Shown: positions 1-64,000, counted from the stretch's first letter. The stretch is DNA of 64,000 bases from a virus (IMGVR_UViG_3300024346_007254:10883-74882), one strand, 5' to 3'. Program-made: numbers and translations. Notes: generated from the sequence alone by a model not told the origin.

Positions 1-231
1 ATCTCTAGCAACAATTGGATCACCTAAGTTGCCGCACATATACAATGTCTTAAGCTGCTTGATAAAGCTGGGCTCAAACATTACTTTAATGTCGTCAAGT
101 GTAAGTTCGCTCAAGTCGATGTGCGGATTAACTGCTCCGCCGTTTTGATTACGGTCACACATCGGACAAGCTGCTTGACAATTCTGTGTGTTTTCTAAAT
201 GAATTACTCTAATATCTTCGTACTTGTACAT
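1..231 (-). CDS. radical SAM protein, N-terminal part (runs off the left edge; missing from the ORF track)
   Basis: Manual translation from ATG at 231 gives MYKYEDIRVIHLENTQNCQAACPMCDRNQNGG...YMCGNLGDP. It has CxxxCxxC and closely parallels 16948-18012 (HLEITNRCQAACPMC...FCGNYGDP). Confidence 0.9.
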   Translation of the reverse strand, partial: MYKYEDIRVIHLENTQNCQAACPMCDRNQNGGAVNPHIDLSELTLDDIKVMFEPSFIKQLKTLYMCGNLGDPIVARD

Positions 232-1053
232 TTATTTTAATGCCTTTAAAATTTCTGGAGCAACATAATTAGTCATAAGTTCGGTATTTCCTTTTGGTCC
301 CATGTGGTTGCCGATGTCAGTCCAGTGTTTATCCAAAAGTCCTGTTTCTTGTACTACAAAATCAACAATGTTAATACTAGGGGCCGTGTTCTTGTCCCAA
401 ATTTGCAGCCAAGGATAAACAAGATGGGGAATATTTTTATTTTCAATAAGCGCATGAGTATAGTATAATTGAGCCTGTATAGACTCTAGATGATGATACC
501 CCCCTACTTCGCCTACAGCGTAGACGTTCATCTTATTAAGTAAATCAAATACCCATTTTACTTTTTTAGATATCCTATTCCCTGGCTGACTGGCTATTCC
601 AGGATTTACCCATATTCCTCCCAAAAGTGGATCAACCCCAAATTTAGGAAGATCACTGTACGGTAACAAATAATGATTGTTGCGAGACTTATTATCACCT
701 GTAGGATGTCTCTGCAGATTTCTTGGATCAATTGCATTGAAGAATTTTTTAGAATTAAAAAGTAGACCTAAGCGGTGAGGAGTTGTTACTTGCCAAACAA
801 TAAAATCAGGAGTATAATATTCTAAATATTTTTGGATAATCATTGCTTGTGTTGCTACTGAACTACATAAAACTGATACATTGTATAATTCAAAGTCATC
901 TAGGCCGCCTTCTTCTAATAGATCATAAAGAATATCCGTCGGAGTTAGGTCGTATGGATTTAAATCTTCCTTTTGAAATTTCTTTAGCTTCTCTACTTTA
1001 GAACCGTATAAGCCACGTGTAAAGCTACATCCAACTACTAATATTTTTTTCAT
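232..1053 (-). CDS. SGNH/GDSL-like protein (GCS variant), putative acyl esterase or acyltransferase
   Basis: N-terminal ILVVGCSFT resembles SGNH block I, and there is a C-terminal D..xH (DIGNH). Four paralogs lie in the window. Confidence 0.55.
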   Translation of the reverse strand: MKKILVVGCSFTRGLYGSKVEKLKKFQKEDLNPYDLTPTDILYDLLEEGGLDDFELYNVSVLCSSVATQAMIIQKYLEYYTPDFIVWQVTTPHRLGLLFNSKKFFNAIDPRNLQRHPTGDNKSRNNHYLLPYSDLPKFGVDPLLGGIWVNPGIASQPGNRISKKVKWVFDLLNKMNVYAVGEVGGYHHLESIQAQLYYTHALIENKNIPHLVYPWLQIWDKNTAPSINIVDFVVQETGLLDKHWTDIGNHMGPKGNTELMTNYVAPEILKALK

Positions 1054-1274
1054 TCATCTAATACCAATTTTACTTGTTTGCCCGGACCTACTTTGCTCGG
1101 TAAATCGCCGTAACGATCTATATACCATTCAATAACAGCTTTGTACCAGTTTTGGCTATTATGATGTGCCTTTTGATTAAACTGCCATATGTTATTGTTT
1201 GTTGCTTCCATTGTACTTAGTGCTCTTGCACTTTCCGTTTGCAACTCTCTTAAACTTAAATCACTTATATCCAA
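1050..1274 (-). CDS. hypothetical protein, 74 aa
   Basis: Fills the gap between its neighbours with short overlaps; no motif recognised. Confidence 0.7.
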   Translation of the reverse strand: MDISDLSLRELQTESARALSTMEATNNNIWQFNQKAHHNSQNWYKAVIEWYIDRYGDLPSKVGPGKQVKLVLDE

Positions 1275-2226
1275 TTTTCATAAACCTTGTATACTTTTCT
1301 AATTCAAGTTTTCCTTCGTAAAGAACTGTTGTCATTGGTGCAGATTTGCTGAACTCTTCGATTGACGAAGAACAGTTAACATGCTCTTCTATTTCAAAAT
1401 AGTTATTACTTTGAAGTATTACTAGTTTGCCATTGGGTATCTTTGCATACCAATCTGTAAAATTTTCAATATGTTCACAGCTTGTATTAATAATTGTATC
1501 CGGAACATCTAGCACATTGCATTCTGAGCCGTCTGCTCTCCTAACTGTGGATACGTGTTCTTCAAAATTAATCGATTGTATATCCTGTGTTGAAGCTTGG
1601 AATTTCCAATCATCGATCACCCAAGGCTTATTGAACACTTTAGCAATGCCTTCGCATTTAAAATCAATATCAAAACTACGTATCTTGTCAACCTTTATAT
1701 TTGACTCAAACAACATAACTGCTAGAGTAGCATACCATCCTGCACATAAAAATACTGTTCCGAGATCGATTTTAGTTCTCTGAAGTTCTTCAACAAGCCA
1801 TTGTTTACTTTGTAGCTGACCTCTGCTAAAGCAATCTTCGTCTATTTCTATTTCATTAACAAAGAAATTTTTAAATGCAGCAATAAATTGCGTTTCGACA
1901 TATCGGTCAAGTATAGGCCAAAGCTTCCATGTATTATCTTCGAGTACAAGTTTTCGTAAGTCGTCGTCATCGATAAGTCTAAATATACTATGCAAATTTT
2001 GTTCTGTAACAGCTTTTCTTAATTCTTCAGTATCATACTTATCAACAATACGAAACAAGCTATGTAAGTTTTTTTCTAGTACTGCTTTACGTAAGTCGTC
2101 ATTGGCATTGGTCAACCTAAAAAGACTAGAAATATCTTGGTCGATGTATGTTCGTCTTAAATCTGCCAATTTTATATTAGTATAGTACAGTAATTCAAAT
2201 CTATCTAATAGTTCAAAAGTTTTCAT
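1261..2226 (-). CDS. class I SAM-dependent methyltransferase-like protein with N-terminal helical repeats
   Basis: Motifs VFLCAGWYA, IRSFDID, IINTSCEH and LQSNNY; paralog of 20027-20632. Start moved to 2226, which gives an ATGA overlap with the upstream stop. Confidence 0.7.
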   Translation of the reverse strand: MKTFELLDRFELLYYTNIKLADLRRTYIDQDISSLFRLTNANDDLRKAVLEKNLHSLFRIVDKYDTEELRKAVTEQNLHSIFRLIDDDDLRKLVLEDNTWKLWPILDRYVETQFIAAFKNFFVNEIEIDEDCFSRGQLQSKQWLVEELQRTKIDLGTVFLCAGWYATLAVMLFESNIKVDKIRSFDIDFKCEGIAKVFNKPWVIDDWKFQASTQDIQSINFEEHVSTVRRADGSECNVLDVPDTIINTSCEHIENFTDWYAKIPNGKLVILQSNNYFEIEEHVNCSSSIEEFSKSAPMTTVLYEGKLELEKYTRFMKIGYK

Positions 2227-2936
2227 AGAGTTAGTTTCCATTTCTCTTTATTATAACACGCATAGCACACACCGTCAATCAATAATTTGTCATTTGTTAT
2301 TTCGTATCTTACTGGCGGATCTGCTTTTGTTGGGTTAGCATAGAACGGACAATGATCGGTTAGCTCTTTAAAAAATGTATTTGCGGGCGCTGATCTTCTG
2401 TAAACGCCCGGCGAATCCGAAAGTGCTGTACTATCAACTGCAAAGTTCATGCCAACAACTTCGGCAACTTCGGTATCTTGTGGAGAAATACATTCAACTG
2501 GAAATTTCTTTTTAAACTTTCCTACAAAGTCTGTAATAACTACAGGCACTGGTTTATTGTACAACTCAGCTACCATTAATCGAGTGCCGCCAGGATGTAT
2601 TGCAATGTTCATCTTTCCAAACCAACTTAAACTTACCGGGGAAGTAATTCCAACTCCTGTTTTAATATCGTCGATGATTTTTGATAGAGCATTTAGCTTT
2701 CCGATGTGACTGTCATTTAGCCATGCTTCGTTGCTAAGAACAACATTACTATCTGCAAATAACGAATTAATTAGCCTTGATAGATACATATCGCTGTTAT
2801 CGTCTGTAAAAGTTTTACTAATTTCTGCTAAAGTTAAAAATGATATATAAGTTTTTGTGCCATGAAAATTATCAAACTCATTAGTTAACTCTACAAAATG
2901 CTGATAATCTTTTACAGTATGAACTTGTAAATCCAT
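2223..2936 (-). CDS. hypothetical protein
   Basis: 237-aa ORF coupled to both neighbours. IHPGGTR only weakly resembles the ParB/Srx motif. Confidence 0.6.
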   Translation of the reverse strand: MDLQVHTVKDYQHFVELTNEFDNFHGTKTYISFLTLAEISKTFTDDNSDMYLSRLINSLFADSNVVLSNEAWLNDSHIGKLNALSKIIDDIKTGVGITSPVSLSWFGKMNIAIHPGGTRLMVAELYNKPVPVVITDFVGKFKKKFPVECISPQDTEVAEVVGMNFAVDSTALSDSPGVYRRSAPANTFFKELTDHCPFYANPTKADPPVRYEITNDKLLIDGVCYACYNKEKWKLTL

Positions 2937-3907
2937 TATTGCTTTACCTCTATTGTAGTTCCTAACATCTGACCAACTTTTGCTTTTGGACTGTTACTCC
3001 AAACTAACACTTCGGCGTCGTCATATAAAAAGTCGCAATCTTTGCAATAAGAAATTTCATCAAATCTTCCTTCTGCATGTTTGGTTCGTAGTTCGTTGTA
3101 CAAGTCTCCAAAGTATATTTCTTCAAAGCTTTGTGTATCGAAGTGCCCGAGCACACTTGCACTCTCGGTAGGCGGTCCGAGCACTTGACAACAAGGCGTT
3201 ACGGCTGCGCGATGCCCGTTAATCCCACCTGCTCGTATTGTAAGTTCGTCTGCTGCTGGACGACCGCAACTACGACGTTCTCCTTTTCGTCCATACTCCG
3301 GAGAATAGTTTCCGCTCCAGTTATGCATCTTCCATATAAAGCCTTCGGTACCAACAGGATATACAAAGTTGTTTTGGTATTGTTCAACTTCATAGTCCAC
3401 TTGTGTTGGATCTAATATAAGGTGATAACTGTCAAGATCGCACTTGCTATTTGTTTCTTTAATATATGCTTTTGCTTGTGTTGCATTATTATAAATCAAG
3501 TCCCAATTGTCAACGTCCATCCATTTAGCATATGTTTCTCTATTGTACCCAATAACACTAAAACGAAACAGCGTTAATCCTGCATCAATACTGTCTTTCA
3601 TAAGTCTATCTGAAAACTTACTTCCATTGCTGTAAATAAAGCTTGGCAAGCCACGGCGTGTACATGCTTCGATATATGCAGGAAGGTCTGCTGCCATTGT
3701 AGGTTCGCCGCTGCCTTCTAAATTGATAACAGGCTTTCCATACTTTGGAGTAATTTGATCTAAGATTTCTTCAAACTGCTTGAGTGGCATCTTACGCAAG
3801 AATTGTTTCTCTCGGCCGGGATTAGATTGCGGACACATCTGGCAAGTATAGTTGCAGCCGCCAAATATTTCAATTACAACTCTTTGTAAATTTACATCAG
3901 GATTCAT
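2936..3907 (-). CDS. radical SAM protein with C-terminal SPASM/twitch domain
   Basis: CNYTCQMC and GSGEP, then C-terminal RSC...VTPCC...CKDC. Confidence 0.92.
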   Translation of the reverse strand: MNPDVNLQRVVIEIFGGCNYTCQMCPQSNPGREKQFLRKMPLKQFEEILDQITPKYGKPVINLEGSGEPTMAADLPAYIEACTRRGLPSFIYSNGSKFSDRLMKDSIDAGLTLFRFSVIGYNRETYAKWMDVDNWDLIYNNATQAKAYIKETNSKCDLDSYHLILDPTQVDYEVEQYQNNFVYPVGTEGFIWKMHNWSGNYSPEYGRKGERRSCGRPAADELTIRAGGINGHRAAVTPCCQVLGPPTESASVLGHFDTQSFEEIYFGDLYNELRTKHAEGRFDEISYCKDCDFLYDDAEVLVWSNSPKAKVGQMLGTTIEVKQ

Positions 3908-5195
3908 TAAATTTTTCTCTTAACCAATTAAAGTCATTAATCTTCTTTAATGCTTCTTTATCGTTCTGATTTCTTGCGCCATAAGCTGCGCCAGCTTTGG
4001 CGCCAGCTAATGCATATTTACCAAACGGGCGATCTTCGCCTACAGTACACCATGTTTGCAAACGAGTTTGTGTTTCTTCATCTTTTTGTCTGTCAATAAC
4101 TTTAGAGGAAAGCTTAACGCATTCTCTAAATGCACTTTTCCATGTATTATACGGATCGGTATTAAATCCAGTTATGTTGCTAATCTCTTGTACTGCTCTA
4201 AACTTGCTGCTAATGCTAGTTGTCATATCGGGCTTAGATAAGTCCATGTTAACTGTCATTTCGGTTGGCAACAACTTTACACCACCATACCCGTACACCA
4301 ATCCATTAATAGGATTCTGGCTGCGCCATACATGAACAATATCTTGATCCCATTTTGGAGCCAAATAATCAAACTTAAAACCGTCTACAATTAGTGCGTC
4401 AGCATCTACTACCCAGAACATGCTGGTCCTGCATAGCTTTGCTGCTTCAATGTGTGCGTTGTGTATGCCCTTAACACCATGTACACGCTTTGCACGTGGT
4501 GCAATCTGCAATAGCTTTTCGTAGTTTTCGTCTGCATTAGGTTCTTCATAACTCATAAACACTATGTCGTATTCTGTTGGGTTTGCAACAAACTTGAGTT
4601 CGTATTCTCTTCTAGTAAACTTTGCATCTTTGCTGCACAATACAATACCGTCTTGATGTATTCCGTTAACGTAAGAATGATTAACTTTTCTGTCATATGA
4701 TTCGTGGTGACTGAAATACTTGTCAAATGCAACGTTGCAAGAAGGAGTAATGCCATTAGTAATAATCCAAAACATTTGATACGTTGATTTGTTTAGGGCA
4801 TCTAAATAATCATCGTATGTATTTGTGTGAAAAATTTCATAAGGTGCTGGAACACTAGCAGTAACGTCTACTTCTTTTTTATTCATAAAAAAACGATAGT
4901 TGAATTCTCTACTAGTGATTGGTGCATGTTTTGGGACTAGTGCTATTCCGTCATACGTCTCGCCATTTTTAAACGTATGTATGTACTCTGTACTCCATTC
5001 ATCAAGCCGAAAATCAAATTGAAACTTGTCATCAACAATAACATCGTCGTATACTGTCCAAAAGAAATCGGTTAATGAAATACGCTGGGCTTCATGGAAC
5101 GAGGATGCCCGCTTTGCCAAAGGAAAGCGTTTTTTAAGCTTTGCCCATTCTGGATTATCATAGTTAGTTGGCTGAATAAACACGATATCATACAT
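3897..5195 (-). CDS. glycosyltransferase-like protein (GT-A fold), three tandem related domains
   Basis: The C-terminal domain YDIVFMSYEEPNA...HGVKGIHNAH...FWVVDAD has a DxD motif; paralog of 33261-34190. Start placed at ATG 5195, just downstream of a consensus promoter. Confidence 0.65.
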   Translation of the reverse strand: MYDIVFIQPTNYDNPEWAKLKKRFPLAKRASSFHEAQRISLTDFFWTVYDDVIVDDKFQFDFRLDEWSTEYIHTFKNGETYDGIALVPKHAPITSREFNYRFFMNKKEVDVTASVPAPYEIFHTNTYDDYLDALNKSTYQMFWIITNGITPSCNVAFDKYFSHHESYDRKVNHSYVNGIHQDGIVLCSKDAKFTRREYELKFVANPTEYDIVFMSYEEPNADENYEKLLQIAPRAKRVHGVKGIHNAHIEAAKLCRTSMFWVVDADALIVDGFKFDYLAPKWDQDIVHVWRSQNPINGLVYGYGGVKLLPTEMTVNMDLSKPDMTTSISSKFRAVQEISNITGFNTDPYNTWKSAFRECVKLSSKVIDRQKDEETQTRLQTWCTVGEDRPFGKYALAGAKAGAAYGARNQNDKEALKKINDFNWLREKFNES

Positions 5196-5202
5196 ATACT
5201 TA

Positions 5203-5231
5203 ATTATAACATAATAGATTTGCCGTGTCAA
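5203..5231 (-). promoter_or_regulatory. consensus sigma70-type promoter
   Basis: The minus strand reads TTGACA-17 nt-TATAAT with a TG extended -10. ATG 5195 follows 7 nt after the -10. Confidence 0.85.
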
Positions 5232-5240
5232 CTTATTGAA

Positions 5241-5246
5241 TAAATA
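5241..5246 (+). promoter_or_regulatory. putative late promoter box TAAATA
   Basis: TAAATA-5 nt-ATG(5252); no Shine-Dalgarno sequence. Confidence 0.6.
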
Positions 5247-5251
5247 TTGTA

Positions 5252-6397
5252 ATGATATATGATGGTGGAACTTACAGAATAAATATTGAAGGTGAAGATA
5301 GCACCGTAATTCTCGATTCGTCTACAAACACAATCAAAGCGAATTTAGTAGACATTAATAATCAAACAGCGTTTAATCCAATTAATAGAGAATTTAACGG
5401 CGACTTTGTTGGAAATTTTCGCGGTAACATTGTAAACAGCCAAGGCGACAAACTTTACAACTGGAAAACGCAACAATTAAAAGCTAACATTATAAGCAAT
5501 GACGGAATCATTTCGTATAACTCCGACGCTAACGAATTTTACGGCAAGTTTGTTGGCACACATCTTGGAGATATTGTTAACCAACAAAACGAAATAGTTT
5601 ACAATGCAGATCAAAGATCTTTGTCCGCAAGTCTAAGAAGCATTAATGGCGATCTAGCTTATGACGCAAGTACAAATACTATCATGGCAAATTTTAGTGG
5701 AAAGATTATCAATAGTATTAATGTTAGTGTACGGAATTCAACAAGTACAAAAACGTTAGTTGATGTAATAAGCGAGACTGTACATGCCCGTGTAATTGGA
5801 AATGTTATTTCTAACGACGGAGAAACTATAGTTAATGCTACTAGAAACTCCGTTAAGACCAAAACCGTAAAAACTGCAAATCTACGTCCATGGGAATATG
5901 ACACCGGACTTACTATTGGACAAAACAACAGCGACCTAACCTTAATATCTGGAAAAAATGGAATTGACATTGTAAAACAAGATCATAGCGATTCTCTCTC
6001 ACAACGCAACCGAATTAATTTTATAACCGATCTTAACGCTGCGTTGAATGAGCGGCTATTAGCAAGTATCGAAGGTACCGGAATTCACAACGGAGAATTA
6101 TACCAAGGCGGGGTGTTAGCTTTTGGCATAGACAAAGACTTTAAGGCAAAGGGCGAATTTAGCAGTATTCCTTCTTGGTTTGGAGTGTTTGTTAATGACG
6201 GTAGTGCTCCAACTTATGGAATCGAGAACGCACTAACTCAAAGTTTAATATTTGATCATACTGGCATTTTAAATATTCCAGTATTGAAACTTAGAGGTAA
6301 ACAGCCAAAAAACCCCGAAGAGGGTACTATTATCTTTAATAAAAAGCTTAAAAAGTTTCAAGGATATACTGGCGACGAGTGGGTTAATTTACATTAA
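5252..6397 (+). CDS. putative virion fibre-like protein with short beta repeats
   Basis: Asn/Gly-rich ~22-aa repeats (NIVNSQGDKLYN / NIISNDGIISYN / DIVNQQNEIVYN). The C-terminal EGTIIFNKKLKKFQGYTGDEW resembles the G.LWYD....LK.YDG..W motif of the fibre genes in this window. Confidence 0.5.
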   Translation: MIYDGGTYRINIEGEDSTVILDSSTNTIKANLVDINNQTAFNPINREFNGDFVGNFRGNIVNSQGDKLYNWKTQQLKANIISNDGIISYNSDANEFYGKFVGTHLGDIVNQQNEIVYNADQRSLSASLRSINGDLAYDASTNTIMANFSGKIINSINVSVRNSTSTKTLVDVISETVHARVIGNVISNDGETIVNATRNSVKTKTVKTANLRPWEYDTGLTIGQNNSDLTLISGKNGIDIVKQDHSDSLSQRNRINFITDLNAALNERLLASIEGTGIHNGELYQGGVLAFGIDKDFKAKGEFSSIPSWFGVFVNDGSAPTYGIENALTQSLIFDHTGILNIPVLKLRGKQPKNPEEGTIIFNKKLKKFQGYTGDEWVNLH

Positions 6398-6882
6398 TGA
6401 AATATATAGGAAATTATCAATTTGATGGGTTGCGAGAATTAGCAATTATGCACGTCGGATCTAGACGGCCACGCGATATACCCCACAAAGAAAGTTGGGA
6501 CGGATATACAGCGGCATCAAAAGCTGGGCATTATGATTTAAATGCAGTGTATTGGGAAATTGTAGAACAAGGACAAATTGATACTGATTTAAAATTTCCG
6601 TGGACAAATTCAAACACGCACTGGTGGATTTCAAAAATGACTCCAGGACAGTTTATGCCGATGCACGTAGATCCAATAGCTGAAAAACGCAAATGCAATA
6701 GATACTGGATCCCGTTACAAGATTACGAACCAGGACATATCTTTATTTACGATACTGAGTTAATTAAAGATTATGTTGCAGGAGACGTTTATCAGTTCAA
6801 CGACAGCGACGGTTATCACGGCGCTGCAAACATCGGGCACAGCGTTAGATTAGTATTGCAAGTAAACGAATATTTTGACTAA
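6397..6882 (+). CDS. 2OG-Fe(II) oxygenase / Asp-Asn beta-hydroxylase-like protein
   Basis: HxD (PMHVD), distal His (YHGAANIG) and Arg (VRLVLQV). Confidence 0.75.
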   Translation: MKYIGNYQFDGLRELAIMHVGSRRPRDIPHKESWDGYTAASKAGHYDLNAVYWEIVEQGQIDTDLKFPWTNSNTHWWISKMTPGQFMPMHVDPIAEKRKCNRYWIPLQDYEPGHIFIYDTELIKDYVAGDVYQFNDSDGYHGAANIGHSVRLVLQVNEYFD

Positions 6883-7445
6883 TTCCATCTAACTGACAAA
6901 TCAGAAATATAACTTTGGCTATTAAGTACATAATCAACCGCTTCGATTAATTGTTCGCTGTCTGTAAACGGTTCGTTATTACTAGCTTCTAATAGGTTTC
7001 CAAATTTTATTAAAATGCTTTGTGGCATATTATGCCAATTGTTAGTTAAATGGTCATAACAAAGTTCTTTGTGTGCTTTTTCTAAAAGTAATTTCGTACT
7101 TACATACTCGCTTTGAAATCCACGCAACAGTTGAAGATCGTTGACGCTAAAATCAGTTGCTAATGTTCCAAATGATATAATTTTTTTAATATCAAAATTT
7201 GCGTTCTTTTTCCACGTGTTAAATACTCGAATAGCAAGTTCTGATTGCGAATGCCCAATACATGCAATGTTAAAGAACACATCTGCATCTTTTGCTAATT
7301 CAACAACTCGATCACATGATTCTTGCGTTAAAAGATCAAACCCATTTGAACGAGATACAACTAACCAGTTGTATTGGTTTTTGTACTTCTCAAAAATGAT
7401 ATTACCAACTGGGTTAGTCGACCCAGTTATAATTGCTGTTTTCAT
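6879..7445 (-). CDS. short SDR-like oxidoreductase
   Basis: AIITGSTNPVG Rossmann start, VFFNIA and YVSTK (YxxxK). Confidence 0.65.
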   Translation of the reverse strand: MKTAIITGSTNPVGNIIFEKYKNQYNWLVVSRSNGFDLLTQESCDRVVELAKDADVFFNIACIGHSQSELAIRVFNTWKKNANFDIKKIISFGTLATDFSVNDLQLLRGFQSEYVSTKLLLEKAHKELCYDHLTNNWHNMPQSILIKFGNLLEASNNEPFTDSEQLIEAVDYVLNSQSYISDLSVRWN

Positions 7446-7888
7446 TTGATATTAAATCCTGCAAAAGTAAAATTAGGATTATCAATCCAAAATCTAATTG
7501 TATTTCCAATTAGTTTGTAATTTTTATAGCTGGTGCTAGTTAGTTTTAAATATAGCATCGGATGTGTACTGTGTCTTGACAGTTTAACAAATTCATTTTC
7601 TAATGATTCTTTTGTTTTACTGTATTTTGGAGTGTCTGGATTATGAAAAGTGCTTGCAATACTGCCACATACTACAATACTACATTTTTTATTCAATCTT
7701 TCAAGATAGTCAAGTTGTGTTCCGTTAGCATATGCATTCAATATAACAAGACTATCTTGTTCGATCGAGCTGCATATATTGTTAATATCTTGCTCTATGT
7801 TGTATTCTGGCCTATCAAACCCAAAACAATTAAATTCGTGTTTTAAATATAACCCAAGACCGCGTGTGCTTCCTGTTATATACCTCAA
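7442..7888 (-). CDS. short SDR-like oxidoreductase
   Basis: YITGSTRGLG, ILNA, GS and YSKTK (YxxxK); only 148 aa. Confidence 0.65.
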   Translation of the reverse strand: MRYITGSTRGLGLYLKHEFNCFGFDRPEYNIEQDINNICSSIEQDSLVILNAYANGTQLDYLERLNKKCSIVVCGSIASTFHNPDTPKYSKTKESLENEFVKLSRHSTHPMLYLKLTSTSYKNYKLIGNTIRFWIDNPNFTFAGFNIK

Positions 7889-8700
7889 TAGTGCTCCAAA
7901 TGATCAATTCCTAGTGTCTTTCTAAAGCTGTCACTAAACTTGCAATCAATGCGCAATCCGTATTCAACTTCTTTAGATTCCTCGCCGCCGTGCCAGTCTT
8001 CGTCATTCCAAAATGCTGCATTACAATTTATGTAGTGCTTATTTTCTGTTTCCGGGTCCCAAATATAAAAGCCACGCTTGGTTCTATAACGGATGTGAAT
8101 AAACTCGTTGTTGTGCTGCGAGTACTGTTTATCGTCAAAGACTCCATTATTTGCATCGAGGTCTCTGTGTTCAAATGCTCGGCCGTTATGGTCGCAATGG
8201 AAAAATATTACTCTGCCAATGCGATCAATAATTCCACTAGTTTGTAAATTCTCAACCCATTTTACAATACCCGGAAAGTATACACTCTCTTCCGTCTTTT
8301 GTCGTGCAGTGTTACGTTCATTCCAGTCACCTTGTTCCCAAAGGAAATAATAAATGTAAGGATCGTTTGCGCCCATAGTAGCTTTAAGGTAACGAGTAAA
8401 AATGTTACGATTTCTAAAATCTTTTAAATCTGTAAAATATAGCTTATCCCCTATAATTCTGATCGGATCATCTTCAGGAAGTTCGAGATATTCTTCAACT
8501 GCTTTGTAAATTGGTTTCCAATCCATTGTATAGCTCATGTCTTTAAAGTCAAATCCAGGAGACATCCAAGTTCCTTCTTTTGCATAATCTCGTGCTAATG
8601 CAAAACCCTTTGCTATTTCAGGATGCAATCCCTTAAATCCGTCAATATCTAAATACGGGTCTAAGTTAATATACGGTCGATTTCCAATTCCTCTTATCAT
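7885..8700 (-). CDS. 2OG-Fe(II) oxygenase-like protein
   Basis: FEHRD ... DWHGG ... LRID facial-triad-like pattern. Confidence 0.6.
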   Translation of the reverse strand: MIRGIGNRPYINLDPYLDIDGFKGLHPEIAKGFALARDYAKEGTWMSPGFDFKDMSYTMDWKPIYKAVEEYLELPEDDPIRIIGDKLYFTDLKDFRNRNIFTRYLKATMGANDPYIYYFLWEQGDWNERNTARQKTEESVYFPGIVKWVENLQTSGIIDRIGRVIFFHCDHNGRAFEHRDLDANNGVFDDKQYSQHNNEFIHIRYRTKRGFYIWDPETENKHYINCNAAFWNDEDWHGGEESKEVEYGLRIDCKFSDSFRKTLGIDHLEHY

Positions 8701-8705
8701 GTATC

Positions 8706-8722
8706 TATTTACTTGATAACTA
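8706..8722. promoter_or_regulatory. back-to-back putative late promoter boxes
   Basis: Minus strand: TAAATA (8706-8711)-5 nt-ATG 8700. Plus strand: TAACTA (8717-8722)-5 nt-ATG 8728. Confidence 0.55.
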
Positions 8723-8727
8723 AGTGT

Positions 8728-9423
8728 ATGAACATAGATTTTGAATACTACTATAATAATGTGCCCAGCAAGGGTCTCTGCCGTAACAATTTAATTTACA
8801 CAAGCTTAATGTCTAAAAACCAAGATGTATTTTGTCAATGGTACTATAATGATGAAAAATATCACGGGGGACAAAACGAAGTTGTTGACATTGCACTAAT
8901 GGGTGATAAATGGCGAAGAGAAATGCATTACTATTATACATTTCAAAGAACTCATAAAGAGCATGTCTTAGACATTTTAGATCTTGACTATATTACAAGA
9001 AAAGCGTATTATAAAATACAAGGTCCGGACTTTTGGGAGTTATCCAGATGTGACTCTAAAAACTTTGATAGCGTACTTCCAGACTGGCGTGATCAGATGC
9101 ACAAAATACTGTTTGACTTACGCAAAGAAAAACTATGGAAGTTTAGCTTACATCCTAGTAGCTATTTCATTGTTGACGGAAAACTAAAGACTACAAACTT
9201 TTTCTTTTGTTATAATGACAAAGAATACGGTTTTGCAGTATCGGATATACTAAGTCATATTAGTCAAGATCGAAGAAAGCACTTATATCCAACAATGGAA
9301 AAACACAATATTATTGTAGACGAAATTGCTCCATTTAAAAAGCTAAGTCTGTTAGCTTTAGATAGTTTTAGTGATTGCTACGATCAAGAGTTTATTAATA
9401 AGGCAAAACAATATTATGTATAA
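8728..9423 (+). CDS. protein-kinase-like-fold protein (degenerate catalytic loop)
   Basis: WRREM and LHPSSYFIVDGKLKTTNFF resemble kinase catalytic/Mg loops but lack Asp; paralog of 11709-12386. Confidence 0.4.
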   Translation: MNIDFEYYYNNVPSKGLCRNNLIYTSLMSKNQDVFCQWYYNDEKYHGGQNEVVDIALMGDKWRREMHYYYTFQRTHKEHVLDILDLDYITRKAYYKIQGPDFWELSRCDSKNFDSVLPDWRDQMHKILFDLRKEKLWKFSLHPSSYFIVDGKLKTTNFFFCYNDKEYGFAVSDILSHISQDRRKHLYPTMEKHNIIVDEIAPFKKLSLLALDSFSDCYDQEFINKAKQYYV

Positions 9424-10027
9424 AGTTGAGGAATACAATGATAGCTTAGATCTAAGTGATTTTTACAAACTTGCTGACGAAAAAGGATATCATAATAATT
9501 CAAGTAAAGAAATACTAGTAGATACCTTCAAGCATTATGACAGATGGGCTACGTGGTTTCTTTCGACTAACAATCAATTTGTAGGAAGTGTTAGCGCACA
9601 TAGTCTCGAAGAACTTGGCATATTAGGTGATTCCTTTAGGATGGCTGCACGAACTTGTGTGTTAGCAGATCTTACAGAACGGCCAAAGCACATGAGATCA
9701 ACAAATACTATTTTTAAACAACATCAACACTTAACAGCACAAGTATTCTATCCACTGTGCATCGAATGGGCAGGACGTGATAAAGATCTCTATATTAGCA
9801 CAAACGAAAACGAAAGCGGCAAGCAACGTGCTGTACACCGAATTTATTGTCCTACTTTGCAAGACACTGGAGTTCTCGAAGAACCGATTGAGCTCGAATT
9901 TCGATTGAGCATACAAAGCTTTTGGAAATTTAACGTTGAGACATTTTACGAGCAACTAAATCGAAATTGGTGGCCGGCTGCAAAGAAGGCAGTTGAAGAT
10001 TGTTTAGGAAAAGAAATTAAGATATGA
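9416..10027 (+). CDS. GNAT-like acyltransferase (tentative)
   Basis: WFL....FVGSVSAH...FRMAARTCVL...LYISTN strand pattern. Start at ATG 9416 overlaps the upstream stop. Confidence 0.4.
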   Translation: MYKVEEYNDSLDLSDFYKLADEKGYHNNSSKEILVDTFKHYDRWATWFLSTNNQFVGSVSAHSLEELGILGDSFRMAARTCVLADLTERPKHMRSTNTIFKQHQHLTAQVFYPLCIEWAGRDKDLYISTNENESGKQRAVHRIYCPTLQDTGVLEEPIELEFRLSIQSFWKFNVETFYEQLNRNWWPAAKKAVEDCLGKEIKI

Positions 10028-10686
10028 ATGATAAGCTAGTACTCGGAATGCCTCACTTATTAAGTAATTTTGATCTTAATTTAAATCATATTGCTAAGAT
10101 ATTTGGCGACAATCACTGGCATTATATGTCAGACCGTCCGAGCGACAGTTACATTAACAATAATAGAATTTATCAAAGCTTTTTAAGAATCGATTTTTCT
10201 ATAAAAGATAATTTCAACGAGGATGACGAATTTGATGTAAATATAGTCGGAGACTATGTTGATGACTATATCTTTCGTACTAATCACACTTTCGGCAATA
10301 ATTCTATCTCTATGTACACTATTGGTATCTATATGGAGAATGAAAAAATACAAAAGGCAAGACGCCTGGGTAAGAAGGATCAGGCGTTTTGGTTAAGTCA
10401 TAAGGCGAAAAAAAAGAACACACGTACTGTGTTAGAACCTGTAGACTTTCCAACTTACTATAATATCGATTTCAACTGTGCAAAAATACTCTATTGCGCA
10501 AACTATCTAAAATTTATATACCAATATTGTGATGTAAAAGATATTGATCCAATTATTACTCGAATTGATTATTTTGGAAATATCTCCCCAAAAGCTGTAT
10601 TGACTGTCGGTAAAAGCAACAACGATTTTGTTATACTCGAAAATGACAGACTTATAGCAAGTGTAGAATACCTACCAAAGGTTTAA
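10024..10686 (+). CDS. LnmK/Pnap_2097-like double-hotdog protein
   Basis: LGMPHL, FGDNHW and DFNCAKILYCANY match my recollection of the Pnap_2097/LnmK family motifs. Confidence 0.55.
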   Translation: MNDKLVLGMPHLLSNFDLNLNHIAKIFGDNHWHYMSDRPSDSYINNNRIYQSFLRIDFSIKDNFNEDDEFDVNIVGDYVDDYIFRTNHTFGNNSISMYTIGIYMENEKIQKARRLGKKDQAFWLSHKAKKKNTRTVLEPVDFPTYYNIDFNCAKILYCANYLKFIYQYCDVKDIDPIITRIDYFGNISPKAVLTVGKSNNDFVILENDRLIASVEYLPKV

Positions 10687-11205
10687 AAGATACTTTGGTT
10701 GTAGTCCACAATTTGATCCGGCATGCCAAAGTTTGCGACTGCTCCACATATAAGTAGAACCTTGCGGTCTATTATAAAATGCTTCATCGCCTGCAATAAA
10801 GATATGCCCAACTGCGGGCTGTCCTATGTGGCAATGATAGCGTACACAATCATCTAAGACGTCATCCTTGTCATTAACGTCCCAGTGTACTGGAGCATAA
10901 TTTCCAACGTGTATGCAGCTAATCCAAGCTGTGTGATAATTTTCAATCTCAAAAAAATCAACAAACTTCTTGATTACCAATTCGTCAAACTGTTGACCCG
11001 GAAAATACATATCCCATCCAAGTGTTCCGCCGTCTGCAATAGGTTTGTAATTTCCTTTTTCCCACAATTTAGTAACTTCGTTAACGCCATCTAGCTTGTC
11101 GCCTTTTTTGTGACGTGGTCCGACATAAGCAGGCTCAGTGTTATCTAAATCTGCAATAACTGCATCCCAATTTAAATTTGAACAATTTCCAATAAAATTA
11201 ATCAT
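10672..11205 (-). CDS. 2OG-Fe(II) oxygenase-like protein
   Basis: APVHWD ... GHIF ... WHAGSNCG; paralog of 6397-6882 and 11198-11716. Confidence 0.75.
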   Translation of the reverse strand: MINFIGNCSNLNWDAVIADLDNTEPAYVGPRHKKGDKLDGVNEVTKLWEKGNYKPIADGGTLGWDMYFPGQQFDELVIKKFVDFFEIENYHTAWISCIHVGNYAPVHWDVNDKDDVLDDCVRYHCHIGQPAVGHIFIAGDEAFYNRPQGSTYMWSSRKLWHAGSNCGLQPKYLLNLW

Positions 11206-11716
11206 TTGGTTTTCCTAAAAAATGCATCATGTAAAATGGATCAGATCCGCTGTTTGATTTAGCATGATAGCTATTCCAATTGTCCCATTTAATTATTGTT
11301 CCTTGTTCTTGATTGTAATAACATTTGTCCTCAACGAGGAACACATGTCCAAATCTAAACTTTCGTCGGTCAAGAAAACAACTCCACCTTACTAGCTCAC
11401 CATCGGCTAGCCATTCGTCGGTGCGATCATTAACGTCCCAATGCCACGGCGCAGTTTTTCCAGGCATAAGTTTACTAACCCATGCATACCGAGGGGTAGC
11501 GTTTACTTCTCTTGCAAACCAATCTACAAAAAGTTTGTCTGGATAATAATTAATCCACTCAACATTTGTTAAATCATAACCTGCTGTTTTCCAGGTATCT
11601 AGTATTTCCGTATACGGATCAGTTGGACCTGTTGCTCGTTTAAGAATGCCTGTAGCATTATTTGCAATTCCGTTAGTGCAACTTAGCATAATACTATTAC
11701 AAGCAATTTTATTCAT
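11198..11716 (-). CDS. 2OG-Fe(II) oxygenase-like protein
   Basis: APWHWD ... GHVF ... YHAKSNSG; start placed at ATG 11716. Confidence 0.75.
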   Translation of the reverse strand: MNKIACNSIMLSCTNGIANNATGILKRATGPTDPYTEILDTWKTAGYDLTNVEWINYYPDKLFVDWFAREVNATPRYAWVSKLMPGKTAPWHWDVNDRTDEWLADGELVRWSCFLDRRKFRFGHVFLVEDKCYYNQEQGTIIKWDNWNSYHAKSNSGSDPFYMMHFLGKPND

Positions 11717-12386
11717 TAAACAGTTCCTTATATACTCCAAGCAAGGAGTTGTTGCCCCAATTAGTAATTCTTAATGTATGTTTGAATAATACTTCGAGAT
11801 CTAGCATATCGTCTTTGACAAATCCAGGAATTTTTAATTTGTCTTTGTTATTCATGTTTAGGATAACGTCTAGATTCCTTTTTTCAGTAACAGGATTAGC
11901 TATTTCTGTTGTTCCGTACCAATCAAATGTTCTCATATTGTCGTTGTTGTCAACATAGTGACAGTGAGGATACATTGTTATTTTGTAATAACCAAATTTG
12001 TGCTGATCTAAAATAATAGACTTTATCTTATCGCCCCACGAGTTTGGGTGATGATTGCAGCCATAGATATGTTGATTACAACTTAGTTCGTACCATTTAA
12101 TATATACTCGTTTTTTCTTATAGTCAATCTCTATTATTTCAGGAGCATAGGGTTTGTCTTTAAAAATATTTAAATATTTTAGTTCTCTTTCAAAGAAATA
12201 ATCAGCTGCTTCTTTTGTATAATCAAGGCGCACATGATCTCGACGTTGATATTTGTTTCGCCAATCAAAGTTTAAGCAAAACGTTTTGCCATCTCGACTG
12301 ATTAACGGTTCGTAAGACTGTTGTGCCATACCTAATGTTCCATCAGGAGTATACTTAAGGTAAGGGTGCCAGTCATTAATATTCAT
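11709..12386 (-). CDS. protein-kinase-like-fold protein
   Basis: FERELKYL...APEIIEID...YIKWY and MYPHCHYVD...RTFDWYG. Confidence 0.45.
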   Translation of the reverse strand: MNINDWHPYLKYTPDGTLGMAQQSYEPLISRDGKTFCLNFDWRNKYQRRDHVRLDYTKEAADYFFERELKYLNIFKDKPYAPEIIEIDYKKKRVYIKWYELSCNQHIYGCNHHPNSWGDKIKSIILDQHKFGYYKITMYPHCHYVDNNDNMRTFDWYGTTEIANPVTEKRNLDVILNMNNKDKLKIPGFVKDDMLDLEVLFKHTLRITNWGNNSLLGVYKELFNE

Positions 12387-13029
12387 AAGAAAATTCCTTT
12401 GGTAGAAGATTCTTTAATACCGGAACATATGCCTCTTCGATATCAAACTTTACGCTTGTTTGTCCTTGTTTAAAATTTGTAATAATTCCAGATTTATTTG
12501 CAATGTTTAACCACGGGCTTAAAGTGTTGTCAAATTTAAAACGTGGATTCTTGCCACGAGCAGTTATAAGCACAGTTACAGGCGATGAAATTTTATTATT
12601 AATTAAAAGTTTTCTTACAACAAGTTGCTTTCGGTCATATTCGCCAAAATTAACTGCAGAATGGCGAGGACTTGCATCCATGTCATACCAAATTCCATCT
12701 GGTTTCAAAAAGAAATTTTGATTATTATCTAAGTTTACTAATGCTGCACAATCGCCCGAAAGGTTTAAATGATACCTGTCATCAATGTCACTGTGTGAAT
12801 AGTAGCACGAACCACTCTTAAGTGTAATGATTCTTGCTTCTCCTGTGTTAGGTGGAAGTACAGACAGCACTTCTTCTATTGCAGTACCTTTATATTCATC
12901 TAGTATAACCCAGGGATCATAAAAGAAATCGCCAGTGGGTTTATTTAATATTAATTTGTCAGAATTACCAAAAGTACTACAATCGTGTAGTAAACTTAGA
13001 TTGACTTTATGCCTAGTTTCGTGTATCAT
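12376..13029 (-). CDS. Asp/Asn beta-hydroxylase-like 2OG-Fe(II) oxygenase
   Basis: ARIITL...YSHSDIDDRYHL...RHSAVNFG..DRKQLVV. The likely start is ATG 13029, after a TATAAATA box. Confidence 0.75.
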   Translation of the reverse strand: MIHETRHKVNLSLLHDCSTFGNSDKLILNKPTGDFFYDPWVILDEYKGTAIEEVLSVLPPNTGEARIITLKSGSCYYSHSDIDDRYHLNLSGDCAALVNLDNNQNFFLKPDGIWYDMDASPRHSAVNFGEYDRKQLVVRKLLINNKISSPVTVLITARGKNPRFKFDNTLSPWLNIANKSGIITNFKQGQTSVKFDIEEAYVPVLKNLLPKEFSYEY

Positions 13030-13034
13030 GTTTA

Positions 13035-13064
13035 TATTTATATGCTCAGTTTTTAGGTTAAATA
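13035..13064. promoter_or_regulatory. back-to-back putative late promoter boxes
   Basis: Minus strand: TATAAATA (13035-13042)-5 nt-ATG 13029. Plus strand: TAAATA (13059-13064)-5 nt-ATG 13070. Confidence 0.7.
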
Positions 13065-13069
13065 AAAGT

Positions 13070-13765
13070 ATGATAGTTGACAAATTAGACATCCCACTTG
13101 ACAAAAGGTGGAGGCGCATCGGTATTAGTTTAAGTGGCGGCGCAGATAGTGCATTGCTTGCATACCTAATCTTAAAGAACACTAACGCAAGCATATTCTT
13201 TACAACACAAATACGTATGTGGAAAACTCGGCCTTGGCAGCGTTATGTTGCAAAGGATGTAGTAAGCTGGTTTAGAGAACACTTTAATAATACCATTGAA
13301 CACGTCGAAAACTTTATTCCGCCGGAATTAGAAGAGCCAACAAGCCCTCTTATTACAGACGAGTACGGCAAGCAAAAACCTGGGAATAGAATTATACTAA
13401 GGGCGCACAATGAATTTGTAGCGCATACTTACAAACTCGACGCTTGGTATGCAGGAGTTAATTTAAATCCAACAGAGAAGTTTGATGGTGCGCCGCCCGA
13501 CAGAGACCAAAGCTTCATTCCACTAAATCTTTCGCATATGGGGGTACAAGTACTGCACCCATTTGTTAACACCAGGAAAGACTGGATTATACGCCAGTAC
13601 ATAAATCTCGGAATTGGCGACTTACTTGAAATTACACGAAGTTGCGAGGGTGAATTTAAAAACTTAGACTACACCAATTACACTCCGTACCAACAAGTTC
13701 CAATTTGCAAAACATGCTTCTGGTGTAACGAAAGAGAATGGGGTGTGCATAATGCATTCAAGTAA
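13070..13765 (+). CDS. QueC-like PP-loop ATP pyrophosphatase
   Basis: ISLSGGADS PP-loop, HPF...K, and the Zn-site pattern TRSC...CKTCFWCNER. Confidence 0.75.
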   Translation: MIVDKLDIPLDKRWRRIGISLSGGADSALLAYLILKNTNASIFFTTQIRMWKTRPWQRYVAKDVVSWFREHFNNTIEHVENFIPPELEEPTSPLITDEYGKQKPGNRIILRAHNEFVAHTYKLDAWYAGVNLNPTEKFDGAPPDRDQSFIPLNLSHMGVQVLHPFVNTRKDWIIRQYINLGIGDLLEITRSCEGEFKNLDYTNYTPYQQVPICKTCFWCNEREWGVHNAFK

Positions 13766-15017
13766 AACTTTCTGTATGCATCCGTTTACAGGATTGGCTA
13801 CAAGAGAAGATGGCGCTATTAAAGTTTGCTGTCGCAGTCATTCTGTAGGCTGGATACAAAACGAAACACTCGAAGAGGCGTGGAATAATGACGCCATGCG
13901 TACTATACGACGTCAAGTGCTTAACAACGAACGCCCAGAAGCTTGCATTCCATGTTTTAATTTAGAAGACCAGGGTGTAGAGAGTTTGCGACAAAGACAC
14001 ATACGCGATAGTTTTCCTGATTCGCGGATCAATTTATATCCAAATGCACTTGACAGTTTAAACGATGATTACAGTATGCCGTTTGAAATGCCTACTATTG
14101 AGATTAAAATAAACAATCTGTGTAATCTAAAATGTCGTATGTGTAATCCTCTAGATAGTACACAATGGAAGGACTGGCTCGAAGTTGAAGAGTTTTACAA
14201 AGCAGAGGACAACTACTTAGTTGATGCTGTGCGCAACTTAGGATTAACAAAAGCACCGTATGTAGGATTGTTTGAAGGACGTGATGACTTTTGGGAGAAC
14301 CTAGAAAAGCTATTGCCATATTTTAGACGTGTAGAGTTTGCAGGCGGCGAGCCATTAATGGATCCTAATCATTACAAAATATTAGACCTGCTTGCTAAGA
14401 ACGGTGAAAATATAGAACTAAAATATGCAACAAACGGAACAGTAACAGGAATTAAGGGCGGACGCACCATTCACGACTATTGGCCGAAGTTTAAGAGCAT
14501 AGTTGTTAATGTAAGCATTGACGGGTTACACGATGTTTATGAATATATTAGAGGCAACGGTAAGTTTGAGGACGTAGAAAAAAATGTTAAAGTATTTAAA
14601 AGTTTTCCAAACGTAAAATACGTAGTCGGTGCGTGTACTGTGCAAGTCGGAAACATAATGCAATTACATGAAATTATTCCATACTTTTTAAATACAATGG
14701 GTATTGTGTTTTATAGTCATCGTGTAAACTATCCTAATGTTCTTAGCGCACAATGCATTCCAGCAAAGTTAAAACTCAAAGCAATCCGAAGCCTCGAAAT
14801 GCTTAAAGCAGAGGTAGGCGATTATCCTATAATGAATACACACAAAGATCTACTTCCAACAACATTGCGCGGCATTGAAGATAACATTAACTTTTTAGAA
14901 AGTAGAGATCTTAGCGATAAATGGGCTGACACTCTCAAGTTCAACCAGCGTCTTGATAAAACTCGTAACCAAGGGCCGATGGAAAATATTATAAAGGATT
15001 TCAGACCTTATGTATAA
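13752..15017 (+). CDS. radical SAM protein with N-terminal twitch-like domain
   Basis: FCMHPF...KVCC...CIPC followed by CNLKCRMC, FAGGEP, TNGT and SIDG. Confidence 0.92.
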   Translation: MHSSKTFCMHPFTGLATREDGAIKVCCRSHSVGWIQNETLEEAWNNDAMRTIRRQVLNNERPEACIPCFNLEDQGVESLRQRHIRDSFPDSRINLYPNALDSLNDDYSMPFEMPTIEIKINNLCNLKCRMCNPLDSTQWKDWLEVEEFYKAEDNYLVDAVRNLGLTKAPYVGLFEGRDDFWENLEKLLPYFRRVEFAGGEPLMDPNHYKILDLLAKNGENIELKYATNGTVTGIKGGRTIHDYWPKFKSIVVNVSIDGLHDVYEYIRGNGKFEDVEKNVKVFKSFPNVKYVVGACTVQVGNIMQLHEIIPYFLNTMGIVFYSHRVNYPNVLSAQCIPAKLKLKAIRSLEMLKAEVGDYPIMNTHKDLLPTTLRGIEDNINFLESRDLSDKWADTLKFNQRLDKTRNQGPMENIIKDFRPYV

Positions 15018-15915
15018 AGTCGAAAATCGATGGCCGCATTATTACGATAGCTGTAAGATAGAATGGAATCTTGGGAAGCGTTGCAATCTTGATTGTACGT
15101 ATTGCCCGTCCGAAATCCATGACTATACTAGTCCTCACACAGATATTAATATTTTAAAGAAAACAATTGATGTTATTAGCACAATTCCAAATGCTAGGGT
15201 TAGTTTAACCGGCGGTGAGCCATGTGTACATCCTAAAATCTTAGAGTTGCTTTATTACCTTAGAAAAAAAGTCGGATGGATTAATTTAACAACTAATGCT
15301 ACTCGGAGTCATGAATTTTATTTAGAATTACCAGTTGACCATATTGTTTTTAGTTTGCACTTTGAACATCCAAAATGGGAAACTCGATTAAACAACATTA
15401 TTAAATTTGTTAGAGATAACAGAAATTCAACAGATGCGCCAAACATAAAATACCACATAAACATTATGGCGCATCACGATTACATGAGTCGTGCTAGGAA
15501 TGCAGTCGAAACCCTTAGTTTCTTTAAAGCAAATTATACAGTGCGCAGAATACGCTGGACTGAAAAGCATGACTGGTTTGATGATTTAAAATACAAGCCA
15601 GAAGATTTACAATGGCTAATTGATACAGAAACTACCGCTGATTTTAATACATTAATCGATAGCAGAACTTTAACTCATACAAACGATTTACTTAAAGAAA
15701 ACAAAAATAAGTTCGAAGGGTGGTCTTGTCGTGCAGGTATAGAAAGCCTAATGATAAATTGGGACGGCGATGTTCATCGTGCTACTTGCAGAGTAGGCGG
15801 CAGTTTAGGGAATATATACAACGGAACATTTGACATTCCAACAGAACCGATTACATGCACCAGAAAATGGTGTACATGTGCAGCAGATGTGAATATTACA
15901 AAATGGAAAAAGTAA
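15010..15915 (+). CDS. radical SAM protein with C-terminal Cys-rich domain
   Basis: RCNLDCTYC, TGGEP, and WSCRAG...ATC...CTRKWCTC. Confidence 0.92.
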   Translation: MYKVENRWPHYYDSCKIEWNLGKRCNLDCTYCPSEIHDYTSPHTDINILKKTIDVISTIPNARVSLTGGEPCVHPKILELLYYLRKKVGWINLTTNATRSHEFYLELPVDHIVFSLHFEHPKWETRLNNIIKFVRDNRNSTDAPNIKYHINIMAHHDYMSRARNAVETLSFFKANYTVRRIRWTEKHDWFDDLKYKPEDLQWLIDTETTADFNTLIDSRTLTHTNDLLKENKNKFEGWSCRAGIESLMINWDGDVHRATCRVGGSLGNIYNGTFDIPTEPITCTRKWCTCAADVNITKWKK

Positions 15916-16979
15916 CAGCAATTGACTTAGTAAAGCCCGAACCATTTATGGTTACGTGGGACATTGGCAGGCGTTGCAACTTTGATTGTACGTATTGTGA
16001 AAGTACTCGACACAATACCTACAGTCCACCGACTGTTTATAGAGAGCTAGTGGATACATTTGATTTTATTAAAACGTACACTGAGCTATATAATAGAGAT
16101 TCAGTTAACCTTAACTTTACAGGTGGCGAGCCAACAGTGAATCCAAACTTTTGGAATTTAGTTAACCATATAAAAAACCATACTAACTTCGGAGTTGGAC
16201 TAACTACAAACGGAACGTGGGATCCTAAGCGTACTGATTTTATTTTAGAGAACATGAACGGAGTTACAATTAGCTGGCATGCCGAAGCACATGAGCAATT
16301 ACGCGAGCGAGCAATAGATAACGCCATAGCACTGCACACAAGCGGGCTGTGGGCTACGGTCAATGTAATGATGCATGCCGACCACTGGGATACTGCGGTA
16401 GACGCCTACAACCGCTTAAAAGCTGCTGGAGTAACAGCTAATCCTGTTCCACTAGGTGACGGTAACATTGGAAATACTAACTGGTTTAAAGATACCGAAG
16501 GAGTGTTACGTCGTACTAGCCATGAATATACAAAAGAACAGATAAGTTGGTTTTGGAACGAAAAAGGCATCTCTAAAGAAGTAGGTGATCAGATATTAGC
16601 CGGTAACGAAATGGGAAGAAGTTGCTGCGGCAATAGATGCTTAAAAGGCAAGATCAATAGCTGGAAACCTGTAGAGCACGTAGACAATCATTTTAAAGAT
16701 TGGCTTTGTACTGTTAACTGGTATTTTATGCATATTGACCAACACACTAAAGATGTGTTCCATCATCAAACATGCCAGGCAACATTTAAACAGACACGTG
16801 GACCAATTGGATCTTTAAAGCGTAAAGATTTAATTTTTGATAACGTTAAAAGATACATGCAATCACCAACGCCTATTGTGTGTCCTAACATGCGCTGCGG
16901 GTGCGGAATGTGTGTTCCTAAAGCAAAAGATCAAATCGATTTTGATCCTATGTGGAAGTTAGTGACTGGTAATCAGTAA
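15903..16979 (+). CDS. radical SAM protein with C-terminal Cys-rich domain
   Basis: RCNFDCTYC, TGGEP, TTNG, and WLC...QTC...CPNMRCGCGMC. Confidence 0.92.
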   Translation: MEKVTAIDLVKPEPFMVTWDIGRRCNFDCTYCESTRHNTYSPPTVYRELVDTFDFIKTYTELYNRDSVNLNFTGGEPTVNPNFWNLVNHIKNHTNFGVGLTTNGTWDPKRTDFILENMNGVTISWHAEAHEQLRERAIDNAIALHTSGLWATVNVMMHADHWDTAVDAYNRLKAAGVTANPVPLGDGNIGNTNWFKDTEGVLRRTSHEYTKEQISWFWNEKGISKEVGDQILAGNEMGRSCCGNRCLKGKINSWKPVEHVDNHFKDWLCTVNWYFMHIDQHTKDVFHHQTCQATFKQTRGPIGSLKRKDLIFDNVKRYMQSPTPIVCPNMRCGCGMCVPKAKDQIDFDPMWKLVTGNQ

Positions 16980-18012
16980 AGTTATCAGTTGGACTAGCTA
17001 GTATCTTTCCACAGGTTCTACTACAAGTCCAAAGCTTCTTTGTGTTCCAGTAATATTCCCAAACACTTTGAAAGCTGTCTTTTTCTAATACCGTTTCAAT
17101 CCCTTGCAATGCATTAGTATCACCAAGTTTTTCAACAAGTTCTGCGTATTGTTTTTTAATTACTCTATTAGCTTGTGATAAGTTATCTTCTTTGCGATAA
17201 TATTCATACGGAATAACAGCAAGAAAGCAACAAGGCAATATTGTTTTGTGTGCATCAATATAAATCTCATTTGCATGTTGTGCCTGGCATGAAATATTAG
17301 AAGAATTAACTACTTCCTCAATTTTAGTTAAGTCAGTTGCATCAAAAAACTCAATGCTTGCAGCAGGGGCTTTTTCTAAGTTATATAAGACATTTTCATT
17401 TTTGTCTAGTACAGGAAATACAGGTTCAAATACAAATCTACTGCTATCCTTTACACTAAAATTTTTGAATCCTAAGTTTTGTGCAGTTTGTTTAGCTGCG
17501 TAAACTTGATGCGCATTGTGTTTAAATCTAATAAAGGACCAATCGGCATTTCCACCTGCATCAATAAATGCTTTAGCGTTGTCTAATATTTTTTGATAAT
17601 CAGTGCCGCGGCGGTAAATTGCATGGGTATCAGCAAGGCCGTCGATTGCAAAAACAACACGATGTTGTGGCGGCATAATCTTTGCTAAGTTTGCCCAATA
17701 TTCAACTGATCGAAGACTTCCGTTTGTATGCACGTCAACAAAAATATCAAAATGGTTTAATGATTCAACCATTAAATGAAAATCTTGATTAAGCAATGGG
17801 TCGCCGTAATTGCCACAAAACATTATCTTGCTTAATTGTGCTTTTAAATCATCGTTAACAATTTGATTAAATTCATTTAACGTCCAATCCGATATCTTTA
17901 AATACGGGTTGTCTATTTCGCCACGATAGTTCCTACTACACATAGGACATGCTGCTTGACATCTATTTGTTATTTCAAGATGTAAATTTTTTAATTTGGA
18001 ATATTTAAACAT
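16948..18012 (-). CDS. radical SAM protein with C-terminal SPASM/twitch domain
   Basis: RCQAACPMC, GNYGDP, TNGS, AIDG, and ISC...LPCC...CSRTC. Confidence 0.92.
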   Translation of the reverse strand: MFKYSKLKNLHLEITNRCQAACPMCSRNYRGEIDNPYLKISDWTLNEFNQIVNDDLKAQLSKIMFCGNYGDPLLNQDFHLMVESLNHFDIFVDVHTNGSLRSVEYWANLAKIMPPQHRVVFAIDGLADTHAIYRRGTDYQKILDNAKAFIDAGGNADWSFIRFKHNAHQVYAAKQTAQNLGFKNFSVKDSSRFVFEPVFPVLDKNENVLYNLEKAPAASIEFFDATDLTKIEEVVNSSNISCQAQHANEIYIDAHKTILPCCFLAVIPYEYYRKEDNLSQANRVIKKQYAELVEKLGDTNALQGIETVLEKDSFQSVWEYYWNTKKLWTCSRTCGKILASPTDNFTDYQSLTST

Positions 18013-18638
18013 TCGCCTAAAATAATATCCCCGGTATGTGCATCAATGTATATATGTGTTCCTAAACTATCAGCAACATAATGTATCCATGCGTCATCAG
18101 GATGCTGCTTAATTGGGTTTAAAAGATATTCCTTTTCTGTTATTGTATATTCCTTGCCAATCGGCTTTGTAAAAATTAAGAAGTCGTGCCTGCCTTCTTG
18201 AAAAAAGTCAACTAGTTCAGTGCAAGTTTCAAACGCTTCTACATCTACAAGTATATTAACATTAACTAAAACATTCATTTCATACAAATATTCAGCCACG
18301 TTGCGAGCTTTAACTTTTTTGATTGTTTTGTAATTTACAATTAAATTAACACGGTCGAGTACTCTTCCTGCCTTTGTCCACCAGATAATACCATTTGAAC
18401 CATCTGAATCTATTTCAAGAATACATTTATACGTGTTTTTTAAATAGTCGCACAACAACAAAAAGTTATCACATGTTTCCGGTGCTGCAATGTTAAACTT
18501 AATAGTAACAAGCTCATCTTTTTTAAGTAGACAAGAGATATCTTCTTTTACAGTTTCTAATTCTAATTTCTTAGTTGTGCCAATGTCAAATTCTATTTTT
18601 TTAATAATTTTTAAATCTTTTTTGTGTAAATTCATCAT
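17991..18638 (-). CDS. degenerate radical-SAM-barrel-like protein lacking CxxxCxxC
   Basis: LEIDSDGSNGIIWW, VNVNILVD and HIYIDAHTG echo the neighbouring rSAMs (TNGS...W, VNVMM, HIDQHT), but there is no cluster-binding motif. Confidence 0.45.
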   Translation of the reverse strand: MMNLHKKDLKIIKKIEFDIGTTKKLELETVKEDISCLLKKDELVTIKFNIAAPETCDNFLLLCDYLKNTYKCILEIDSDGSNGIIWWTKAGRVLDRVNLIVNYKTIKKVKARNVAEYLYEMNVLVNVNILVDVEAFETCTELVDFFQEGRHDFLIFTKPIGKEYTITEKEYLLNPIKQHPDDAWIHYVADSLGTHIYIDAHTGDIILGECLNIPN

Positions 18639-20026
18639 AATAAGTGTGCCAATTCCGGAAATACTTTTTTAGCACTAACACCGCGTATTGCGTCCAGCTT
18701 AGTTACATATTCTTTAAAGTCAGGAAGTAGATATGAATTGTCTTGTGCATTCATATGATTTAGCACTCCTTCCCAACGTGCCCAGCCATACGGATTATTA
18801 TCCCAAAATCCTTCTGATTCGTGATGTGCTTTTAGATATCCTTTAAAACTCATAAAGTTTTCTTCTACTTCTTTTTTATCATCCTTAGGTAACATTTGTA
18901 TACTTAAAAAGGTCGGAATATATAACAGGTGCATGTTAAATAGTCCGCCGCCATGTAGAACAAAGGACGTCATTTCAGTATTAACTTTTTTAAAGTTTTG
19001 AGACATTTTCCAATACGCAAAATCAGGTAAGTGTTTAACATTAAAGATTTGTATTGCGGTTGCAATCGACGGAGATATATTATACGGAGAGTTGTCTAAC
19101 ATATGCATAGTCTCTTCAATTGTATTCCAGTCACTTGGATGTCGAATGTATGCATTTCGTTGTCCGGTTGCATCAATACTTACACCAACTTTTACTTGCT
19201 GAAAGTAATTCCATAACTCCATTAAATCTTTGTCAATAAGTAATCCGTTTGTATTATAGCGTAGAATAATGTTTTTGGCATATCCTGATTTTACAATTTG
19301 TTCAATAAATTCTTTATGCTGCTTAATCATTAACGGCTCGCCACCGGCAAAATATACTTCTTTTAAATAGGGAATCTGTCTGTACATTTGATCCCAAAAC
19401 TCTGGGTTTTCATGCCATTTGTTATTAAATGTCATCTTGTCCCATTGTAATTGATCCTTAACTGTTTCACTTTCTAGTTGAGGAAATAGTTCTTGCCAAT
19501 CTTTGACCCATTTACTACTATCATGCGGACTGCACATAACGCACTTGATGTTACAAGTGTGTCCGAGACGTAAGTCAAGGTATTGTAGTTTATCCGGAAC
19601 CCTGCCCTCTGGTGTTGTATTAGATAGTAACTCGGTTAGATCTAAGTCACGCCTTGCTATCCATGCAGAAGTTTCCCACAAGCGTTTGCTTGCAACTCCT
19701 TTTGCTTCTTCTTCAAAGCATTTCGTACAACTAGCAGGAATGTTTCCTTCCATCATTGTTGTACGCACAGATCTCATGTAATCACTGTTCCATGCTTCAA
19801 GTGGTGTCATTTTTGCAAAATTAGAAGGATTACCGTTAACGTCTTTTACTAATCCTATAGTATGATCAGTGCCTGCGCCGCTGGCATTTGCAGAACAACA
19901 AAGGCGCATATCCCCATTTGGTCTAGTTGCTAAATGTATCCACGGAAGAGCGCACATTGTTTTTGTACCGGATTCTTCAATCACGTGCTGCCAATGTTCC
20001 ATTATTCTTTGGCTGGAATTTGACAT
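18635..20026 (-). CDS. radical SAM protein with N-terminal twitch-like domain
   Basis: MCALPWIH...RLCC...CTKC followed by CNIKCVMC, FAGGEP and YNTNG. Confidence 0.92.
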   Translation of the reverse strand: MSNSSQRIMEHWQHVIEESGTKTMCALPWIHLATRPNGDMRLCCSANASGAGTDHTIGLVKDVNGNPSNFAKMTPLEAWNSDYMRSVRTTMMEGNIPASCTKCFEEEAKGVASKRLWETSAWIARRDLDLTELLSNTTPEGRVPDKLQYLDLRLGHTCNIKCVMCSPHDSSKWVKDWQELFPQLESETVKDQLQWDKMTFNNKWHENPEFWDQMYRQIPYLKEVYFAGGEPLMIKQHKEFIEQIVKSGYAKNIILRYNTNGLLIDKDLMELWNYFQQVKVGVSIDATGQRNAYIRHPSDWNTIEETMHMLDNSPYNISPSIATAIQIFNVKHLPDFAYWKMSQNFKKVNTEMTSFVLHGGGLFNMHLLYIPTFLSIQMLPKDDKKEVEENFMSFKGYLKAHHESEGFWDNNPYGWARWEGVLNHMNAQDNSYLLPDFKEYVTKLDAIRGVSAKKVFPELAHLL

Positions 20027-20632
20027 CTACTTTCTTCCAATCACTAAAAATCTATTATATAACGGCAACTCTAAAGTTTCCTTACAATATATACTATTTA
20101 ATCCGCAAAAATCAGCAAACTTATCTGCATCAACTTCACAGCGTACATGCTCCGGAAGGGAAGTATAATTATTGCTCTGCAAAATAACTAAACTGCTATC
20201 AGGTACACGAGATAACCATAAGTCGTAATGATCACGTGTTAAATGTTCAGTACTTGTGTTAATTACATATTCGGGTTCTGTTTCATAATTCCATGCTGCC
20301 ATGTCAGAGGTATGTGCATGAAAGCGGCTTTCCATTTCAAACCTCTTGTTAATCATATTAGCAACTTCTTCGCAGCCTGGATCAATATCAATACTATCTA
20401 TGTGATTAATTGGAATTTGGCTGTTAAACATCAAGCTTGCAAGCACTCCGTTCCATCCGCCGTGTATAACAGCGTTAGCAGGTTCAGAGTGTGCATATTT
20501 TTGCAAATGTTCAATTAGCCAAACTTTGCTATAAACTTGACCACGCCAAAAGCTTTCCAATGTGCCAAAGTAGTTTTCACTTTGTCTAATTGCATCCATC
20601 CAAAAAATAACATCTTCTATTTCTACTTTCAT
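20027..20632 (-). CDS. class I SAM-dependent methyltransferase-like protein
   Basis: VIHGGWNG, SIDID, INTSTEH and LQSNNY; paralog of 1261-2226. Confidence 0.7.
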   Translation of the reverse strand: MKVEIEDVIFWMDAIRQSENYFGTLESFWRGQVYSKVWLIEHLQKYAHSEPANAVIHGGWNGVLASLMFNSQIPINHIDSIDIDPGCEEVANMINKRFEMESRFHAHTSDMAAWNYETEPEYVINTSTEHLTRDHYDLWLSRVPDSSLVILQSNNYTSLPEHVRCEVDADKFADFCGLNSIYCKETLELPLYNRFLVIGRK

Positions 20633-21546
20633 GGGTTTAATAAAATCTTTTTCCAGTGTTCTATAGTTTTAGCAATACCTTCTTCGTATGAGACTTTAGG
20701 TGCCCATCCAGTTTTTTCTGTAATCAAATTATGATTGCTGTTAAGCCACCATATTTCTCCATGGCGTGGATCTTTGGTATCCCAATTAATAGTGCCCTTC
20801 CAGTCTAGCTGCTCGGCAATATAATTTGCACAATCTCTAATTTTGCGAGGATCGTCTGGACCAATTGTAAAGATGTTTCCTTTACAAGTATCTCTGTTTT
20901 CAATAACAGCCATCCATGCATCTAACAAATCGTCAATATAGATAAAGTTACGATATGGTTCGGCATATCCAAGATTACATTCATCACTTGTTAGCATTTG
21001 TGCTATGATGTGCTCAGTTATAAAAAAATCGTTATCCTTGCGCCCATAAGCATTTGTTTGTCTAAAGCTAGCCCACTCTAGTCCGTATGCACGTTCGGCG
21101 TACTCGAGATACTTTTCACAGCCATACTTAGCAACTGCATACGGCGCGTTAGGATGAGGTTGCGTATGCTCGTCAAATGCAACACGGGTTGTGTATGTAC
21201 CTGTATTTTCAACTTCGTCGCTAATTGGTTGCCAACCGTAAACTTCCATTGTGCTAGCAAATACAAAGTATGGCATTGGATCAACTTGTCGACATGCTTC
21301 AATTAAGTTAACTGTTCCTACATAGTTCACCTCACTAAAACTAACCTGCTCGTAAAAGCTTTTTTGTACTTCTGTTCGTGCTGCTAGGTGCACCACAATA
21401 TCCGGAGCAACTGCTTTCACTTCGTCTTGTACTGCAAGGTGATCTGTTAAGTCACTTTTGAGATCAACAACTTCTCCTAGTTGTAGCAAGCGAGGCAGCA
21501 AATGCTGTCCAATAAATCCGCTTGCGCCTGTAAGTAATATTTTCAT
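20629..21546 (-). CDS. NAD-dependent NDP-sugar epimerase/dehydratase (extended SDR)
   Basis: TGASGFIG, HLAA, ASTMEVYG, YAVAK and RNFIYIDD. Confidence 0.9.
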   Translation of the reverse strand: MKILLTGASGFIGQHLLPRLLQLGEVVDLKSDLTDHLAVQDEVKAVAPDIVVHLAARTEVQKSFYEQVSFSEVNYVGTVNLIEACRQVDPMPYFVFASTMEVYGWQPISDEVENTGTYTTRVAFDEHTQPHPNAPYAVAKYGCEKYLEYAERAYGLEWASFRQTNAYGRKDNDFFITEHIIAQMLTSDECNLGYAEPYRNFIYIDDLLDAWMAVIENRDTCKGNIFTIGPDDPRKIRDCANYIAEQLDWKGTINWDTKDPRHGEIWWLNSNHNLITEKTGWAPKVSYEEGIAKTIEHWKKILLNP

Positions 21547-22604
21547 TTTTGTACCTTTTTTAAAAAATTATAATTATCGGGAATTCTTTTTATATCAAAT
21601 GTTTGATGATAGTGTTCACGCTGATCAATATCAGGAATACCTTGGATTGCATCAAGAATGGAATCAGAGGCGTGCTCGTTTGTTTGAACAATGTTTAACA
21701 GGTTATTAAAATTGTAAAGAACTTTCTTTTGTAATTTATTTTGTAATTCTGTTATATCGTATTGACAAAGTTTGGCAACTTCTTTCATAAACATTTCACA
21801 ACGCTTTTCGTCATCAAGCTCTTTATCAAATGAATAATCTATTACTTCGTCAAACAGTTTAAATCCCATTTTCTTTAAATATCGATGAGTATAAGGAGCA
21901 CCAGATATTAAAAACGGACGTTGATGATAAATTGGAACATAAGTTTTTTCTGTAATAAACAATGCACGTGGATGCGACTCGCTAATAATGCTAAACAAAC
22001 TATCTTTAAATTCTTCAGGAGGAATAAAGATATTTAGAAATGAATGGAATTTTTTAGCTTCGATCCATTTTTGATCGAATTCCATTCTTTCAGGCGTCCA
22101 CCATTTAAAGTCATATTGATAACTCCACTCCTCGGTATTATGCCAACTTATAAATCCATGTTGAAATAAATTTTCTTTGTACATGTAATCAATAAACATG
22201 CACCTCCACGGATGTGCCCTGCCGTTTAAACTAGTAAAATGTTTAGTAATTTCTTTATTATGTCCGAACGGTCTGACTTGATTTTCAAAAGAATGACGAA
22301 GAACAAAGTTAGCAAAAAAGGTGGGCCAGCTTCCAGTTACTTCCGGAACGCTATTTAGAAAATAGTTTGGACTTAACTTACTGTCTAATACTGCGCCTGT
22401 GATAATTTCTAATTTAACATTATGAAAATCTAAGAATCGTTTGAAAAGCGTAAATGATGTAGGATCGGTATAGAGGGTGGCAGCTTCCCATTCCTCTGGA
22501 GAAAAAACTATCAACTTTTCAGGTTTATTATCCGATTCAATGAGATCAACTAGATCTTTAAGTTCGGATGCGCCCCAAGGGAAAAAATATTCTACGCTGC
22601 TCAT
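21543..22604 (-). CDS. putative glycosyltransferase (GT-B-like, TEK motif)
   Basis: ISES...FITEKTYVPI...RPFL...GFKLFD..ID.SFD, reminiscent of the GT10-like donor-binding segment; paralog of 25810-27168. Confidence 0.5.
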   Translation of the reverse strand: MSSVEYFFPWGASELKDLVDLIESDNKPEKLIVFSPEEWEAATLYTDPTSFTLFKRFLDFHNVKLEIITGAVLDSKLSPNYFLNSVPEVTGSWPTFFANFVLRHSFENQVRPFGHNKEITKHFTSLNGRAHPWRCMFIDYMYKENLFQHGFISWHNTEEWSYQYDFKWWTPERMEFDQKWIEAKKFHSFLNIFIPPEEFKDSLFSIISESHPRALFITEKTYVPIYHQRPFLISGAPYTHRYLKKMGFKLFDEVIDYSFDKELDDEKRCEMFMKEVAKLCQYDITELQNKLQKKVLYNFNNLLNIVQTNEHASDSILDAIQGIPDIDQREHYHQTFDIKRIPDNYNFLKKVQK

Positions 22605-22612
22605 TGTATACC

Positions 22613-22620
22613 TATAAATA
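22613..22620 (+). promoter_or_regulatory. T4-late-like promoter TATAAATA
   Basis: Exact TATAAATA, 4 nt before ATG 22625. Confidence 0.7.
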
Positions 22621-22624
22621 TGTT

Positions 22625-23215
22625 ATGTTCGAAATAGTAACAGAATTTGAAAATAAAATTGCTGAGTTCTTTGGTGCGCCGTATGCAGTGTCAACTGATT
22701 GCTGTACGCATGCCATAGAACTGTCTTTATTATACACTAATCCTCGACGTTTGTCTATACCTTATTACAATTACTTATCTATACCTATGACAGCTAAAAA
22801 ATTAAATTTGAACTGGACATGGCACGATAAGCATTGGGAAGAATATTACAAATTAGAATTTACAAATATCTACGATGCTGCTGTGCTTTGGAAACAGAAC
22901 AGTTACATCAAAGGATCGTTTATGTGTTTAAGTTTTCAATACCGAAAGCACCTTAGTCTAGGACGAGGAGGCATGATACTAACTGATGACCGTACTGCAT
23001 ACACAGACTTGATTAAGTTAGGATATGATGGTAGGACACGAGATAAGCCCTGGGCAGAACAAGAAGTTGATTCACTTGGTTATCACTATTATATGACACC
23101 CGAAATTGCACAAACTGGGTTAGATAAATTGCCCAGTGCAATTGCTTCTACTCCAAAAAAGTGGAGTTGGAAAGACTATCCAGATTTAAGAAATATGCCA
23201 TTATTCGCCAAATGA
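22625..23215 (+). CDS. DegT/DnrJ/EryC1/StrS-type PLP aminotransferase, shortened
   Basis: FENKIAEFFGAPYAVSTDCCTHAIEL, YDAA, SFQYRKHL..GRGGMILTDD and GYHYYMT; under 200 aa. Confidence 0.85.
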   Translation: MFEIVTEFENKIAEFFGAPYAVSTDCCTHAIELSLLYTNPRRLSIPYYNYLSIPMTAKKLNLNWTWHDKHWEEYYKLEFTNIYDAAVLWKQNSYIKGSFMCLSFQYRKHLSLGRGGMILTDDRTAYTDLIKLGYDGRTRDKPWAEQEVDSLGYHYYMTPEIAQTGLDKLPSAIASTPKKWSWKDYPDLRNMPLFAK

Positions 23216-23974
23216 TCTAACATTAACAGTTTCAAACACCGTTGGATATTCTTGACTTAAAAGAACATTAATTGCAGGAATCAATTTGTCAAAGTTTTTA
23301 TTTTTTTGAGCAATAGCTTTTATGTCATTGTGTATTTTTGTGAATGTTTCTTTAGTTGAATCTTTTATTAGCCTACCTACATCACTGTAAATTGTCTCTG
23401 CTATCTCCAAATGTTTTAGCACGTCGGGATGAAAATCGCCCTCTACAGTACCAAAAGCCGGAGTTTTATGATCTTCGATTTTTAAGAATTTCATCGTAGG
23501 AAATGCAGTCGAATATAACTGAAACATTTTTTGATTTGGAGTTTTAACAACACGGTCTTCGTCTACAAAGAGTCTAAATCCTGTTGCTTGCCATGATACA
23601 TTGTAAAGCCTATTAGCACAGATTATTGCTGTAGAATTTTTAACAGCATCGTTATCAGAATCCCAATACTTTTTTATAAATCTCTTATCATAGCCAGCAC
23701 TTCCGGGGTTTAGAACAGATCCGTTTGGAAGCCAATTGCCATCTTTTATTCTATCTTCCCTGCTCCAACTGGACCAAAGTATATAAATTTGATCGTCATC
23801 TTTAAATTTGTGAATTAGATCTGCCTCAAGAAGGCGGTGGAAAATTCCTACGTTTCCTAAACCAGCAAGCGCATAATTACAATACTCAATTCCTTGATCG
23901 TATGCAATTATGTCTGCCCAGGTCGGCCAGCAGTACTGTGTAAAACTGCATCCAAAAGTAAAAATTCTACTCAT
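23201..23974 (-). CDS. SGNH-like protein (GCS variant)
   Basis: IFTFGCSFT, NYALAGLGN, WSSWSRED and C-terminal DFHP. Confidence 0.6.
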   Translation of the reverse strand: MSRIFTFGCSFTQYCWPTWADIIAYDQGIEYCNYALAGLGNVGIFHRLLEADLIHKFKDDDQIYILWSSWSREDRIKDGNWLPNGSVLNPGSAGYDKRFIKKYWDSDNDAVKNSTAIICANRLYNVSWQATGFRLFVDEDRVVKTPNQKMFQLYSTAFPTMKFLKIEDHKTPAFGTVEGDFHPDVLKHLEIAETIYSDVGRLIKDSTKETFTKIHNDIKAIAQKNKNFDKLIPAINVLLSQEYPTVFETVNVRSFGE

Positions 23975-23983
23975 ATCATTCCT

Positions 23984-24006
23984 TAAATATAGTATGAGTA
24001 TTTATA
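23984..24006. promoter_or_regulatory. opposed putative late promoter boxes
   Basis: Plus strand: TAAATA (23984-23989)-4 nt-ATG 23994. Minus strand: TATAAATA (23999-24006) upstream of an AAGGA SD and ATG 23974. Confidence 0.6.
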
Positions 24007-25001
24007 GCACCAATGAGTGGGATCCACTAAAGAAGGTTGTAGTAGGCGTAGCCGATTATGCACGTATTCCAGAAATGGACAAAAGTTTACGTTGTATCAA
24101 TTATGCAGACAGAGACAATGTAAACGATGTAGTTGCTGGGTTGTATCCCCAACAGGTTGTAGACGAAAGTAATGAAGATCTAGAAACATTTGTTAAGTTT
24201 TTAGAAGGAGAAAGTGTTGAAGTTGTAAGACCTAAGCGCACTCCGGATGTAAAATATTATAACTATTGTCCTAGAGATACTGTGTTTGTACACGGTACTA
24301 AAGCACTTGCTGCACCAATGGCACTCGAATCAAGAGCCGAAGAGTGGAAATATTTACTGCCAGGTGCAGCACCAATTGAAATCGGTGCAAGGACTAGTAG
24401 AGAAGGGTTATATGACGAGTCATGTGTAGGCAATCCTGATAAACTTGCACTCACTGAGACTTCGCCTTGTTTCGACGCTGCTAATGCTATCAAAGCTAAT
24501 GATGACGTATTGTACTTGGTCAGCAATAGTGGCAATAAAGCTGGCGCTACATATTTACAAGATTGGATTAACAAGCCTAGAAACAATTTTGTCGATCCTG
24601 GAAATATTAAAGTTCATACACTCGAAAATGTTTATAGCTACATGCATATCGATAGCACTATTGCGTTTTTAAGAGAGGGGCTGTTGCTTGCTAATCCAAG
24701 TCGTATTAAAGACAAAGACATGCTGCCTGCCCCATTTAATAATTGGGATATAATTTGGGCACCCGAACCAGTTGATGCAGGACATTATCCCGGACTGTGT
24801 AATAGTAGCATTTGGACATGGAACGTAAACTTGTTCAGCGTCAACCCAAACCTAGTCGTGTTAGAGGAACATCAGGTGCCTACGCGCGACGCACTGGAGG
24901 CATACGGTATCGAGTGCGCTATGTTGCCACTAAGACACGCACGCACGTTAGGTGGGTGTTTTCACTGTTGCACGCTAGACCTTGTGCGTAAAGTTTCCTG
25001 A
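23994..25001 (+). CDS. amidinotransferase (glycine / inosamine-phosphate amidinotransferase family)
   Basis: NEWDPLKKVVVG, YCPRD, FDAAN, HIDST and GGCFHCCTLD, which include the catalytic Asp-His-Cys set. Confidence 0.9.
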   Translation: MSIYSTNEWDPLKKVVVGVADYARIPEMDKSLRCINYADRDNVNDVVAGLYPQQVVDESNEDLETFVKFLEGESVEVVRPKRTPDVKYYNYCPRDTVFVHGTKALAAPMALESRAEEWKYLLPGAAPIEIGARTSREGLYDESCVGNPDKLALTETSPCFDAANAIKANDDVLYLVSNSGNKAGATYLQDWINKPRNNFVDPGNIKVHTLENVYSYMHIDSTIAFLREGLLLANPSRIKDKDMLPAPFNNWDIIWAPEPVDAGHYPGLCNSSIWTWNVNLFSVNPNLVVLEEHQVPTRDALEAYGIECAMLPLRHARTLGGCFHCCTLDLVRKVS

Positions 25002-25763
25002 GTCGATAATTTTAATAAGCCGTTCGGCAGTATCAGAATGAAAGCCAGGGCCGTCGTGGTCAAAATCACGTGCTCGATCTTTAATGTCCGGACTAACAAA
25101 CCAAAGCTTGCGAGAACTAATGATGACCTCTTGTTCAATGTCGTCGTCCCAGGTCCAGTTAAATACCGGAACGCCTAGCGATTCCCAAATGTTATTGAAA
25201 TTTTCAAACCAGATAAAGTTGTTAAAACTCATTTCAGCAGTATCGACTATATATCGTTTACCCCACCATCTTCCGTCATGCGTTGGAGTTTCGGACATAT
25301 CATTAAATTCTAAAAACTTTTGTTCAGTAGAAGCAAACATTTTTCTTGATTTTTGAGGCCACTGTACTATAACTAACTTTGGCAAGGGTAACTTATTAGT
25401 TTTCCATAAGGTAGTATTGTAGTATTGTATATCCATTCCAGTAGCACCTTTGGCGCAATTATATAAATCAAGATTTAGATGAGTTTTTAGAGTGTGGTTC
25501 CAAATTTGATCTTCGCAAAGTCCTATGCCTTCGGTATAACTGCATCCAAAAGTTAAAAGAAAATCGTCATTAAGATCCTCGATGTTTTTTGTTCTATGCC
25601 CATATTTGTTAAATTTGTATTCAATCTCATATTCAAATTGTTTTTGAAATTCGAGAGGTTGTTTTAAAAACTTTTTCTCAGAATCAGCACTATACCATTT
25701 TAAGGTTTGGTTTGCACGATCCGTGTCGCACAGTAAAGGTTTATCGCGATACCATTGTAGCAT
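24975..25763 (-). CDS. SGNH-like protein (GCS variant)
   Basis: YKFNKYGHR, LTFGCSYTEGIG and ARDFDHDG. Start placed at ATG 25763 with an AGGA SD, which removes the overlap with the plus-strand gene. Confidence 0.6.
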   Translation of the reverse strand: MLQWYRDKPLLCDTDRANQTLKWYSADSEKKFLKQPLEFQKQFEYEIEYKFNKYGHRTKNIEDLNDDFLLTFGCSYTEGIGLCEDQIWNHTLKTHLNLDLYNCAKGATGMDIQYYNTTLWKTNKLPLPKLVIVQWPQKSRKMFASTEQKFLEFNDMSETPTHDGRWWGKRYIVDTAEMSFNNFIWFENFNNIWESLGVPVFNWTWDDDIEQEVIISSRKLWFVSPDIKDRARDFDHDGPGFHSDTAERLIKIIDSGNFTHKV

Positions 25764-25775
25764 TTTAGTTCCTAA

Positions 25776-25792
25776 TAAATATATTGTATTTA
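25776..25792. promoter_or_regulatory. opposed TAAATA boxes in a divergent intergenic region
   Basis: Plus-strand TAAATA at 25776-25781 and minus-strand TAAATA at 25787-25792. Confidence 0.5.
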
Positions 25793-25809
25793 CATTGGAG
25801 TTGATAGAT

Positions 25810-27168
25810 TTGTTTTCAGAATGGTTTGGCGGAATATTTTTTCGTGCTAGGGGAAAACTATCCCCTAAGTTAGTTTTACAGGATGGCACTCTAATCGTAA
25901 ATCCTGATGTACAAAAGTACGATGTCTTAAGAGAATTGCTTGAGGAATCGCAGTTAAAGTTCGAAGACCGCCCGATGATATTGTATAACGGTACGCATAA
26001 CATTCATCACCTAGACAAGTTGTTTGTTACAGATCATTATCGCAAAGTATTACAAAATAATCAAGTTGCTGTGTACTTTTTTGAACCATTAACACACTAC
26101 GATCCTAGTGACGGGTCGCATCCGCACATTATAAAAATTGATAATGCAGATAACGAGATCGAGCAGGTAAGATGTCACGAACTTGATAGTTTACAGGAAT
26201 GGGCAACTGCCAACGAGATTAACGATATATGTGTTTATTGTACTGATTACAAATCATGGGAATATTATCAACCCTTGTACCCAAAACTAAAGCTATTTTC
26301 ATTTGATCTGTTTGTTTCTTGGTATGTTGATCGTGCTACATTATTTGAAAAAAGACATCCATCTGGGCCATTGCCACAAAAACTATATGCTGATAAAATT
26401 ATAAAAAAATTCTGGTCAGGTGCTTGGCGATACGAACCTTATAGAAACTTTATATCAGCATACTTAGCCGGGCGTGGAATTGCACAGGAAAGCCACGTGA
26501 GTTTTTATTTTAAGGTTCCAAATCGTGAATTGAGAGATAGGCTTTGGTTTGACTGGGAAACGTTTCATAAAAAGCATCCTATGGTTGCAAATACTGTTAT
26601 GCAAGGAAATCAGATATTGCAAGAAATTGTTCCATTGTCAATTGAAGTTGAAAACCCAAAAGCTCTAGACGAAAGTAGAAACGATCCTGAAATTTGCACC
26701 AATGGAGAATTTAATATAAGAGGAGATCAAAATCCGGTTAAGTCATATAAAGAATCGTTTTGTGTTATTATACAAGAATCAAGGTTTAGTCAGCCATGGC
26801 CAAATATTAGTGAAAAAACTCTCAATGCAATAATCAATCAACGACCTTTTATTATGTGCGGGCCGCCGGGCACGTTGCATATGCTAAGAGAAATGGGGTT
26901 TCAAACATTTGACGGTTACTGGCCAGAAGATTATGATGAGATTGTATCAAATCAAGATCGATTAGCAAGAATATGCGAAGTTATTGATTACGTTAATTCT
27001 TTTAGTATTGATGATTTAAAACAAGTATACGGTAATATGCAGTCTATTTTGTTTCATAATAACGAAAAGATTAAAGACGTAAATAATTTTTATTTTAATC
27101 TAAATGACAACCTTAAGAGAAATTTTCAAGATATAAAAGATCAGCCCAATAATCGTGGGCTGCTTTAG
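25810..27168 (+). CDS. putative glycosyltransferase (GT-B-like, SEK motif)
   Basis: IIQES...NISEKTLNAI...RPFI...GFQTFD...EDYD; paralog of 21543-22604. The start is uncertain: TTG 25810 follows GGAG, and 25795 or ATG 25975 are also possible. Confidence 0.5.
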   Translation: MFSEWFGGIFFRARGKLSPKLVLQDGTLIVNPDVQKYDVLRELLEESQLKFEDRPMILYNGTHNIHHLDKLFVTDHYRKVLQNNQVAVYFFEPLTHYDPSDGSHPHIIKIDNADNEIEQVRCHELDSLQEWATANEINDICVYCTDYKSWEYYQPLYPKLKLFSFDLFVSWYVDRATLFEKRHPSGPLPQKLYADKIIKKFWSGAWRYEPYRNFISAYLAGRGIAQESHVSFYFKVPNRELRDRLWFDWETFHKKHPMVANTVMQGNQILQEIVPLSIEVENPKALDESRNDPEICTNGEFNIRGDQNPVKSYKESFCVIIQESRFSQPWPNISEKTLNAIINQRPFIMCGPPGTLHMLREMGFQTFDGYWPEDYDEIVSNQDRLARICEVIDYVNSFSIDDLKQVYGNMQSILFHNNEKIKDVNNFYFNLNDNLKRNFQDIKDQPNNRGLL

Positions 27169-27880
27169 TATGGTGCCAATATTCTTGTCCGTCGACACTA
27201 AACCCCTGATCCAAGCAATGTTCAAAGAATGATAACTTACTATTGTTGTATCCAATAAATCTTTCTTTAATAATCTTATTCTGATAATATTCATAACGAG
27301 CACCGGTTGCACACGATTGAAATGCATTTTTAAAAATAAAAGGAAATCTGTTTGCTTCAAGTATTGTTTGCAAATTAATGATATTTAAATATCGATTAAC
27401 TTCCCAATGCTCATTACTAATAAACATCGACTTCGATAATGTTTTAGCATTCCTTCTTAAATTGCTTGGAAAAACAGGAGCATAATGGTCCGGATGTATG
27501 TGTCCAACATTTCTGTCCGCTACATAAGGAAGAAATTGCCAATAGTTGTCAGTTTTAGAATGATCAAAAAATATTTCAGATCTACTGCTTCCTGTCCAGT
27601 GTATTAAGTATAAAGTACGCTTGGCCATTGCGGCATGATCTAACATCCACATTGACGTAGTACGATTTATATAATCATTACTTGCACCCGGGAGTGCAAG
27701 GTTAGTGTATACAACACCTAGTTTTCTAGCTAACTGTGCTCCAAAGCAATTGTCGCGATTATAGTTGCCTTCGCCAATGCCCGAGCCTTCAATTTCGCTG
27801 CCGGCGGTATGGCTACATCCATTAATTAAAATATGCTCAAAGTCATATTTTTTCTTTCGGAATGATAATATCTGTGCCAC
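27113..27880 (-). CDS. SGNH-like protein (GCS variant)
   Basis: ILINGCSHTAG, NLALPGASN, WTGSSR and C-terminal WHHT..AH. Confidence 0.6.
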   Translation of the reverse strand: MAQILSFRKKKYDFEHILINGCSHTAGSEIEGSGIGEGNYNRDNCFGAQLARKLGVVYTNLALPGASNDYINRTTSMWMLDHAAMAKRTLYLIHWTGSSRSEIFFDHSKTDNYWQFLPYVADRNVGHIHPDHYAPVFPSNLRRNAKTLSKSMFISNEHWEVNRYLNIINLQTILEANRFPFIFKNAFQSCATGARYEYYQNKIIKERFIGYNNSKLSFFEHCLDQGFSVDGQEYWHHTKAAHDYWADLLYLENFS

Positions 27881-28808
27881 AGTGACAATGCTCCTTACTA
27901 CAAATTACAGGCTTAAGATTAAGTTTTAGATCTTTGTCTAAAATGTTTCCGTGTCTATTTCCAACTCCGCAACTAGCACTGCTTATTTGTCCAATTGGGT
28001 TGATGAACAAAGCGTCATCAACTGAACACTTCCATCCTTTAAAAAAATTCTGTCTTGCTGCTATTATTTCATTACTATTTACCGGACGAGTTGTACCGTT
28101 ATTATAATGTGCAATACTGATTGCTTTATTAGTTCTATGCGGCTTGGGTATACGCATTACTGTTTCAAATTGTGCTTCTGCAAGAAACTTTTCTTTAGCA
28201 GGATCTTTGTATTTCCATGGACCTGCATTAACGCTCATTTCATCAAACAAAGGTGTCCATTCTAAATTGTAGTTTGGTACTTCTTGTCTTACACGTTCGC
28301 CAAAATCAACTACCTCCCAAAAACGCTCTTCGTGCATTAACATTTTTGTGCATAGATAATCTACCTTATCGCATAAAAATTGTGCATTTTCAATGTATCT
28401 ATCTTTTTTACAAAACTCAACGTGAAAGCTTGCTACAATATCATCAAACAAATGATAGTGCTGTTCCCAATATTTTAGTGGTCTTGACAAATTGGTATTA
28501 ATTGCTACTGTTAACTTGTCGCCCATTTGTTCTTTTAAATATTCAGTGAGTGGAATAAAGTTTTCCCAATATGCAGGTTCGCCGCCACTAAGAAAAATCT
28601 TAAAATATCGATACCCCCTGTCCTCGTATTGACGGAATATATCCATTACATTTTTCTTGTATAAATCTAGGTTGCCGTTGTTTTTGCTGTCGCCTGCCCA
28701 ATTGCCTGGATTGCAATAACTGCATTGAAAATTGCAGAAGTTATTCACTTGCCATGTTATGCTAAGGTACGGTTCGGCCATTGGAGTTATTTTAGTTAGT
28801 TTATTCAT
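27843..28808 (-). CDS. radical SAM protein with C-terminal Cys-rich domain
   Basis: FCNFQCSYC, SGGEP, NTNLS, and WKC...ASC...CSKEHCHC. Confidence 0.92.
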   Translation of the reverse strand: MNKLTKITPMAEPYLSITWQVNNFCNFQCSYCNPGNWAGDSKNNGNLDLYKKNVMDIFRQYEDRGYRYFKIFLSGGEPAYWENFIPLTEYLKEQMGDKLTVAINTNLSRPLKYWEQHYHLFDDIVASFHVEFCKKDRYIENAQFLCDKVDYLCTKMLMHEERFWEVVDFGERVRQEVPNYNLEWTPLFDEMSVNAGPWKYKDPAKEKFLAEAQFETVMRIPKPHRTNKAISIAHYNNGTTRPVNSNEIIAARQNFFKGWKCSVDDALFINPIGQISSASCGVGNRHGNILDKDLKLNLKPVICSKEHCHCGTDIIIPKEKI

Positions 28809-29391
28809 TTATTAATTTAAACAATCTTTTTGCAAATATATCATGGGTTCTTTTATTAGGGTGTCCATCTTTTAACGCTTTGTAATAACCAAATTTTTTA
28901 AAAACAATATCTATATTTACATTGTTCCAGCTTGGTGGATTTTTAATTATTAATTTATTATATGTATGCAAACTATTAATTGTTTGGCTAACTCTATTTT
29001 TTAAAAAGTAATTAGCTAAGTTAGCATTCATAAAAAAATCTAAACAATCATCGTAGTCGTTTTGATACTTAGCAAAAAACCTCTGCCATACTTCTTCTTC
29101 TTGCCAGGAAGCTAGTTGTTCCCAATAGCGTCCATTCCAGACTCCTCTACGAGAAGGAATGGACCAATTTATTACAACAATGTCTGTTTTTCTAAACTCT
29201 GTTTCAAGTACTGTTGCTGTTATTTGCTTAGAAGATGCTCCGGTATCGGACCTATTAAGTTCTTCTCTTCCAAGCATATTTGATAACGTAGTAGAGAATC
29301 CAAGCTTGCTAGGAGGATCATTGACTGTTAAGCAGTCATCTAATTCTAATCCATATACGTGACTGCATCCAAATGTAACTAATCTAGGCAT
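28801..29391 (-). CDS. SGNH-like protein (GCS variant)
   Basis: LVTFGCSHVYG, GASS, WSIPSR and DGHP. Confidence 0.6.
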   Translation of the reverse strand: MPRLVTFGCSHVYGLELDDCLTVNDPPSKLGFSTTLSNMLGREELNRSDTGASSKQITATVLETEFRKTDIVVINWSIPSRRGVWNGRYWEQLASWQEEEVWQRFFAKYQNDYDDCLDFFMNANLANYFLKNRVSQTINSLHTYNKLIIKNPPSWNNVNIDIVFKKFGYYKALKDGHPNKRTHDIFAKRLFKLINE

Positions 29392-30667
29392 ATTTGCGTA
29401 ACCAAGTCATTTCCGGATAAACGGACCAAAAGTCCTCTTTACGATGAATGTCCAATCTATGATTATTATCAAAAAACTGCTTGAGTTTGGCCTCATCTAA
29501 TTTGCCAGTATTCATAAATTGTATAACGCTATCAATTTTTCCAATTACATCCTTAATTACTTCCGGACGTGCTTCTGCACGTTCTTTAATCTTGTCAAAT
29601 GCCCATGCTTTATAATCGATATATTTTGATCTTAATTCTATTTTAATATCTTCCGGTATGTTATCAATTCGCATAAAATCAGGATCGGTAAGGATATTCA
29701 GTCTACAATTTTCAATATCTACTAACCCACGTTCTACCCAATCCATATGAAAATCTGGCCAATTCCATGCATTGTATAAACTAATAGTCGGCGTTAATTC
29801 AAAGTGTACATGAGGCACTTTCTCAAGCATTTCAATTCTGTTACGTTCAATTTGATTCCAGTCGGTGCCATTCCTGCTGTATTCAGCTCTTGTTCCATTG
29901 GAATCAAGACTACCGCTAACTTGGATATCTTCAAATTCTTTCCAGTATTCGATTATTGACTTTTGTTTGTATTTAAAGTTACTAAAATTAGTAGTGTAAC
30001 GTAACCGCACATCTTTTTTACCAGTTTCAATCCAATAATCAAGTATTTTGTAATGCTCGTCTGTAATAAGTGCTTCGCCGCCTGCCCAATACACTTCTTC
30101 GACATCGGGCAAATATTTTTGCAGATCTTCCCAAAAGTTGTTTTCTTTTGCAATATTAACTACAATCTTGCCATCGTTTTTTAACATACGAGCAAGTTCG
30201 TGTTCGCCGTACAAGTCTTTAAATTCTTTAGCATGTTGACTGCTAAGTTCTGGACCACAAGTATGACATTTCATGTTGCAAATATTTGAGAAGCGTATGT
30301 CTAAGTATGCCATGCGCAAATTATCAATACTTCCGTCGGCATTTGTATTTTCAACTAGATCAAAGTGTTTGTCACCAAACCATTGATTATGATTCTTGCG
30401 CAACGTCCAAGTATTTGATCGATTTTCTAGTTCGTAGCAACGTTTGCATACATCACGCTTTTCTCCGTTAAGCATTGCTAGTCGAAGATCCTTGTATTCG
30501 TCACTATTCCATACTTCAGCAATGCTTTTATTTTTTACATTGCCAAACGGCTTATCCGAATCAGCAATACAACAAGGCATTGCATTGCCGTTTGGCCAAA
30601 CGTGCATGTGAACCCACGGTAAAATGCAGAATGCTTTATTCTGTGTTAATAACTCTTTTTTATCCAT
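29384..30667 (-). CDS. radical SAM protein with N-terminal twitch-like domain
   Basis: FCILPWVH...MPCC...CKRC followed by CNMKCHTC and WAGGEA. Confidence 0.92.
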   Translation of the reverse strand: MDKKELLTQNKAFCILPWVHMHVWPNGNAMPCCIADSDKPFGNVKNKSIAEVWNSDEYKDLRLAMLNGEKRDVCKRCYELENRSNTWTLRKNHNQWFGDKHFDLVENTNADGSIDNLRMAYLDIRFSNICNMKCHTCGPELSSQHAKEFKDLYGEHELARMLKNDGKIVVNIAKENNFWEDLQKYLPDVEEVYWAGGEALITDEHYKILDYWIETGKKDVRLRYTTNFSNFKYKQKSIIEYWKEFEDIQVSGSLDSNGTRAEYSRNGTDWNQIERNRIEMLEKVPHVHFELTPTISLYNAWNWPDFHMDWVERGLVDIENCRLNILTDPDFMRIDNIPEDIKIELRSKYIDYKAWAFDKIKERAEARPEVIKDVIGKIDSVIQFMNTGKLDEAKLKQFFDNNHRLDIHRKEDFWSVYPEMTWLRKYA

Positions 30668-31886
30668 TTAACATTACAGCCAATTCAGGAAATACTTTAG
30701 CGAAATCTTCGTTGCGTATTTTATCTCTTCGGTGCGTATGATGCAAAAATTGCTCTTTTTGGTCATGCCATTGATCTTGCTGGGTAGTAAAAGTTATTGC
30801 ATCGCGTACATGCATAGCTTGATACCAATCGTGCTCAATCATATAACTGTGAAGGTCGATTAACTTTTCCGTACCTATAACTTTTAAATGTGTTGGTAGT
30901 ATTGTTGAAGCATAGTATTCCGGAGTCAACGCTCTATAGATACTTATCATGTCCTTTTTTCGTAGTAAGTCTTTATCCATCATGTACTGGAAAAAGTCCG
31001 AAAGTGTAACATAATTAAAAACACTCAAAACTGTGTTATATTGGTAGTCAATGTAATCCAGGTCGCGTATGCTTTTTAGATTGCTTTCAACAACACCCCA
31101 ATCAGTGCCGTGCCTTATGTATTCGGCGCGTTCGCCGTAATGATCAATGCTTGCACTAATTTCAACACGCTTAAATCTGCTCCACAAATCAAGTATGTTG
31201 TGCTTCTTGTATTTGAGGTTGCTCATATTAGTATTGTAGCGCAATGTAATTTCACTGTTTCTACCAGTGCGAATCATTTCTTCTAATATGATATAATGCT
31301 CTTCTGTAATAAGAGGTTCTCCGCCAGCAAAATATGCAAGTTCCATGTGCGGGACTTGCGACTTTATTTCGTCTAATAATTTGCCTGTATTATCTGCATG
31401 ATTAATAACACGATATCCGGTTTCAACGTTATCATGTTGCTTCATTTCTTGTGCCCATTGACTGCTAAATTCAGAGCCACAAGTACGACACTTCATATTG
31501 CAAATATTACTAAATCTTACATCGAAATATTTCATACGGAATTCTGGTAAAGATCCGTCTGTGCTTGTTGGGGTTACAAGTTCATCAAAGTCCTTGCCAA
31601 AATGCTCTAGGCTATATTTTCTAAAACTGAAAGGTGAGCTTTCTTCATGCTTGTAGCAATATGTGCATATGCTGCTTTCTTTGCCAGCAAGCATATCAAG
31701 TCGCAATTGCTTCATTTTGTCATTGTTAAAAATGTCTTTTAAGCTTGCATCCTTAACGTTAGCAAACGGCTCAGTATAATCACTGCTACAACACGGATAC
31801 ACGTTTCCTAGAGGAGTCACATTTAAGTGCATCCACGGAAACATGCAAAAAGTTTTACTATCAGTTAGTAATTGTTTTTTATCCAT
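30660..31886 (-). CDS. radical SAM protein with N-terminal twitch-like domain
   Basis: FCMFPWMH...YPCC...CTYC followed by CNMKCRTC and FAGGEP. Tandem paralog of 29384-30667 (both start MDKK.LLT). Confidence 0.92.
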   Translation of the reverse strand: MDKKQLLTDSKTFCMFPWMHLNVTPLGNVYPCCSSDYTEPFANVKDASLKDIFNNDKMKQLRLDMLAGKESSICTYCYKHEESSPFSFRKYSLEHFGKDFDELVTPTSTDGSLPEFRMKYFDVRFSNICNMKCRTCGSEFSSQWAQEMKQHDNVETGYRVINHADNTGKLLDEIKSQVPHMELAYFAGGEPLITEEHYIILEEMIRTGRNSEITLRYNTNMSNLKYKKHNILDLWSRFKRVEISASIDHYGERAEYIRHGTDWGVVESNLKSIRDLDYIDYQYNTVLSVFNYVTLSDFFQYMMDKDLLRKKDMISIYRALTPEYYASTILPTHLKVIGTEKLIDLHSYMIEHDWYQAMHVRDAITFTTQQDQWHDQKEQFLHHTHRRDKIRNEDFAKVFPELAVMLNG

Positions 31887-33261
31887 TTGCTTCTTTGCGG
31901 CAAAGTTCAAAGAATTCTGTCATTTCTGGAAAAGTAGCTTCGAAATCATTGCCACGTCTGCGATCTTGTTCCTTAAAATAGTTCCAAAAATCTCGGCGGC
32001 CTTCCATTAGCTTATTTTCGTCATATGTTGTGTTCTTCATGTAGTCAACTACACGACGGAATTTTTCATATTCAATTTCAGAAAAATGTACCTTACTCCC
32101 TTCCTGCATATTATCTTTAATAAATTGTAGATGACTTTCCATGTAAGGAATGTAATCTTCTTTTGGAAGAATATTTATGTCGTATTGCAACGGTTCTTTT
32201 AAATAAGGTGTATCAAAGTGAATGCGCTGCCAACGGCCACTATTTATATCGTTGTATTTCTGCCTCCATTCGAGTATCTTTTCAAGAAGTGTTTGGAAAG
32301 TTGTTACAGAGAACAGATTGAAAGTAATCATAAACGTAACCGGTGCAGTTGTATTTGTTAAAAAGTAGTCAAGATTTCTTTCAAAAACTTCAAGGTCAAG
32401 TCCGTCGCGAATATATTCAGCACGTTCATTCCAAGTATCTACGCTAGTAAACAGTTTGAAGTGCTTAATTTTGTTTTGCGATATAAGACTGTTAACGCCG
32501 TCAGTAAACTTTTCTAGCTGCTTTTCTTTACCACCTAAATTGCTGTTAACATTTAATTCAAGGTTTGGCTTAGGCTCTTTTTCGAGCTCTTCGAACAGTC
32601 TATATGTGCTTTTTTGTATTGTAGGTTCGCCGCCTGTTACACGCAGGATATTAAGCGTTTTGCTAACTTCCGGCCACCATTTCCACCATGCGCGAACGTA
32701 GGGGTTTGTTTCTTCTTCGTATACTTTAAACCAGTCTACATCACAGCGGTGATTTTTAGACATATCGTACGGTCCGTGCTGACGTATTTCAGCATGATAG
32801 CGACTGCTTGCTTTAGGGTGACAATATCCGCATCTAAAATTACATTCGTTTCCAAAGCTAACTTCAATATACTCAGGGTTCACGTCAAAGTCCCAAGGAT
32901 TAAATTTAATCTCTTTTAGGCGATCTTCGCTGTGTATTGAGGCGCTGCGTATGTGCCTGTCACTAACATAGTCTTTGCCCATGTTTTCAATGTTCCAGCA
33001 ATACTGACAACCTTCAGGCTGCTTACCTTCTAGCATCATTTTGCGCTCTAGCTTTTTATGCTTGGTATTATGCAACGCGCTCGGATTAGTTAACAGTTCA
33101 TCAACATCAATTTTATGAGGTGCTGGATGATAGCAACTATGAGTTTCACCTGTCTGCAAATATATTGTAGTATGATACCATTTAGCATAGCAGAATGTAG
33201 GCGAAAAATGCCTATCTGTAATCTCATTTAGGTATTTGATTTTATCTGTTTGAAATGACAT
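31879..33261 (-). CDS. radical SAM protein with N-terminal twitch-like domain
   Basis: FCYAKW...HSCYHP...CQYC followed by CNFRCGYC and TGGEP. Confidence 0.92.
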   Translation of the reverse strand: MSFQTDKIKYLNEITDRHFSPTFCYAKWYHTTIYLQTGETHSCYHPAPHKIDVDELLTNPSALHNTKHKKLERKMMLEGKQPEGCQYCWNIENMGKDYVSDRHIRSASIHSEDRLKEIKFNPWDFDVNPEYIEVSFGNECNFRCGYCHPKASSRYHAEIRQHGPYDMSKNHRCDVDWFKVYEEETNPYVRAWWKWWPEVSKTLNILRVTGGEPTIQKSTYRLFEELEKEPKPNLELNVNSNLGGKEKQLEKFTDGVNSLISQNKIKHFKLFTSVDTWNERAEYIRDGLDLEVFERNLDYFLTNTTAPVTFMITFNLFSVTTFQTLLEKILEWRQKYNDINSGRWQRIHFDTPYLKEPLQYDINILPKEDYIPYMESHLQFIKDNMQEGSKVHFSEIEYEKFRRVVDYMKNTTYDENKLMEGRRDFWNYFKEQDRRRGNDFEATFPEMTEFFELCRKEANG

Positions 33262-34190
33262 TAAGTCTCTCTATCAATAAATTGCTGTCCGGCATTTCTT
33301 GCAGGATTTTGGTATACTGTTTTGAAGAACTTGCTTTGACCCGGATCAAGTGGATGTTCTGCAATTGGTAATTCCAGTTCATTAATGATCAATGAGCCCA
33401 TTTCTTTAATCGAATAAAGCAAGCTATCTTCAGAAAGCCCACTTACGTTCTCATCCCAATACTTATTCAAATACTTAAAATCTCTTACATTAATAAAGTC
33501 CCAGTCTGTGCGCATCGTCTTGTACAAGCCTTCTCTTGCACCATAGATTGCCCACATGCCGTTTTCAACATCTGCACCTGCCATTAACCAAATATATAAC
33601 CTGTGCATGTTTTTCCAATGATTTTTTTGGAATGCTTCCAGAGATGGTTTTAGGCCTCTGTCAAGTGACATTTTTACACCCTCCCTAAAGCCGGCGCGCC
33701 ATGCTTGCTGCGGAGTAGCGTTGTTAAAGATTTCACTATAACAGCTATTCATTTGAATATATTCAATGTCCCAACAAAAATCTACTTGTGCATGTGGATT
33801 GTTAGGATCGGCGTTTTCGTGTGTACGCATATTGAGTACGTATTCTTTTGGCCAACATTTTAAGCCACCGTTACCGTACATTAACCCGTTGATATGATTT
33901 TTAGCTGTCCAGCTAATGACACATTTTTCAAGCTCTTTGTGTTCATCAAAGTCAAATTCCTTTGTTAAGAATTCTTGCTTGATAATATTGTCGCCGTCGA
34001 CTGTTATAAATCTATCTGTCTCTGAAATTCTTGCACATTCTTTGTGGGCAGCATCACTACCTTCAATTCCGTGTACACGTTTTGCCCATGGAATTTTTTT
34101 GCAAAGATCTGCATAATTTTTTTCGGCATTAGGCTCGTCGTAAGACAGGTAGATAATGTCGTAGTCTAATACTCTAAAACTTTTACGCAT
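33261..34190 (-). CDS. glycosyltransferase-like protein (GT-A fold)
   Basis: YDIIYLSYDEPNA...RVHGIEGSDAAH...FITVDGDN (DxD), NGLMYGNGG and AWRAGFREGVK; paralog of 3897-5195. Confidence 0.65.
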   Translation of the reverse strand: MRKSFRVLDYDIIYLSYDEPNAEKNYADLCKKIPWAKRVHGIEGSDAAHKECARISETDRFITVDGDNIIKQEFLTKEFDFDEHKELEKCVISWTAKNHINGLMYGNGGLKCWPKEYVLNMRTHENADPNNPHAQVDFCWDIEYIQMNSCYSEIFNNATPQQAWRAGFREGVKMSLDRGLKPSLEAFQKNHWKNMHRLYIWLMAGADVENGMWAIYGAREGLYKTMRTDWDFINVRDFKYLNKYWDENVSGLSEDSLLYSIKEMGSLIINELELPIAEHPLDPGQSKFFKTVYQNPARNAGQQFIDRET

Positions 34191-34767
34191 AAATTACCTC
34201 ATGTTGATAAGACTCAAGTCTCTTTATAGTATATACGCTTAATGCGTTTGGGTCAAGCTCAATTTCGGTTTCGAAAGGTATTTTTACTGATTTATTTTCA
34301 ACTAATTTGTTTAATTTTAAAATAACAACTCTTTCTAAAATATGAGGATCGTTATATTTGGTAATGCTAAACATTAGGGTCTTTTCTAACGATATTGACT
34401 TTTCTTTGAAATTTTCTCTTATACCTTCGTCGAGTATAATTTTCCATTCTTTATTTTCAATATCTTGTATTACCTTTATGTCGGCTCTTTGATCGTCTTT
34501 TCTTTTGATATAATGTATCTGATTGTTAATGTCAAATACTACATCTTCGTCGTTGTATCTATGTTTAAGAACATACTTTTTGCTAACAGTATCAAAGATA
34601 ACGTGATAATGGAACATTTGTTCTTTACCGCTTATCATTCCTGCAACTTCTTCATTGGACACTTGAATATAATTGCCCGTAACTGTGTTTCTGTTACTTA
34701 CACTTAATATATTACCGTCGTCATCAAAGTAAACATACCTTCTTTGTGGTATTACTATTGTTTCCAT
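34183..34767 (-). CDS. hypothetical protein
   Basis: 194-aa ORF coupled within the operon; no motif recognised. Confidence 0.65.
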   Translation of the reverse strand: METIVIPQRRYVYFDDDGNILSVSNRNTVTGNYIQVSNEEVAGMISGKEQMFHYHVIFDTVSKKYVLKHRYNDEDVVFDINNQIHYIKRKDDQRADIKVIQDIENKEWKIILDEGIRENFKEKSISLEKTLMFSITKYNDPHILERVVILKLNKLVENKSVKIPFETEIELDPNALSVYTIKRLESYQHEVIYA

Positions 34768-35610
34768 TTAAAGTCCTAAATAATTTTCGTATATTTTTAT
34801 TATTTTGTCGTCGACAAAGTCTTTTTCAGTATAATGAAAAATTCCACGTTGTTTATAATTGCCAATTTTTAAATTCAAATCTCTGTCAAGATATACACCA
34901 ACTTTATCCTGCCATCTGTCAGTTATTAACATCTTCCAATCTTGTGCATGGGTTTTCATATGCACAAAATATGGATAGCTAGTAGGACTAGTTATTTTGT
35001 CTTCGCATCCTAAGATTCTAGTAACAATAGCTGCACTCACATCAACACTGGGATATTTTTGAAAATACTTTCCGCCTGCGAACTGTCCGTAAAACAATTC
35101 CCAATTATTCATTACTATCTCTAACCATTTGTAAAATTCGTGTGCTTCTTCACTTTTTTCAAAGTAATGAAATCCACTATACAAATCGGGCAAATTATGA
35201 TTTCTAAACGCTTTTCTATAATGCACACTAGTTAGTGGAGTGCCTCGATATGTTATCGTTTTAGTAGTAAAGAATACTTTTTTCTTTTGTAAAAAATCCC
35301 ACCAATGACTAATGTCGTCAAGTACTAACATATCGGTATCAAGTACTATAGTTCTATCATACGGAGTAGCATGATAAATCTTCCAACGGTTCTCAACTTT
35401 CCAAAAAGAATTTGCTGCTTGGTCATCCCAAGGAATTGTAACTATGTCATCAAATACTTTTTTTTGTTTTTGAGAAACTGTGTCGTTTGATATTAATGCT
35501 ATTTTAGAATTAGGATTTGATGCACGAATACTTAGAGCGCACAAATAAGCTTGCTCAACATAATCGTACTCACCGTTTTGCGCTAGTAAAGTAAAATTAA
35601 TTGAGGTCAT
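34768..35610 (-). CDS. GT8-like glycosyltransferase
   Basis: ALSIR, TPYDRTIVLDTDML (DxD), YSGFHYF and HY. Start at ATG 35610 after an AGGA SD. Confidence 0.7.
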   Translation of the reverse strand: MTSINFTLLAQNGEYDYVEQAYLCALSIRASNPNSKIALISNDTVSQKQKKVFDDIVTIPWDDQAANSFWKVENRWKIYHATPYDRTIVLDTDMLVLDDISHWWDFLQKKKVFFTTKTITYRGTPLTSVHYRKAFRNHNLPDLYSGFHYFEKSEEAHEFYKWLEIVMNNWELFYGQFAGGKYFQKYPSVDVSAAIVTRILGCEDKITSPTSYPYFVHMKTHAQDWKMLITDRWQDKVGVYLDRDLNLKIGNYKQRGIFHYTEKDFVDDKIIKIYENYLGL

Positions 35611-36430
35611 CAATAATCCTGTTAAGTCCAAACTTATTCATAATATGTACGTTGCCACTGAATTTTACAGGAAAATGTTCAGAAGTATTTTCTTTTTCAA
35701 TTAAGAATAAAAAATCTTCTTCGTCAATTTTTTCAACATGATCTCTATCAGTAATAAAATGTTTCTTGCCCGGCATTGGTTTAATTAGGCCGCCGTCTAC
35801 GTGCCCGTTCATAATATGTGCAGCAATACTAAATGCAAAATCATTACGGAAAACTGCGGAGGTTATTTGATACACATTTCGATAATGTTGCCAGTGTTCC
35901 TGTATGTGTTTTACTAAGTCAAAAAAGCATTTGTTAGTATCACTCTTTTTAAAAAAGACACAAGTAGCCCAATAAAATGTCGGTCCGGTTTCACTTATAA
36001 ATTTAAATTCATCAAGATCACGCCATCTAGAAAAATCTGTAGCATCTTTATACATCATTAGTCCGTGTTCTTGCGAAAAGCATTCATTTAACAAATCATT
36101 AGAAACTATATAATCTGTGTCAAGCAACAGCGTTTCAGTGTACGGTGTTAGGTCGTATGCGTTAAAGCGACTAGTATTTTTAAATTCAAGACTCTTTCTA
36201 GCATATATACCATCGTTGTATTTCTTAAATGTGAAATCTTCATCACTAATTTTTAAGATCTTATCAAAAGGATGATTTGGATACTTTTTTGTAAGGTAGG
36301 TAGAATTGTCTGTAAGAACACTAACCGGAATATCCATATACTTTTTGATTCTGCTTGCAGCAAAAACAGCTTGTTTAATATAATCAATTTGGCTGTTGTT
36401 TCTTGCAATTAAAAGGGCGCCCCTACTCAA
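35597..36430 (-). CDS. GT8-like glycosyltransferase
   Basis: TPYTETLLLDTDY (DxD), FRNDFAFSIA and HIMNK; paralog of the adjacent gene. Confidence 0.7.
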   Translation of the reverse strand: MSRGALLIARNNSQIDYIKQAVFAASRIKKYMDIPVSVLTDNSTYLTKKYPNHPFDKILKISDEDFTFKKYNDGIYARKSLEFKNTSRFNAYDLTPYTETLLLDTDYIVSNDLLNECFSQEHGLMMYKDATDFSRWRDLDEFKFISETGPTFYWATCVFFKKSDTNKCFFDLVKHIQEHWQHYRNVYQITSAVFRNDFAFSIAAHIMNGHVDGGLIKPMPGKKHFITDRDHVEKIDEEDFLFLIEKENTSEHFPVKFSGNVHIMNKFGLNRIIDDLN

Positions 36431-36771
36431 CTAACGATACCTTCTACAGTTCGATTAACCTTTAGTTTATTGTATTCAGTGTAATACTTATTTGAAGCTT
36501 TATAATAATTGCTTACCACATCTTGTGTAAACTTTTCAAGTTCTTCAACAAAAATAGGAATTGAGTTATCATCAACTAACACAGTTTCTGTCTGTTTAAG
36601 TTGTAGCAGAGATTGACAGAAACTAATAAGTCCTTGCGAAACTGTAAACTGGCCGCCATTATAGAAAAACAACAAGTCATTCTCGTATTGTTCTTTTAAC
36701 ACTCTTTTTTGCGACTCAAGTGTAATCATATAATTACTAAAGTCGAGCGCTGCTTTTAATCTGTCGTCCAT
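36427..36771 (-). CDS. hypothetical protein, 114 aa
   Basis: Strong AGGAG SD; first gene of the leftward enzyme operon; no confident motif. Confidence 0.7.
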   Translation of the reverse strand: MDDRLKAALDFSNYMITLESQKRVLKEQYENDLLFFYNGGQFTVSQGLISFCQSLLQLKQTETVLVDDNSIPIFVEELEKFTQDVVSNYYKASNKYYTEYNKLKVNRTVEGIVS

Positions 36772-36780
36772 AAAAACTCC

Positions 36781-36802
36781 TGTTGTAATTTATACTACAA
36801 CA
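36781..36802. repeat. inverted repeat TGTTGTA-N8-TACAACA overlapping the -10 box
   Basis: Arms at 36781-36787 and 36796-36802. Confidence 0.6.
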
Positions 36803-36820
36803 TTATCCTCTTTTTGTCAA
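36792..36820 (-). promoter_or_regulatory. sigma70-type promoter
   Basis: Minus-strand TTGACA-17 nt-TAGTAT in the 54-bp intergenic gap. Confidence 0.65.
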
Positions 36821-36825
36821 TTATT

Positions 36826-37824
36826 TTATGCTGGTGGCGAAGCGTTGTTTGCACTTAGATTAACCACTGTGGCTATTGTTGGTGCTGCTATGTCTACCGC
36901 AGTGTAAGTAACTGTGTCGTATACAAAACTACTATCCGGTCTAAACGTATTAACGTTGCTAGTTGTTGTGCCCGATACTTCCTCGTCGACCAGTGTGCCA
37001 GTGTCGAGGTCGCCAAACGTTATCCTAAATCTCAAAACAGTATCACTTACAATGCGTCCCTCAATAGTGTATTCATTTGCTGAATATACCCCAGAGCCCG
37101 TCTTACTAAGAAATTCTTGATACGTTCCTGTTAAATCATCATATCCACTATTTACGGCAGGAGTACCGGAATCAGCAGTTAGTCTATATTTGTCAAGCTT
37201 AATTGTTCCCATACTACTGAGCATTGCAGCCCAATCAGCATCCTTAGATCCAGTTCCGCCTGTTAGTGCTGCTGAAAATCTTAATTCTCCGCCTGCTGCA
37301 AAATAAGCATCTCGTGCCGCAAGACTTGCAAATGTAAAAGTAACTACGTGATATATACTCGTTGGTTCGGTAGCTGTGCCAGTTCCCCAATTTGTTGCGC
37401 GGGTTCCTGCAACGTTTGTTCCTAGTGAAAAACTACTATCAGGCCAACCTGTTGTGCTACCGTCAAAGTTACTAACATCAATAATTACAAGTTCGTAATC
37501 ATTTAAACTTTGTTCAGTTCCATCAACTGGTGTAGCTTTTGCGCCAGTTGTTTGGTTATATGTCTGGGATGTATTTGCGCCAACTGTTTGTCCTGTAGGC
37601 GGGACAGCTATAAGAACAGATGCAAGGCCACGCTGATGTACATGTACGCTTTGCGCATCAAGGTAAAGTTGTAACATTTGCGCCGAAGTTACACGATTGA
37701 CTCCGCTACTAACTGTAGTAGAACGCATAGTCTGGCCGTATTGTGTAAAATAAATCGCAGAAAGAGTAGATCTAAAACTATTATATTCAGATGCTAATAT
37801 CGATGTACCCGAACTTACTGCCAT
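36826..37824 (-). CDS. virion structural / fibre-associated protein
   Basis: Ser/Thr/Gly-rich. Shares VTFTF...R..YF.AGGELRFSA.L.GGT..K..DWA with 37859-38743. Confidence 0.6.
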   Translation of the reverse strand: MAVSSGTSILASEYNSFRSTLSAIYFTQYGQTMRSTTVSSGVNRVTSAQMLQLYLDAQSVHVHQRGLASVLIAVPPTGQTVGANTSQTYNQTTGAKATPVDGTEQSLNDYELVIIDVSNFDGSTTGWPDSSFSLGTNVAGTRATNWGTGTATEPTSIYHVVTFTFASLAARDAYFAAGGELRFSAALTGGTGSKDADWAAMLSSMGTIKLDKYRLTADSGTPAVNSGYDDLTGTYQEFLSKTGSGVYSANEYTIEGRIVSDTVLRFRITFGDLDTGTLVDEEVSGTTTSNVNTFRPDSSFVYDTVTYTAVDIAAPTIATVVNLSANNASPPA

Positions 37825-37845
37825 AAAAAGACTCCTTCAACAATG

Positions 37846-37851
37846 TATTTA
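37846..37851 (-). promoter_or_regulatory. putative late promoter box TAAATA
   Basis: ATAAATA in the intergenic gap, upstream of an AGGAG SD and ATG 37824. Confidence 0.6.
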
Positions 37852-37858
37852 TTGCCAA

Positions 37859-38743
37859 TTAAGCCAATGTGATAGTAGTCTGATATAACGGTGCTGGAAG
37901 AGTTACATAAAATCCTGTTGCACGCTGCTCAGAAATAATACTTCTAACAGTACCAGTTACGCTTTCGTCAACAAATCCGTTTTCGCCGTCATTGAATGTA
38001 ATTTTAAAAGTTATTACAGGTGAATTAGCTGCGGCAAGTGCTTCGATTATGTAAGTACTATCTGAATAAGTTCCTGATCCGCTTTTACTAAAAATTGTCT
38101 GGAAACTACTAGTTAATTCAAAGTTACCGATTGTAGAACCATTGCCAGTACCTGTTACTGTTGTTTGACTATAATCAAAAACAACAGTTCCAATAGAACT
38201 AAGTAACCCTGCCCAATCTGTAGATTTGGCATTTGTACCGTTAATAAGCGATGCTGCAAAACGTATTTGGCCACCACTATTGAAAAAATGACGGCGGGCA
38301 TCAAAATTAGAAAAAGTTACAGTAAATTCATGTGTTATAAATTGTGACGGATCGCCTGATCCTCCCCAGCTAGCTGTTCTGCTAGAATCAAGTACTTGAG
38401 AGGTAGTAATTTCGCCGATGTCAATTCTAAATCTATTATTGGCGTCGCCAACCTCTTGTATTATACTTTCGTATTCAGCATAAACTGCGTCAGTGATGTC
38501 ATCTTGTGTAACTACTGAAGTTAACGACGGCGGCACCATTCCTGTCTGGTGTGCATAACATTTAGTAACATCACCTTGCAGTCTTTGCATATGAGTAGCA
38601 TTGACTCTGTTGCCCGATGCAAGCGCAATGCTTTGGACAGATTGCCCATAACCAAAAGTGGTATCTCCATTTCCTAGCGTTCTAACAATTGCACTTTGAA
38701 GTGTATTGTATCTTGCTACTGAGATTATATCGCCTACTGCCAT
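37859..38743 (-). CDS. virion structural / fibre-associated protein
   Basis: Paralog of 36826-37824; lies in the structural block. Confidence 0.6.
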   Translation of the reverse strand: MAVGDIISVARYNTLQSAIVRTLGNGDTTFGYGQSVQSIALASGNRVNATHMQRLQGDVTKCYAHQTGMVPPSLTSVVTQDDITDAVYAEYESIIQEVGDANNRFRIDIGEITTSQVLDSSRTASWGGSGDPSQFITHEFTVTFSNFDARRHFFNSGGQIRFAASLINGTNAKSTDWAGLLSSIGTVVFDYSQTTVTGTGNGSTIGNFELTSSFQTIFSKSGSGTYSDSTYIIEALAAANSPVITFKITFNDGENGFVDESVTGTVRSIISEQRATGFYVTLPAPLYQTTITLA

Positions 38744-38769
38744 CTATTCATCCTAAAAACTGCTAGTAT

Positions 38770-38777
38770 TATTTATA
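38770..38777 (-). promoter_or_regulatory. T4-late-like promoter TATAAATA
   Basis: Exact octamer overlapping the TAA stop of 38773-40224. Confidence 0.65.
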
Positions 38778-40224
38778 CTTTCAGTACACACTCGACTAAC
38801 TTTTCACCATCGTCACTGTTTGATTCGAGAGCAATTCCAACTAATGCAGTAGTTGTTATAGTAGTACATACCCCAGCATCCATTGCATATACAGCTTGTC
38901 CTTTTTTAACTGGACCTTTTACTCTTACTGGTAAACGGCCCTTAAGACCAATGTACTGGCCTTCAGCTTCGCTATTCATCATGTATGCCGGATCAGTTGA
39001 CACTACTCCAATGCAATGGCTGCTTGCCGTTGCTGGGCACACTTCATGTCCGTCACAAGCACAAACTGCTACGGCTGTTCCTGCTGGAAGCTCTTCTTTT
39101 GTAGTATACTTCTCTGCAAGGTCTGCATAACGCGCTGTTGTAGCTGTACCTTGGAAAAGGACTGCTGTGAGGTTACCGCTTGTGTCTCTTGCAGCTATAG
39201 TGTTCGCTGCGGCCGCTGTTGACGCCGAACGATATGTTCCGCTAACTGATAGAGTGTTTGCTTGGGTTGCTGTACCGGTAAATGTAGTAGCGTGTACGTT
39301 ACTCCATTTACGTGCAGCGGAACCTAATGCATATGTGTTATCGCTTCCTGGATAAATTCCAGTATTTTCAATAGTTGTTGTAAGAATATTGCTCGAATTG
39401 TAAATTCTAAAATTGTCTCTTACTAATGTTATCATAGGAGTTGAATTATCTGCATCAATTTTTACAATTAAATCTTGTTCATTACCGAGTGTAAACCCAG
39501 CATCGCCAAATGTTACAATGCCTGTAAAGTCAGCATCGTTAGTAGTTAAAAATTCACTTGCTGGGATGCCGTCTAGTGTAATAGCATTACTTGCTGTACC
39601 CCAAAATCTATGGTCCGAAGATGTAACACCGTTTGTAGACGAAGTAGTATTTACAAGAGTCACACCTTGCTTAACTTCATCAAAACCAGTAATTGCCGAT
39701 CCCGAAGCAATAGTAAACTCAGTAGAACTAATCAAGAAGATAATTTCATCTTCGATAGTACCGGCAATAACAGCGTTTGTGCCACTATTTGTATCAGTTA
39801 GGGTTAATGATTGCATCTGAGTAACACCAGTACCTGCACCCTGAGGACCAACTAGGATCCATTCGTTTGATGCATTTCTTGCATAAAGTTGGTTTGCTGT
39901 GTTGTTCCACCAAAGTTCACCTTCGACAAGACCTGTTGGTTGGGTAGAACTTACTTCAGCACTACTAGTAGTTTTCCATCTAGTTCCGTCAAAAACTTTA
40001 ATTTTTGAACTGTTGCTGTCATACCATATCATTCCACTAATTGGTCTAGTAGGTGCGTTTGCTCCTGCAAAATTCTCTAGCAAAAACAGAAAGTTTTCGT
40101 TTTGTGCTTCGCCGTAACCGGCAAAGTTTTTACCAATGAATTTCACCTCGGTAACTTGGTCTACAGTTCCATCTTCAACCGTAGTTAAAACTGTACCATT
40201 GTATCTATTAATAATGTAAGCCAT
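38773..40224 (-). CDS. tail fibre-like protein with C-terminal intramolecular-chaperone (peptidase G2-like) domain
   Basis: Shared N-terminal GYGE..NENF..LLENFA...WYD module. C-terminal YADLAEKY...IGVVSTDPAYMMN...GRLPVRVKGPVKKG. Confidence 0.7.
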   Translation of the reverse strand: MAYIINRYNGTVLTTVEDGTVDQVTEVKFIGKNFAGYGEAQNENFLFLLENFAGANAPTRPISGMIWYDSNSSKIKVFDGTRWKTTSSAEVSSTQPTGLVEGELWWNNTANQLYARNASNEWILVGPQGAGTGVTQMQSLTLTDTNSGTNAVIAGTIEDEIIFLISSTEFTIASGSAITGFDEVKQGVTLVNTTSSTNGVTSSDHRFWGTASNAITLDGIPASEFLTTNDADFTGIVTFGDAGFTLGNEQDLIVKIDADNSTPMITLVRDNFRIYNSSNILTTTIENTGIYPGSDNTYALGSAARKWSNVHATTFTGTATQANTLSVSGTYRSASTAAAANTIAARDTSGNLTAVLFQGTATTARYADLAEKYTTKEELPAGTAVAVCACDGHEVCPATASSHCIGVVSTDPAYMMNSEAEGQYIGLKGRLPVRVKGPVKKGQAVYAMDAGVCTTITTTALVGIALESNSDDGEKLVECVLKV

Positions 40225-40253
40225 TTATGGATTAACCCCTCTGCAATTAATAG

Positions 40254-40259
40254 TATTTA
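40254..40259 (-). promoter_or_regulatory. putative late promoter box TAAATA
   Basis: ATAAATA in the intergenic gap upstream of ATG 40224. Confidence 0.6.
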
Positions 40260-40263
40260 TCGG

Positions 40264-42069
40264 TTAAACGCTAGAAACTAAGTTTGACTCAAACGCCCAC
40301 TGATTAGAACCATTAACAATAAATCTTTTTAATGAACGTGTAACAGACATTGTAACTGTTTCAATTGTATCCGAAAACCCAATGTCTTCAAGGACTGATT
40401 GGTTTTCACTACCGTTTTTATCAACTGAAACAAATGACTTTGCAAGTCCATCGGTGCTGTTATAAGTAATCTGTCCACTGTACTCTGTACAATGCACTCT
40501 AGCGTACACACCTGTGTTTTTAGTTATCGCAGGTACTAAGTCATCGAGAACTGATGCAATTTGTACATCTGAAAGTCCTGTTGTATCCAATGATAGGAAA
40601 ATATCTTCGTCGAGACTTTTTTGATCAACATATTCCTTTGTTGCTACGTGGCTTGGATCATCACTAACGTCCGGCGTACCTACACCAATAATTTTACGAG
40701 AATCGGTAACTTGTATATCTGCCGAACTAGTAATAACTAATTGAGTCGTTGTTGTAATAGTTGAACCGTTTAGATTAATATTATCAACATCAAGGTTTGT
40801 TAGTGTACCAATAGTTGTTAATCCAGCGGCTGTTGTAACTGTTGAACTAAGGGTAGTTGCTGACAATAAGTTTGCGCCATTAATCTTGTACCACGTGCCA
40901 TCGATATCAAAATTAGATGTGCTAGTCCAGGAATCGGTTGCCAGCGACCATGTAAGACTTTTGTCATTACCAGTTGCTTTTACAGTAATGCCGGCGCCGT
41001 CAAGATCTCCATCAGTTAACAATGTACTATCTGATGAAAATGCAAGTTCGATATTTTTATCTTCAACTCTCAAAGTAGCTACGTCAACATACGTTGCATC
41101 GCCTTCAACTCTTAAATCACCTGTAACTCTTAAATCACCTGTAACGTCAAGAGTGTATGCAGGAGAGCTTTGAAAAATACCAACACGGTTTGTGCTATTG
41201 TCAACAGTTAGATAATCAACATAAGTTGGAATACTTGTAGTTCCTTTGTTAATTTGGAATTTTATATCTGAGCTACCTGTTTGGTTTCTTAGTACTACTG
41301 TACTGCCATCAATTCTAGCGTTAAAATCAAAATTGTCGCCAATAATTACACCACGGTCGTCTTTAACATGCAAGAATCCTTCAGAGGTATTGCCGCCGCC
41401 GGCAGGATTAGTTCTTAAAAATTCAGTAGAACTAAATCCACCTAGCTGATTGGCTGATTGTGCAGTACCGCGATATACAAAGTCAGTGTAAACATCACTA
41501 ATGTTAATACCTTGTTCAAGTGTACTTCCAAAATCTTGGATGCCGGATGCAAGTGTAAATGATTCTCTGCTTATAATTGCCACAGCTTGTGCGCCGATCA
41601 TTATTCTTGCAATTACTTTTGGATTACCAAATTGATCTAATACCGTTTGAATATCAAATCCAGATAGGCCCTGGCTTGCTGTATATGCTGGGCCTGCAAG
41701 GAAAATATCTTCTCCATCGGTAAACTTTAATTGTTTGTTTGCTGTATCAATCCAAAGTTCGCCTTCAACAAGACTTGGAGGTGTTCCTGACGAAACAATA
41801 GTTGCGTTAGTTGATTTAAAAGTCTCGCCGTCAAAGATTTTCAATCTTGCTTCAGATGTATCATACCATAGTTGTCCTCTGATAGGATTGCCCGGGGCAG
41901 AGGAGTTAGCAAAATTTTCAAGTACCTTTACAAAGTTTTCATTAAATGCTTCTCCGTAACCTGTAAAATTTCGACCGATAAGAGTTAAGTCAGTAGTATC
42001 TACGTCAATCCTACCGTCAATTAAGTCTACTAGTAAAGTTCCATCTGTTGTATTAATTTTATAACTCAT
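40264..42069 (-). CDS. tail fibre / baseplate-associated structural protein
   Basis: Same N-terminal module as its neighbours; fibre-like segments RVGIFQSSPAYTLDVTGD, VEDKNIEL and ATKEYVD. Confidence 0.7.
   Translation of the reverse strand: MSYKINTTDGTLLVDLIDGRIDVDTTDLTLIGRNFTGYGEAFNENFVKVLENFANSSAPGNPIRGQLWYDTSEARLKIFDGETFKSTNATIVSSGTPPSLVEGELWIDTANKQLKFTDGEDIFLAGPAYTASQGLSGFDIQTVLDQFGNPKVIARIMIGAQAVAIISRESFTLASGIQDFGSTLEQGINISDVYTDFVYRGTAQSANQLGGFSSTEFLRTNPAGGGNTSEGFLHVKDDRGVIIGDNFDFNARIDGSTVVLRNQTGSSDIKFQINKGTTSIPTYVDYLTVDNSTNRVGIFQSSPAYTLDVTGDLRVTGDLRVEGDATYVDVATLRVEDKNIELAFSSDSTLLTDGDLDGAGITVKATGNDKSLTWSLATDSWTSTSNFDIDGTWYKINGANLLSATTLSSTVTTAAGLTTIGTLTNLDVDNINLNGSTITTTTQLVITSSADIQVTDSRKIIGVGTPDVSDDPSHVATKEYVDQKSLDEDIFLSLDTTGLSDVQIASVLDDLVPAITKNTGVYARVHCTEYSGQITYNSTDGLAKSFVSVDKNGSENQSVLEDIGFSDTIETVTMSVTRSLKRFIVNGSNQWAFESNLVSSV
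41107..41145. repeat. exact 18-bp tandem duplication (in frame)
   Basis: AACTCTTAAATCACCTGT twice plus AAC; encodes VTGDLRVTGDLRV. Confidence 0.9.
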
Positions 42070-44108
42070 TAAAAGACTCCGGTATAGATAATAAAGCTAA
42101 CAGTTGCAAACGGTGGTGTATGCGATATTGGCTCTTGAGTGGCAAAATCTTGTATGCCTTCGGTTCTTGTTATGCCAGAACCAGTTGACCCATCGTTTGT
42201 GTACGGCACTGCTGTTGATGCTGTATCTGTTGTACCTGCTGTTGTAGTTGTAGCATAAAACTGTGTTCCTGCATCGCCTTGTAAACTGTGATAGTGTTCC
42301 GGCAGTTGTTCTTCTAGTAGAAGTTCACTTTCCTTGCCGCCATAATTACCAATTGTTTGTGCTGCACCATCAAGAAGAACTCTATTTCCAGTAGTTGCAC
42401 CTGCTAAGTGTCCTAGTAGTGTTCTACCTCTTAAATCGGGCACCAAGAATGTTAATGATGGTGTTGCTGTTACACCAAAACTCGATCCAATTACATTATA
42501 CAAATCTTCGTACGCTGAAATATTCCATTCAGTTCCAGTACAAAGTATCCAACCTGCAGGGGCTGCTGAGCCGCCGAACGGTAGAATAGTTCCAACTGGA
42601 GTAAGCGGGCCTTGGGCTGCGTTAGGAATAACACTTAACAAGTTTTCTTGTTGTATTTTTCTTAAACCAATTCCGTCTCTGTTAATTAGAATTTCGTCAG
42701 TATTCAATACATTAGTAATTTCATCTTTTGATCCTACAAAAGAATCGTCTAATGTTGTTGTAAATGTTTTTGTTAGTCCGCCTGCGCTACCATCAAATTG
42801 AAAACTTGGAGAAGTAACATCTCCGGTCATTTGGAATGTTGTAGGACTAGTAATCTTACCAGCACTTGATGCAGATCCAGTAATGTTGCCCGAAAGATCA
42901 CCTGTAAATGCTCCAGTGAATCTGTTAGCAAACACATTATTAAATCTTGTTCCAGTAGTACCGATGTTGGTTGTTCCGCTAGATACCGGCAATACGTTTC
43001 CAACTGTTGTTTGCCCACTCACTTCAAGTGTGCCTCCGATTGTTGTTGCGCCAGCAACTTCCAATGTGCTTAAAGTTTTAATAAATCCGGATGCAGTAAT
43101 AGAACCTACTGCGCCGCCATGGGCTGCTACTGAAATATTTCCTTGAACATCAAGAGCCTGTGTAGGAATTCTACTAGCATTACCAATTGCAATGTTTGTG
43201 TTATTATAAATTCTTAATGCTGTTGTCGAAACTCCAACATTGTTAACTCTAACATCAATGCCGCCATCTGATGCACTATTTCTTACCTCTGAAAAACTTC
43301 CTGATGACGAAAGTGTTAATCTTGACGATTCGCCAATACTAATACCAGTATTACTTAAAATTCTTATTGATTGCTGGAAGGTGTTTGCTTGACTTAGTCT
43401 TGCAAAATCTGTTGCAGGCACATCTGAGCCATTAAGAATTAAATTTTCAGCTGACTGCGAAACTCCATAGAATTTTCCTACTGCCGATCCACCGTATGTT
43501 GCATCTGTAAGAGAACTGCTTACGTTAATACCCGGACGTATTTTTGAAAATCCAGAAATTCCTATCTTAGGTGTAAATTCTGCCTTGGAAATGATTGAAA
43601 TAATTTGCCCGTTAACATAGTTAACTAACACCTTTCGGGTTTGGTTGGCTGTATCTACATATTCTTCTACTCGTTGCCCGCTAATGCCACCGTTGTCGTC
43701 AGTTGCAGTTTCTGGACCAACTAATATCCAGCCCGATCCACTATAAAGAAAAAGCTGTTGTGTTGAGGTATTTGACCATAGGTCGCCAAGAGTACTTGCC
43801 GATACGTCAGGTTCTACTGAAGCTTTCTTTAATCCGCTTGCACTAACCCATTGTGTACCGTCATACAATTTTAACTGTGTAGCATTGTCAGTGTTGTCAT
43901 ACCAAAGCTGTCCTTCGATAGGATTCTCCGGTGAGGTATTGTCTGCAAAATTTTCTAACAGATTTAAAAAGTTTTCATTAACTGGTTTACCATAACTTGT
44001 AACGTTTCGACCAACAAGCGTTAAACTAGTTTCGTTGTTATTCGAATCGTCATCAACAGTTATTGAGCCTTTGTTAACAAAATCTGTAAAATTTATCTGT
44101 GTGCTCAT
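42069..44108 (-). CDS. tail fibre protein with tail-collar domain
   Basis: C-terminal PVGTILPFGGSAAPAGWILCTG...FLVPDLRGR...LPEHYH...PPFATVSFII; shared N-terminal module. Confidence 0.85.
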   Translation of the reverse strand: MSTQINFTDFVNKGSITVDDDSNNNETSLTLVGRNVTSYGKPVNENFLNLLENFADNTSPENPIEGQLWYDNTDNATQLKLYDGTQWVSASGLKKASVEPDVSASTLGDLWSNTSTQQLFLYSGSGWILVGPETATDDNGGISGQRVEEYVDTANQTRKVLVNYVNGQIISIISKAEFTPKIGISGFSKIRPGINVSSSLTDATYGGSAVGKFYGVSQSAENLILNGSDVPATDFARLSQANTFQQSIRILSNTGISIGESSRLTLSSSGSFSEVRNSASDGGIDVRVNNVGVSTTALRIYNNTNIAIGNASRIPTQALDVQGNISVAAHGGAVGSITASGFIKTLSTLEVAGATTIGGTLEVSGQTTVGNVLPVSSGTTNIGTTGTRFNNVFANRFTGAFTGDLSGNITGSASSAGKITSPTTFQMTGDVTSPSFQFDGSAGGLTKTFTTTLDDSFVGSKDEITNVLNTDEILINRDGIGLRKIQQENLLSVIPNAAQGPLTPVGTILPFGGSAAPAGWILCTGTEWNISAYEDLYNVIGSSFGVTATPSLTFLVPDLRGRTLLGHLAGATTGNRVLLDGAAQTIGNYGGKESELLLEEQLPEHYHSLQGDAGTQFYATTTTAGTTDTASTAVPYTNDGSTGSGITRTEGIQDFATQEPISHTPPFATVSFIIYTGVF

Positions 44109-44110
44109 TA

Positions 44111-44722
44111 TTATCCCTCGCTCAACCCGCTAAGGCTTTGTACTCTAACAGTATAGTCAATTTGAATTAGTCTGTTCAAACTTTTCTGTACAGGATGGAA
44201 AATAACATGAGTTAAAAGCCTTCCTGTGCCTGTTGAACTAAACCCTCGTAGTCCTAATTCATCAAAAACATAAATTTGATCTGTGTTTGTTGCTGTATCA
44301 AATGCGTCTTGGCCGTTAGGCTCGCCGTAGTCTAACAAACAACTAACTAAAATATCAGTATAATTGGTTCCTGAAACATGTCTAATTTCAGTTTTATTTC
44401 TAGTAGGATCTAAGTTGTTAACACTTCTATCGTCAATAACTTTTGAATAAGTTTCGTTGTACAAGCTAGCATTTGTGCCAACTGTATTCGGAGTCAAATA
44501 TGTAATGATGCCTGTTGGATCTACACTCGTGCCGCCGTTGCCGAAGCTTAATTCATATACAAATCCTTGACCAGAATTGGCCAAGCTTTCTGCTAATGAT
44601 AAACTCATGTTTTCATAATGAATAGCATTACGCTTGTTAATAAAAGTTTCTCCCGAAGAAGGATCAAATATTTTAATATGACCTTCTACATGTAAACCAC
44701 TGTAATCTTTTAAATCTGTCAT
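44111..44722 (-). CDS. baseplate / fibre-attachment structural protein (tentative)
   Basis: Sits between wedge and fibre genes; C-terminal FDELGL...LLTHVIFHPVQK...IDYTVR. Start at ATG 44722 or GTG 44731. Confidence 0.55.
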   Translation of the reverse strand: MTDLKDYSGLHVEGHIKIFDPSSGETFINKRNAIHYENMSLSLAESLANSGQGFVYELSFGNGGTSVDPTGIITYLTPNTVGTNASLYNETYSKVIDDRSVNNLDPTRNKTEIRHVSGTNYTDILVSCLLDYGEPNGQDAFDTATNTDQIYVFDELGLRGFSSTGTGRLLTHVIFHPVQKSLNRLIQIDYTVRVQSLSGLSEG

Positions 44723-44739
44723 TCCTACCACCTATACTG

Positions 44740-44745
44740 TATTTA
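44740..44745 (-). promoter_or_regulatory. putative late promoter box TAAATA
   Basis: ATAAATA overlapping the stop codon of the giant ORF. Confidence 0.55.
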
Positions 44746-47700
44746 TTTAGGTAACTCTATTGTTGCTTCTCGCAAGAAATTGCCTATTGCATTTTTCGAT
44801 CTAGCCAAAGATTTTCCTGATTCATTCCACACTTTACCAATTTTTCTTAGTACGCGAACCTGTGTTTCTGGTGCAGGTTGCAGGGACGAATCCAAAATAA
44901 TCATATTTCCGTCTAGAATATATTCTGGGGCTAAAGTTTCGTCGCCGGCTGGGCTATCTTGAGCAATTGATGGATTAAATCTTTCAACTGCAACCTTTCT
45001 AAGTCTGCGACCGCCAACAAACACATCAATTTCGTTAATGCTAGATGGTGTAAAATTAAGTTCATAATCAATACTTCCATCAGACATAATTATCTGAGTC
45101 AATGTTGTGTCGTTATAATTAATATTTTCCTCTGGGCCTTGGCCGTATGCTATTATGCCTTCGTTGTATGTATCTCTAACACCTGTTCCGAGAGTACCTC
45201 TTCTTAGCTGTCTTACTGTGTTGCCTTGTACTTCAAAGTACTCAATTCTTTCGCCTTCGATGAATAGTACTCCAGGTATATTTCTTGTTTTGTCAGGTTG
45301 GAAAATTCCGCTTGTGTCTTCCAAAACAATTCTCACATCATAGTAATTTAGCGGAGATGCTAGTTTATAACTGTTATCCTGGTTAAGTCTCTTGTAATGA
45401 GTTCTATTCAACATATCCTTGAAAATTCTATAACCAAACTTTTTAGTTACTGGTTGAGCGCCAAACTGTATTACGTCAATTACGTCGCCAATTTCAGGAT
45501 CGTTAGTTAGTTGCACAGCGTCAAGAGATATAGCCAGGCTATAATCAACATTTGGAGTCAACAAGGTTCCATTTAGTGCCACCCATGCATAGTTTGCATT
45601 TGTAATGGTTCCTCTTAGCGGAATATATCCACTCGAAATTAAGTTTCTAGTAGTAGACTCGCTTGGAGAGATATCCAACGGAACCTCGTTAACAACTTTG
45701 TAAGTAAATCGTTCAAAATTATTAACGTCGTGATTACTAAATTGATATATTTCAACTGTTGAATCTGCTGCCGGTGCTTCAGCAAATGTTAGTGTTTCGC
45801 CTGATGTATAGATTACATCGTCAACAGTTAGAACGGTGCTGTCAGCATCGTCAACTGATGCAACAAACTGGTCTCCATTAATAAATGCGTCTCTGATATC
45901 TTCTCGTATACTTTGAATTACAACTATGTTACTATTTACAGATACAATTGTTCCTGTGTAAATAGTGCTTGTAGCTAGTGATTCTAATGTTAATTCTCCA
46001 CCAACCTCTGCGTAGTTTGAAATTGTGTCGCTGTCGAATTCAATTTGTGTGTCTACAAAGTAATATTCAGCGTTCTTAATTACATAGATGTCTAGTCGTG
46101 TGCCTGCAGGGGCTACATCTGGAGTAAGTAATTCTACTCTTACGTTTAATGGATCAAAGCTATATAGCGTTGATGACAATTGTACATAATCGGCAAATAC
46201 TAGGACGTCTACGCTTTCCAAATCCTCTCCAGTAAACTGCCATTCTTCGATGTCATAAACTCTTGATGCTGTAGTAGTGTAAGAAACACTGTATCCTGGA
46301 TTTAGAATTGTGTTGTCAACTTTAACAAGAATGTTATGCGAGATTGGTTCTTTACTAAACGGCACTGGAATTATTTCGCCATCAAATTGATAAGTTTTAG
46401 TTATACCATCTGGAATAAATGTTCTATCAATAATAACTTCGCTATAAGTCTTAACATTAGTACCGTAAACACTGTACTGAACAAAATCGCCTTCGGCTAA
46501 CAGACCTTGTGCAAAAACAATTTTTAATCTATCTACAAATCCATCTGTTGCGTCGGATTGAAGTAAAGTATATCCTTCACGAGCAACTTCGCCATTGACT
46601 AGAACTAGTGCAGAAAGTTCATCAGTCCAAGTTGCCGAAGTTACAAAAGTAATCGTACTTCCGTCGGAAACAAATGTGTTAGTATCGATTAGATCTGCGC
46701 CATTAGTTCCAATAGTTGTTATAGCAAGACTTGCACCTGTATTTGTATTATTATCATTATACAACAGTAATTCATTTTCAAAGTCAATTGAATAAGAATC
46801 GTTACCTAATATAACGTTGTTAATTTTAACAATGATTCCTTCGTTGCTTTGTGGCATTCCTGGTAGTGGAAATTCTGTAGTCACTCCGTCAAGTCTGTAG
46901 TTTGCAGTTGCAATAACTCCAATACCTTCAGATGGTCTATGATATACACGAATATCTAATGTGTCAACAATCTCTCCAGGAACAAGTTCTTCGGGTCCTT
47001 TTGAAGTAGTTGGAGTAACAAAACCGTCGCCGTCGATATTAATTTCTCCTGCATCAATGCCAGTTGCAGTTGAATATGCAAGATTGCCGCCTTCTAATTG
47101 AGTGTCGAAGTTTATAGCACTACTTGCGCCATCGCTTGTGCTCTTTCTAATTACAATAAGGTCGCCAATTTCGGTTGTGATTTCTTCACTAATTGTAATT
47201 GTGGTTGTAACACCATCGCCAACAATTGTTTGCATAATTGCATTTGGGTTTTGAGTTGGAGTGCTTCCATCATATACAGGATCATCAAGTCTGATTCCAT
47301 TTCTATAGAAGTTATACTCTGCGCCGTCTTCAAGTGGCTGACTTAGCTCAAATATAACAGTACTTCCATCTAGCACAAAAACTTCATCTTGTGCATCGTC
47401 AAATGTATCCCACGGAAGAGATGCCCATCCAGCAACGTCCCAGCCTTGCTCATTTCCAAAGTCAAAGCTATCAATTTGTACGCCGCTGTATTCAACACCG
47501 TCCATTAATTGAGACAAGTCTTTACCTAGCATACCAGTTGTTGGATTATAGAAGAAGTTAATTCTGTCTGCTGCTTGTAGCAACGAAACTTCCTTCTTAT
47601 ATTGAATTTCGATAACTGCATCTTCACCAGGTGCTTCTGCAAAATCAATAAATCCTGTAAATCTGTCATATCCTTTTGAAGTGTCAAGATCATTTCCGAC

Positions 47701-50700
47701 ATCAAAAGAACTTTCAAGCTGTTCAATACCGTTAACAATTATAGTGTAATTAGAAGTGTTAACGCTCATTGGCCATTGTAGTTCAAATTTTTCTCTAGCA
47801 GATGTACCTACAAACGTTTCTGTTTTATCTAATTCTGTAAACAAGTAAGATCCGCTTACTCTATCAAACTTGATAGTCATATGCATTCCACGAACTTTAC
47901 CATTGCCTAGAATTGCAACAGCTTTTGCAGGGCGACCAAATTGATCAACAGCGCCAACAATGTTAATAGTTGGAGCAGTATAATAAGTAGATCCAGTATT
48001 TTCTATTTCAATTGAACGAACTGTTCCTCTGCTTACGAATGCCGTTGCTACTGTTCCTTTATTTCCTTCGATCTCAATTGTTGGAGTTTCAAGGTAGCCC
48101 TGACCTGCATCTGCAATATCAATTCTTACAATTTCGTATCCGTTATTGTTAGTCCATTGGTTAAACGGTTCTTCAAAGTATAGGCCGCCAACACCAAATA
48201 ATGCATCGCCATTTTGAGTTGCAATATTTGTTAAAATACTTCTTGTTACAGCATCATAAGACGGCGGTAAATCAAAGTCCGTTGTTAGGGTTTCAGTCGG
48301 TTCTAATTTTTCATAAGAACTAATGTATTCTCGAACTTTTGTTTTGTATGGCTTAACTTCGTTAACATAATCTTCGTAATTTTCTAAGTTGTCATTTTGG
48401 AAGGTAACTTTTTGTGTTAGTTCACCAAGATTGTGCTTGGCTCTTACAAAGCTAGTTTTAAACGCCCAATCAATATCTGCTTGCTCAGAAAATGCATATC
48501 TCATACTTGCAAAGAATAACTTGTTCCATTCAACTGCTAAGTCTCCAATAAACAAATCGTCTCTTAAAGAAGTTAAGATATTTCTTAATTCAACTACCGG
48601 TTCTCTGTCATAAAAAGCACTGTCGTAAATATTAGAATCAAATCCGCTAGTTGTAGAAGCATAATCGTACAATCTAGTCGAAAGCTGGATTGTTCCATCT
48701 TGTCTACCAATTGTTTCAAAGTTAACAGTAAAATCTTGTGTAAATTGATCGTCAACTTTACGTAGAAGTAACCAACCTCCTGATCCAACACTTTCAACTT
48801 TTATAATATCACCAATTTCAGCATCGATACTTGCTAACTCAAAAGTCTGTGCTAGTATTCGGTTGATTGCTGTTTGAGAACTATATCCTTCTGCGTACCA
48901 ATCTGCATAATCCCAGTAACGTGTTGTATCAAACGCTTGGTTGTCTGAGCGTGACCATTCCTGCGATGTTTTATCCCAAGTATAAATTGCCCAACGACCG
49001 CCTATTTCCTCATCACTGTTAACAAGAACACTAAATTTTCTAACTGTTAATTTAGTATTACTAGTGTAATTTTTTCCACCGTTTTTAATGTTAACACTTG
49101 TAACTTGTCCAAGATTATTAATTGTGGTTTGGATTACAGCTGACGCGCCTTTATTGTCACTGATCTTTACAGTAGGTGCAACAGAATATCCTCTACCAGA
49201 GTTAATAATGTTAACTCCGACAATTCGAGTATTTTCAATAACCGGTTCTAATATTGCTTGCTCTACTTTAGCAACGCCAACAAATCTTAACTGAGCAACA
49301 CTATCAATTACGCTATCGTACTTTCCTTCAACAGTTAAAGGTGGTTCGTCTTTTAGTAATAGAGATGTAAAATCTTTTCCATCAACTACTTGAGTGTTTA
49401 CTAGAACGTCATTAACTCTTTCCACAACCTGCTTAACTGCTTCAAGTCTGTTAATAAACATACTCTGGCGAGGGAAGTTTAGAATTCCGTACTTTTGCTT
49501 TACAGGAAGTTCTGGATCCGGAACGTTGTTGTTATTTTGATCATATCCAACTAAGCTGTCAACCCACTTAGATTGAACCTCGACATTAATAATACTAGTG
49601 TCAAGTCCTTCAGTAACTAGCTGATATTCTCTGTGTAGGTTTGTTTGTAAAGTAGGATCCTTAGCAAAGCTAAAGTGCAAAATAGTATTTGTACCTTCTA
49701 CAAAGCTTCTTGAATTATAAATTGCAAACTTATTTGTGTCAAGCGGTGCAACAAATCGGTATCCCGAATTTGCAGGATCTCTAATAATTTCTGCAACGTC
49801 AAATGCGCTCAATCTTCTAGTACGAAGTTGTGGAACAATTCTTTTATTCTTAACCCAATAGAAGTATTTTGTACTAAATGTTCTTGAGATATTGTCGTAA
49901 ACTCTCTTTGAACTGTAAACACTATTGCCGTACAATGTAGTACCGCTAATGTTTTTAGCAAAGCCTTCGTTTGTATCAGCAAGACGGTTCCAATCTGATG
50001 GAAGTAAATCAGTGCTTATCCATTCGTATACATCAACTGACGAACCAGGCGTGATTCTATTCCAATTGTTTGCTCTATACTGAGACTCGCCTTGGTAAGG
50101 ATTGTACCAGCTTACAGTGCTTAGATCCCACCATAGCTGCCCCACTTGCTTGTCTGTCCAGTTTGATTCACTATCAACTACTACACCCTGCACTCCTGCT
50201 GTATTAATCGAGTACACTGCTGGATCATAGAAAGTTTTATAATCAAGTTCTTGCTCAGCAGGACCTGCAATTTTACCTTGTCTTGGATCTACAATATCAA
50301 GTTCAGCAATAATATCATTTAAATCTTTTGAGTACAAGAAGCAACGTGAAATCTTTGAGATATCAATTTTGCCGTCTTCTTGTGTAATAAGTGTCCAGCT
50401 ATTAGCATTTCTTTCTGCTCGCATATCAACAAACATTCCAACCGTTGAATCGTTGTCGACATAATTTCCAACAAGGTCATCATTTGTTAATGCCGGATTT
50501 AATTTAGGCAATCCGATGTAGATATGGTTATCAATTAATTTAAAGTTTGAAAGACTATTAAACTTTGTGTCTCTATTATAATTGATATCTTCAGCAAAGA
50601 TGAATGCATTTCCAATTTGTTGGAAGAGAGCAATTCTTCCAGTATCGGCACGCTTAGTCATAAATCGTGTTGTTCCGCCATCGTATGTTGTGCTAACTTC

Positions 50701-53700
50701 GCTACGAGTAGTATTTTGATCAAACACATAAGACGAAACAAAATTAGTATCCAATGTAAAGTAATTGTCAAACGTTGTAAAGATTCTAGTATCAGTATTC
50801 TTTCCTGAGATAGCAACTTTGTTTCCGTAAAACGATACTCCAGTACCAAATGCTTCATTCTTTTCATCAAACGGACTTCTTAGAGTTTGACCGATTTCGT
50901 ATTGTGTGTTATCATTTTGGTCGTAGATATAAACAACACCCGAATCGATACCTTCGTCATCGTTGCGTGGTGCTGCAACAGCAAGCTTATTACCTTGTTC
51001 GTTAAGTGCAATAACATATCCAAAAGTTTCTAGGCTGTCGTCGGTATCAATTTTCTGTGAGAAACCAAACCTATCAGAAACAAATCTGTAGATAATAATC
51101 TTTTCAATATCGTCTTCAATTGCGGCAACTGCTAATACATCACCAAGGCGGTTTACAGTAAATTTGTCTCCGATGTTTGTAGCGTCTGCATAAACTCCGT
51201 TTTCGCTATCTGAAAGAACAGGTGAATTTGGTCTTGGAATAAATCCAGTATGTTCTGGATAATCTGTAGTTACCAGAGTTTCCCAATCAATGCTGTCAAT
51301 TGCGCCGGGTGCATTAACAATTGCTTTCTTAAATTCGCCAGCAGTATAAACAATTTCGCCAGCATAATAATCAAACGACACATTATAAATGCCTCTGTAA
51401 GAACTATCGGCTGTCCAAGAAAATTCACCACTTAAATTATCAAAGAAATAAATTCTTCCTTTTGATATATTTTCCTCACCAGGTGCGCCAACAAATAAAC
51501 GTGTTCTTCCAAGTGCATCTCTTCTTAGTTCAACCTTGTAACCAAATCTTTCATTGTCAGTTGGATCTGGACTTGTAATAATATGCTTCAGAGTGTAAGT
51601 GCTGTTAACTGCTTTTTCATAAAGGAATACAACTCCCTGACGTGTAAGCCCACTTTCAATTCCTCCAGAATCCGAACTAGCTTCAAGAATATTAACTTGT
51701 TCCCAGTTTGTATCAGTAGGAGAAATAACTGCCGGTGCTGGATTAACACTAACTAGCGCTCTCCAGAATGTGTTTCTATCTTTAACAATGTATCCTGCTT
51801 CGTATCTTTCTCCCGGTACTAAATCACCGTCGTAGAAAGTTTTAGCGTTACTTGCATGTGGAGCACCAACAGCAATAAATTCACCATTACTACTGATTGA
51901 CACATCAAATCCAAATAAGCTGTTGCTGTCAACTGAATCTGTTGCTGTAATTGCCTGAAGGAGAGTTAAAACTGAATTTTCAGCAAATCTTCTGTAAATT
52001 CTAACTACTGGATCTAAATCTCTTTCAGGTGCGCCCATTATAATAATACTGTTATTATCAATTGCATCAAAGCTTGTTGCAAATCCATCACCGTCACCAG
52101 TTGGGTTTGGAATTTCTTCTAATAAGCTATAGATGTTTTCATTCTCGTAAACGCCCCAGCGCGATTCACCTGTATCATCAAGCCAAATTCTATCATTTAG
52201 ATCAACTTTGATATCAGTAATGTTGCTGTTAAGATCGTCAGCATCGTCAAATCTTCTTCTAACAAATCGAGTAACTGCTAGAGTACTGCTATCTGTAAAT
52301 TCTTGTACGTTAACTGGCGAATCTGTTAGTATTACAATCTTGTCAAGTGATGCATAAGTTACTTTAAAGAAACCATTAATGTCCGGTATGCCGCTCTTAA
52401 TTCCAATAACTTCATCTTTTTCAAAGTCACTAAACTTGTCAAGTGTAATCACAAAGCCTACTCGATTTCCAGGATCATAAGGAAGGAATTCGTCATCCGG
52501 TATTGCAGGTTCGATATTGACAATTTCGTATTCAGTGTTAACATAACGCGACACTGTCCAAGATTGTTGTTGATCCTTAATCCAAACAAATTCACCAATT
52601 AGAATATCGTCAATTGACAATTGAAGTAATTGCTCGTCGCTAATAGCAAGGAAAGAAACATCCTTATCACGTACATAGCCACTATCTTTTACATACATTT
52701 CTGAGTTAACGTTTTCAGTAAACAAGTTCTGATGATCGTAATCATCAGGCTTAATGTAAGTTTGGTACGGAGCAAATTCATAAACTAGATCAGTTCTAGT
52801 TGACGAAAGGTTATCAACTAGTTCAATTAATTGCGGCTCAAGTCTGTACTTGCCTTCATTGAGATTAAATTCTACTTCTTGTAGATTATTAACTGAACCA
52901 TATTGTCCTAAACGAATTGCCCATTCTTCAAAAAATTCCAAGCTATCCTTGTTTGCCGAACTTAGGGCATCAAACAATTTAGTTAACGAATTTAAAGTAC
53001 CTTTGTCTTGTATAAATCCTTGGTAGAACTTATACTGACTAACACTATCTGGAATGATATTAGCAAGATATTCTCTCTTCTGATATCCAATAAGGTGTTG
53101 TCCGAGACGCTGTTGTTCACTGTCAAAGTTATCTGTATCAAGGCTATAAAAATCAGTAAACTGATTTACTCTGTAATCCCAGTTTGGCAACAGTTCTGAT
53201 TCTGGACGCTTGGGCAGAATATTCCAATAGTTTGCATCAAAGAAGTCAGTACTTGTATGCTTTTGATTTGATGAATAGTAAAATTCTTTATACTTAACAA
53301 CGTCGCCAATAGCATAATCTGTCCACTCTTTCCAAAGTGTAACTTTTGCTGTGTCGTAAATAAAGCCCGGGGCATTTAGTCCACCAGTCCAATCATCGGT
53401 TCTGTAACCAACAACTTTAATTCTCTCTTGACGATATCCTGTTTTCTTGTCAAAAATAGTATCATTGAAAACTGTATTATTGTCAACTAATATAACATGC
53501 TCTTTTTGTACAAGAGGTAATTTAACAAGGAAAATACCTTCATCGGAATTAACTGGCTTAACCCCAAACTCGTTAGCATTGTCTCTAAAGATATTTGAGA
53601 AATCTCTATTAATACGATTTCCGTCTCCTGTTAACAGATTATAATCATAGAAGCTATCATAGATGTCGTCTACAACAAAGTACTTTCTTTCAAATAGAAC

Positions 53701-56700
53701 TTTGTTAGCAACAGGACTAACTGTTAGTACTGTACCGTCATCCCAATTTTGTGTTACCCAGAACATAAATTCCTGAATACAAAGTCTCATATCTTCAAGT
53801 GCTTCGGTATCGTTGTTGTAAAAATCAAACCTAAAGCCTTGCTCAACAAGATAGTTTTCATATCCTGACATAAAGTCTACTACTTCTTGTACACTTGATA
53901 ATTGTGTTCCGTAAGGAATTCGTGAAATTTCTTTCTCAAAAGATTTTCTAAGGTTAGCAGTAATGCCGCCGACTATCGGTAGTGATGGCAATACTACAAA
54001 TTTTCCAGAGTCAAAGCTAGTTCCGCTAGTATGGGAAATTCTTGTTCTGTAATATCTATTTTGATATTCAACAACTGTTCCACTGTTATACTCTTGTCTT
54101 TCATTCCAAGTTACAAACGACTCCGAAATACCGCCTACAGTAATAGCCGGATCTGATTGTTGAACAATTGGACGGTTAAAACTAAAGACTGGATTTTCTT
54201 TATCGTATCCAGAAATAATATACCCGAGTTCTGTTTTTTCAATAATAATACCACTAAACACAACAATGTCAATTGCGCTACTTACTGTGAAATTAATTTG
54301 ATAATTTTCTTCAGGAACAAATACGCTCGTTTTATTTAAAGGACTTCTGCTATCAAGTACCAGCTTTAGTTTTGTCTTGTCAGCATATCCGCCTAATTTT
54401 ATTGCTAGCTGATTATCAAGATTTGCTAATATTGTTTTATAATCATTGTATCTTGCAATAGTTTTTGTAACCATATAGTTAGCAACATAATTAACCAATC
54501 CCGAGGTTAATACCAGCGGAGTAGTGCCAACTTCAACTGTTGGAATTACTAAGCTATCAAGACTAATAGCTTTTCCAGTATCTTTATAAATTATATTACC
54601 GGTTATATCTCTAATTATTCTGCTTGTATCAAATCCTAAACCTATAATTTTAGTCGGTTGTAAAACTACCCATGCTGTAATTAAGCTAAATGCATATTCG
54701 CTGCTTCGTCTCCATGCTGTTTCAGTAGGAGAATGATCACCAAAAACAAAACTTCCTTTACTATTAGAAACAGAAAAGTTTTGAGCAATGCCTGATTGTA
54801 GAGGACTTAGCAGTCTACCAAATTCATCAACTGGAAGAAATTTTAAAAGATCTGGTCTCTTGTACTGTGGCTTTCTAATAACCGACTTGTTTGGCTCTCT
54901 AATAATACCTTCTTGTATATCATTCCAAAGTATTCGGTTATTGCTAGTATACGGCGCAGGGCCATAAACTTCTTCCCACCATGTTGGCTTAATAGTAAAA
55001 CCAACCATTTCCCAAGGAGATGTGTGCGGGCTGTCAGTATCGTAATACTTCTCGTAAATTGCTCTCCAAAAGCCCGGCAACGAATTACCATAACGGTCAG
55101 TTGTGCTAGAGTAGTTGTAAGTAAACGAGTTTGATTGATCCCAAAAGTCATGTGCTGAATAATCTGGAGATCCGCTAATTTCTAACCACTGAGCAAAGTC
55201 CGAAAGAATAACATTATCAATTTCGTCTTTAGAGAATCCAGTCTCTCTAGAATAACCTCCAACGAATTCGTCAATGTCAATTATTGCTCTATTATTATTA
55301 GTTTTAATATTGTTGTAGATTCTTGTTTCAAGTTCAATTAACAGGTCATCTCTGTAATCGCCAAACGCAATCATTTGACTTCCGTCATGTCCTCTAATAA
55401 CAAGTTGCGATTCAACATAAGTGTTGTCAGTATAAACAGCAGGTTCGTATTTTGGAAATAGCCCTAACTTAGTTGGAGTAGGCGGAATGTACGAACCATT
55501 TGAAGTTTCGTACTCATAAATTTCTACAACATCGCCGTCTTGCAAGTTTATTGTTACATAAACAAAGCCGTCTGCAAACACATAATCTCTTTCGTGTAGA
55601 AGCTGTATTCCGTTTTGATAGACACTAATTGCCTTTTGAGACAAGGTTTCTAAGTCAAAGCCTTGTGAAATTCCAAAGTATGCAGGGCCAGCAAATTCGA
55701 TATTGTTTACTGTTTTTCTAAATGCTCCTATTCCAATCATATCACTAAAATAAAAAGGCATTGAAGAAATTTTATCTTTTACGATACGAGACAATAGTAA
55801 GTCAACATGTTCTTTTATGCTTCCTTGAAATCCAGTTGTTGTCGATTCGTTAATAAATTTTCTCTTAAACTTAGCATATTCTTTTCTAGCAAATTGAAGT
55901 GATTTAACAAGGTTAGCATTTTTATCAGTAATATGATAAAGTGCTAGATTTACAGGACCACTGTGCTGTACAAATCTTTTTCCGTATTTTGTAACAGGAC
56001 CGATATCACGCAGATTGCTTTTTCCAGGGTACGTTCCTCTGAAGTTCGGTGCATCGTCAATAATTGAATCAAGATGGTCGTTAACCTGTCCAAGCGTAAA
56101 ATCTGTAATATTTTCATTAAGAGGATTTCTCTCAAGGTTGATTGGAATTTCATAAAACCCGTTATCGTTTTTATCTGCCGAGCTAAAGCATTTTAGCAAA
56201 ACAACATCGCCTACTGAAACGTCATTAGTGAATTTGACTATTGCAGTGCCAGCGCCGTTGTCGATAATAGTATAATCGGTTCCTTCAGATTTACGTTCGC
56301 TGTTTACAGAAACTTTAACACGCAAGTCTGATAGGTTAAAGCTTTTGTTAAAAACATCAATTGCAAAATTGTTTAATTGACTTTGTGTATCATATTGTCT
56401 AATAACCGGCTGTTCGCTATCTTTAGCTGCTTTCTTCCAAGCATTTACATAAGTAAATTCTTCGCCATTTACATCGTACTTTTTTAGATACCCTACGTCA
56501 GTACCAATTGTTTGAGATTTGTGCAGCGCAACTTGGTATACAAAGTTTCCTTGTAGCAAGTTAAAATCAAAAACGATATCGCCTACGTTTGCAATATTTT
56601 TATAAGAAAGCGGAAATCCTAATTCAATATCGTTTGAGCCTGTGCCAATACGATAGCTAAAGAGTTTGTTTCCTTTAAAGCTAGTAGCAGGATAAATTAA

Positions 56701-58455
56701 TGTGTCGTCAAACTCATTTCCGTCTTTGCTATAAAGAGAAAATAACGGAGCCTGATTTACACTAGTTTTGTCTTGTGATTGATTCCATTGTTCGCCATCA
56801 TAATAGAACATTTTTCCAGCGAACCCAAGTCCACCAAGTGAAAGTACAACTTCACCTAGTGCCGGGTTAGTATCATCTGTTTCTATAAGACTAATTTGAC
56901 GGCGGCCATTATGCAAAATGAAATTAACTTCATAAATTTTTCCATTAACTAGTACATCTCGATCAGCAGTAAACAGAATACGCATACCGTCGATTAGGTC
57001 TACACCGTCAACGTTATAACCCAAGCTGCCCTCAATAGTACTGAATACGTCTGCGGTAAATGTGTCTACAATATCAACGTTTTGTTTAGCCTTTGCGCCA
57101 TGTTGATACAGTGTTAATCCTGCTTCAAATTCAATAATAGGGCGTTTTGCTCTTGCTTCTTCGTCGATGTTGATTGGAAGATTATTGCAGGCCAGGCACT
57201 CTTCAAGTATGTCTCTATGGAACCATCTGTTGTATCTTGTCCAGGGATTTCGGTCAGGACTTGCACGGTTAATTACAATGTAATCCTTTGTACCTGGATA
57301 GCTAGTTGCAGTTTCAAAGGGAAACTCGTCGAATCCAATTTCAGCATCGTCAAACGGAATCTCAAAATTGCTTGTGAATATCGATGGTACTTCGAGGTCT
57401 TTCTCAGAAACTAATTGTATTCTTGACCCTACTCCTTCGACATACCAGAAACCAGTTGCGTACTTTTCTGGAGTTACTGTTCCTTGGAAGAACAACTTCA
57501 TTCCGTTGCTTAATTCAACTCCGTTACTAGTTTTATATGTCTTTTTTCCAACAATCTCATTATCGATATCAATTTCGGTATTAGCTTCAATATCAAATAT
57601 TGCAAACACGCCACTTGTGTTAATATTGTTTTCACTAATATAATATAACTTATCTGGAGAATTTATCGGAACAGTAAACTCAACTGTACCTGATTCAACA
57701 TAGTCAGTATCAGACGTTACACCGTCCTTATAAAGAACACTAACATTTTCAAAGTCAGTGCCGTCAGTTAGGTCGTTGTCAACAAAGTTTCTTAGTACTG
57801 CAATAGCCCAAGGATGCCCAGGAGTGTCAATTTCAAAACGATACGTCTGTCCTCTATAAAGCTTTAGTAGAGGATTTCTAGTAAATCCATTTGGAGTAAA
57901 TACGTAGGCAAAATTATCACCCTCGTCGGATAGCGTAACTGTGTAGGTACTAACAACTTCTTGTGCTTGTCCAGTAACCGAAATCGGTGATGGGCCAGTT
58001 GGTAACCAATAGTATTCACGGAAGTTTACAAACTTGTCCCAATCAATGTGTGGATCCCAAGCATAAAATTCTTGACTGTTTACTGAGCTGTGATTGTTGA
58101 CAGAACCTTTAAAATTCTTTAATTGAGAAATATAATCATTATAGTTCTTTAAAAATTCAACATTATCTAGTTCATCTTTATAAACAGTAACTGGCTCAAA
58201 TTGATAATTTTCTCTATCTGAAGTAAAGTCCGGTAGGAAATTGTCAATGGCTGTTGTAGCCTTTGCATATCTACGTCCTGCAAATGCGTCAATTTTTTCA
58301 ACTACCCCTGGATTGATCATTTGATCAATTGTGCTGTTTATAAACTTTTTGTTTGTCTCTGTTCTAAAAAACTTTGGTAAGAAATTACTTGCACTTCTGT
58401 CTGAATTGTTTCCGTCGGGTAAAGAGAAATCTTCTTGATCTTTATCATAAGCCAT
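44743..58455 (-). CDS. giant (4570 aa) baseplate wedge / virion structural protein
   Basis: Uninterrupted 13.7-kb ORF directly after the gp6-like gene. Motifs include LYRGQTYRF...GHP...FTVP...DKLYY, FG-GAP-like repeats (FGFDVSISSNGEFIAVGAP, FGYKVEL...LFVGAP), GxGY..PTV motifs and ERIEY...LRRGTLGT. Confidence 0.75.
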   Translation of the reverse strand: MAYDKDQEDFSLPDGNNSDRSASNFLPKFFRTETNKKFINSTIDQMINPGVVEKIDAFAGRRYAKATTAIDNFLPDFTSDRENYQFEPVTVYKDELDNVEFLKNYNDYISQLKNFKGSVNNHSSVNSQEFYAWDPHIDWDKFVNFREYYWLPTGPSPISVTGQAQEVVSTYTVTLSDEGDNFAYVFTPNGFTRNPLLKLYRGQTYRFEIDTPGHPWAIAVLRNFVDNDLTDGTDFENVSVLYKDGVTSDTDYVESGTVEFTVPINSPDKLYYISENNINTSGVFAIFDIEANTEIDIDNEIVGKKTYKTSNGVELSNGMKLFFQGTVTPEKYATGFWYVEGVGSRIQLVSEKDLEVPSIFTSNFEIPFDDAEIGFDEFPFETATSYPGTKDYIVINRASPDRNPWTRYNRWFHRDILEECLACNNLPINIDEEARAKRPIIEFEAGLTLYQHGAKAKQNVDIVDTFTADVFSTIEGSLGYNVDGVDLIDGMRILFTADRDVLVNGKIYEVNFILHNGRRQISLIETDDTNPALGEVVLSLGGLGFAGKMFYYDGEQWNQSQDKTSVNQAPLFSLYSKDGNEFDDTLIYPATSFKGNKLFSYRIGTGSNDIELGFPLSYKNIANVGDIVFDFNLLQGNFVYQVALHKSQTIGTDVGYLKKYDVNGEEFTYVNAWKKAAKDSEQPVIRQYDTQSQLNNFAIDVFNKSFNLSDLRVKVSVNSERKSEGTDYTIIDNGAGTAIVKFTNDVSVGDVVLLKCFSSADKNDNGFYEIPINLERNPLNENITDFTLGQVNDHLDSIIDDAPNFRGTYPGKSNLRDIGPVTKYGKRFVQHSGPVNLALYHITDKNANLVKSLQFARKEYAKFKRKFINESTTTGFQGSIKEHVDLLLSRIVKDKISSMPFYFSDMIGIGAFRKTVNNIEFAGPAYFGISQGFDLETLSQKAISVYQNGIQLLHERDYVFADGFVYVTINLQDGDVVEIYEYETSNGSYIPPTPTKLGLFPKYEPAVYTDNTYVESQLVIRGHDGSQMIAFGDYRDDLLIELETRIYNNIKTNNNRAIIDIDEFVGGYSRETGFSKDEIDNVILSDFAQWLEISGSPDYSAHDFWDQSNSFTYNYSSTTDRYGNSLPGFWRAIYEKYYDTDSPHTSPWEMVGFTIKPTWWEEVYGPAPYTSNNRILWNDIQEGIIREPNKSVIRKPQYKRPDLLKFLPVDEFGRLLSPLQSGIAQNFSVSNSKGSFVFGDHSPTETAWRRSSEYAFSLITAWVVLQPTKIIGLGFDTSRIIRDITGNIIYKDTGKAISLDSLVIPTVEVGTTPLVLTSGLVNYVANYMVTKTIARYNDYKTILANLDNQLAIKLGGYADKTKLKLVLDSRSPLNKTSVFVPEENYQINFTVSSAIDIVVFSGIIIEKTELGYIISGYDKENPVFSFNRPIVQQSDPAITVGGISESFVTWNERQEYNSGTVVEYQNRYYRTRISHTSGTSFDSGKFVVLPSLPIVGGITANLRKSFEKEISRIPYGTQLSSVQEVVDFMSGYENYLVEQGFRFDFYNNDTEALEDMRLCIQEFMFWVTQNWDDGTVLTVSPVANKVLFERKYFVVDDIYDSFYDYNLLTGDGNRINRDFSNIFRDNANEFGVKPVNSDEGIFLVKLPLVQKEHVILVDNNTVFNDTIFDKKTGYRQERIKVVGYRTDDWTGGLNAPGFIYDTAKVTLWKEWTDYAIGDVVKYKEFYYSSNQKHTSTDFFDANYWNILPKRPESELLPNWDYRVNQFTDFYSLDTDNFDSEQQRLGQHLIGYQKREYLANIIPDSVSQYKFYQGFIQDKGTLNSLTKLFDALSSANKDSLEFFEEWAIRLGQYGSVNNLQEVEFNLNEGKYRLEPQLIELVDNLSSTRTDLVYEFAPYQTYIKPDDYDHQNLFTENVNSEMYVKDSGYVRDKDVSFLAISDEQLLQLSIDDILIGEFVWIKDQQQSWTVSRYVNTEYEIVNIEPAIPDDEFLPYDPGNRVGFVITLDKFSDFEKDEVIGIKSGIPDINGFFKVTYASLDKIVILTDSPVNVQEFTDSSTLAVTRFVRRRFDDADDLNSNITDIKVDLNDRIWLDDTGESRWGVYENENIYSLLEEIPNPTGDGDGFATSFDAIDNNSIIIMGAPERDLDPVVRIYRRFAENSVLTLLQAITATDSVDSNSLFGFDVSISSNGEFIAVGAPHASNAKTFYDGDLVPGERYEAGYIVKDRNTFWRALVSVNPAPAVISPTDTNWEQVNILEASSDSGGIESGLTRQGVVFLYEKAVNSTYTLKHIITSPDPTDNERFGYKVELRRDALGRTRLFVGAPGEENISKGRIYFFDNLSGEFSWTADSSYRGIYNVSFDYYAGEIVYTAGEFKKAIVNAPGAIDSIDWETLVTTDYPEHTGFIPRPNSPVLSDSENGVYADATNIGDKFTVNRLGDVLAVAAIEDDIEKIIIYRFVSDRFGFSQKIDTDDSLETFGYVIALNEQGNKLAVAAPRNDDEGIDSGVVYIYDQNDNTQYEIGQTLRSPFDEKNEAFGTGVSFYGNKVAISGKNTDTRIFTTFDNYFTLDTNFVSSYVFDQNTTRSEVSTTYDGGTTRFMTKRADTGRIALFQQIGNAFIFAEDINYNRDTKFNSLSNFKLIDNHIYIGLPKLNPALTNDDLVGNYVDNDSTVGMFVDMRAERNANSWTLITQEDGKIDISKISRCFLYSKDLNDIIAELDIVDPRQGKIAGPAEQELDYKTFYDPAVYSINTAGVQGVVVDSESNWTDKQVGQLWWDLSTVSWYNPYQGESQYRANNWNRITPGSSVDVYEWISTDLLPSDWNRLADTNEGFAKNISGTTLYGNSVYSSKRVYDNISRTFSTKYFYWVKNKRIVPQLRTRRLSAFDVAEIIRDPANSGYRFVAPLDTNKFAIYNSRSFVEGTNTILHFSFAKDPTLQTNLHREYQLVTEGLDTSIINVEVQSKWVDSLVGYDQNNNNVPDPELPVKQKYGILNFPRQSMFINRLEAVKQVVERVNDVLVNTQVVDGKDFTSLLLKDEPPLTVEGKYDSVIDSVAQLRFVGVAKVEQAILEPVIENTRIVGVNIINSGRGYSVAPTVKISDNKGASAVIQTTINNLGQVTSVNIKNGGKNYTSNTKLTVRKFSVLVNSDEEIGGRWAIYTWDKTSQEWSRSDNQAFDTTRYWDYADWYAEGYSSQTAINRILAQTFELASIDAEIGDIIKVESVGSGGWLLLRKVDDQFTQDFTVNFETIGRQDGTIQLSTRLYDYASTTSGFDSNIYDSAFYDREPVVELRNILTSLRDDLFIGDLAVEWNKLFFASMRYAFSEQADIDWAFKTSFVRAKHNLGELTQKVTFQNDNLENYEDYVNEVKPYKTKVREYISSYEKLEPTETLTTDFDLPPSYDAVTRSILTNIATQNGDALFGVGGLYFEEPFNQWTNNNGYEIVRIDIADAGQGYLETPTIEIEGNKGTVATAFVSRGTVRSIEIENTGSTYYTAPTINIVGAVDQFGRPAKAVAILGNGKVRGMHMTIKFDRVSGSYLFTELDKTETFVGTSAREKFELQWPMSVNTSNYTIIVNGIEQLESSFDVGNDLDTSKGYDRFTGFIDFAEAPGEDAVIEIQYKKEVSLLQAADRINFFYNPTTGMLGKDLSQLMDGVEYSGVQIDSFDFGNEQGWDVAGWASLPWDTFDDAQDEVFVLDGSTVIFELSQPLEDGAEYNFYRNGIRLDDPVYDGSTPTQNPNAIMQTIVGDGVTTTITISEEITTEIGDLIVIRKSTSDGASSAINFDTQLEGGNLAYSTATGIDAGEINIDGDGFVTPTTSKGPEELVPGEIVDTLDIRVYHRPSEGIGVIATANYRLDGVTTEFPLPGMPQSNEGIIVKINNVILGNDSYSIDFENELLLYNDNNTNTGASLAITTIGTNGADLIDTNTFVSDGSTITFVTSATWTDELSALVLVNGEVAREGYTLLQSDATDGFVDRLKIVFAQGLLAEGDFVQYSVYGTNVKTYSEVIIDRTFIPDGITKTYQFDGEIIPVPFSKEPISHNILVKVDNTILNPGYSVSYTTTASRVYDIEEWQFTGEDLESVDVLVFADYVQLSSTLYSFDPLNVRVELLTPDVAPAGTRLDIYVIKNAEYYFVDTQIEFDSDTISNYAEVGGELTLESLATSTIYTGTIVSVNSNIVVIQSIREDIRDAFINGDQFVASVDDADSTVLTVDDVIYTSGETLTFAEAPAADSTVEIYQFSNHDVNNFERFTYKVVNEVPLDISPSESTTRNLISSGYIPLRGTITNANYAWVALNGTLLTPNVDYSLAISLDAVQLTNDPEIGDVIDVIQFGAQPVTKKFGYRIFKDMLNRTHYKRLNQDNSYKLASPLNYYDVRIVLEDTSGIFQPDKTRNIPGVLFIEGERIEYFEVQGNTVRQLRRGTLGTGVRDTYNEGIIAYGQGPEENINYNDTTLTQIIMSDGSIDYELNFTPSSINEIDVFVGGRRLRKVAVERFNPSIAQDSPAGDETLAPEYILDGNMIILDSSLQPAPETQVRVLRKIGKVWNESGKSLARSKNAIGNFLREATIELPK

Positions 58456-61400
58456 TAGAAAATAAAGCCTCCAGTATTAGTTGATGAATTTGTTGATGAG
58501 CTTTGAATGCCACTCGATGAACTTCCTGTTGATGTTACAATTGCGCCTTCGGATTTTAGTCGCTCTGCTGTAATTGCTGAAATAACTTCGACATCATCAA
58601 CAGTAGCACTGCTAATAAAGATCTCGTCCGATTCGCATTTTATTTCAAAAAGGCTGCCGAAGTTGCTATTTGCGTCTCTTGGTACTAGTACAATACTAGC
58701 AAGATCCGGTGTTAATTCTTTCATAATATATGCACTTAATTCGCTCCAATAAAATGTTTCGCCAAAGTCCCAGTTGTCAAGTGCAAAGAAATTATTCACT
58801 GCACTAATAACACGAGATTTTACGTCGTTGTCATTAACAACTCTATCTGAATTTTTTACAATTTTAAATACTGCTTGCATATCTGGTTCACTTTTGTCAC
58901 CGAATAAAATTTTATATTTTACAGGTTGATATATTACTTCGTCACTTATACTCTTAATCTTATTAATCTCTGCTCCGTAGCTTCTAAACAATTGATCACT
59001 ACTTGGTGGTAGTGGACTATTAACAACTGTACCATTTAGGTATTGTCTAAAAATAGTATCATACTGTCTAGTAAGAATGTATGTGTCAATAATGTTTGTA
59101 CTACTTGGATCAATTCTTGTATTTTCGTCACTAGCATGATTGTACTGAAATTTAATATTTTCTCTTCCAATGTATGCATTATAATCAAACAGGGTGCTTA
59201 GAGTCCTTGTAAGACTATTAAGTTGATAGAAAACGTCATCGGCAACAACATAGTAAATAGGATCGCCAATTGCTTGCAAACTAATGTTTGCTGAACTAGC
59301 AACTGTAACAATATTTTCAGTTACAGAATTAACGTACACTTCAAATTCACTGCTGTTAATTACTACTTTCTTTGTAAAGACATATTGTGACGGATCAACA
59401 ATTACATCAAAGATTTCAGGATCGTCAACAACCCCGTCGTCGTCGCTATCAAAGTATGTTACTTCAACTTTCTTGCTATCGACATATCCACTAGTATCTC
59501 TGTATTCTTTTGACACTTGCCAGCCGAAATCTCTAGTAAAAGCACTTGTTCCCGGATCAGTATTAATGTCGGTATTAATACTTAGTACAGAAATTTTATC
59601 TCTAATAATGTTTCCTGTTTTGCTATCATAGATTTTCTTATTGCCGTCAAAGTAGAATCTAACTTCAGTGTCGCTTTCAAAGATATATCTAAAGTTACGA
59701 TATGTAACTTCATAGCTTGTACCGTCAGTCTCAAACAACACAATCCAACTACTGTCGATTTGTTGTCCAGTATTATCGCCAGCAAGACCCAAACTAAAGT
59801 CAGTTACCACATTTAGGTTTTCCTGTGTTATAACTCTCCATGCTCTAAGCTCTCTGTCATATCTTAATCCAAAAGTTCTATAAGCAAATGCGTTATCGAT
59901 AATTTGTGACTTAACTGAGTTAGACAAATCTCGAACAAATTTAGGTTTAATTTTACTAAGAATGGCTCCATCTGGAATTACATCATTGAAAACAATCGGT
60001 CCTAGACCTGAATCTAATGTTACAGTACCATTACCTGATACACTAACAACTTTAACCCATTTGTAGCTTGTTGCACCTGGAGCATTTAGATTTTCTGTAT
60101 ATCCATCTCCTAGGAAAGCACGTCCTGCTGGAGGTAAAAACTTTACCGATGCGCTCGATTCAAGGAACCTTAGAGGACCTTCAGTAAAGCTACCTACTGT
60201 GTAAGTAATTCCATTTGAATCCTCAATAAGTCCTGTTGATCTATTAGTCTCTGCTGTTACTTGCGTCCATTCTAGATTTAATTCACTGTAATCTTGATCT
60301 GGATATTCTTTAATATAGAAATTTCTAACGTTATTATCTTCAAGAATTTTAGTAATTGTGTTTTCTACTTCACTTTCGATATCTGTTCTTGTGCGGAATT
60401 TAAAAGTTGTTTTACTTAATAGTTCTTCTCTATAAAGAACACCGTCGGTACCAAACAGATTTGTTGTGCTGTACTTTCCAGTAGCATCTAAAATATCATA
60501 GTTTCTGCTAATACCGCTAGCAGTTCTATTAACAGCTTTTACTTTAATAATATCTTGGCTAACTCCTAGCGGGCCAACGTTATAATCTTCTGCTGTAATT
60601 AATCTATTTTGTGTATAATATGTTGACGGAGCATTTGATTTAATACTATCAATTGTTTCTGTGCTTGCTGCATTATCAACTGGAACCTTAAGATCCATTG
60701 TAATAGTTAATGTCTCTGGCTTATTTGCTCTGCTTAAATACGGAATTCTAATAGTAATATTTGTCATGTTTGGCGGAAGGATTACATAATCGCTGTTTGC
60801 GCTAGTTCTGTAATATGTTCTAAAATTACCTTTTGGAAGTTCGCCAAAAATGCCGTCGGCAAATACAAGAGAAACTCTGTCACTTGATCTAGTTATTACG
60901 CTATAGATACTTCTAAGCTTTTTGTTTAAACTGTTAAACACAACATTGTTGCCTTCGACCGAATCAACTTTTGTCCACAATTCGCCCTCTTGGCCATTGC
61001 TGTCTAGCTTGTACAGCCATACGTCACTGTTGTTGATATTTTCAGAGTCTATATTAATTTTTTGGTTCGGCACTGCTGAATCAACAGTAAAATCGCCTCT
61101 TTGAAGCGATCCTTGTCTAAAGTGTGCAAAGAACCCTGTTGTGTTGCTGCCCGGTCCTTGGCCATTGTCTCTGTACACAAAACCCCACTGACTTCCAGGT
61201 AGAGGTGATTCTTCAAATATTTCCCCATCGCCAATTCCAGTGCTTACAACTTCAAATTCAAGAGTCTTGCTGTTAACAGGCTTAGTAAACGTAAAAACTG
61301 AAACACTATTTGAAACATTATTCAAACGATATTGCTCAGTTGCAACACCCGCAATTCTTTCAGACTTAACTGGTCTGCCAAATGTATTTTGTACCGGCAA

Positions 61401-61889
61401 CGACGAATTAAGAATTTTAGTAAACTGCTCAAACCAATCAGGGTTTGTGGTATCATTCCAGACAACTGTTCTGTTTGAAAGATTAAAACCATTACTGTCT
61501 GTAACTTGCTCAGTAGTACGCACACTTGTAAACTTCAACAATCCTTGGGCAGGCCTGTTTCTAGTTGCGTTGTAGCTTAAAAGATTTGCAAGACGTAGCA
61601 CGCTTTCTTTACGTTCTGCAAGTTCAATAAAGTTTTCTCTTGCGTTAAGATCTATACGGAAGCTGATGTTTTGTCCAAGGAAAGCAATCATATCGATTAG
61701 CGCAAGGTATTCACTTGACTCAATGTAGTCATTGAAATCTTCTGGATAATTTTCGCGCAGATATTCGATCATCGTACGACGCAGGTTGTCAAAGTCATAG
61801 CTTTTGAAATCAGCATACTTAAAGCTTTGGTAGATTTTCTTCCAATCTTCTGCTAAAAGCAGTCTATTTTGTCTGTCGGTTGATGACAT
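58455..61889 (-). CDS. baseplate wedge protein, T4 gp6-like
   Basis: YDFDNLRRTMIEYL...DFNDY, ARENFIELAERKESVLRLANLLSY and YTQNRLITAEDY; follows the gp25-like gene. Confidence 0.85.
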   Translation of the reverse strand: MSSTDRQNRLLLAEDWKKIYQSFKYADFKSYDFDNLRRTMIEYLRENYPEDFNDYIESSEYLALIDMIAFLGQNISFRIDLNARENFIELAERKESVLRLANLLSYNATRNRPAQGLLKFTSVRTTEQVTDSNGFNLSNRTVVWNDTTNPDWFEQFTKILNSSLPVQNTFGRPVKSERIAGVATEQYRLNNVSNSVSVFTFTKPVNSKTLEFEVVSTGIGDGEIFEESPLPGSQWGFVYRDNGQGPGSNTTGFFAHFRQGSLQRGDFTVDSAVPNQKINIDSENINNSDVWLYKLDSNGQEGELWTKVDSVEGNNVVFNSLNKKLRSIYSVITRSSDRVSLVFADGIFGELPKGNFRTYYRTSANSDYVILPPNMTNITIRIPYLSRANKPETLTITMDLKVPVDNAASTETIDSIKSNAPSTYYTQNRLITAEDYNVGPLGVSQDIIKVKAVNRTASGISRNYDILDATGKYSTTNLFGTDGVLYREELLSKTTFKFRTRTDIESEVENTITKILEDNNVRNFYIKEYPDQDYSELNLEWTQVTAETNRSTGLIEDSNGITYTVGSFTEGPLRFLESSASVKFLPPAGRAFLGDGYTENLNAPGATSYKWVKVVSVSGNGTVTLDSGLGPIVFNDVIPDGAILSKIKPKFVRDLSNSVKSQIIDNAFAYRTFGLRYDRELRAWRVITQENLNVVTDFSLGLAGDNTGQQIDSSWIVLFETDGTSYEVTYRNFRYIFESDTEVRFYFDGNKKIYDSKTGNIIRDKISVLSINTDINTDPGTSAFTRDFGWQVSKEYRDTSGYVDSKKVEVTYFDSDDDGVVDDPEIFDVIVDPSQYVFTKKVVINSSEFEVYVNSVTENIVTVASSANISLQAIGDPIYYVVADDVFYQLNSLTRTLSTLFDYNAYIGRENIKFQYNHASDENTRIDPSSTNIIDTYILTRQYDTIFRQYLNGTVVNSPLPPSSDQLFRSYGAEINKIKSISDEVIYQPVKYKILFGDKSEPDMQAVFKIVKNSDRVVNDNDVKSRVISAVNNFFALDNWDFGETFYWSELSAYIMKELTPDLASIVLVPRDANSNFGSLFEIKCESDEIFISSATVDDVEVISAITAERLKSEGAIVTSTGSSSSGIQSSSTNSSTNTGGFIF

Positions 61890-61913
61890 GTGGCACTTTC
61901 CTCAATTATATAA

Positions 61914-61919
61914 TATTTA
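61914..61919 (-). promoter_or_regulatory. putative late promoter box TAAATA
   Basis: ATAAATA in the intergenic gap, upstream of a GAGGA SD and ATG 61889. Confidence 0.6.
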
Positions 61920-61941
61920 TGAGAATCTTAAAGTGCGTGTA

Positions 61942-62385
61942 TTAAATGAGTCCGTTTCTTTGATCAAAACTTAGTTTTAATTGTTCGCTAATACTGTACT
62001 CAATATACGTTAAATCACACTCAATTTGGATACCAGATTCGTAGCTATTAACAATAACTCTATCAACTTTAACACGCTTATCATAGCTAATGATTTCTGT
62101 TACATTTTGTATGATAACATCTTTTAATGAATCAGTTAGTGGCTCGTAAAGCACATCCCAGATGATTGTTCCAAAGCTAGGATTCTCTAATTTTTCGCCT
62201 AAACGAATATGAAAATGATTTACTAAATCTTGCTTAATAAGAGCAAGATCAAAAAGCTTAAATTCTTTAGTTGTTGGATCTGTGGTGGAAATTCCTCTGT
62301 AGGTTCCAGATGAAACTTTTGGCGCTTCTCTTTTAGGAGGAACAACTCTTAAATTTTTGTACAGATTTTTTTCTAATGAACTCAT
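61942..62385 (-). CDS. baseplate wedge subunit, gp25/GPW-like
   Basis: DLALIKQDLVNHFHIRLGEKLENPSFGTIIWDVLYEP...YDKRV. Confidence 0.88.
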   Translation of the reverse strand: MSSLEKNLYKNLRVVPPKREAPKVSSGTYRGISTTDPTTKEFKLFDLALIKQDLVNHFHIRLGEKLENPSFGTIIWDVLYEPLTDSLKDVIIQNVTEIISYDKRVKVDRVIVNSYESGIQIECDLTYIEYSISEQLKLSFDQRNGLI

Positions 62386-62389
62386 AACA

Positions 62390-62395
62390 TATTTA
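62390..62395 (-). promoter_or_regulatory. putative late promoter box TAAATA
   Basis: TAAATA-TGTT-ATG, the same 13-mer as before the aminotransferase at 22615-22627. Confidence 0.65.
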
Positions 62396-62400
62396 CCTTA

Positions 62401-63531
62401 TTATCTAGGACCTCTATTTGGCTGTGTTCGTATCGGTGCAGTTGCTGGTGCTTCATTAATTGCTGCATCAGCCGCAGCAATAAGCTGGTCTGTTGTAGGT
62501 CTTGAATTGTTTAATGTATAAGGGCCAAATTGTGCTCGAGGATCGTCTGTAGCACGCGGTGGATATCGTCTGTTAAATGCTTCAATTTCTTCAGGCGTAG
62601 ATCCTGCTGGCGGCAATGGTTGAATTGTAATTGTTGACGAAGGAAGAACAGGAAGTACATTATTTGCTGCAGGGGCCGGACTTGCACTTGTTGCAAAAAT
62701 TGATGTATCAATTCCTGTTGGTATTGTCCAATTTCTTCTAACGTGAGTCACTCTAAATAAAGGATTAGAAACACTGTATGGCATAGAAGTAACTTTTACA
62801 GTCTCAGCTTGATCGCCGCCAATTATTTGCATTGTTTGCTGCGCCGGATCAAAGCTTTGAATAAATCCAATATGTTGTATATTAACATTGCTAGTAAAAA
62901 TAACCATATCCCATTTTCTAACATTAGTTAACGGACCGGCATGAAATCTAACTGAATCTCCATATGTACGAAATGCACTAGGTGCCATAGTTCTTAGTCC
63001 TTGAAATCCTGATTTTACTAGTACCCAAGTAGCAAATGCTGCTGCCCATGAAAACTGTCCTGTTCCGCCGTCTTGTGTGAATCCTCTGCCGGCAAATCTG
63101 TATGCTTCTAGAATATTTTCATTTCCAGGATCAGCGTTTCTAACAGTCCAGTCCATTGTAAGTGTTTTATTTAGAACAAAATCAAGTGCTTCCCAAGTTC
63201 TTGGCGAAATTCCAGACGCTAACAAATCATCATCTATAGTTGGATCAACTGTATTAACAATTGATGATGATCCAAAAAGCCCGCCGGATGAGCCAGATGA
63301 GCCTAATGACGGACTTCCGTTGTTTGCTAAATCTGGAACAATAAAATCAGCAGGTGCTCCTTGGGTTGTAAATATATCAGATAAAGCAGTTGCAATGCTA
63401 CCTATTGCTTGTAGGCCCGCAACTGCACCGAGTGCATTAGTAATGCCTGAAGTAAAACTAGGCTGTGTACTTCCGCCAAGTGAACTATCATCATCAATTG
63501 GGACAATTATTGTACTATCGTCTTCAGCCAT
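62401..63531 (-). CDS. baseplate-associated CHAP/NlpC-P60-like (TIGR02594-like) protein, catalytic Cys absent
   Basis: NENILEAY...WAAAFATWVL..SG...A..F..YG...DMVIF...HIGF...GGDQ, flanked by low-complexity regions. Confidence 0.65.
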   Translation of the reverse strand: MAEDDSTIIVPIDDDSSLGGSTQPSFTSGITNALGAVAGLQAIGSIATALSDIFTTQGAPADFIVPDLANNGSPSLGSSGSSGGLFGSSSIVNTVDPTIDDDLLASGISPRTWEALDFVLNKTLTMDWTVRNADPGNENILEAYRFAGRGFTQDGGTGQFSWAAAFATWVLVKSGFQGLRTMAPSAFRTYGDSVRFHAGPLTNVRKWDMVIFTSNVNIQHIGFIQSFDPAQQTMQIIGGDQAETVKVTSMPYSVSNPLFRVTHVRRNWTIPTGIDTSIFATSASPAPAANNVLPVLPSSTITIQPLPPAGSTPEEIEAFNRRYPPRATDDPRAQFGPYTLNNSRPTTDQLIAAADAAINEAPATAPIRTQPNRGPR

Positions 63532-64000
63532 TTCTTATGCCCTCTATTAGTGCGTCAACCGCCCATTTCGGATATGCTTGTCCGCCGTATGGCCAAGCTG
63601 CCGGTTGTCTATTCCAACCAGATCCGTTATCTCCACCTAGCATATCAAGGTGGAATAGTCCATTACCCATTGTTGAATTGCCGCCGCCGACGCCAACGCC
63701 TCGGCCGCCATATTTGGCAAATGCTTCTATAAAGTTAATAATTCTGTTTCTATCTGCTTCATTAGTTGGTAACAAACTTCTATAATTGCCGTTAACGCTT
63801 ATTTGAAGATATGCATCAATGCATAATCCAGTATCGTGTCTTTCTGTACCAGTTCTCCAACTCGCGCCGTTTGATCTAAATTCAAACTGCCCACTTGCTG
63901 GGTTTAGCTTTCTCCAACTATTTCCAGATCCTGACATGTCGGCACCTGGGCCAACTGCTCTTGAAGGGAAAGTGCGCCAGTTTGATATCGGTAATTGAGT
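63524..64000 (-). CDS. C-terminal part of a baseplate protein with a peptidase M15-like domain (partial)
   Basis: The frame stays open to the window end (TQLPISNWRTF...). RHDTGLCID...GVG...FHLD matches an H-x6-D...HxD Zn motif. Confidence 0.6.
   Translation of the reverse strand, partial: TQLPISNWRTFPSRAVGPGADMSGSGNSWRKLNPASGQFEFRSNGASWRTGTERHDTGLCIDAYLQISVNGNYRSLLPTNEADRNRIINFIEAFAKYGGRGVGVGGGNSTMGNGLFHLDMLGGDNGSGWNRQPAAWPYGGQAYPKWAVDALIEGIRNG

What the first reader, a model, noticed from the sequence alone, without database searches (positions are those of the whole stretch)
20027..27168. Amino- and guanidino-sugar module: dehydratase, DegT aminotransferase, amidinotransferase, GT pair, methyltransferase and SGNH proteins
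Seen: these genes lie within 7 kb, and the amidinotransferase keeps its Asp/His/Cys motifs. Known: in streptomycin biosynthesis, DegT-family aminotransferases (StsC/StsA) and the amidinotransferase StrB1 convert keto groups to amino and then guanidino groups on a cyclitol. Inference: an NDP-keto-sugar is converted to an amino-sugar and then a guanidino-sugar, which the TEK/SEK GTs transfer. That would be a cationic decoration unusual for a phage.
Basis: partly seen in the sequence, partly recalled or inferred. Interest (0 to 1): 0.8.

Follow-up and report, generated by a model that had tools for sequence, protein, structure and literature searches.

The report
Phage guanidino-sugar tailoring gene cluster
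An uncultured marine giant phage carries an intact relative of the streptomycin enzyme StrB1 among sugar-modifying genes, a set that recurs in many phages and probably turns a sugar amine into a positively charged guanidino group, although nobody has detected that product.

Summary
ORF 23994-25001 is a full-length StrB1-type amidinotransferase (E 2.6e-54 to PDB 1BWD) with an invariant Asp/His/Cys triad. ORF 22625-23215 is a genuine half-size DegT aminotransferase: 196 aa, PLP Lys and Asp kept, pLDDT 95, Z 17-20 to sugar aminotransferases. The two "TEK/SEK" proteins fold as GT-B, and GT10 fucosyltransferases are the best match. The SDR is an NDP-sugar enzyme, but "dehydratase" is not shown. "Methyltransferase" and "SGNH" rest on motifs.

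Context supports a sugar pathway.
- The mini-DegT lies within 6 kb in 18 of 31 dereplicated phage amidinotransferase groups, often overlapping the amidinotransferase start.
- Among mini-DegT loci, the SDR is the commonest partner (51 of 80).
- The amidinotransferase never co-occurs with a hexapeptide-repeat (candidate N-acyl) transferase (24/14/0/35).

Most likely the amidinotransferase is an optional cap on an NDP-amino-sugar amine, and GT10-like enzymes then transfer the sugar. The product, the nucleotide and the target are unknown.

The phage is a jumbo myovirus, not a T4-like cyanophage. The one cultured carrier, S-SCSM2R, has these genes annotated as "antibiotic synthesis genes". This scan has flagged the same module many times on other DNA, and earlier follow-ups reached the same reading.

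The parts
20027..20632 (-). 201-aa phage-only protein with a possible class I SAM-methyltransferase-like fold. A paralogous domain lies in 1261-2241.
   Evidence: No Pfam, PHROG or NCBIfam hit and no PDB profile hit. Invariant GGW-G and DID motifs. The nearest named Atlas clusters are Methyltransf_31/PCMT/NAS at 0.88-0.96. It occurs in 9 of 31 amidinotransferase groups.
20629..21546 (-). Extended SDR, an NDP-sugar epimerase/dehydratase-family enzyme. It is the likely source of the keto-sugar.
   Evidence: PF01370 at 2.7e-40 and phrog_540 at 2.6e-58. Invariant GxxGxxG, S98-T99-M100-E101 and Y136xxxK140. Best PDB hits are UDP-hexose 4-epimerases at 2.5e-29, with RmlB at 1e-19. All NCBIfam hits are below cut-off. 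It directly follows the mini-DegT in 32 of 53 loci without an amidinotransferase.
21543..22604 (-). GT10-like GT-B glycosyltransferase, paralogue a ('TEK').
   Evidence: It aligns with 25975-27168 and shares the invariant R, E, EK, P, G, D, R and N. This family occurs in 23 of 31 amidinotransferase groups.
22625..23215 (+). Mini-DegT: a half-size, 196-aa PLP sugar aminotransferase.
   Evidence: PF01041 at 55.3 bits in two pieces. 29 distinct homologues are all 195-233 aa. D84 and K108 are invariant, and K108 aligns with the Lys/Ala site of 9bgp/9bgr. AF2 pLDDT is 95.3. Foldseek top hit is GDP-perosamine synthase at E 1e-9. VIA gives Z 17.4-19.7, rmsd 2.1-2.7 A, over 185-194 residues. TATAAATA-N4-ATG lies at 22613-22627.
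23201..23974 (-). SGNH-like protein a (GCS...G.GN...DxH), possibly an esterase or acyltransferase.
   Evidence: G8 C9 S10, G38, G40 N41 and D180 H182 are invariant in 18 homologues. hhalign gives 88% probability to family b. Atlas neighbours are phage-only, and some carry DUF6071. No curated SGNH model hit.
23994..25001 (+). StrB1-type L-arginine amidinotransferase.
   Evidence: 1BWD at E 2.6e-54 full length; HsvA 1e-32, AGAT 3.5e-27, SxtG 8e-25. The triad D161/H218/C325, plus D95, R114 and D220, is invariant. 65 viral loci. 2730 database proteins at E <= 1e-10. TAAATA-N4-ATG lies at 23984-23996.
24975..25763 (-). SGNH-like protein b. The longest ORF runs to 26003; the ATG at 25763 is the likely start.
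   Evidence: G73 C74 S75, N102 and D233..H236 are invariant. hhalign gives 87-88% probability to families a and c.
25975..27168 (+). GT10-like GT-B glycosyltransferase, paralogue b ('SEK').
   Evidence: AF2 pLDDT 84.8. VIA wide search: H. pylori alpha-1,3-FucT 5ZOI at Z 10.2, T4 beta-glucosyltransferase 10.0, FUT11 9.2, FUT9 9.0. Foldseek gives only weak matches, all GT-B. It lies directly downstream of the amidinotransferase on the same strand in many loci.
27113..27880 (-). SGNH-like protein c (DUF6071), just outside the stated range but part of the conserved block.
   Evidence: PF19547 at 3.3e-13. G21 C22 S23 H24, G65 and S67 N68 D69 are invariant. It sits at +3.0 kb in all close relatives.

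Best explanation
The stretch is the amine-tailoring part of a soluble nucleotide-sugar and glycosyltransferase island in a marine jumbo phage.

Inferred route:
1. A host-made NDP-hexose is oxidised or dehydrated to an NDP-keto-sugar by the SDR (20629-21546).
2. The half-size PLP enzyme (22625-23215) transaminates it to an NDP-amino-sugar.
3. The StrB1-type amidinotransferase (23994-25001) moves the amidino group of L-arginine, through its Cys325 thiouronium intermediate, onto that amine. This gives a guanidino-sugar and ornithine.
4. The GT10-like GT-B enzymes transfer the sugar to an unknown acceptor. The SGNH-like and methyltransferase-like proteins tailor it further.

The amidinotransferase is one of several interchangeable amine caps on a common SDR + mini-DegT core; the others look like N-acyl and N-methyl caps.

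Shown: enzyme families, intact catalytic residues and conserved linkage. Inferred: every substrate, the order of steps, the nucleotide carrier (GDP is suggested only by the GT10 likeness) and the target.
For: - The amidinotransferase is full length and has all the residues that align with StrB1's catalytic set.
- The mini-DegT keeps its PLP Lys and Asp across 22 divergent sequences and folds confidently as a sugar aminotransferase core.
- In 31 dereplicated amidinotransferase groups, the nearest neighbours are GT10-like (23), mini-DegT (18), a small cupin/2OG-like protein (17), a UDP-Glc/GDP-Man dehydrogenase-family protein (12) and the SDR (11).
- The mini-DegT stop overlaps the amidinotransferase start by 1-11 nt in at least 7 distinct loci. 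These loci fall in both deep amidinotransferase clades.
- From the mini-DegT side there are at least 599 viral loci. Of the best 80, 51 have the SDR and 28 the amidinotransferase. In loci without the amidinotransferase, the SDR follows the mini-DegT directly in 32 of 53.
- Those same loci also hold GT10, GT11 and GT25 hits, TylF-like and class I methyltransferases, and a hexapeptide-repeat protein whose Pfam hit is just under cut-off.
- The amidinotransferase and the hexapeptide transferase never co-occur: 24/14/0/35, Fisher p 0.003.
- None of the 46 island ORFs tested has more than one hydrophobic segment, so the island has no lipid-carrier machinery of its own.
Against: - No product, substrate or activity is known for any member.
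- 13 of 31 amidinotransferase groups lack a mini-DegT within 6 kb, most of them in clade B. There the fixed partners are an NDP-sugar dehydrogenase and a small cupin.
- The nearest characterised enzyme acts on a cyclitol phosphate, not on a sugar nucleotide.
- The mini-DegT lacks about half of the canonical enzyme, and such a form has not been shown to be active.
- The SDR's best solved relatives are 4-epimerases, and it has Met where RmlB has the catalytic Asp.
- The exclusivity test is not corrected for relatedness.
- Bacterial homologues of the amidinotransferase (at most 41% identity) sit in unrelated contexts. One lies next to a carbamoyltransferase and a class III aminotransferase.
Confidence: 0.5

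Rival explanations
1. The amidinotransferase works on a non-sugar acceptor: a free amino acid, a polyamine or an aminocyclitol. It would make a small guanidino metabolite. This could be an antibiotic-like compound, as proposed for S-SCSM2R, or a guanidino acid that is later joined to a sugar.
For: - All characterised relatives act on small free amines: StrB1, HsvA, AGAT and SxtG.
- Clade B loci have no recognisable aminotransferase nearby.
- The enzyme set has an aminoglycoside flavour. Related loci hold B12-radical SAM and carbamoyltransferase genes, and 27843-28808 gives a below-cut-off twitch-type radical SAM hit.
- The S-SCSM2R paper calls ORF305, 306 and 309 antibiotic synthesis genes (PMC12801897).
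Against: - No cyclitol synthase, NRPS/PKS, exporter or resistance gene was recognised in the window.
- The constant neighbours are nucleotide-sugar enzymes and glycosyltransferases.
- The mini-DegT is translationally coupled to the amidinotransferase.
- It is mutually exclusive with the hexapeptide-repeat (candidate N-acyl) transferase of the same cassettes.
Confidence: 0.2
2. Amidination happens after transfer. The GT10-like enzymes attach an amino-sugar to a macromolecule, either a virion protein or a host envelope glycan. The amidinotransferase then converts the exposed amine, or protein lysines, on the polymer.
For: - StrB1 has an open active site that tolerates bulky acceptors (established knowledge of 1BWD, not tested here).
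- The phage enzyme aligns with StrB1 from end to end with only short gaps.
- A distant second pentein of S-SCSM2R (ORF266, 22% identity) was reported in the virion proteome.
- The island abuts tail and baseplate genes.
Against: - The gene order (mini-DegT, then the amidinotransferase, then the GT) and the coupling fit tailoring at the nucleotide-sugar level, as in other amino-sugar pathways.
- No amidinotransferase that acts on a polymer is known.
- ORF266 belongs to a different family.
Confidence: 0.12
3. The island hypermodifies phage DNA. The sugar, with or without the guanidino group, is attached to a modified base to block host nucleases.
For: - T4 beta-glucosyltransferase ties with GT10 as the best structural match of the GT-like protein (Z 10.0 against 10.2).
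- All enzymes are soluble.
- Cationic DNA modifications are known in other phages (general knowledge).
Against: - No base hydroxymethylase, DNA kinase or DpdA-type gene was recognised in the window.
- The R...E...(T/S)EK motifs match GT10 donor-binding motifs, not those of the T4 enzyme (the motif comparison is from knowledge).
- Related cassettes carry bona fide GT10, GT11 and GT25 hits, which are typical of glycan synthesis.
Confidence: 0.08

Closest known systems
StsC / StrB1 steps of streptidine biosynthesis (Streptomyces griseus; StrB1 = PDB 1BWD)
   Same: A DegT-family aminotransferase makes an amine, and a Cys-His-Asp amidinotransferase then converts it to a guanidine using L-arginine. 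StrB1 is the best solved relative (E 2.6e-54, full length).
   Different: There the acceptor is scyllo-inosamine 4-phosphate, a cyclitol, in an actinomycete antibiotic cluster. Here the partners are NDP-sugar enzymes and glycosyltransferases in phages, the aminotransferase is half-size, and no cyclitol synthase or kinase was recognised. Phage enzymes separate from 80 bacterial homologues on one branch of the tree (SH-aLRT 86).
NDP-amino-deoxysugar cassettes: Gmd/Per/PerB for GDP-N-acetylperosamine; RmlB/FdtA/FdtB/FdtC for dTDP-Fuc3NAc
   Same: They share the logic SDR dehydratase, optional cupin isomerase, DegT aminotransferase, then an enzyme that caps the amine. Caulobacter GDP-perosamine synthase is the top Foldseek match of the mini-DegT. 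Related phage cassettes carry hexapeptide-repeat and methyltransferase genes in place of the amidinotransferase.
   Different: The cap would be an amidino group, which is not known on any sugar nucleotide. The aminotransferase lacks about half the canonical protein. The SDR has T-M-E instead of T-D-E.
GT10 alpha-1,3-fucosyltransferases (H. pylori FutA 5ZOI, FUT9, FUT11)
   Same: GT-B fold with Z 9.0-10.2, and invariant Arg and Glu-Lys in an E...(T/S)EK context.
   Different: No Pfam GT10 hit for the window proteins. T4 beta-glucosyltransferase scores the same. The donor and acceptor are unknown.
Synechococcus phage S-SCSM2R ORF305-309 (PQ898602; PMC12801897)
   Same: This is the only cultured phage found with both genes: amidinotransferase 62% identical, mini-DegT 53%. 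They sit with a radical SAM gene, a small 2OG-like gene and five glycosyltransferases.
   Different: It is a T4-like cyanomyovirus, whereas the window is a jumbo myovirus. The authors read the genes as antibiotic synthesis genes, and no function was tested.
Hypervariable tail-fibre-adjacent islands of marine myophages (pelagimyophages and cyanomyophages, PMC7029224)
   Same: A large variable block beside the tail genes, holding glycosyltransferases, LPS-type sugar genes, UDP-glucose dehydrogenase and radical SAM cassettes.
   Different: That paper does not describe the amidinotransferase and mini-DegT pair. It proposes host O-chain modification, which is untested here as well.

Membership tests
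Amidinotransferase (pentein fold, StrB1/AGAT type) | Catalytic Cys-His-Asp triad plus the conserved Asp/Arg substrate-binding residues | tested here: met
   D95, R114, D161, H218, D220 and C325 align with the StrB1 residues and are invariant in 25 phage sequences.
Amidinotransferase (pentein fold, StrB1/AGAT type) | Full-length homology to a characterised member | tested here: met
   1BWD at E 2.6e-54, query 6-332 against chain 7-339. No curated Pfam or NCBIfam model hits.
Amidinotransferase (pentein fold, StrB1/AGAT type) | L-arginine as donor, ornithine released, amine acceptor | not testable with these tools
   Needs an enzyme assay.
DegT/DnrJ/EryC1/StrS sugar aminotransferases | Schiff-base Lys and the Asp that binds the PLP ring nitrogen | tested here: met
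   K108 and D84 are invariant. K108 aligns with the Lys of 9bgp, which is Ala in 9bgr.
DegT/DnrJ/EryC1/StrS sugar aminotransferases | Pfam PF01041 above the gathering score | tested here: met
   55.3 bits against a cut-off of 19.8, but in two pieces covering profile positions 32-72 and 163-235 of 360.
DegT/DnrJ/EryC1/StrS sugar aminotransferases | Canonical size of about 360-400 aa with a complete C-terminal domain | tested here: not met
   196 aa here, and 193-233 aa in every relative listed. 185-194 residues align within chain ranges of about 30-330. This is a shrunken subfamily.
Extended SDR NDP-sugar 4,6-dehydratases | GxxGxxG, a catalytic Thr/Ser and YxxxK | tested here: met
   G7-G10-G13, T99 and Y136/K140 are invariant. 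PF01370 at 2.7e-40.
Extended SDR NDP-sugar 4,6-dehydratases | The acid/base pair after the Thr (T-D-E in RmlB) and equivalog-level similarity | tested here: inconclusive
   The sequence is T99-M100-E101: the Glu is kept and the Asp is replaced. TIGR01181 scores 110.6 bits against a cut-off of 365. The best solved relatives are 4-epimerases.
GT10 fucosyltransferases | GT-B fold with conserved Arg and Glu-Lys donor-binding motifs | tested here: inconclusive
   5ZOI at Z 10.2, FUT11 9.2, FUT9 9.0, but T4 BGT at 10.0. R157, E268 and E280-K281 are invariant. No PF00852 hit and no PDB profile hit.
SGNH/GDSL hydrolases | Block I Ser, block II Gly, block III Asn and block V Asp/His | tested here: inconclusive
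   Invariant GCS, G, GN and DxH or DxxH in families a and b. Only DUF6071 hits, and only for c. No fold was computed.
Class I SAM-dependent methyltransferases | Rossmann-like fold with a Gly-rich motif I and an acidic motif II | tested here: inconclusive
   GGW-G and DID are invariant. The Atlas neighbours are only a lead. No Pfam or PDB hit.

The most novel reading that the evidence does not exclude
Large marine phages make a nucleotide-activated guanidino-deoxysugar, a sugar class not known in any glycan. They would do so with a minimal half-size PLP aminotransferase coupled to a StrB1-type amidinotransferase, and attach the sugar to a phage or host macromolecule as a permanently cationic decoration. 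The amidino group would be one of several swappable amine caps that diversify the glycan between related phages.
Probability: 0.4. Interest if true: 0.75.

Novelty: new variant of a known kind. Interest (0 to 1): 0.55.

Why it matters
If the reading holds, it adds a new reaction to nucleotide-sugar biochemistry: arginine-dependent amidination of a sugar amine. It also adds a new, permanently charged building block to natural glycans. The module is abundant in ocean and lake viromes, so it is not a curiosity of one contig.

It would also give the smallest known working sugar aminotransferase, which is useful for enzyme engineering.

A cationic glycan on virions or on the infected cell could affect adsorption, superinfection exclusion or nuclease resistance. 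This is testable because one carrier, S-SCSM2R, is in culture.

It would also correct the published reading of these genes as antibiotic synthesis genes.

Tried and rejected
- I first took the phage for a T4-like cyanomyovirus, from the PHROG baseplate hit and S-SCSM2R. I rejected that: the baseplate wedge protein is closest to jumbo myoviruses (SCTP-2, Atu_ph07, Phosso, GAP32, BF) at 33-36% identity.
- Profile searches against PDB sequences found nothing for the GT-like pair, the methyltransferase-like family or SGNH-like family c.
- Foldseek gave no match at E <= 0.001 for the GT model.
- The 80 bacterial loci with amidinotransferase homologues contain none of the other window genes. Two that I annotated (Pseudomonas, Marithrix) have unrelated neighbours.
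- Split-gene idea: I asked whether a separate small ORF (F6, 139 aa) supplies the missing DegT C-terminal part. It has no homologue in the window, and its PDB hits are spurious designed repeats. F6 and the small cupin f10 are not detectably related.
- Pfam on 20 further island ORFs (232-15915) found only radical SAM/SPASM and a weak QueC hit. There was no nucleotidyltransferase and no cyclitol synthase.
- Literature searches for guanidino-sugar terms found nothing.
So there is no evidence on transcription.

Full report
**What is there**

The finding spans eight genes on alternating strands. A ninth conserved member, 27113-27880, lies just beyond it.
- Pfam recognises only the SDR (20629-21546, PF01370, 2.7e-40) and, in two pieces, the DegT-like ORF (PF01041, 55.3 bits).
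- PHROGs adds an unnamed phage family for the putative amidinotransferase.
- NCBIfam has no model for the amidinotransferase. All SDR hits fall far below their cut-offs.

**The amidinotransferase is real and intact**

ORF 23994-25001 matches StrB1 (PDB 1BWD) at E 2.6e-54 over its whole length. HsvA (1e-32), glycine amidinotransferase (3.5e-27) and SxtG (8e-25) are weaker. The residues aligned with StrB1's catalytic and binding set (D95, R114, D161, H218, D220, C325) are invariant in 25 phage homologues that reach down to 36% identity.

The family holds 2730 proteins at E <= 1e-10 in the large protein collection, and 65 loci in IMG/VR. Bacterial homologues reach at most 41% identity. In a quick maximum-likelihood tree, 26 phage sequences separate from 80 bacterial ones on one branch (SH-aLRT 86). 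They form two deep clades, A (which includes the window) and B.

**The 'DegT' is a shrunken but probably functional aminotransferase**

It has 196 residues. The 29 distinct homologues in the amidinotransferase loci are 195-233 aa, and the best 120 of at least 8000 database hits are 193-210 aa. So it is a family, not a fragment.

D84 and K108 are invariant. K108 aligns with the lysine of 9bgp that is alanine in 9bgr. The AlphaFold model has pLDDT 95.3.
- Foldseek ranks GDP-perosamine synthase, ArnB and BtrR first, at E 1e-9 to 3e-8.
- VIA-align gives Z 17.4-19.7 at 2.1-2.7 A over 185-194 residues, within chain ranges of about 30-330 of 360-400-residue enzymes.

About half of the canonical protein is missing. 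Whether such a form works alone is unknown.

**The other proteins**

*GT-like paralogues.* They share an invariant Arg, a Glu and a (T/S)-Glu-Lys motif. The model (pLDDT 84.8) is GT-B. The best matches are H. pylori alpha-1,3-fucosyltransferase (Z 10.2), T4 beta-glucosyltransferase (10.0), FUT11 (9.2) and FUT9 (9.0). Foldseek gives only weak GT-B matches.

*SDR.* It has an invariant S-T-M-E and YxxxK. The Glu is typical of dehydratases and decarboxylases, which is knowledge rather than a test. But the best solved relatives are 4-epimerases, so 'dehydratase' is open.

*Methyltransferase-like protein.* It belongs to a phage-only family, and methyltransferase clusters are only its nearest named neighbours.

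*SGNH-like proteins.* The three are remote relatives of one another (hhalign 87-88%) with invariant SGNH-type block residues. No curated model or fold supports the label.

**Conserved linkage, seen from the amidinotransferase**

A tblastn matrix over 66 loci and ORF clustering into 31 dereplicated groups give these counts within 6 kb:
- GT10-like: 23 of 31
- mini-DegT: 18
- a small cupin/2OG-like protein: 17
- a UDP-Glc/GDP-Man dehydrogenase-family protein: 12
- the SDR: 11
- also carbamoyltransferase and B12-radical SAM genes

Close relatives (69-86% identity) repeat the window's order almost gene for gene. In more distant loci the operon reads dehydrogenase, cupin, mini-DegT, amidinotransferase. 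The mini-DegT stop overlaps the amidinotransferase start by 1-11 nt in L035, L039, L040, L047, L050, L051 and L053. These loci fall in both deep clades. Thirteen groups, mostly in clade B, have no mini-DegT nearby and no other recognisable aminotransferase.

**Conserved linkage, seen from the mini-DegT**

IMG/VR holds at least 599 mini-DegT loci, roughly ten times the number of amidinotransferase loci. Of the 80 most similar, 51 carry the SDR and 28 the amidinotransferase. In the loci without the amidinotransferase, the SDR follows the mini-DegT directly on the same strand in 32 of 53. The neighbours there include bona fide GT10 and GT11 hits, a weak GT25 hit, a class I and a TylF-like methyltransferase, and a hexapeptide-repeat protein whose hit falls just under Pfam's cut-off.

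In 73 dereplicated loci the amidinotransferase and the hexapeptide transferase never co-occur (24/14/0/35, Fisher p 0.003). This is not corrected for relatedness. The simplest reading is a common SDR plus mini-DegT amino-sugar core with interchangeable amine-capping enzymes, the amidinotransferase being one of them.

**Setting**

The window is part of a 74.9-kb IMG/VR fragment estimated at 21% complete. Its baseplate wedge protein is closest to jumbo myoviruses of 355-490 kb. Several related loci come from contigs of 306-365 kb. The stretch occurs in at least eight marine metagenome runs at half or more of its sampled words.

The island from about 1 to 36.8 kb abuts tail and baseplate genes. 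It is rich in radical SAM/SPASM genes and encodes no multi-pass membrane protein. It therefore has no lipid-carrier glycan machinery of its own. The target (virion protein, host envelope via host machinery, or DNA) cannot be told from sequence.

**Literature**

The only cultured phage with both genes is S-SCSM2R. Its authors list ORF305 (AHBA synthase family), ORF306 (radical SAM) and ORF309 (inosamine amidinotransferase) as antibiotic synthesis genes, without experiments (PMC12801897). Tail-adjacent hypervariable islands with glycosyltransferases, UDP-glucose dehydrogenase and radical SAM cassettes are described for marine myophages (PMC7029224). I found no paper on guanidino sugars made by an amidinotransferase.

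**Earlier notes of this scan**

The same module has been flagged many times on other DNA: 187 notes in at least 123 genomes match the key words. Earlier follow-ups reached the same reading. I looked these up after my own analysis. They are not independent evidence.

**Verdict**

The best reading, at about 0.5, is arginine-dependent amidination of an NDP-amino-sugar as an optional cap in a phage glycan pathway. This is a new variant of known amino-sugar cassettes, and it borrows the StsC/StrB1 logic.

Noticed in passing
window 13743-15017, 18635-20026, 29384-30667, 30660-31910 (and 31879-33261): Paralogous radical SAM proteins in which Pfam places the SPASM domain N-terminal to the radical SAM core, the reverse of the usual order. 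The fifth, 31879-33261, clusters with them, but I scanned it only with PHROGs. 2936-3907 has the usual order.
   Followed up: no
window 22613-22627, 23984-23996, 62383-62395 (-): TAAATA-N4-ATG sits exactly at the starts of the mini-DegT, the amidinotransferase and a 147-aa gene near the baseplate genes. The first reads TATAAATA, like a T4 late promoter. There are four matches in the window against 2.0 expected, and three are at gene starts. TAAATA itself is under-represented (72 against 110).
   Followed up: partly
window 58455-61889 and 44743-58455: The baseplate wedge protein is closest to jumbo myoviruses (SCTP-2, Phosso, Atu_ph07, GAP32, BF) at 33-36% identity. Next to it lies a 4570-aa ORF. 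The genome is probably about 350 kb, and the host is unknown.
   Followed up: partly
window 1261-2241: The C-terminal part of this 326-aa protein is a paralogue (37% identity) of the methyltransferase-like protein 20027-20632. In clade B-type loci this longer form lies 3 kb downstream of the amidinotransferase.
   Followed up: partly
L228:17354-18247 (S-SCSM2R ORF266): A second, distant pentein (22% identity to the window enzyme, with His and C-terminal Cys motifs kept) lies next to KdsA/KdsB and 2OG oxygenases. The authors reported it in the virion proteome.
   Followed up: partly
L070:7974-13099 (Pseudomonas sp. NFIX28): The bacterial amidinotransferase homologue (40% identity) sits with a NodU/CmcH-type carbamoyltransferase, a class III aminotransferase and a haem-oxygenase-like protein. 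This looks like a small-molecule cluster. A carbamoyltransferase also follows the amidinotransferase in some phage loci, for example L063.
   Followed up: no
LR756502.1 461770-462351; Flavobacterium phage immuto 56703-57332: Mini-DegT homologues occur without a detectable close amidinotransferase in a 642-kb uncultured megaphage (56% identity). They also occur, at 30% identity, in Flavobacterium phages beside mannosyltransferase and pilin-glycosylation genes.
   Followed up: no
window 12935-13765: A weak QueC-like PP-loop ATPase hit (18.7 bits, below cut-off) heads a run of radical SAM genes. No other deazaguanine gene was recognised.
   Followed up: no
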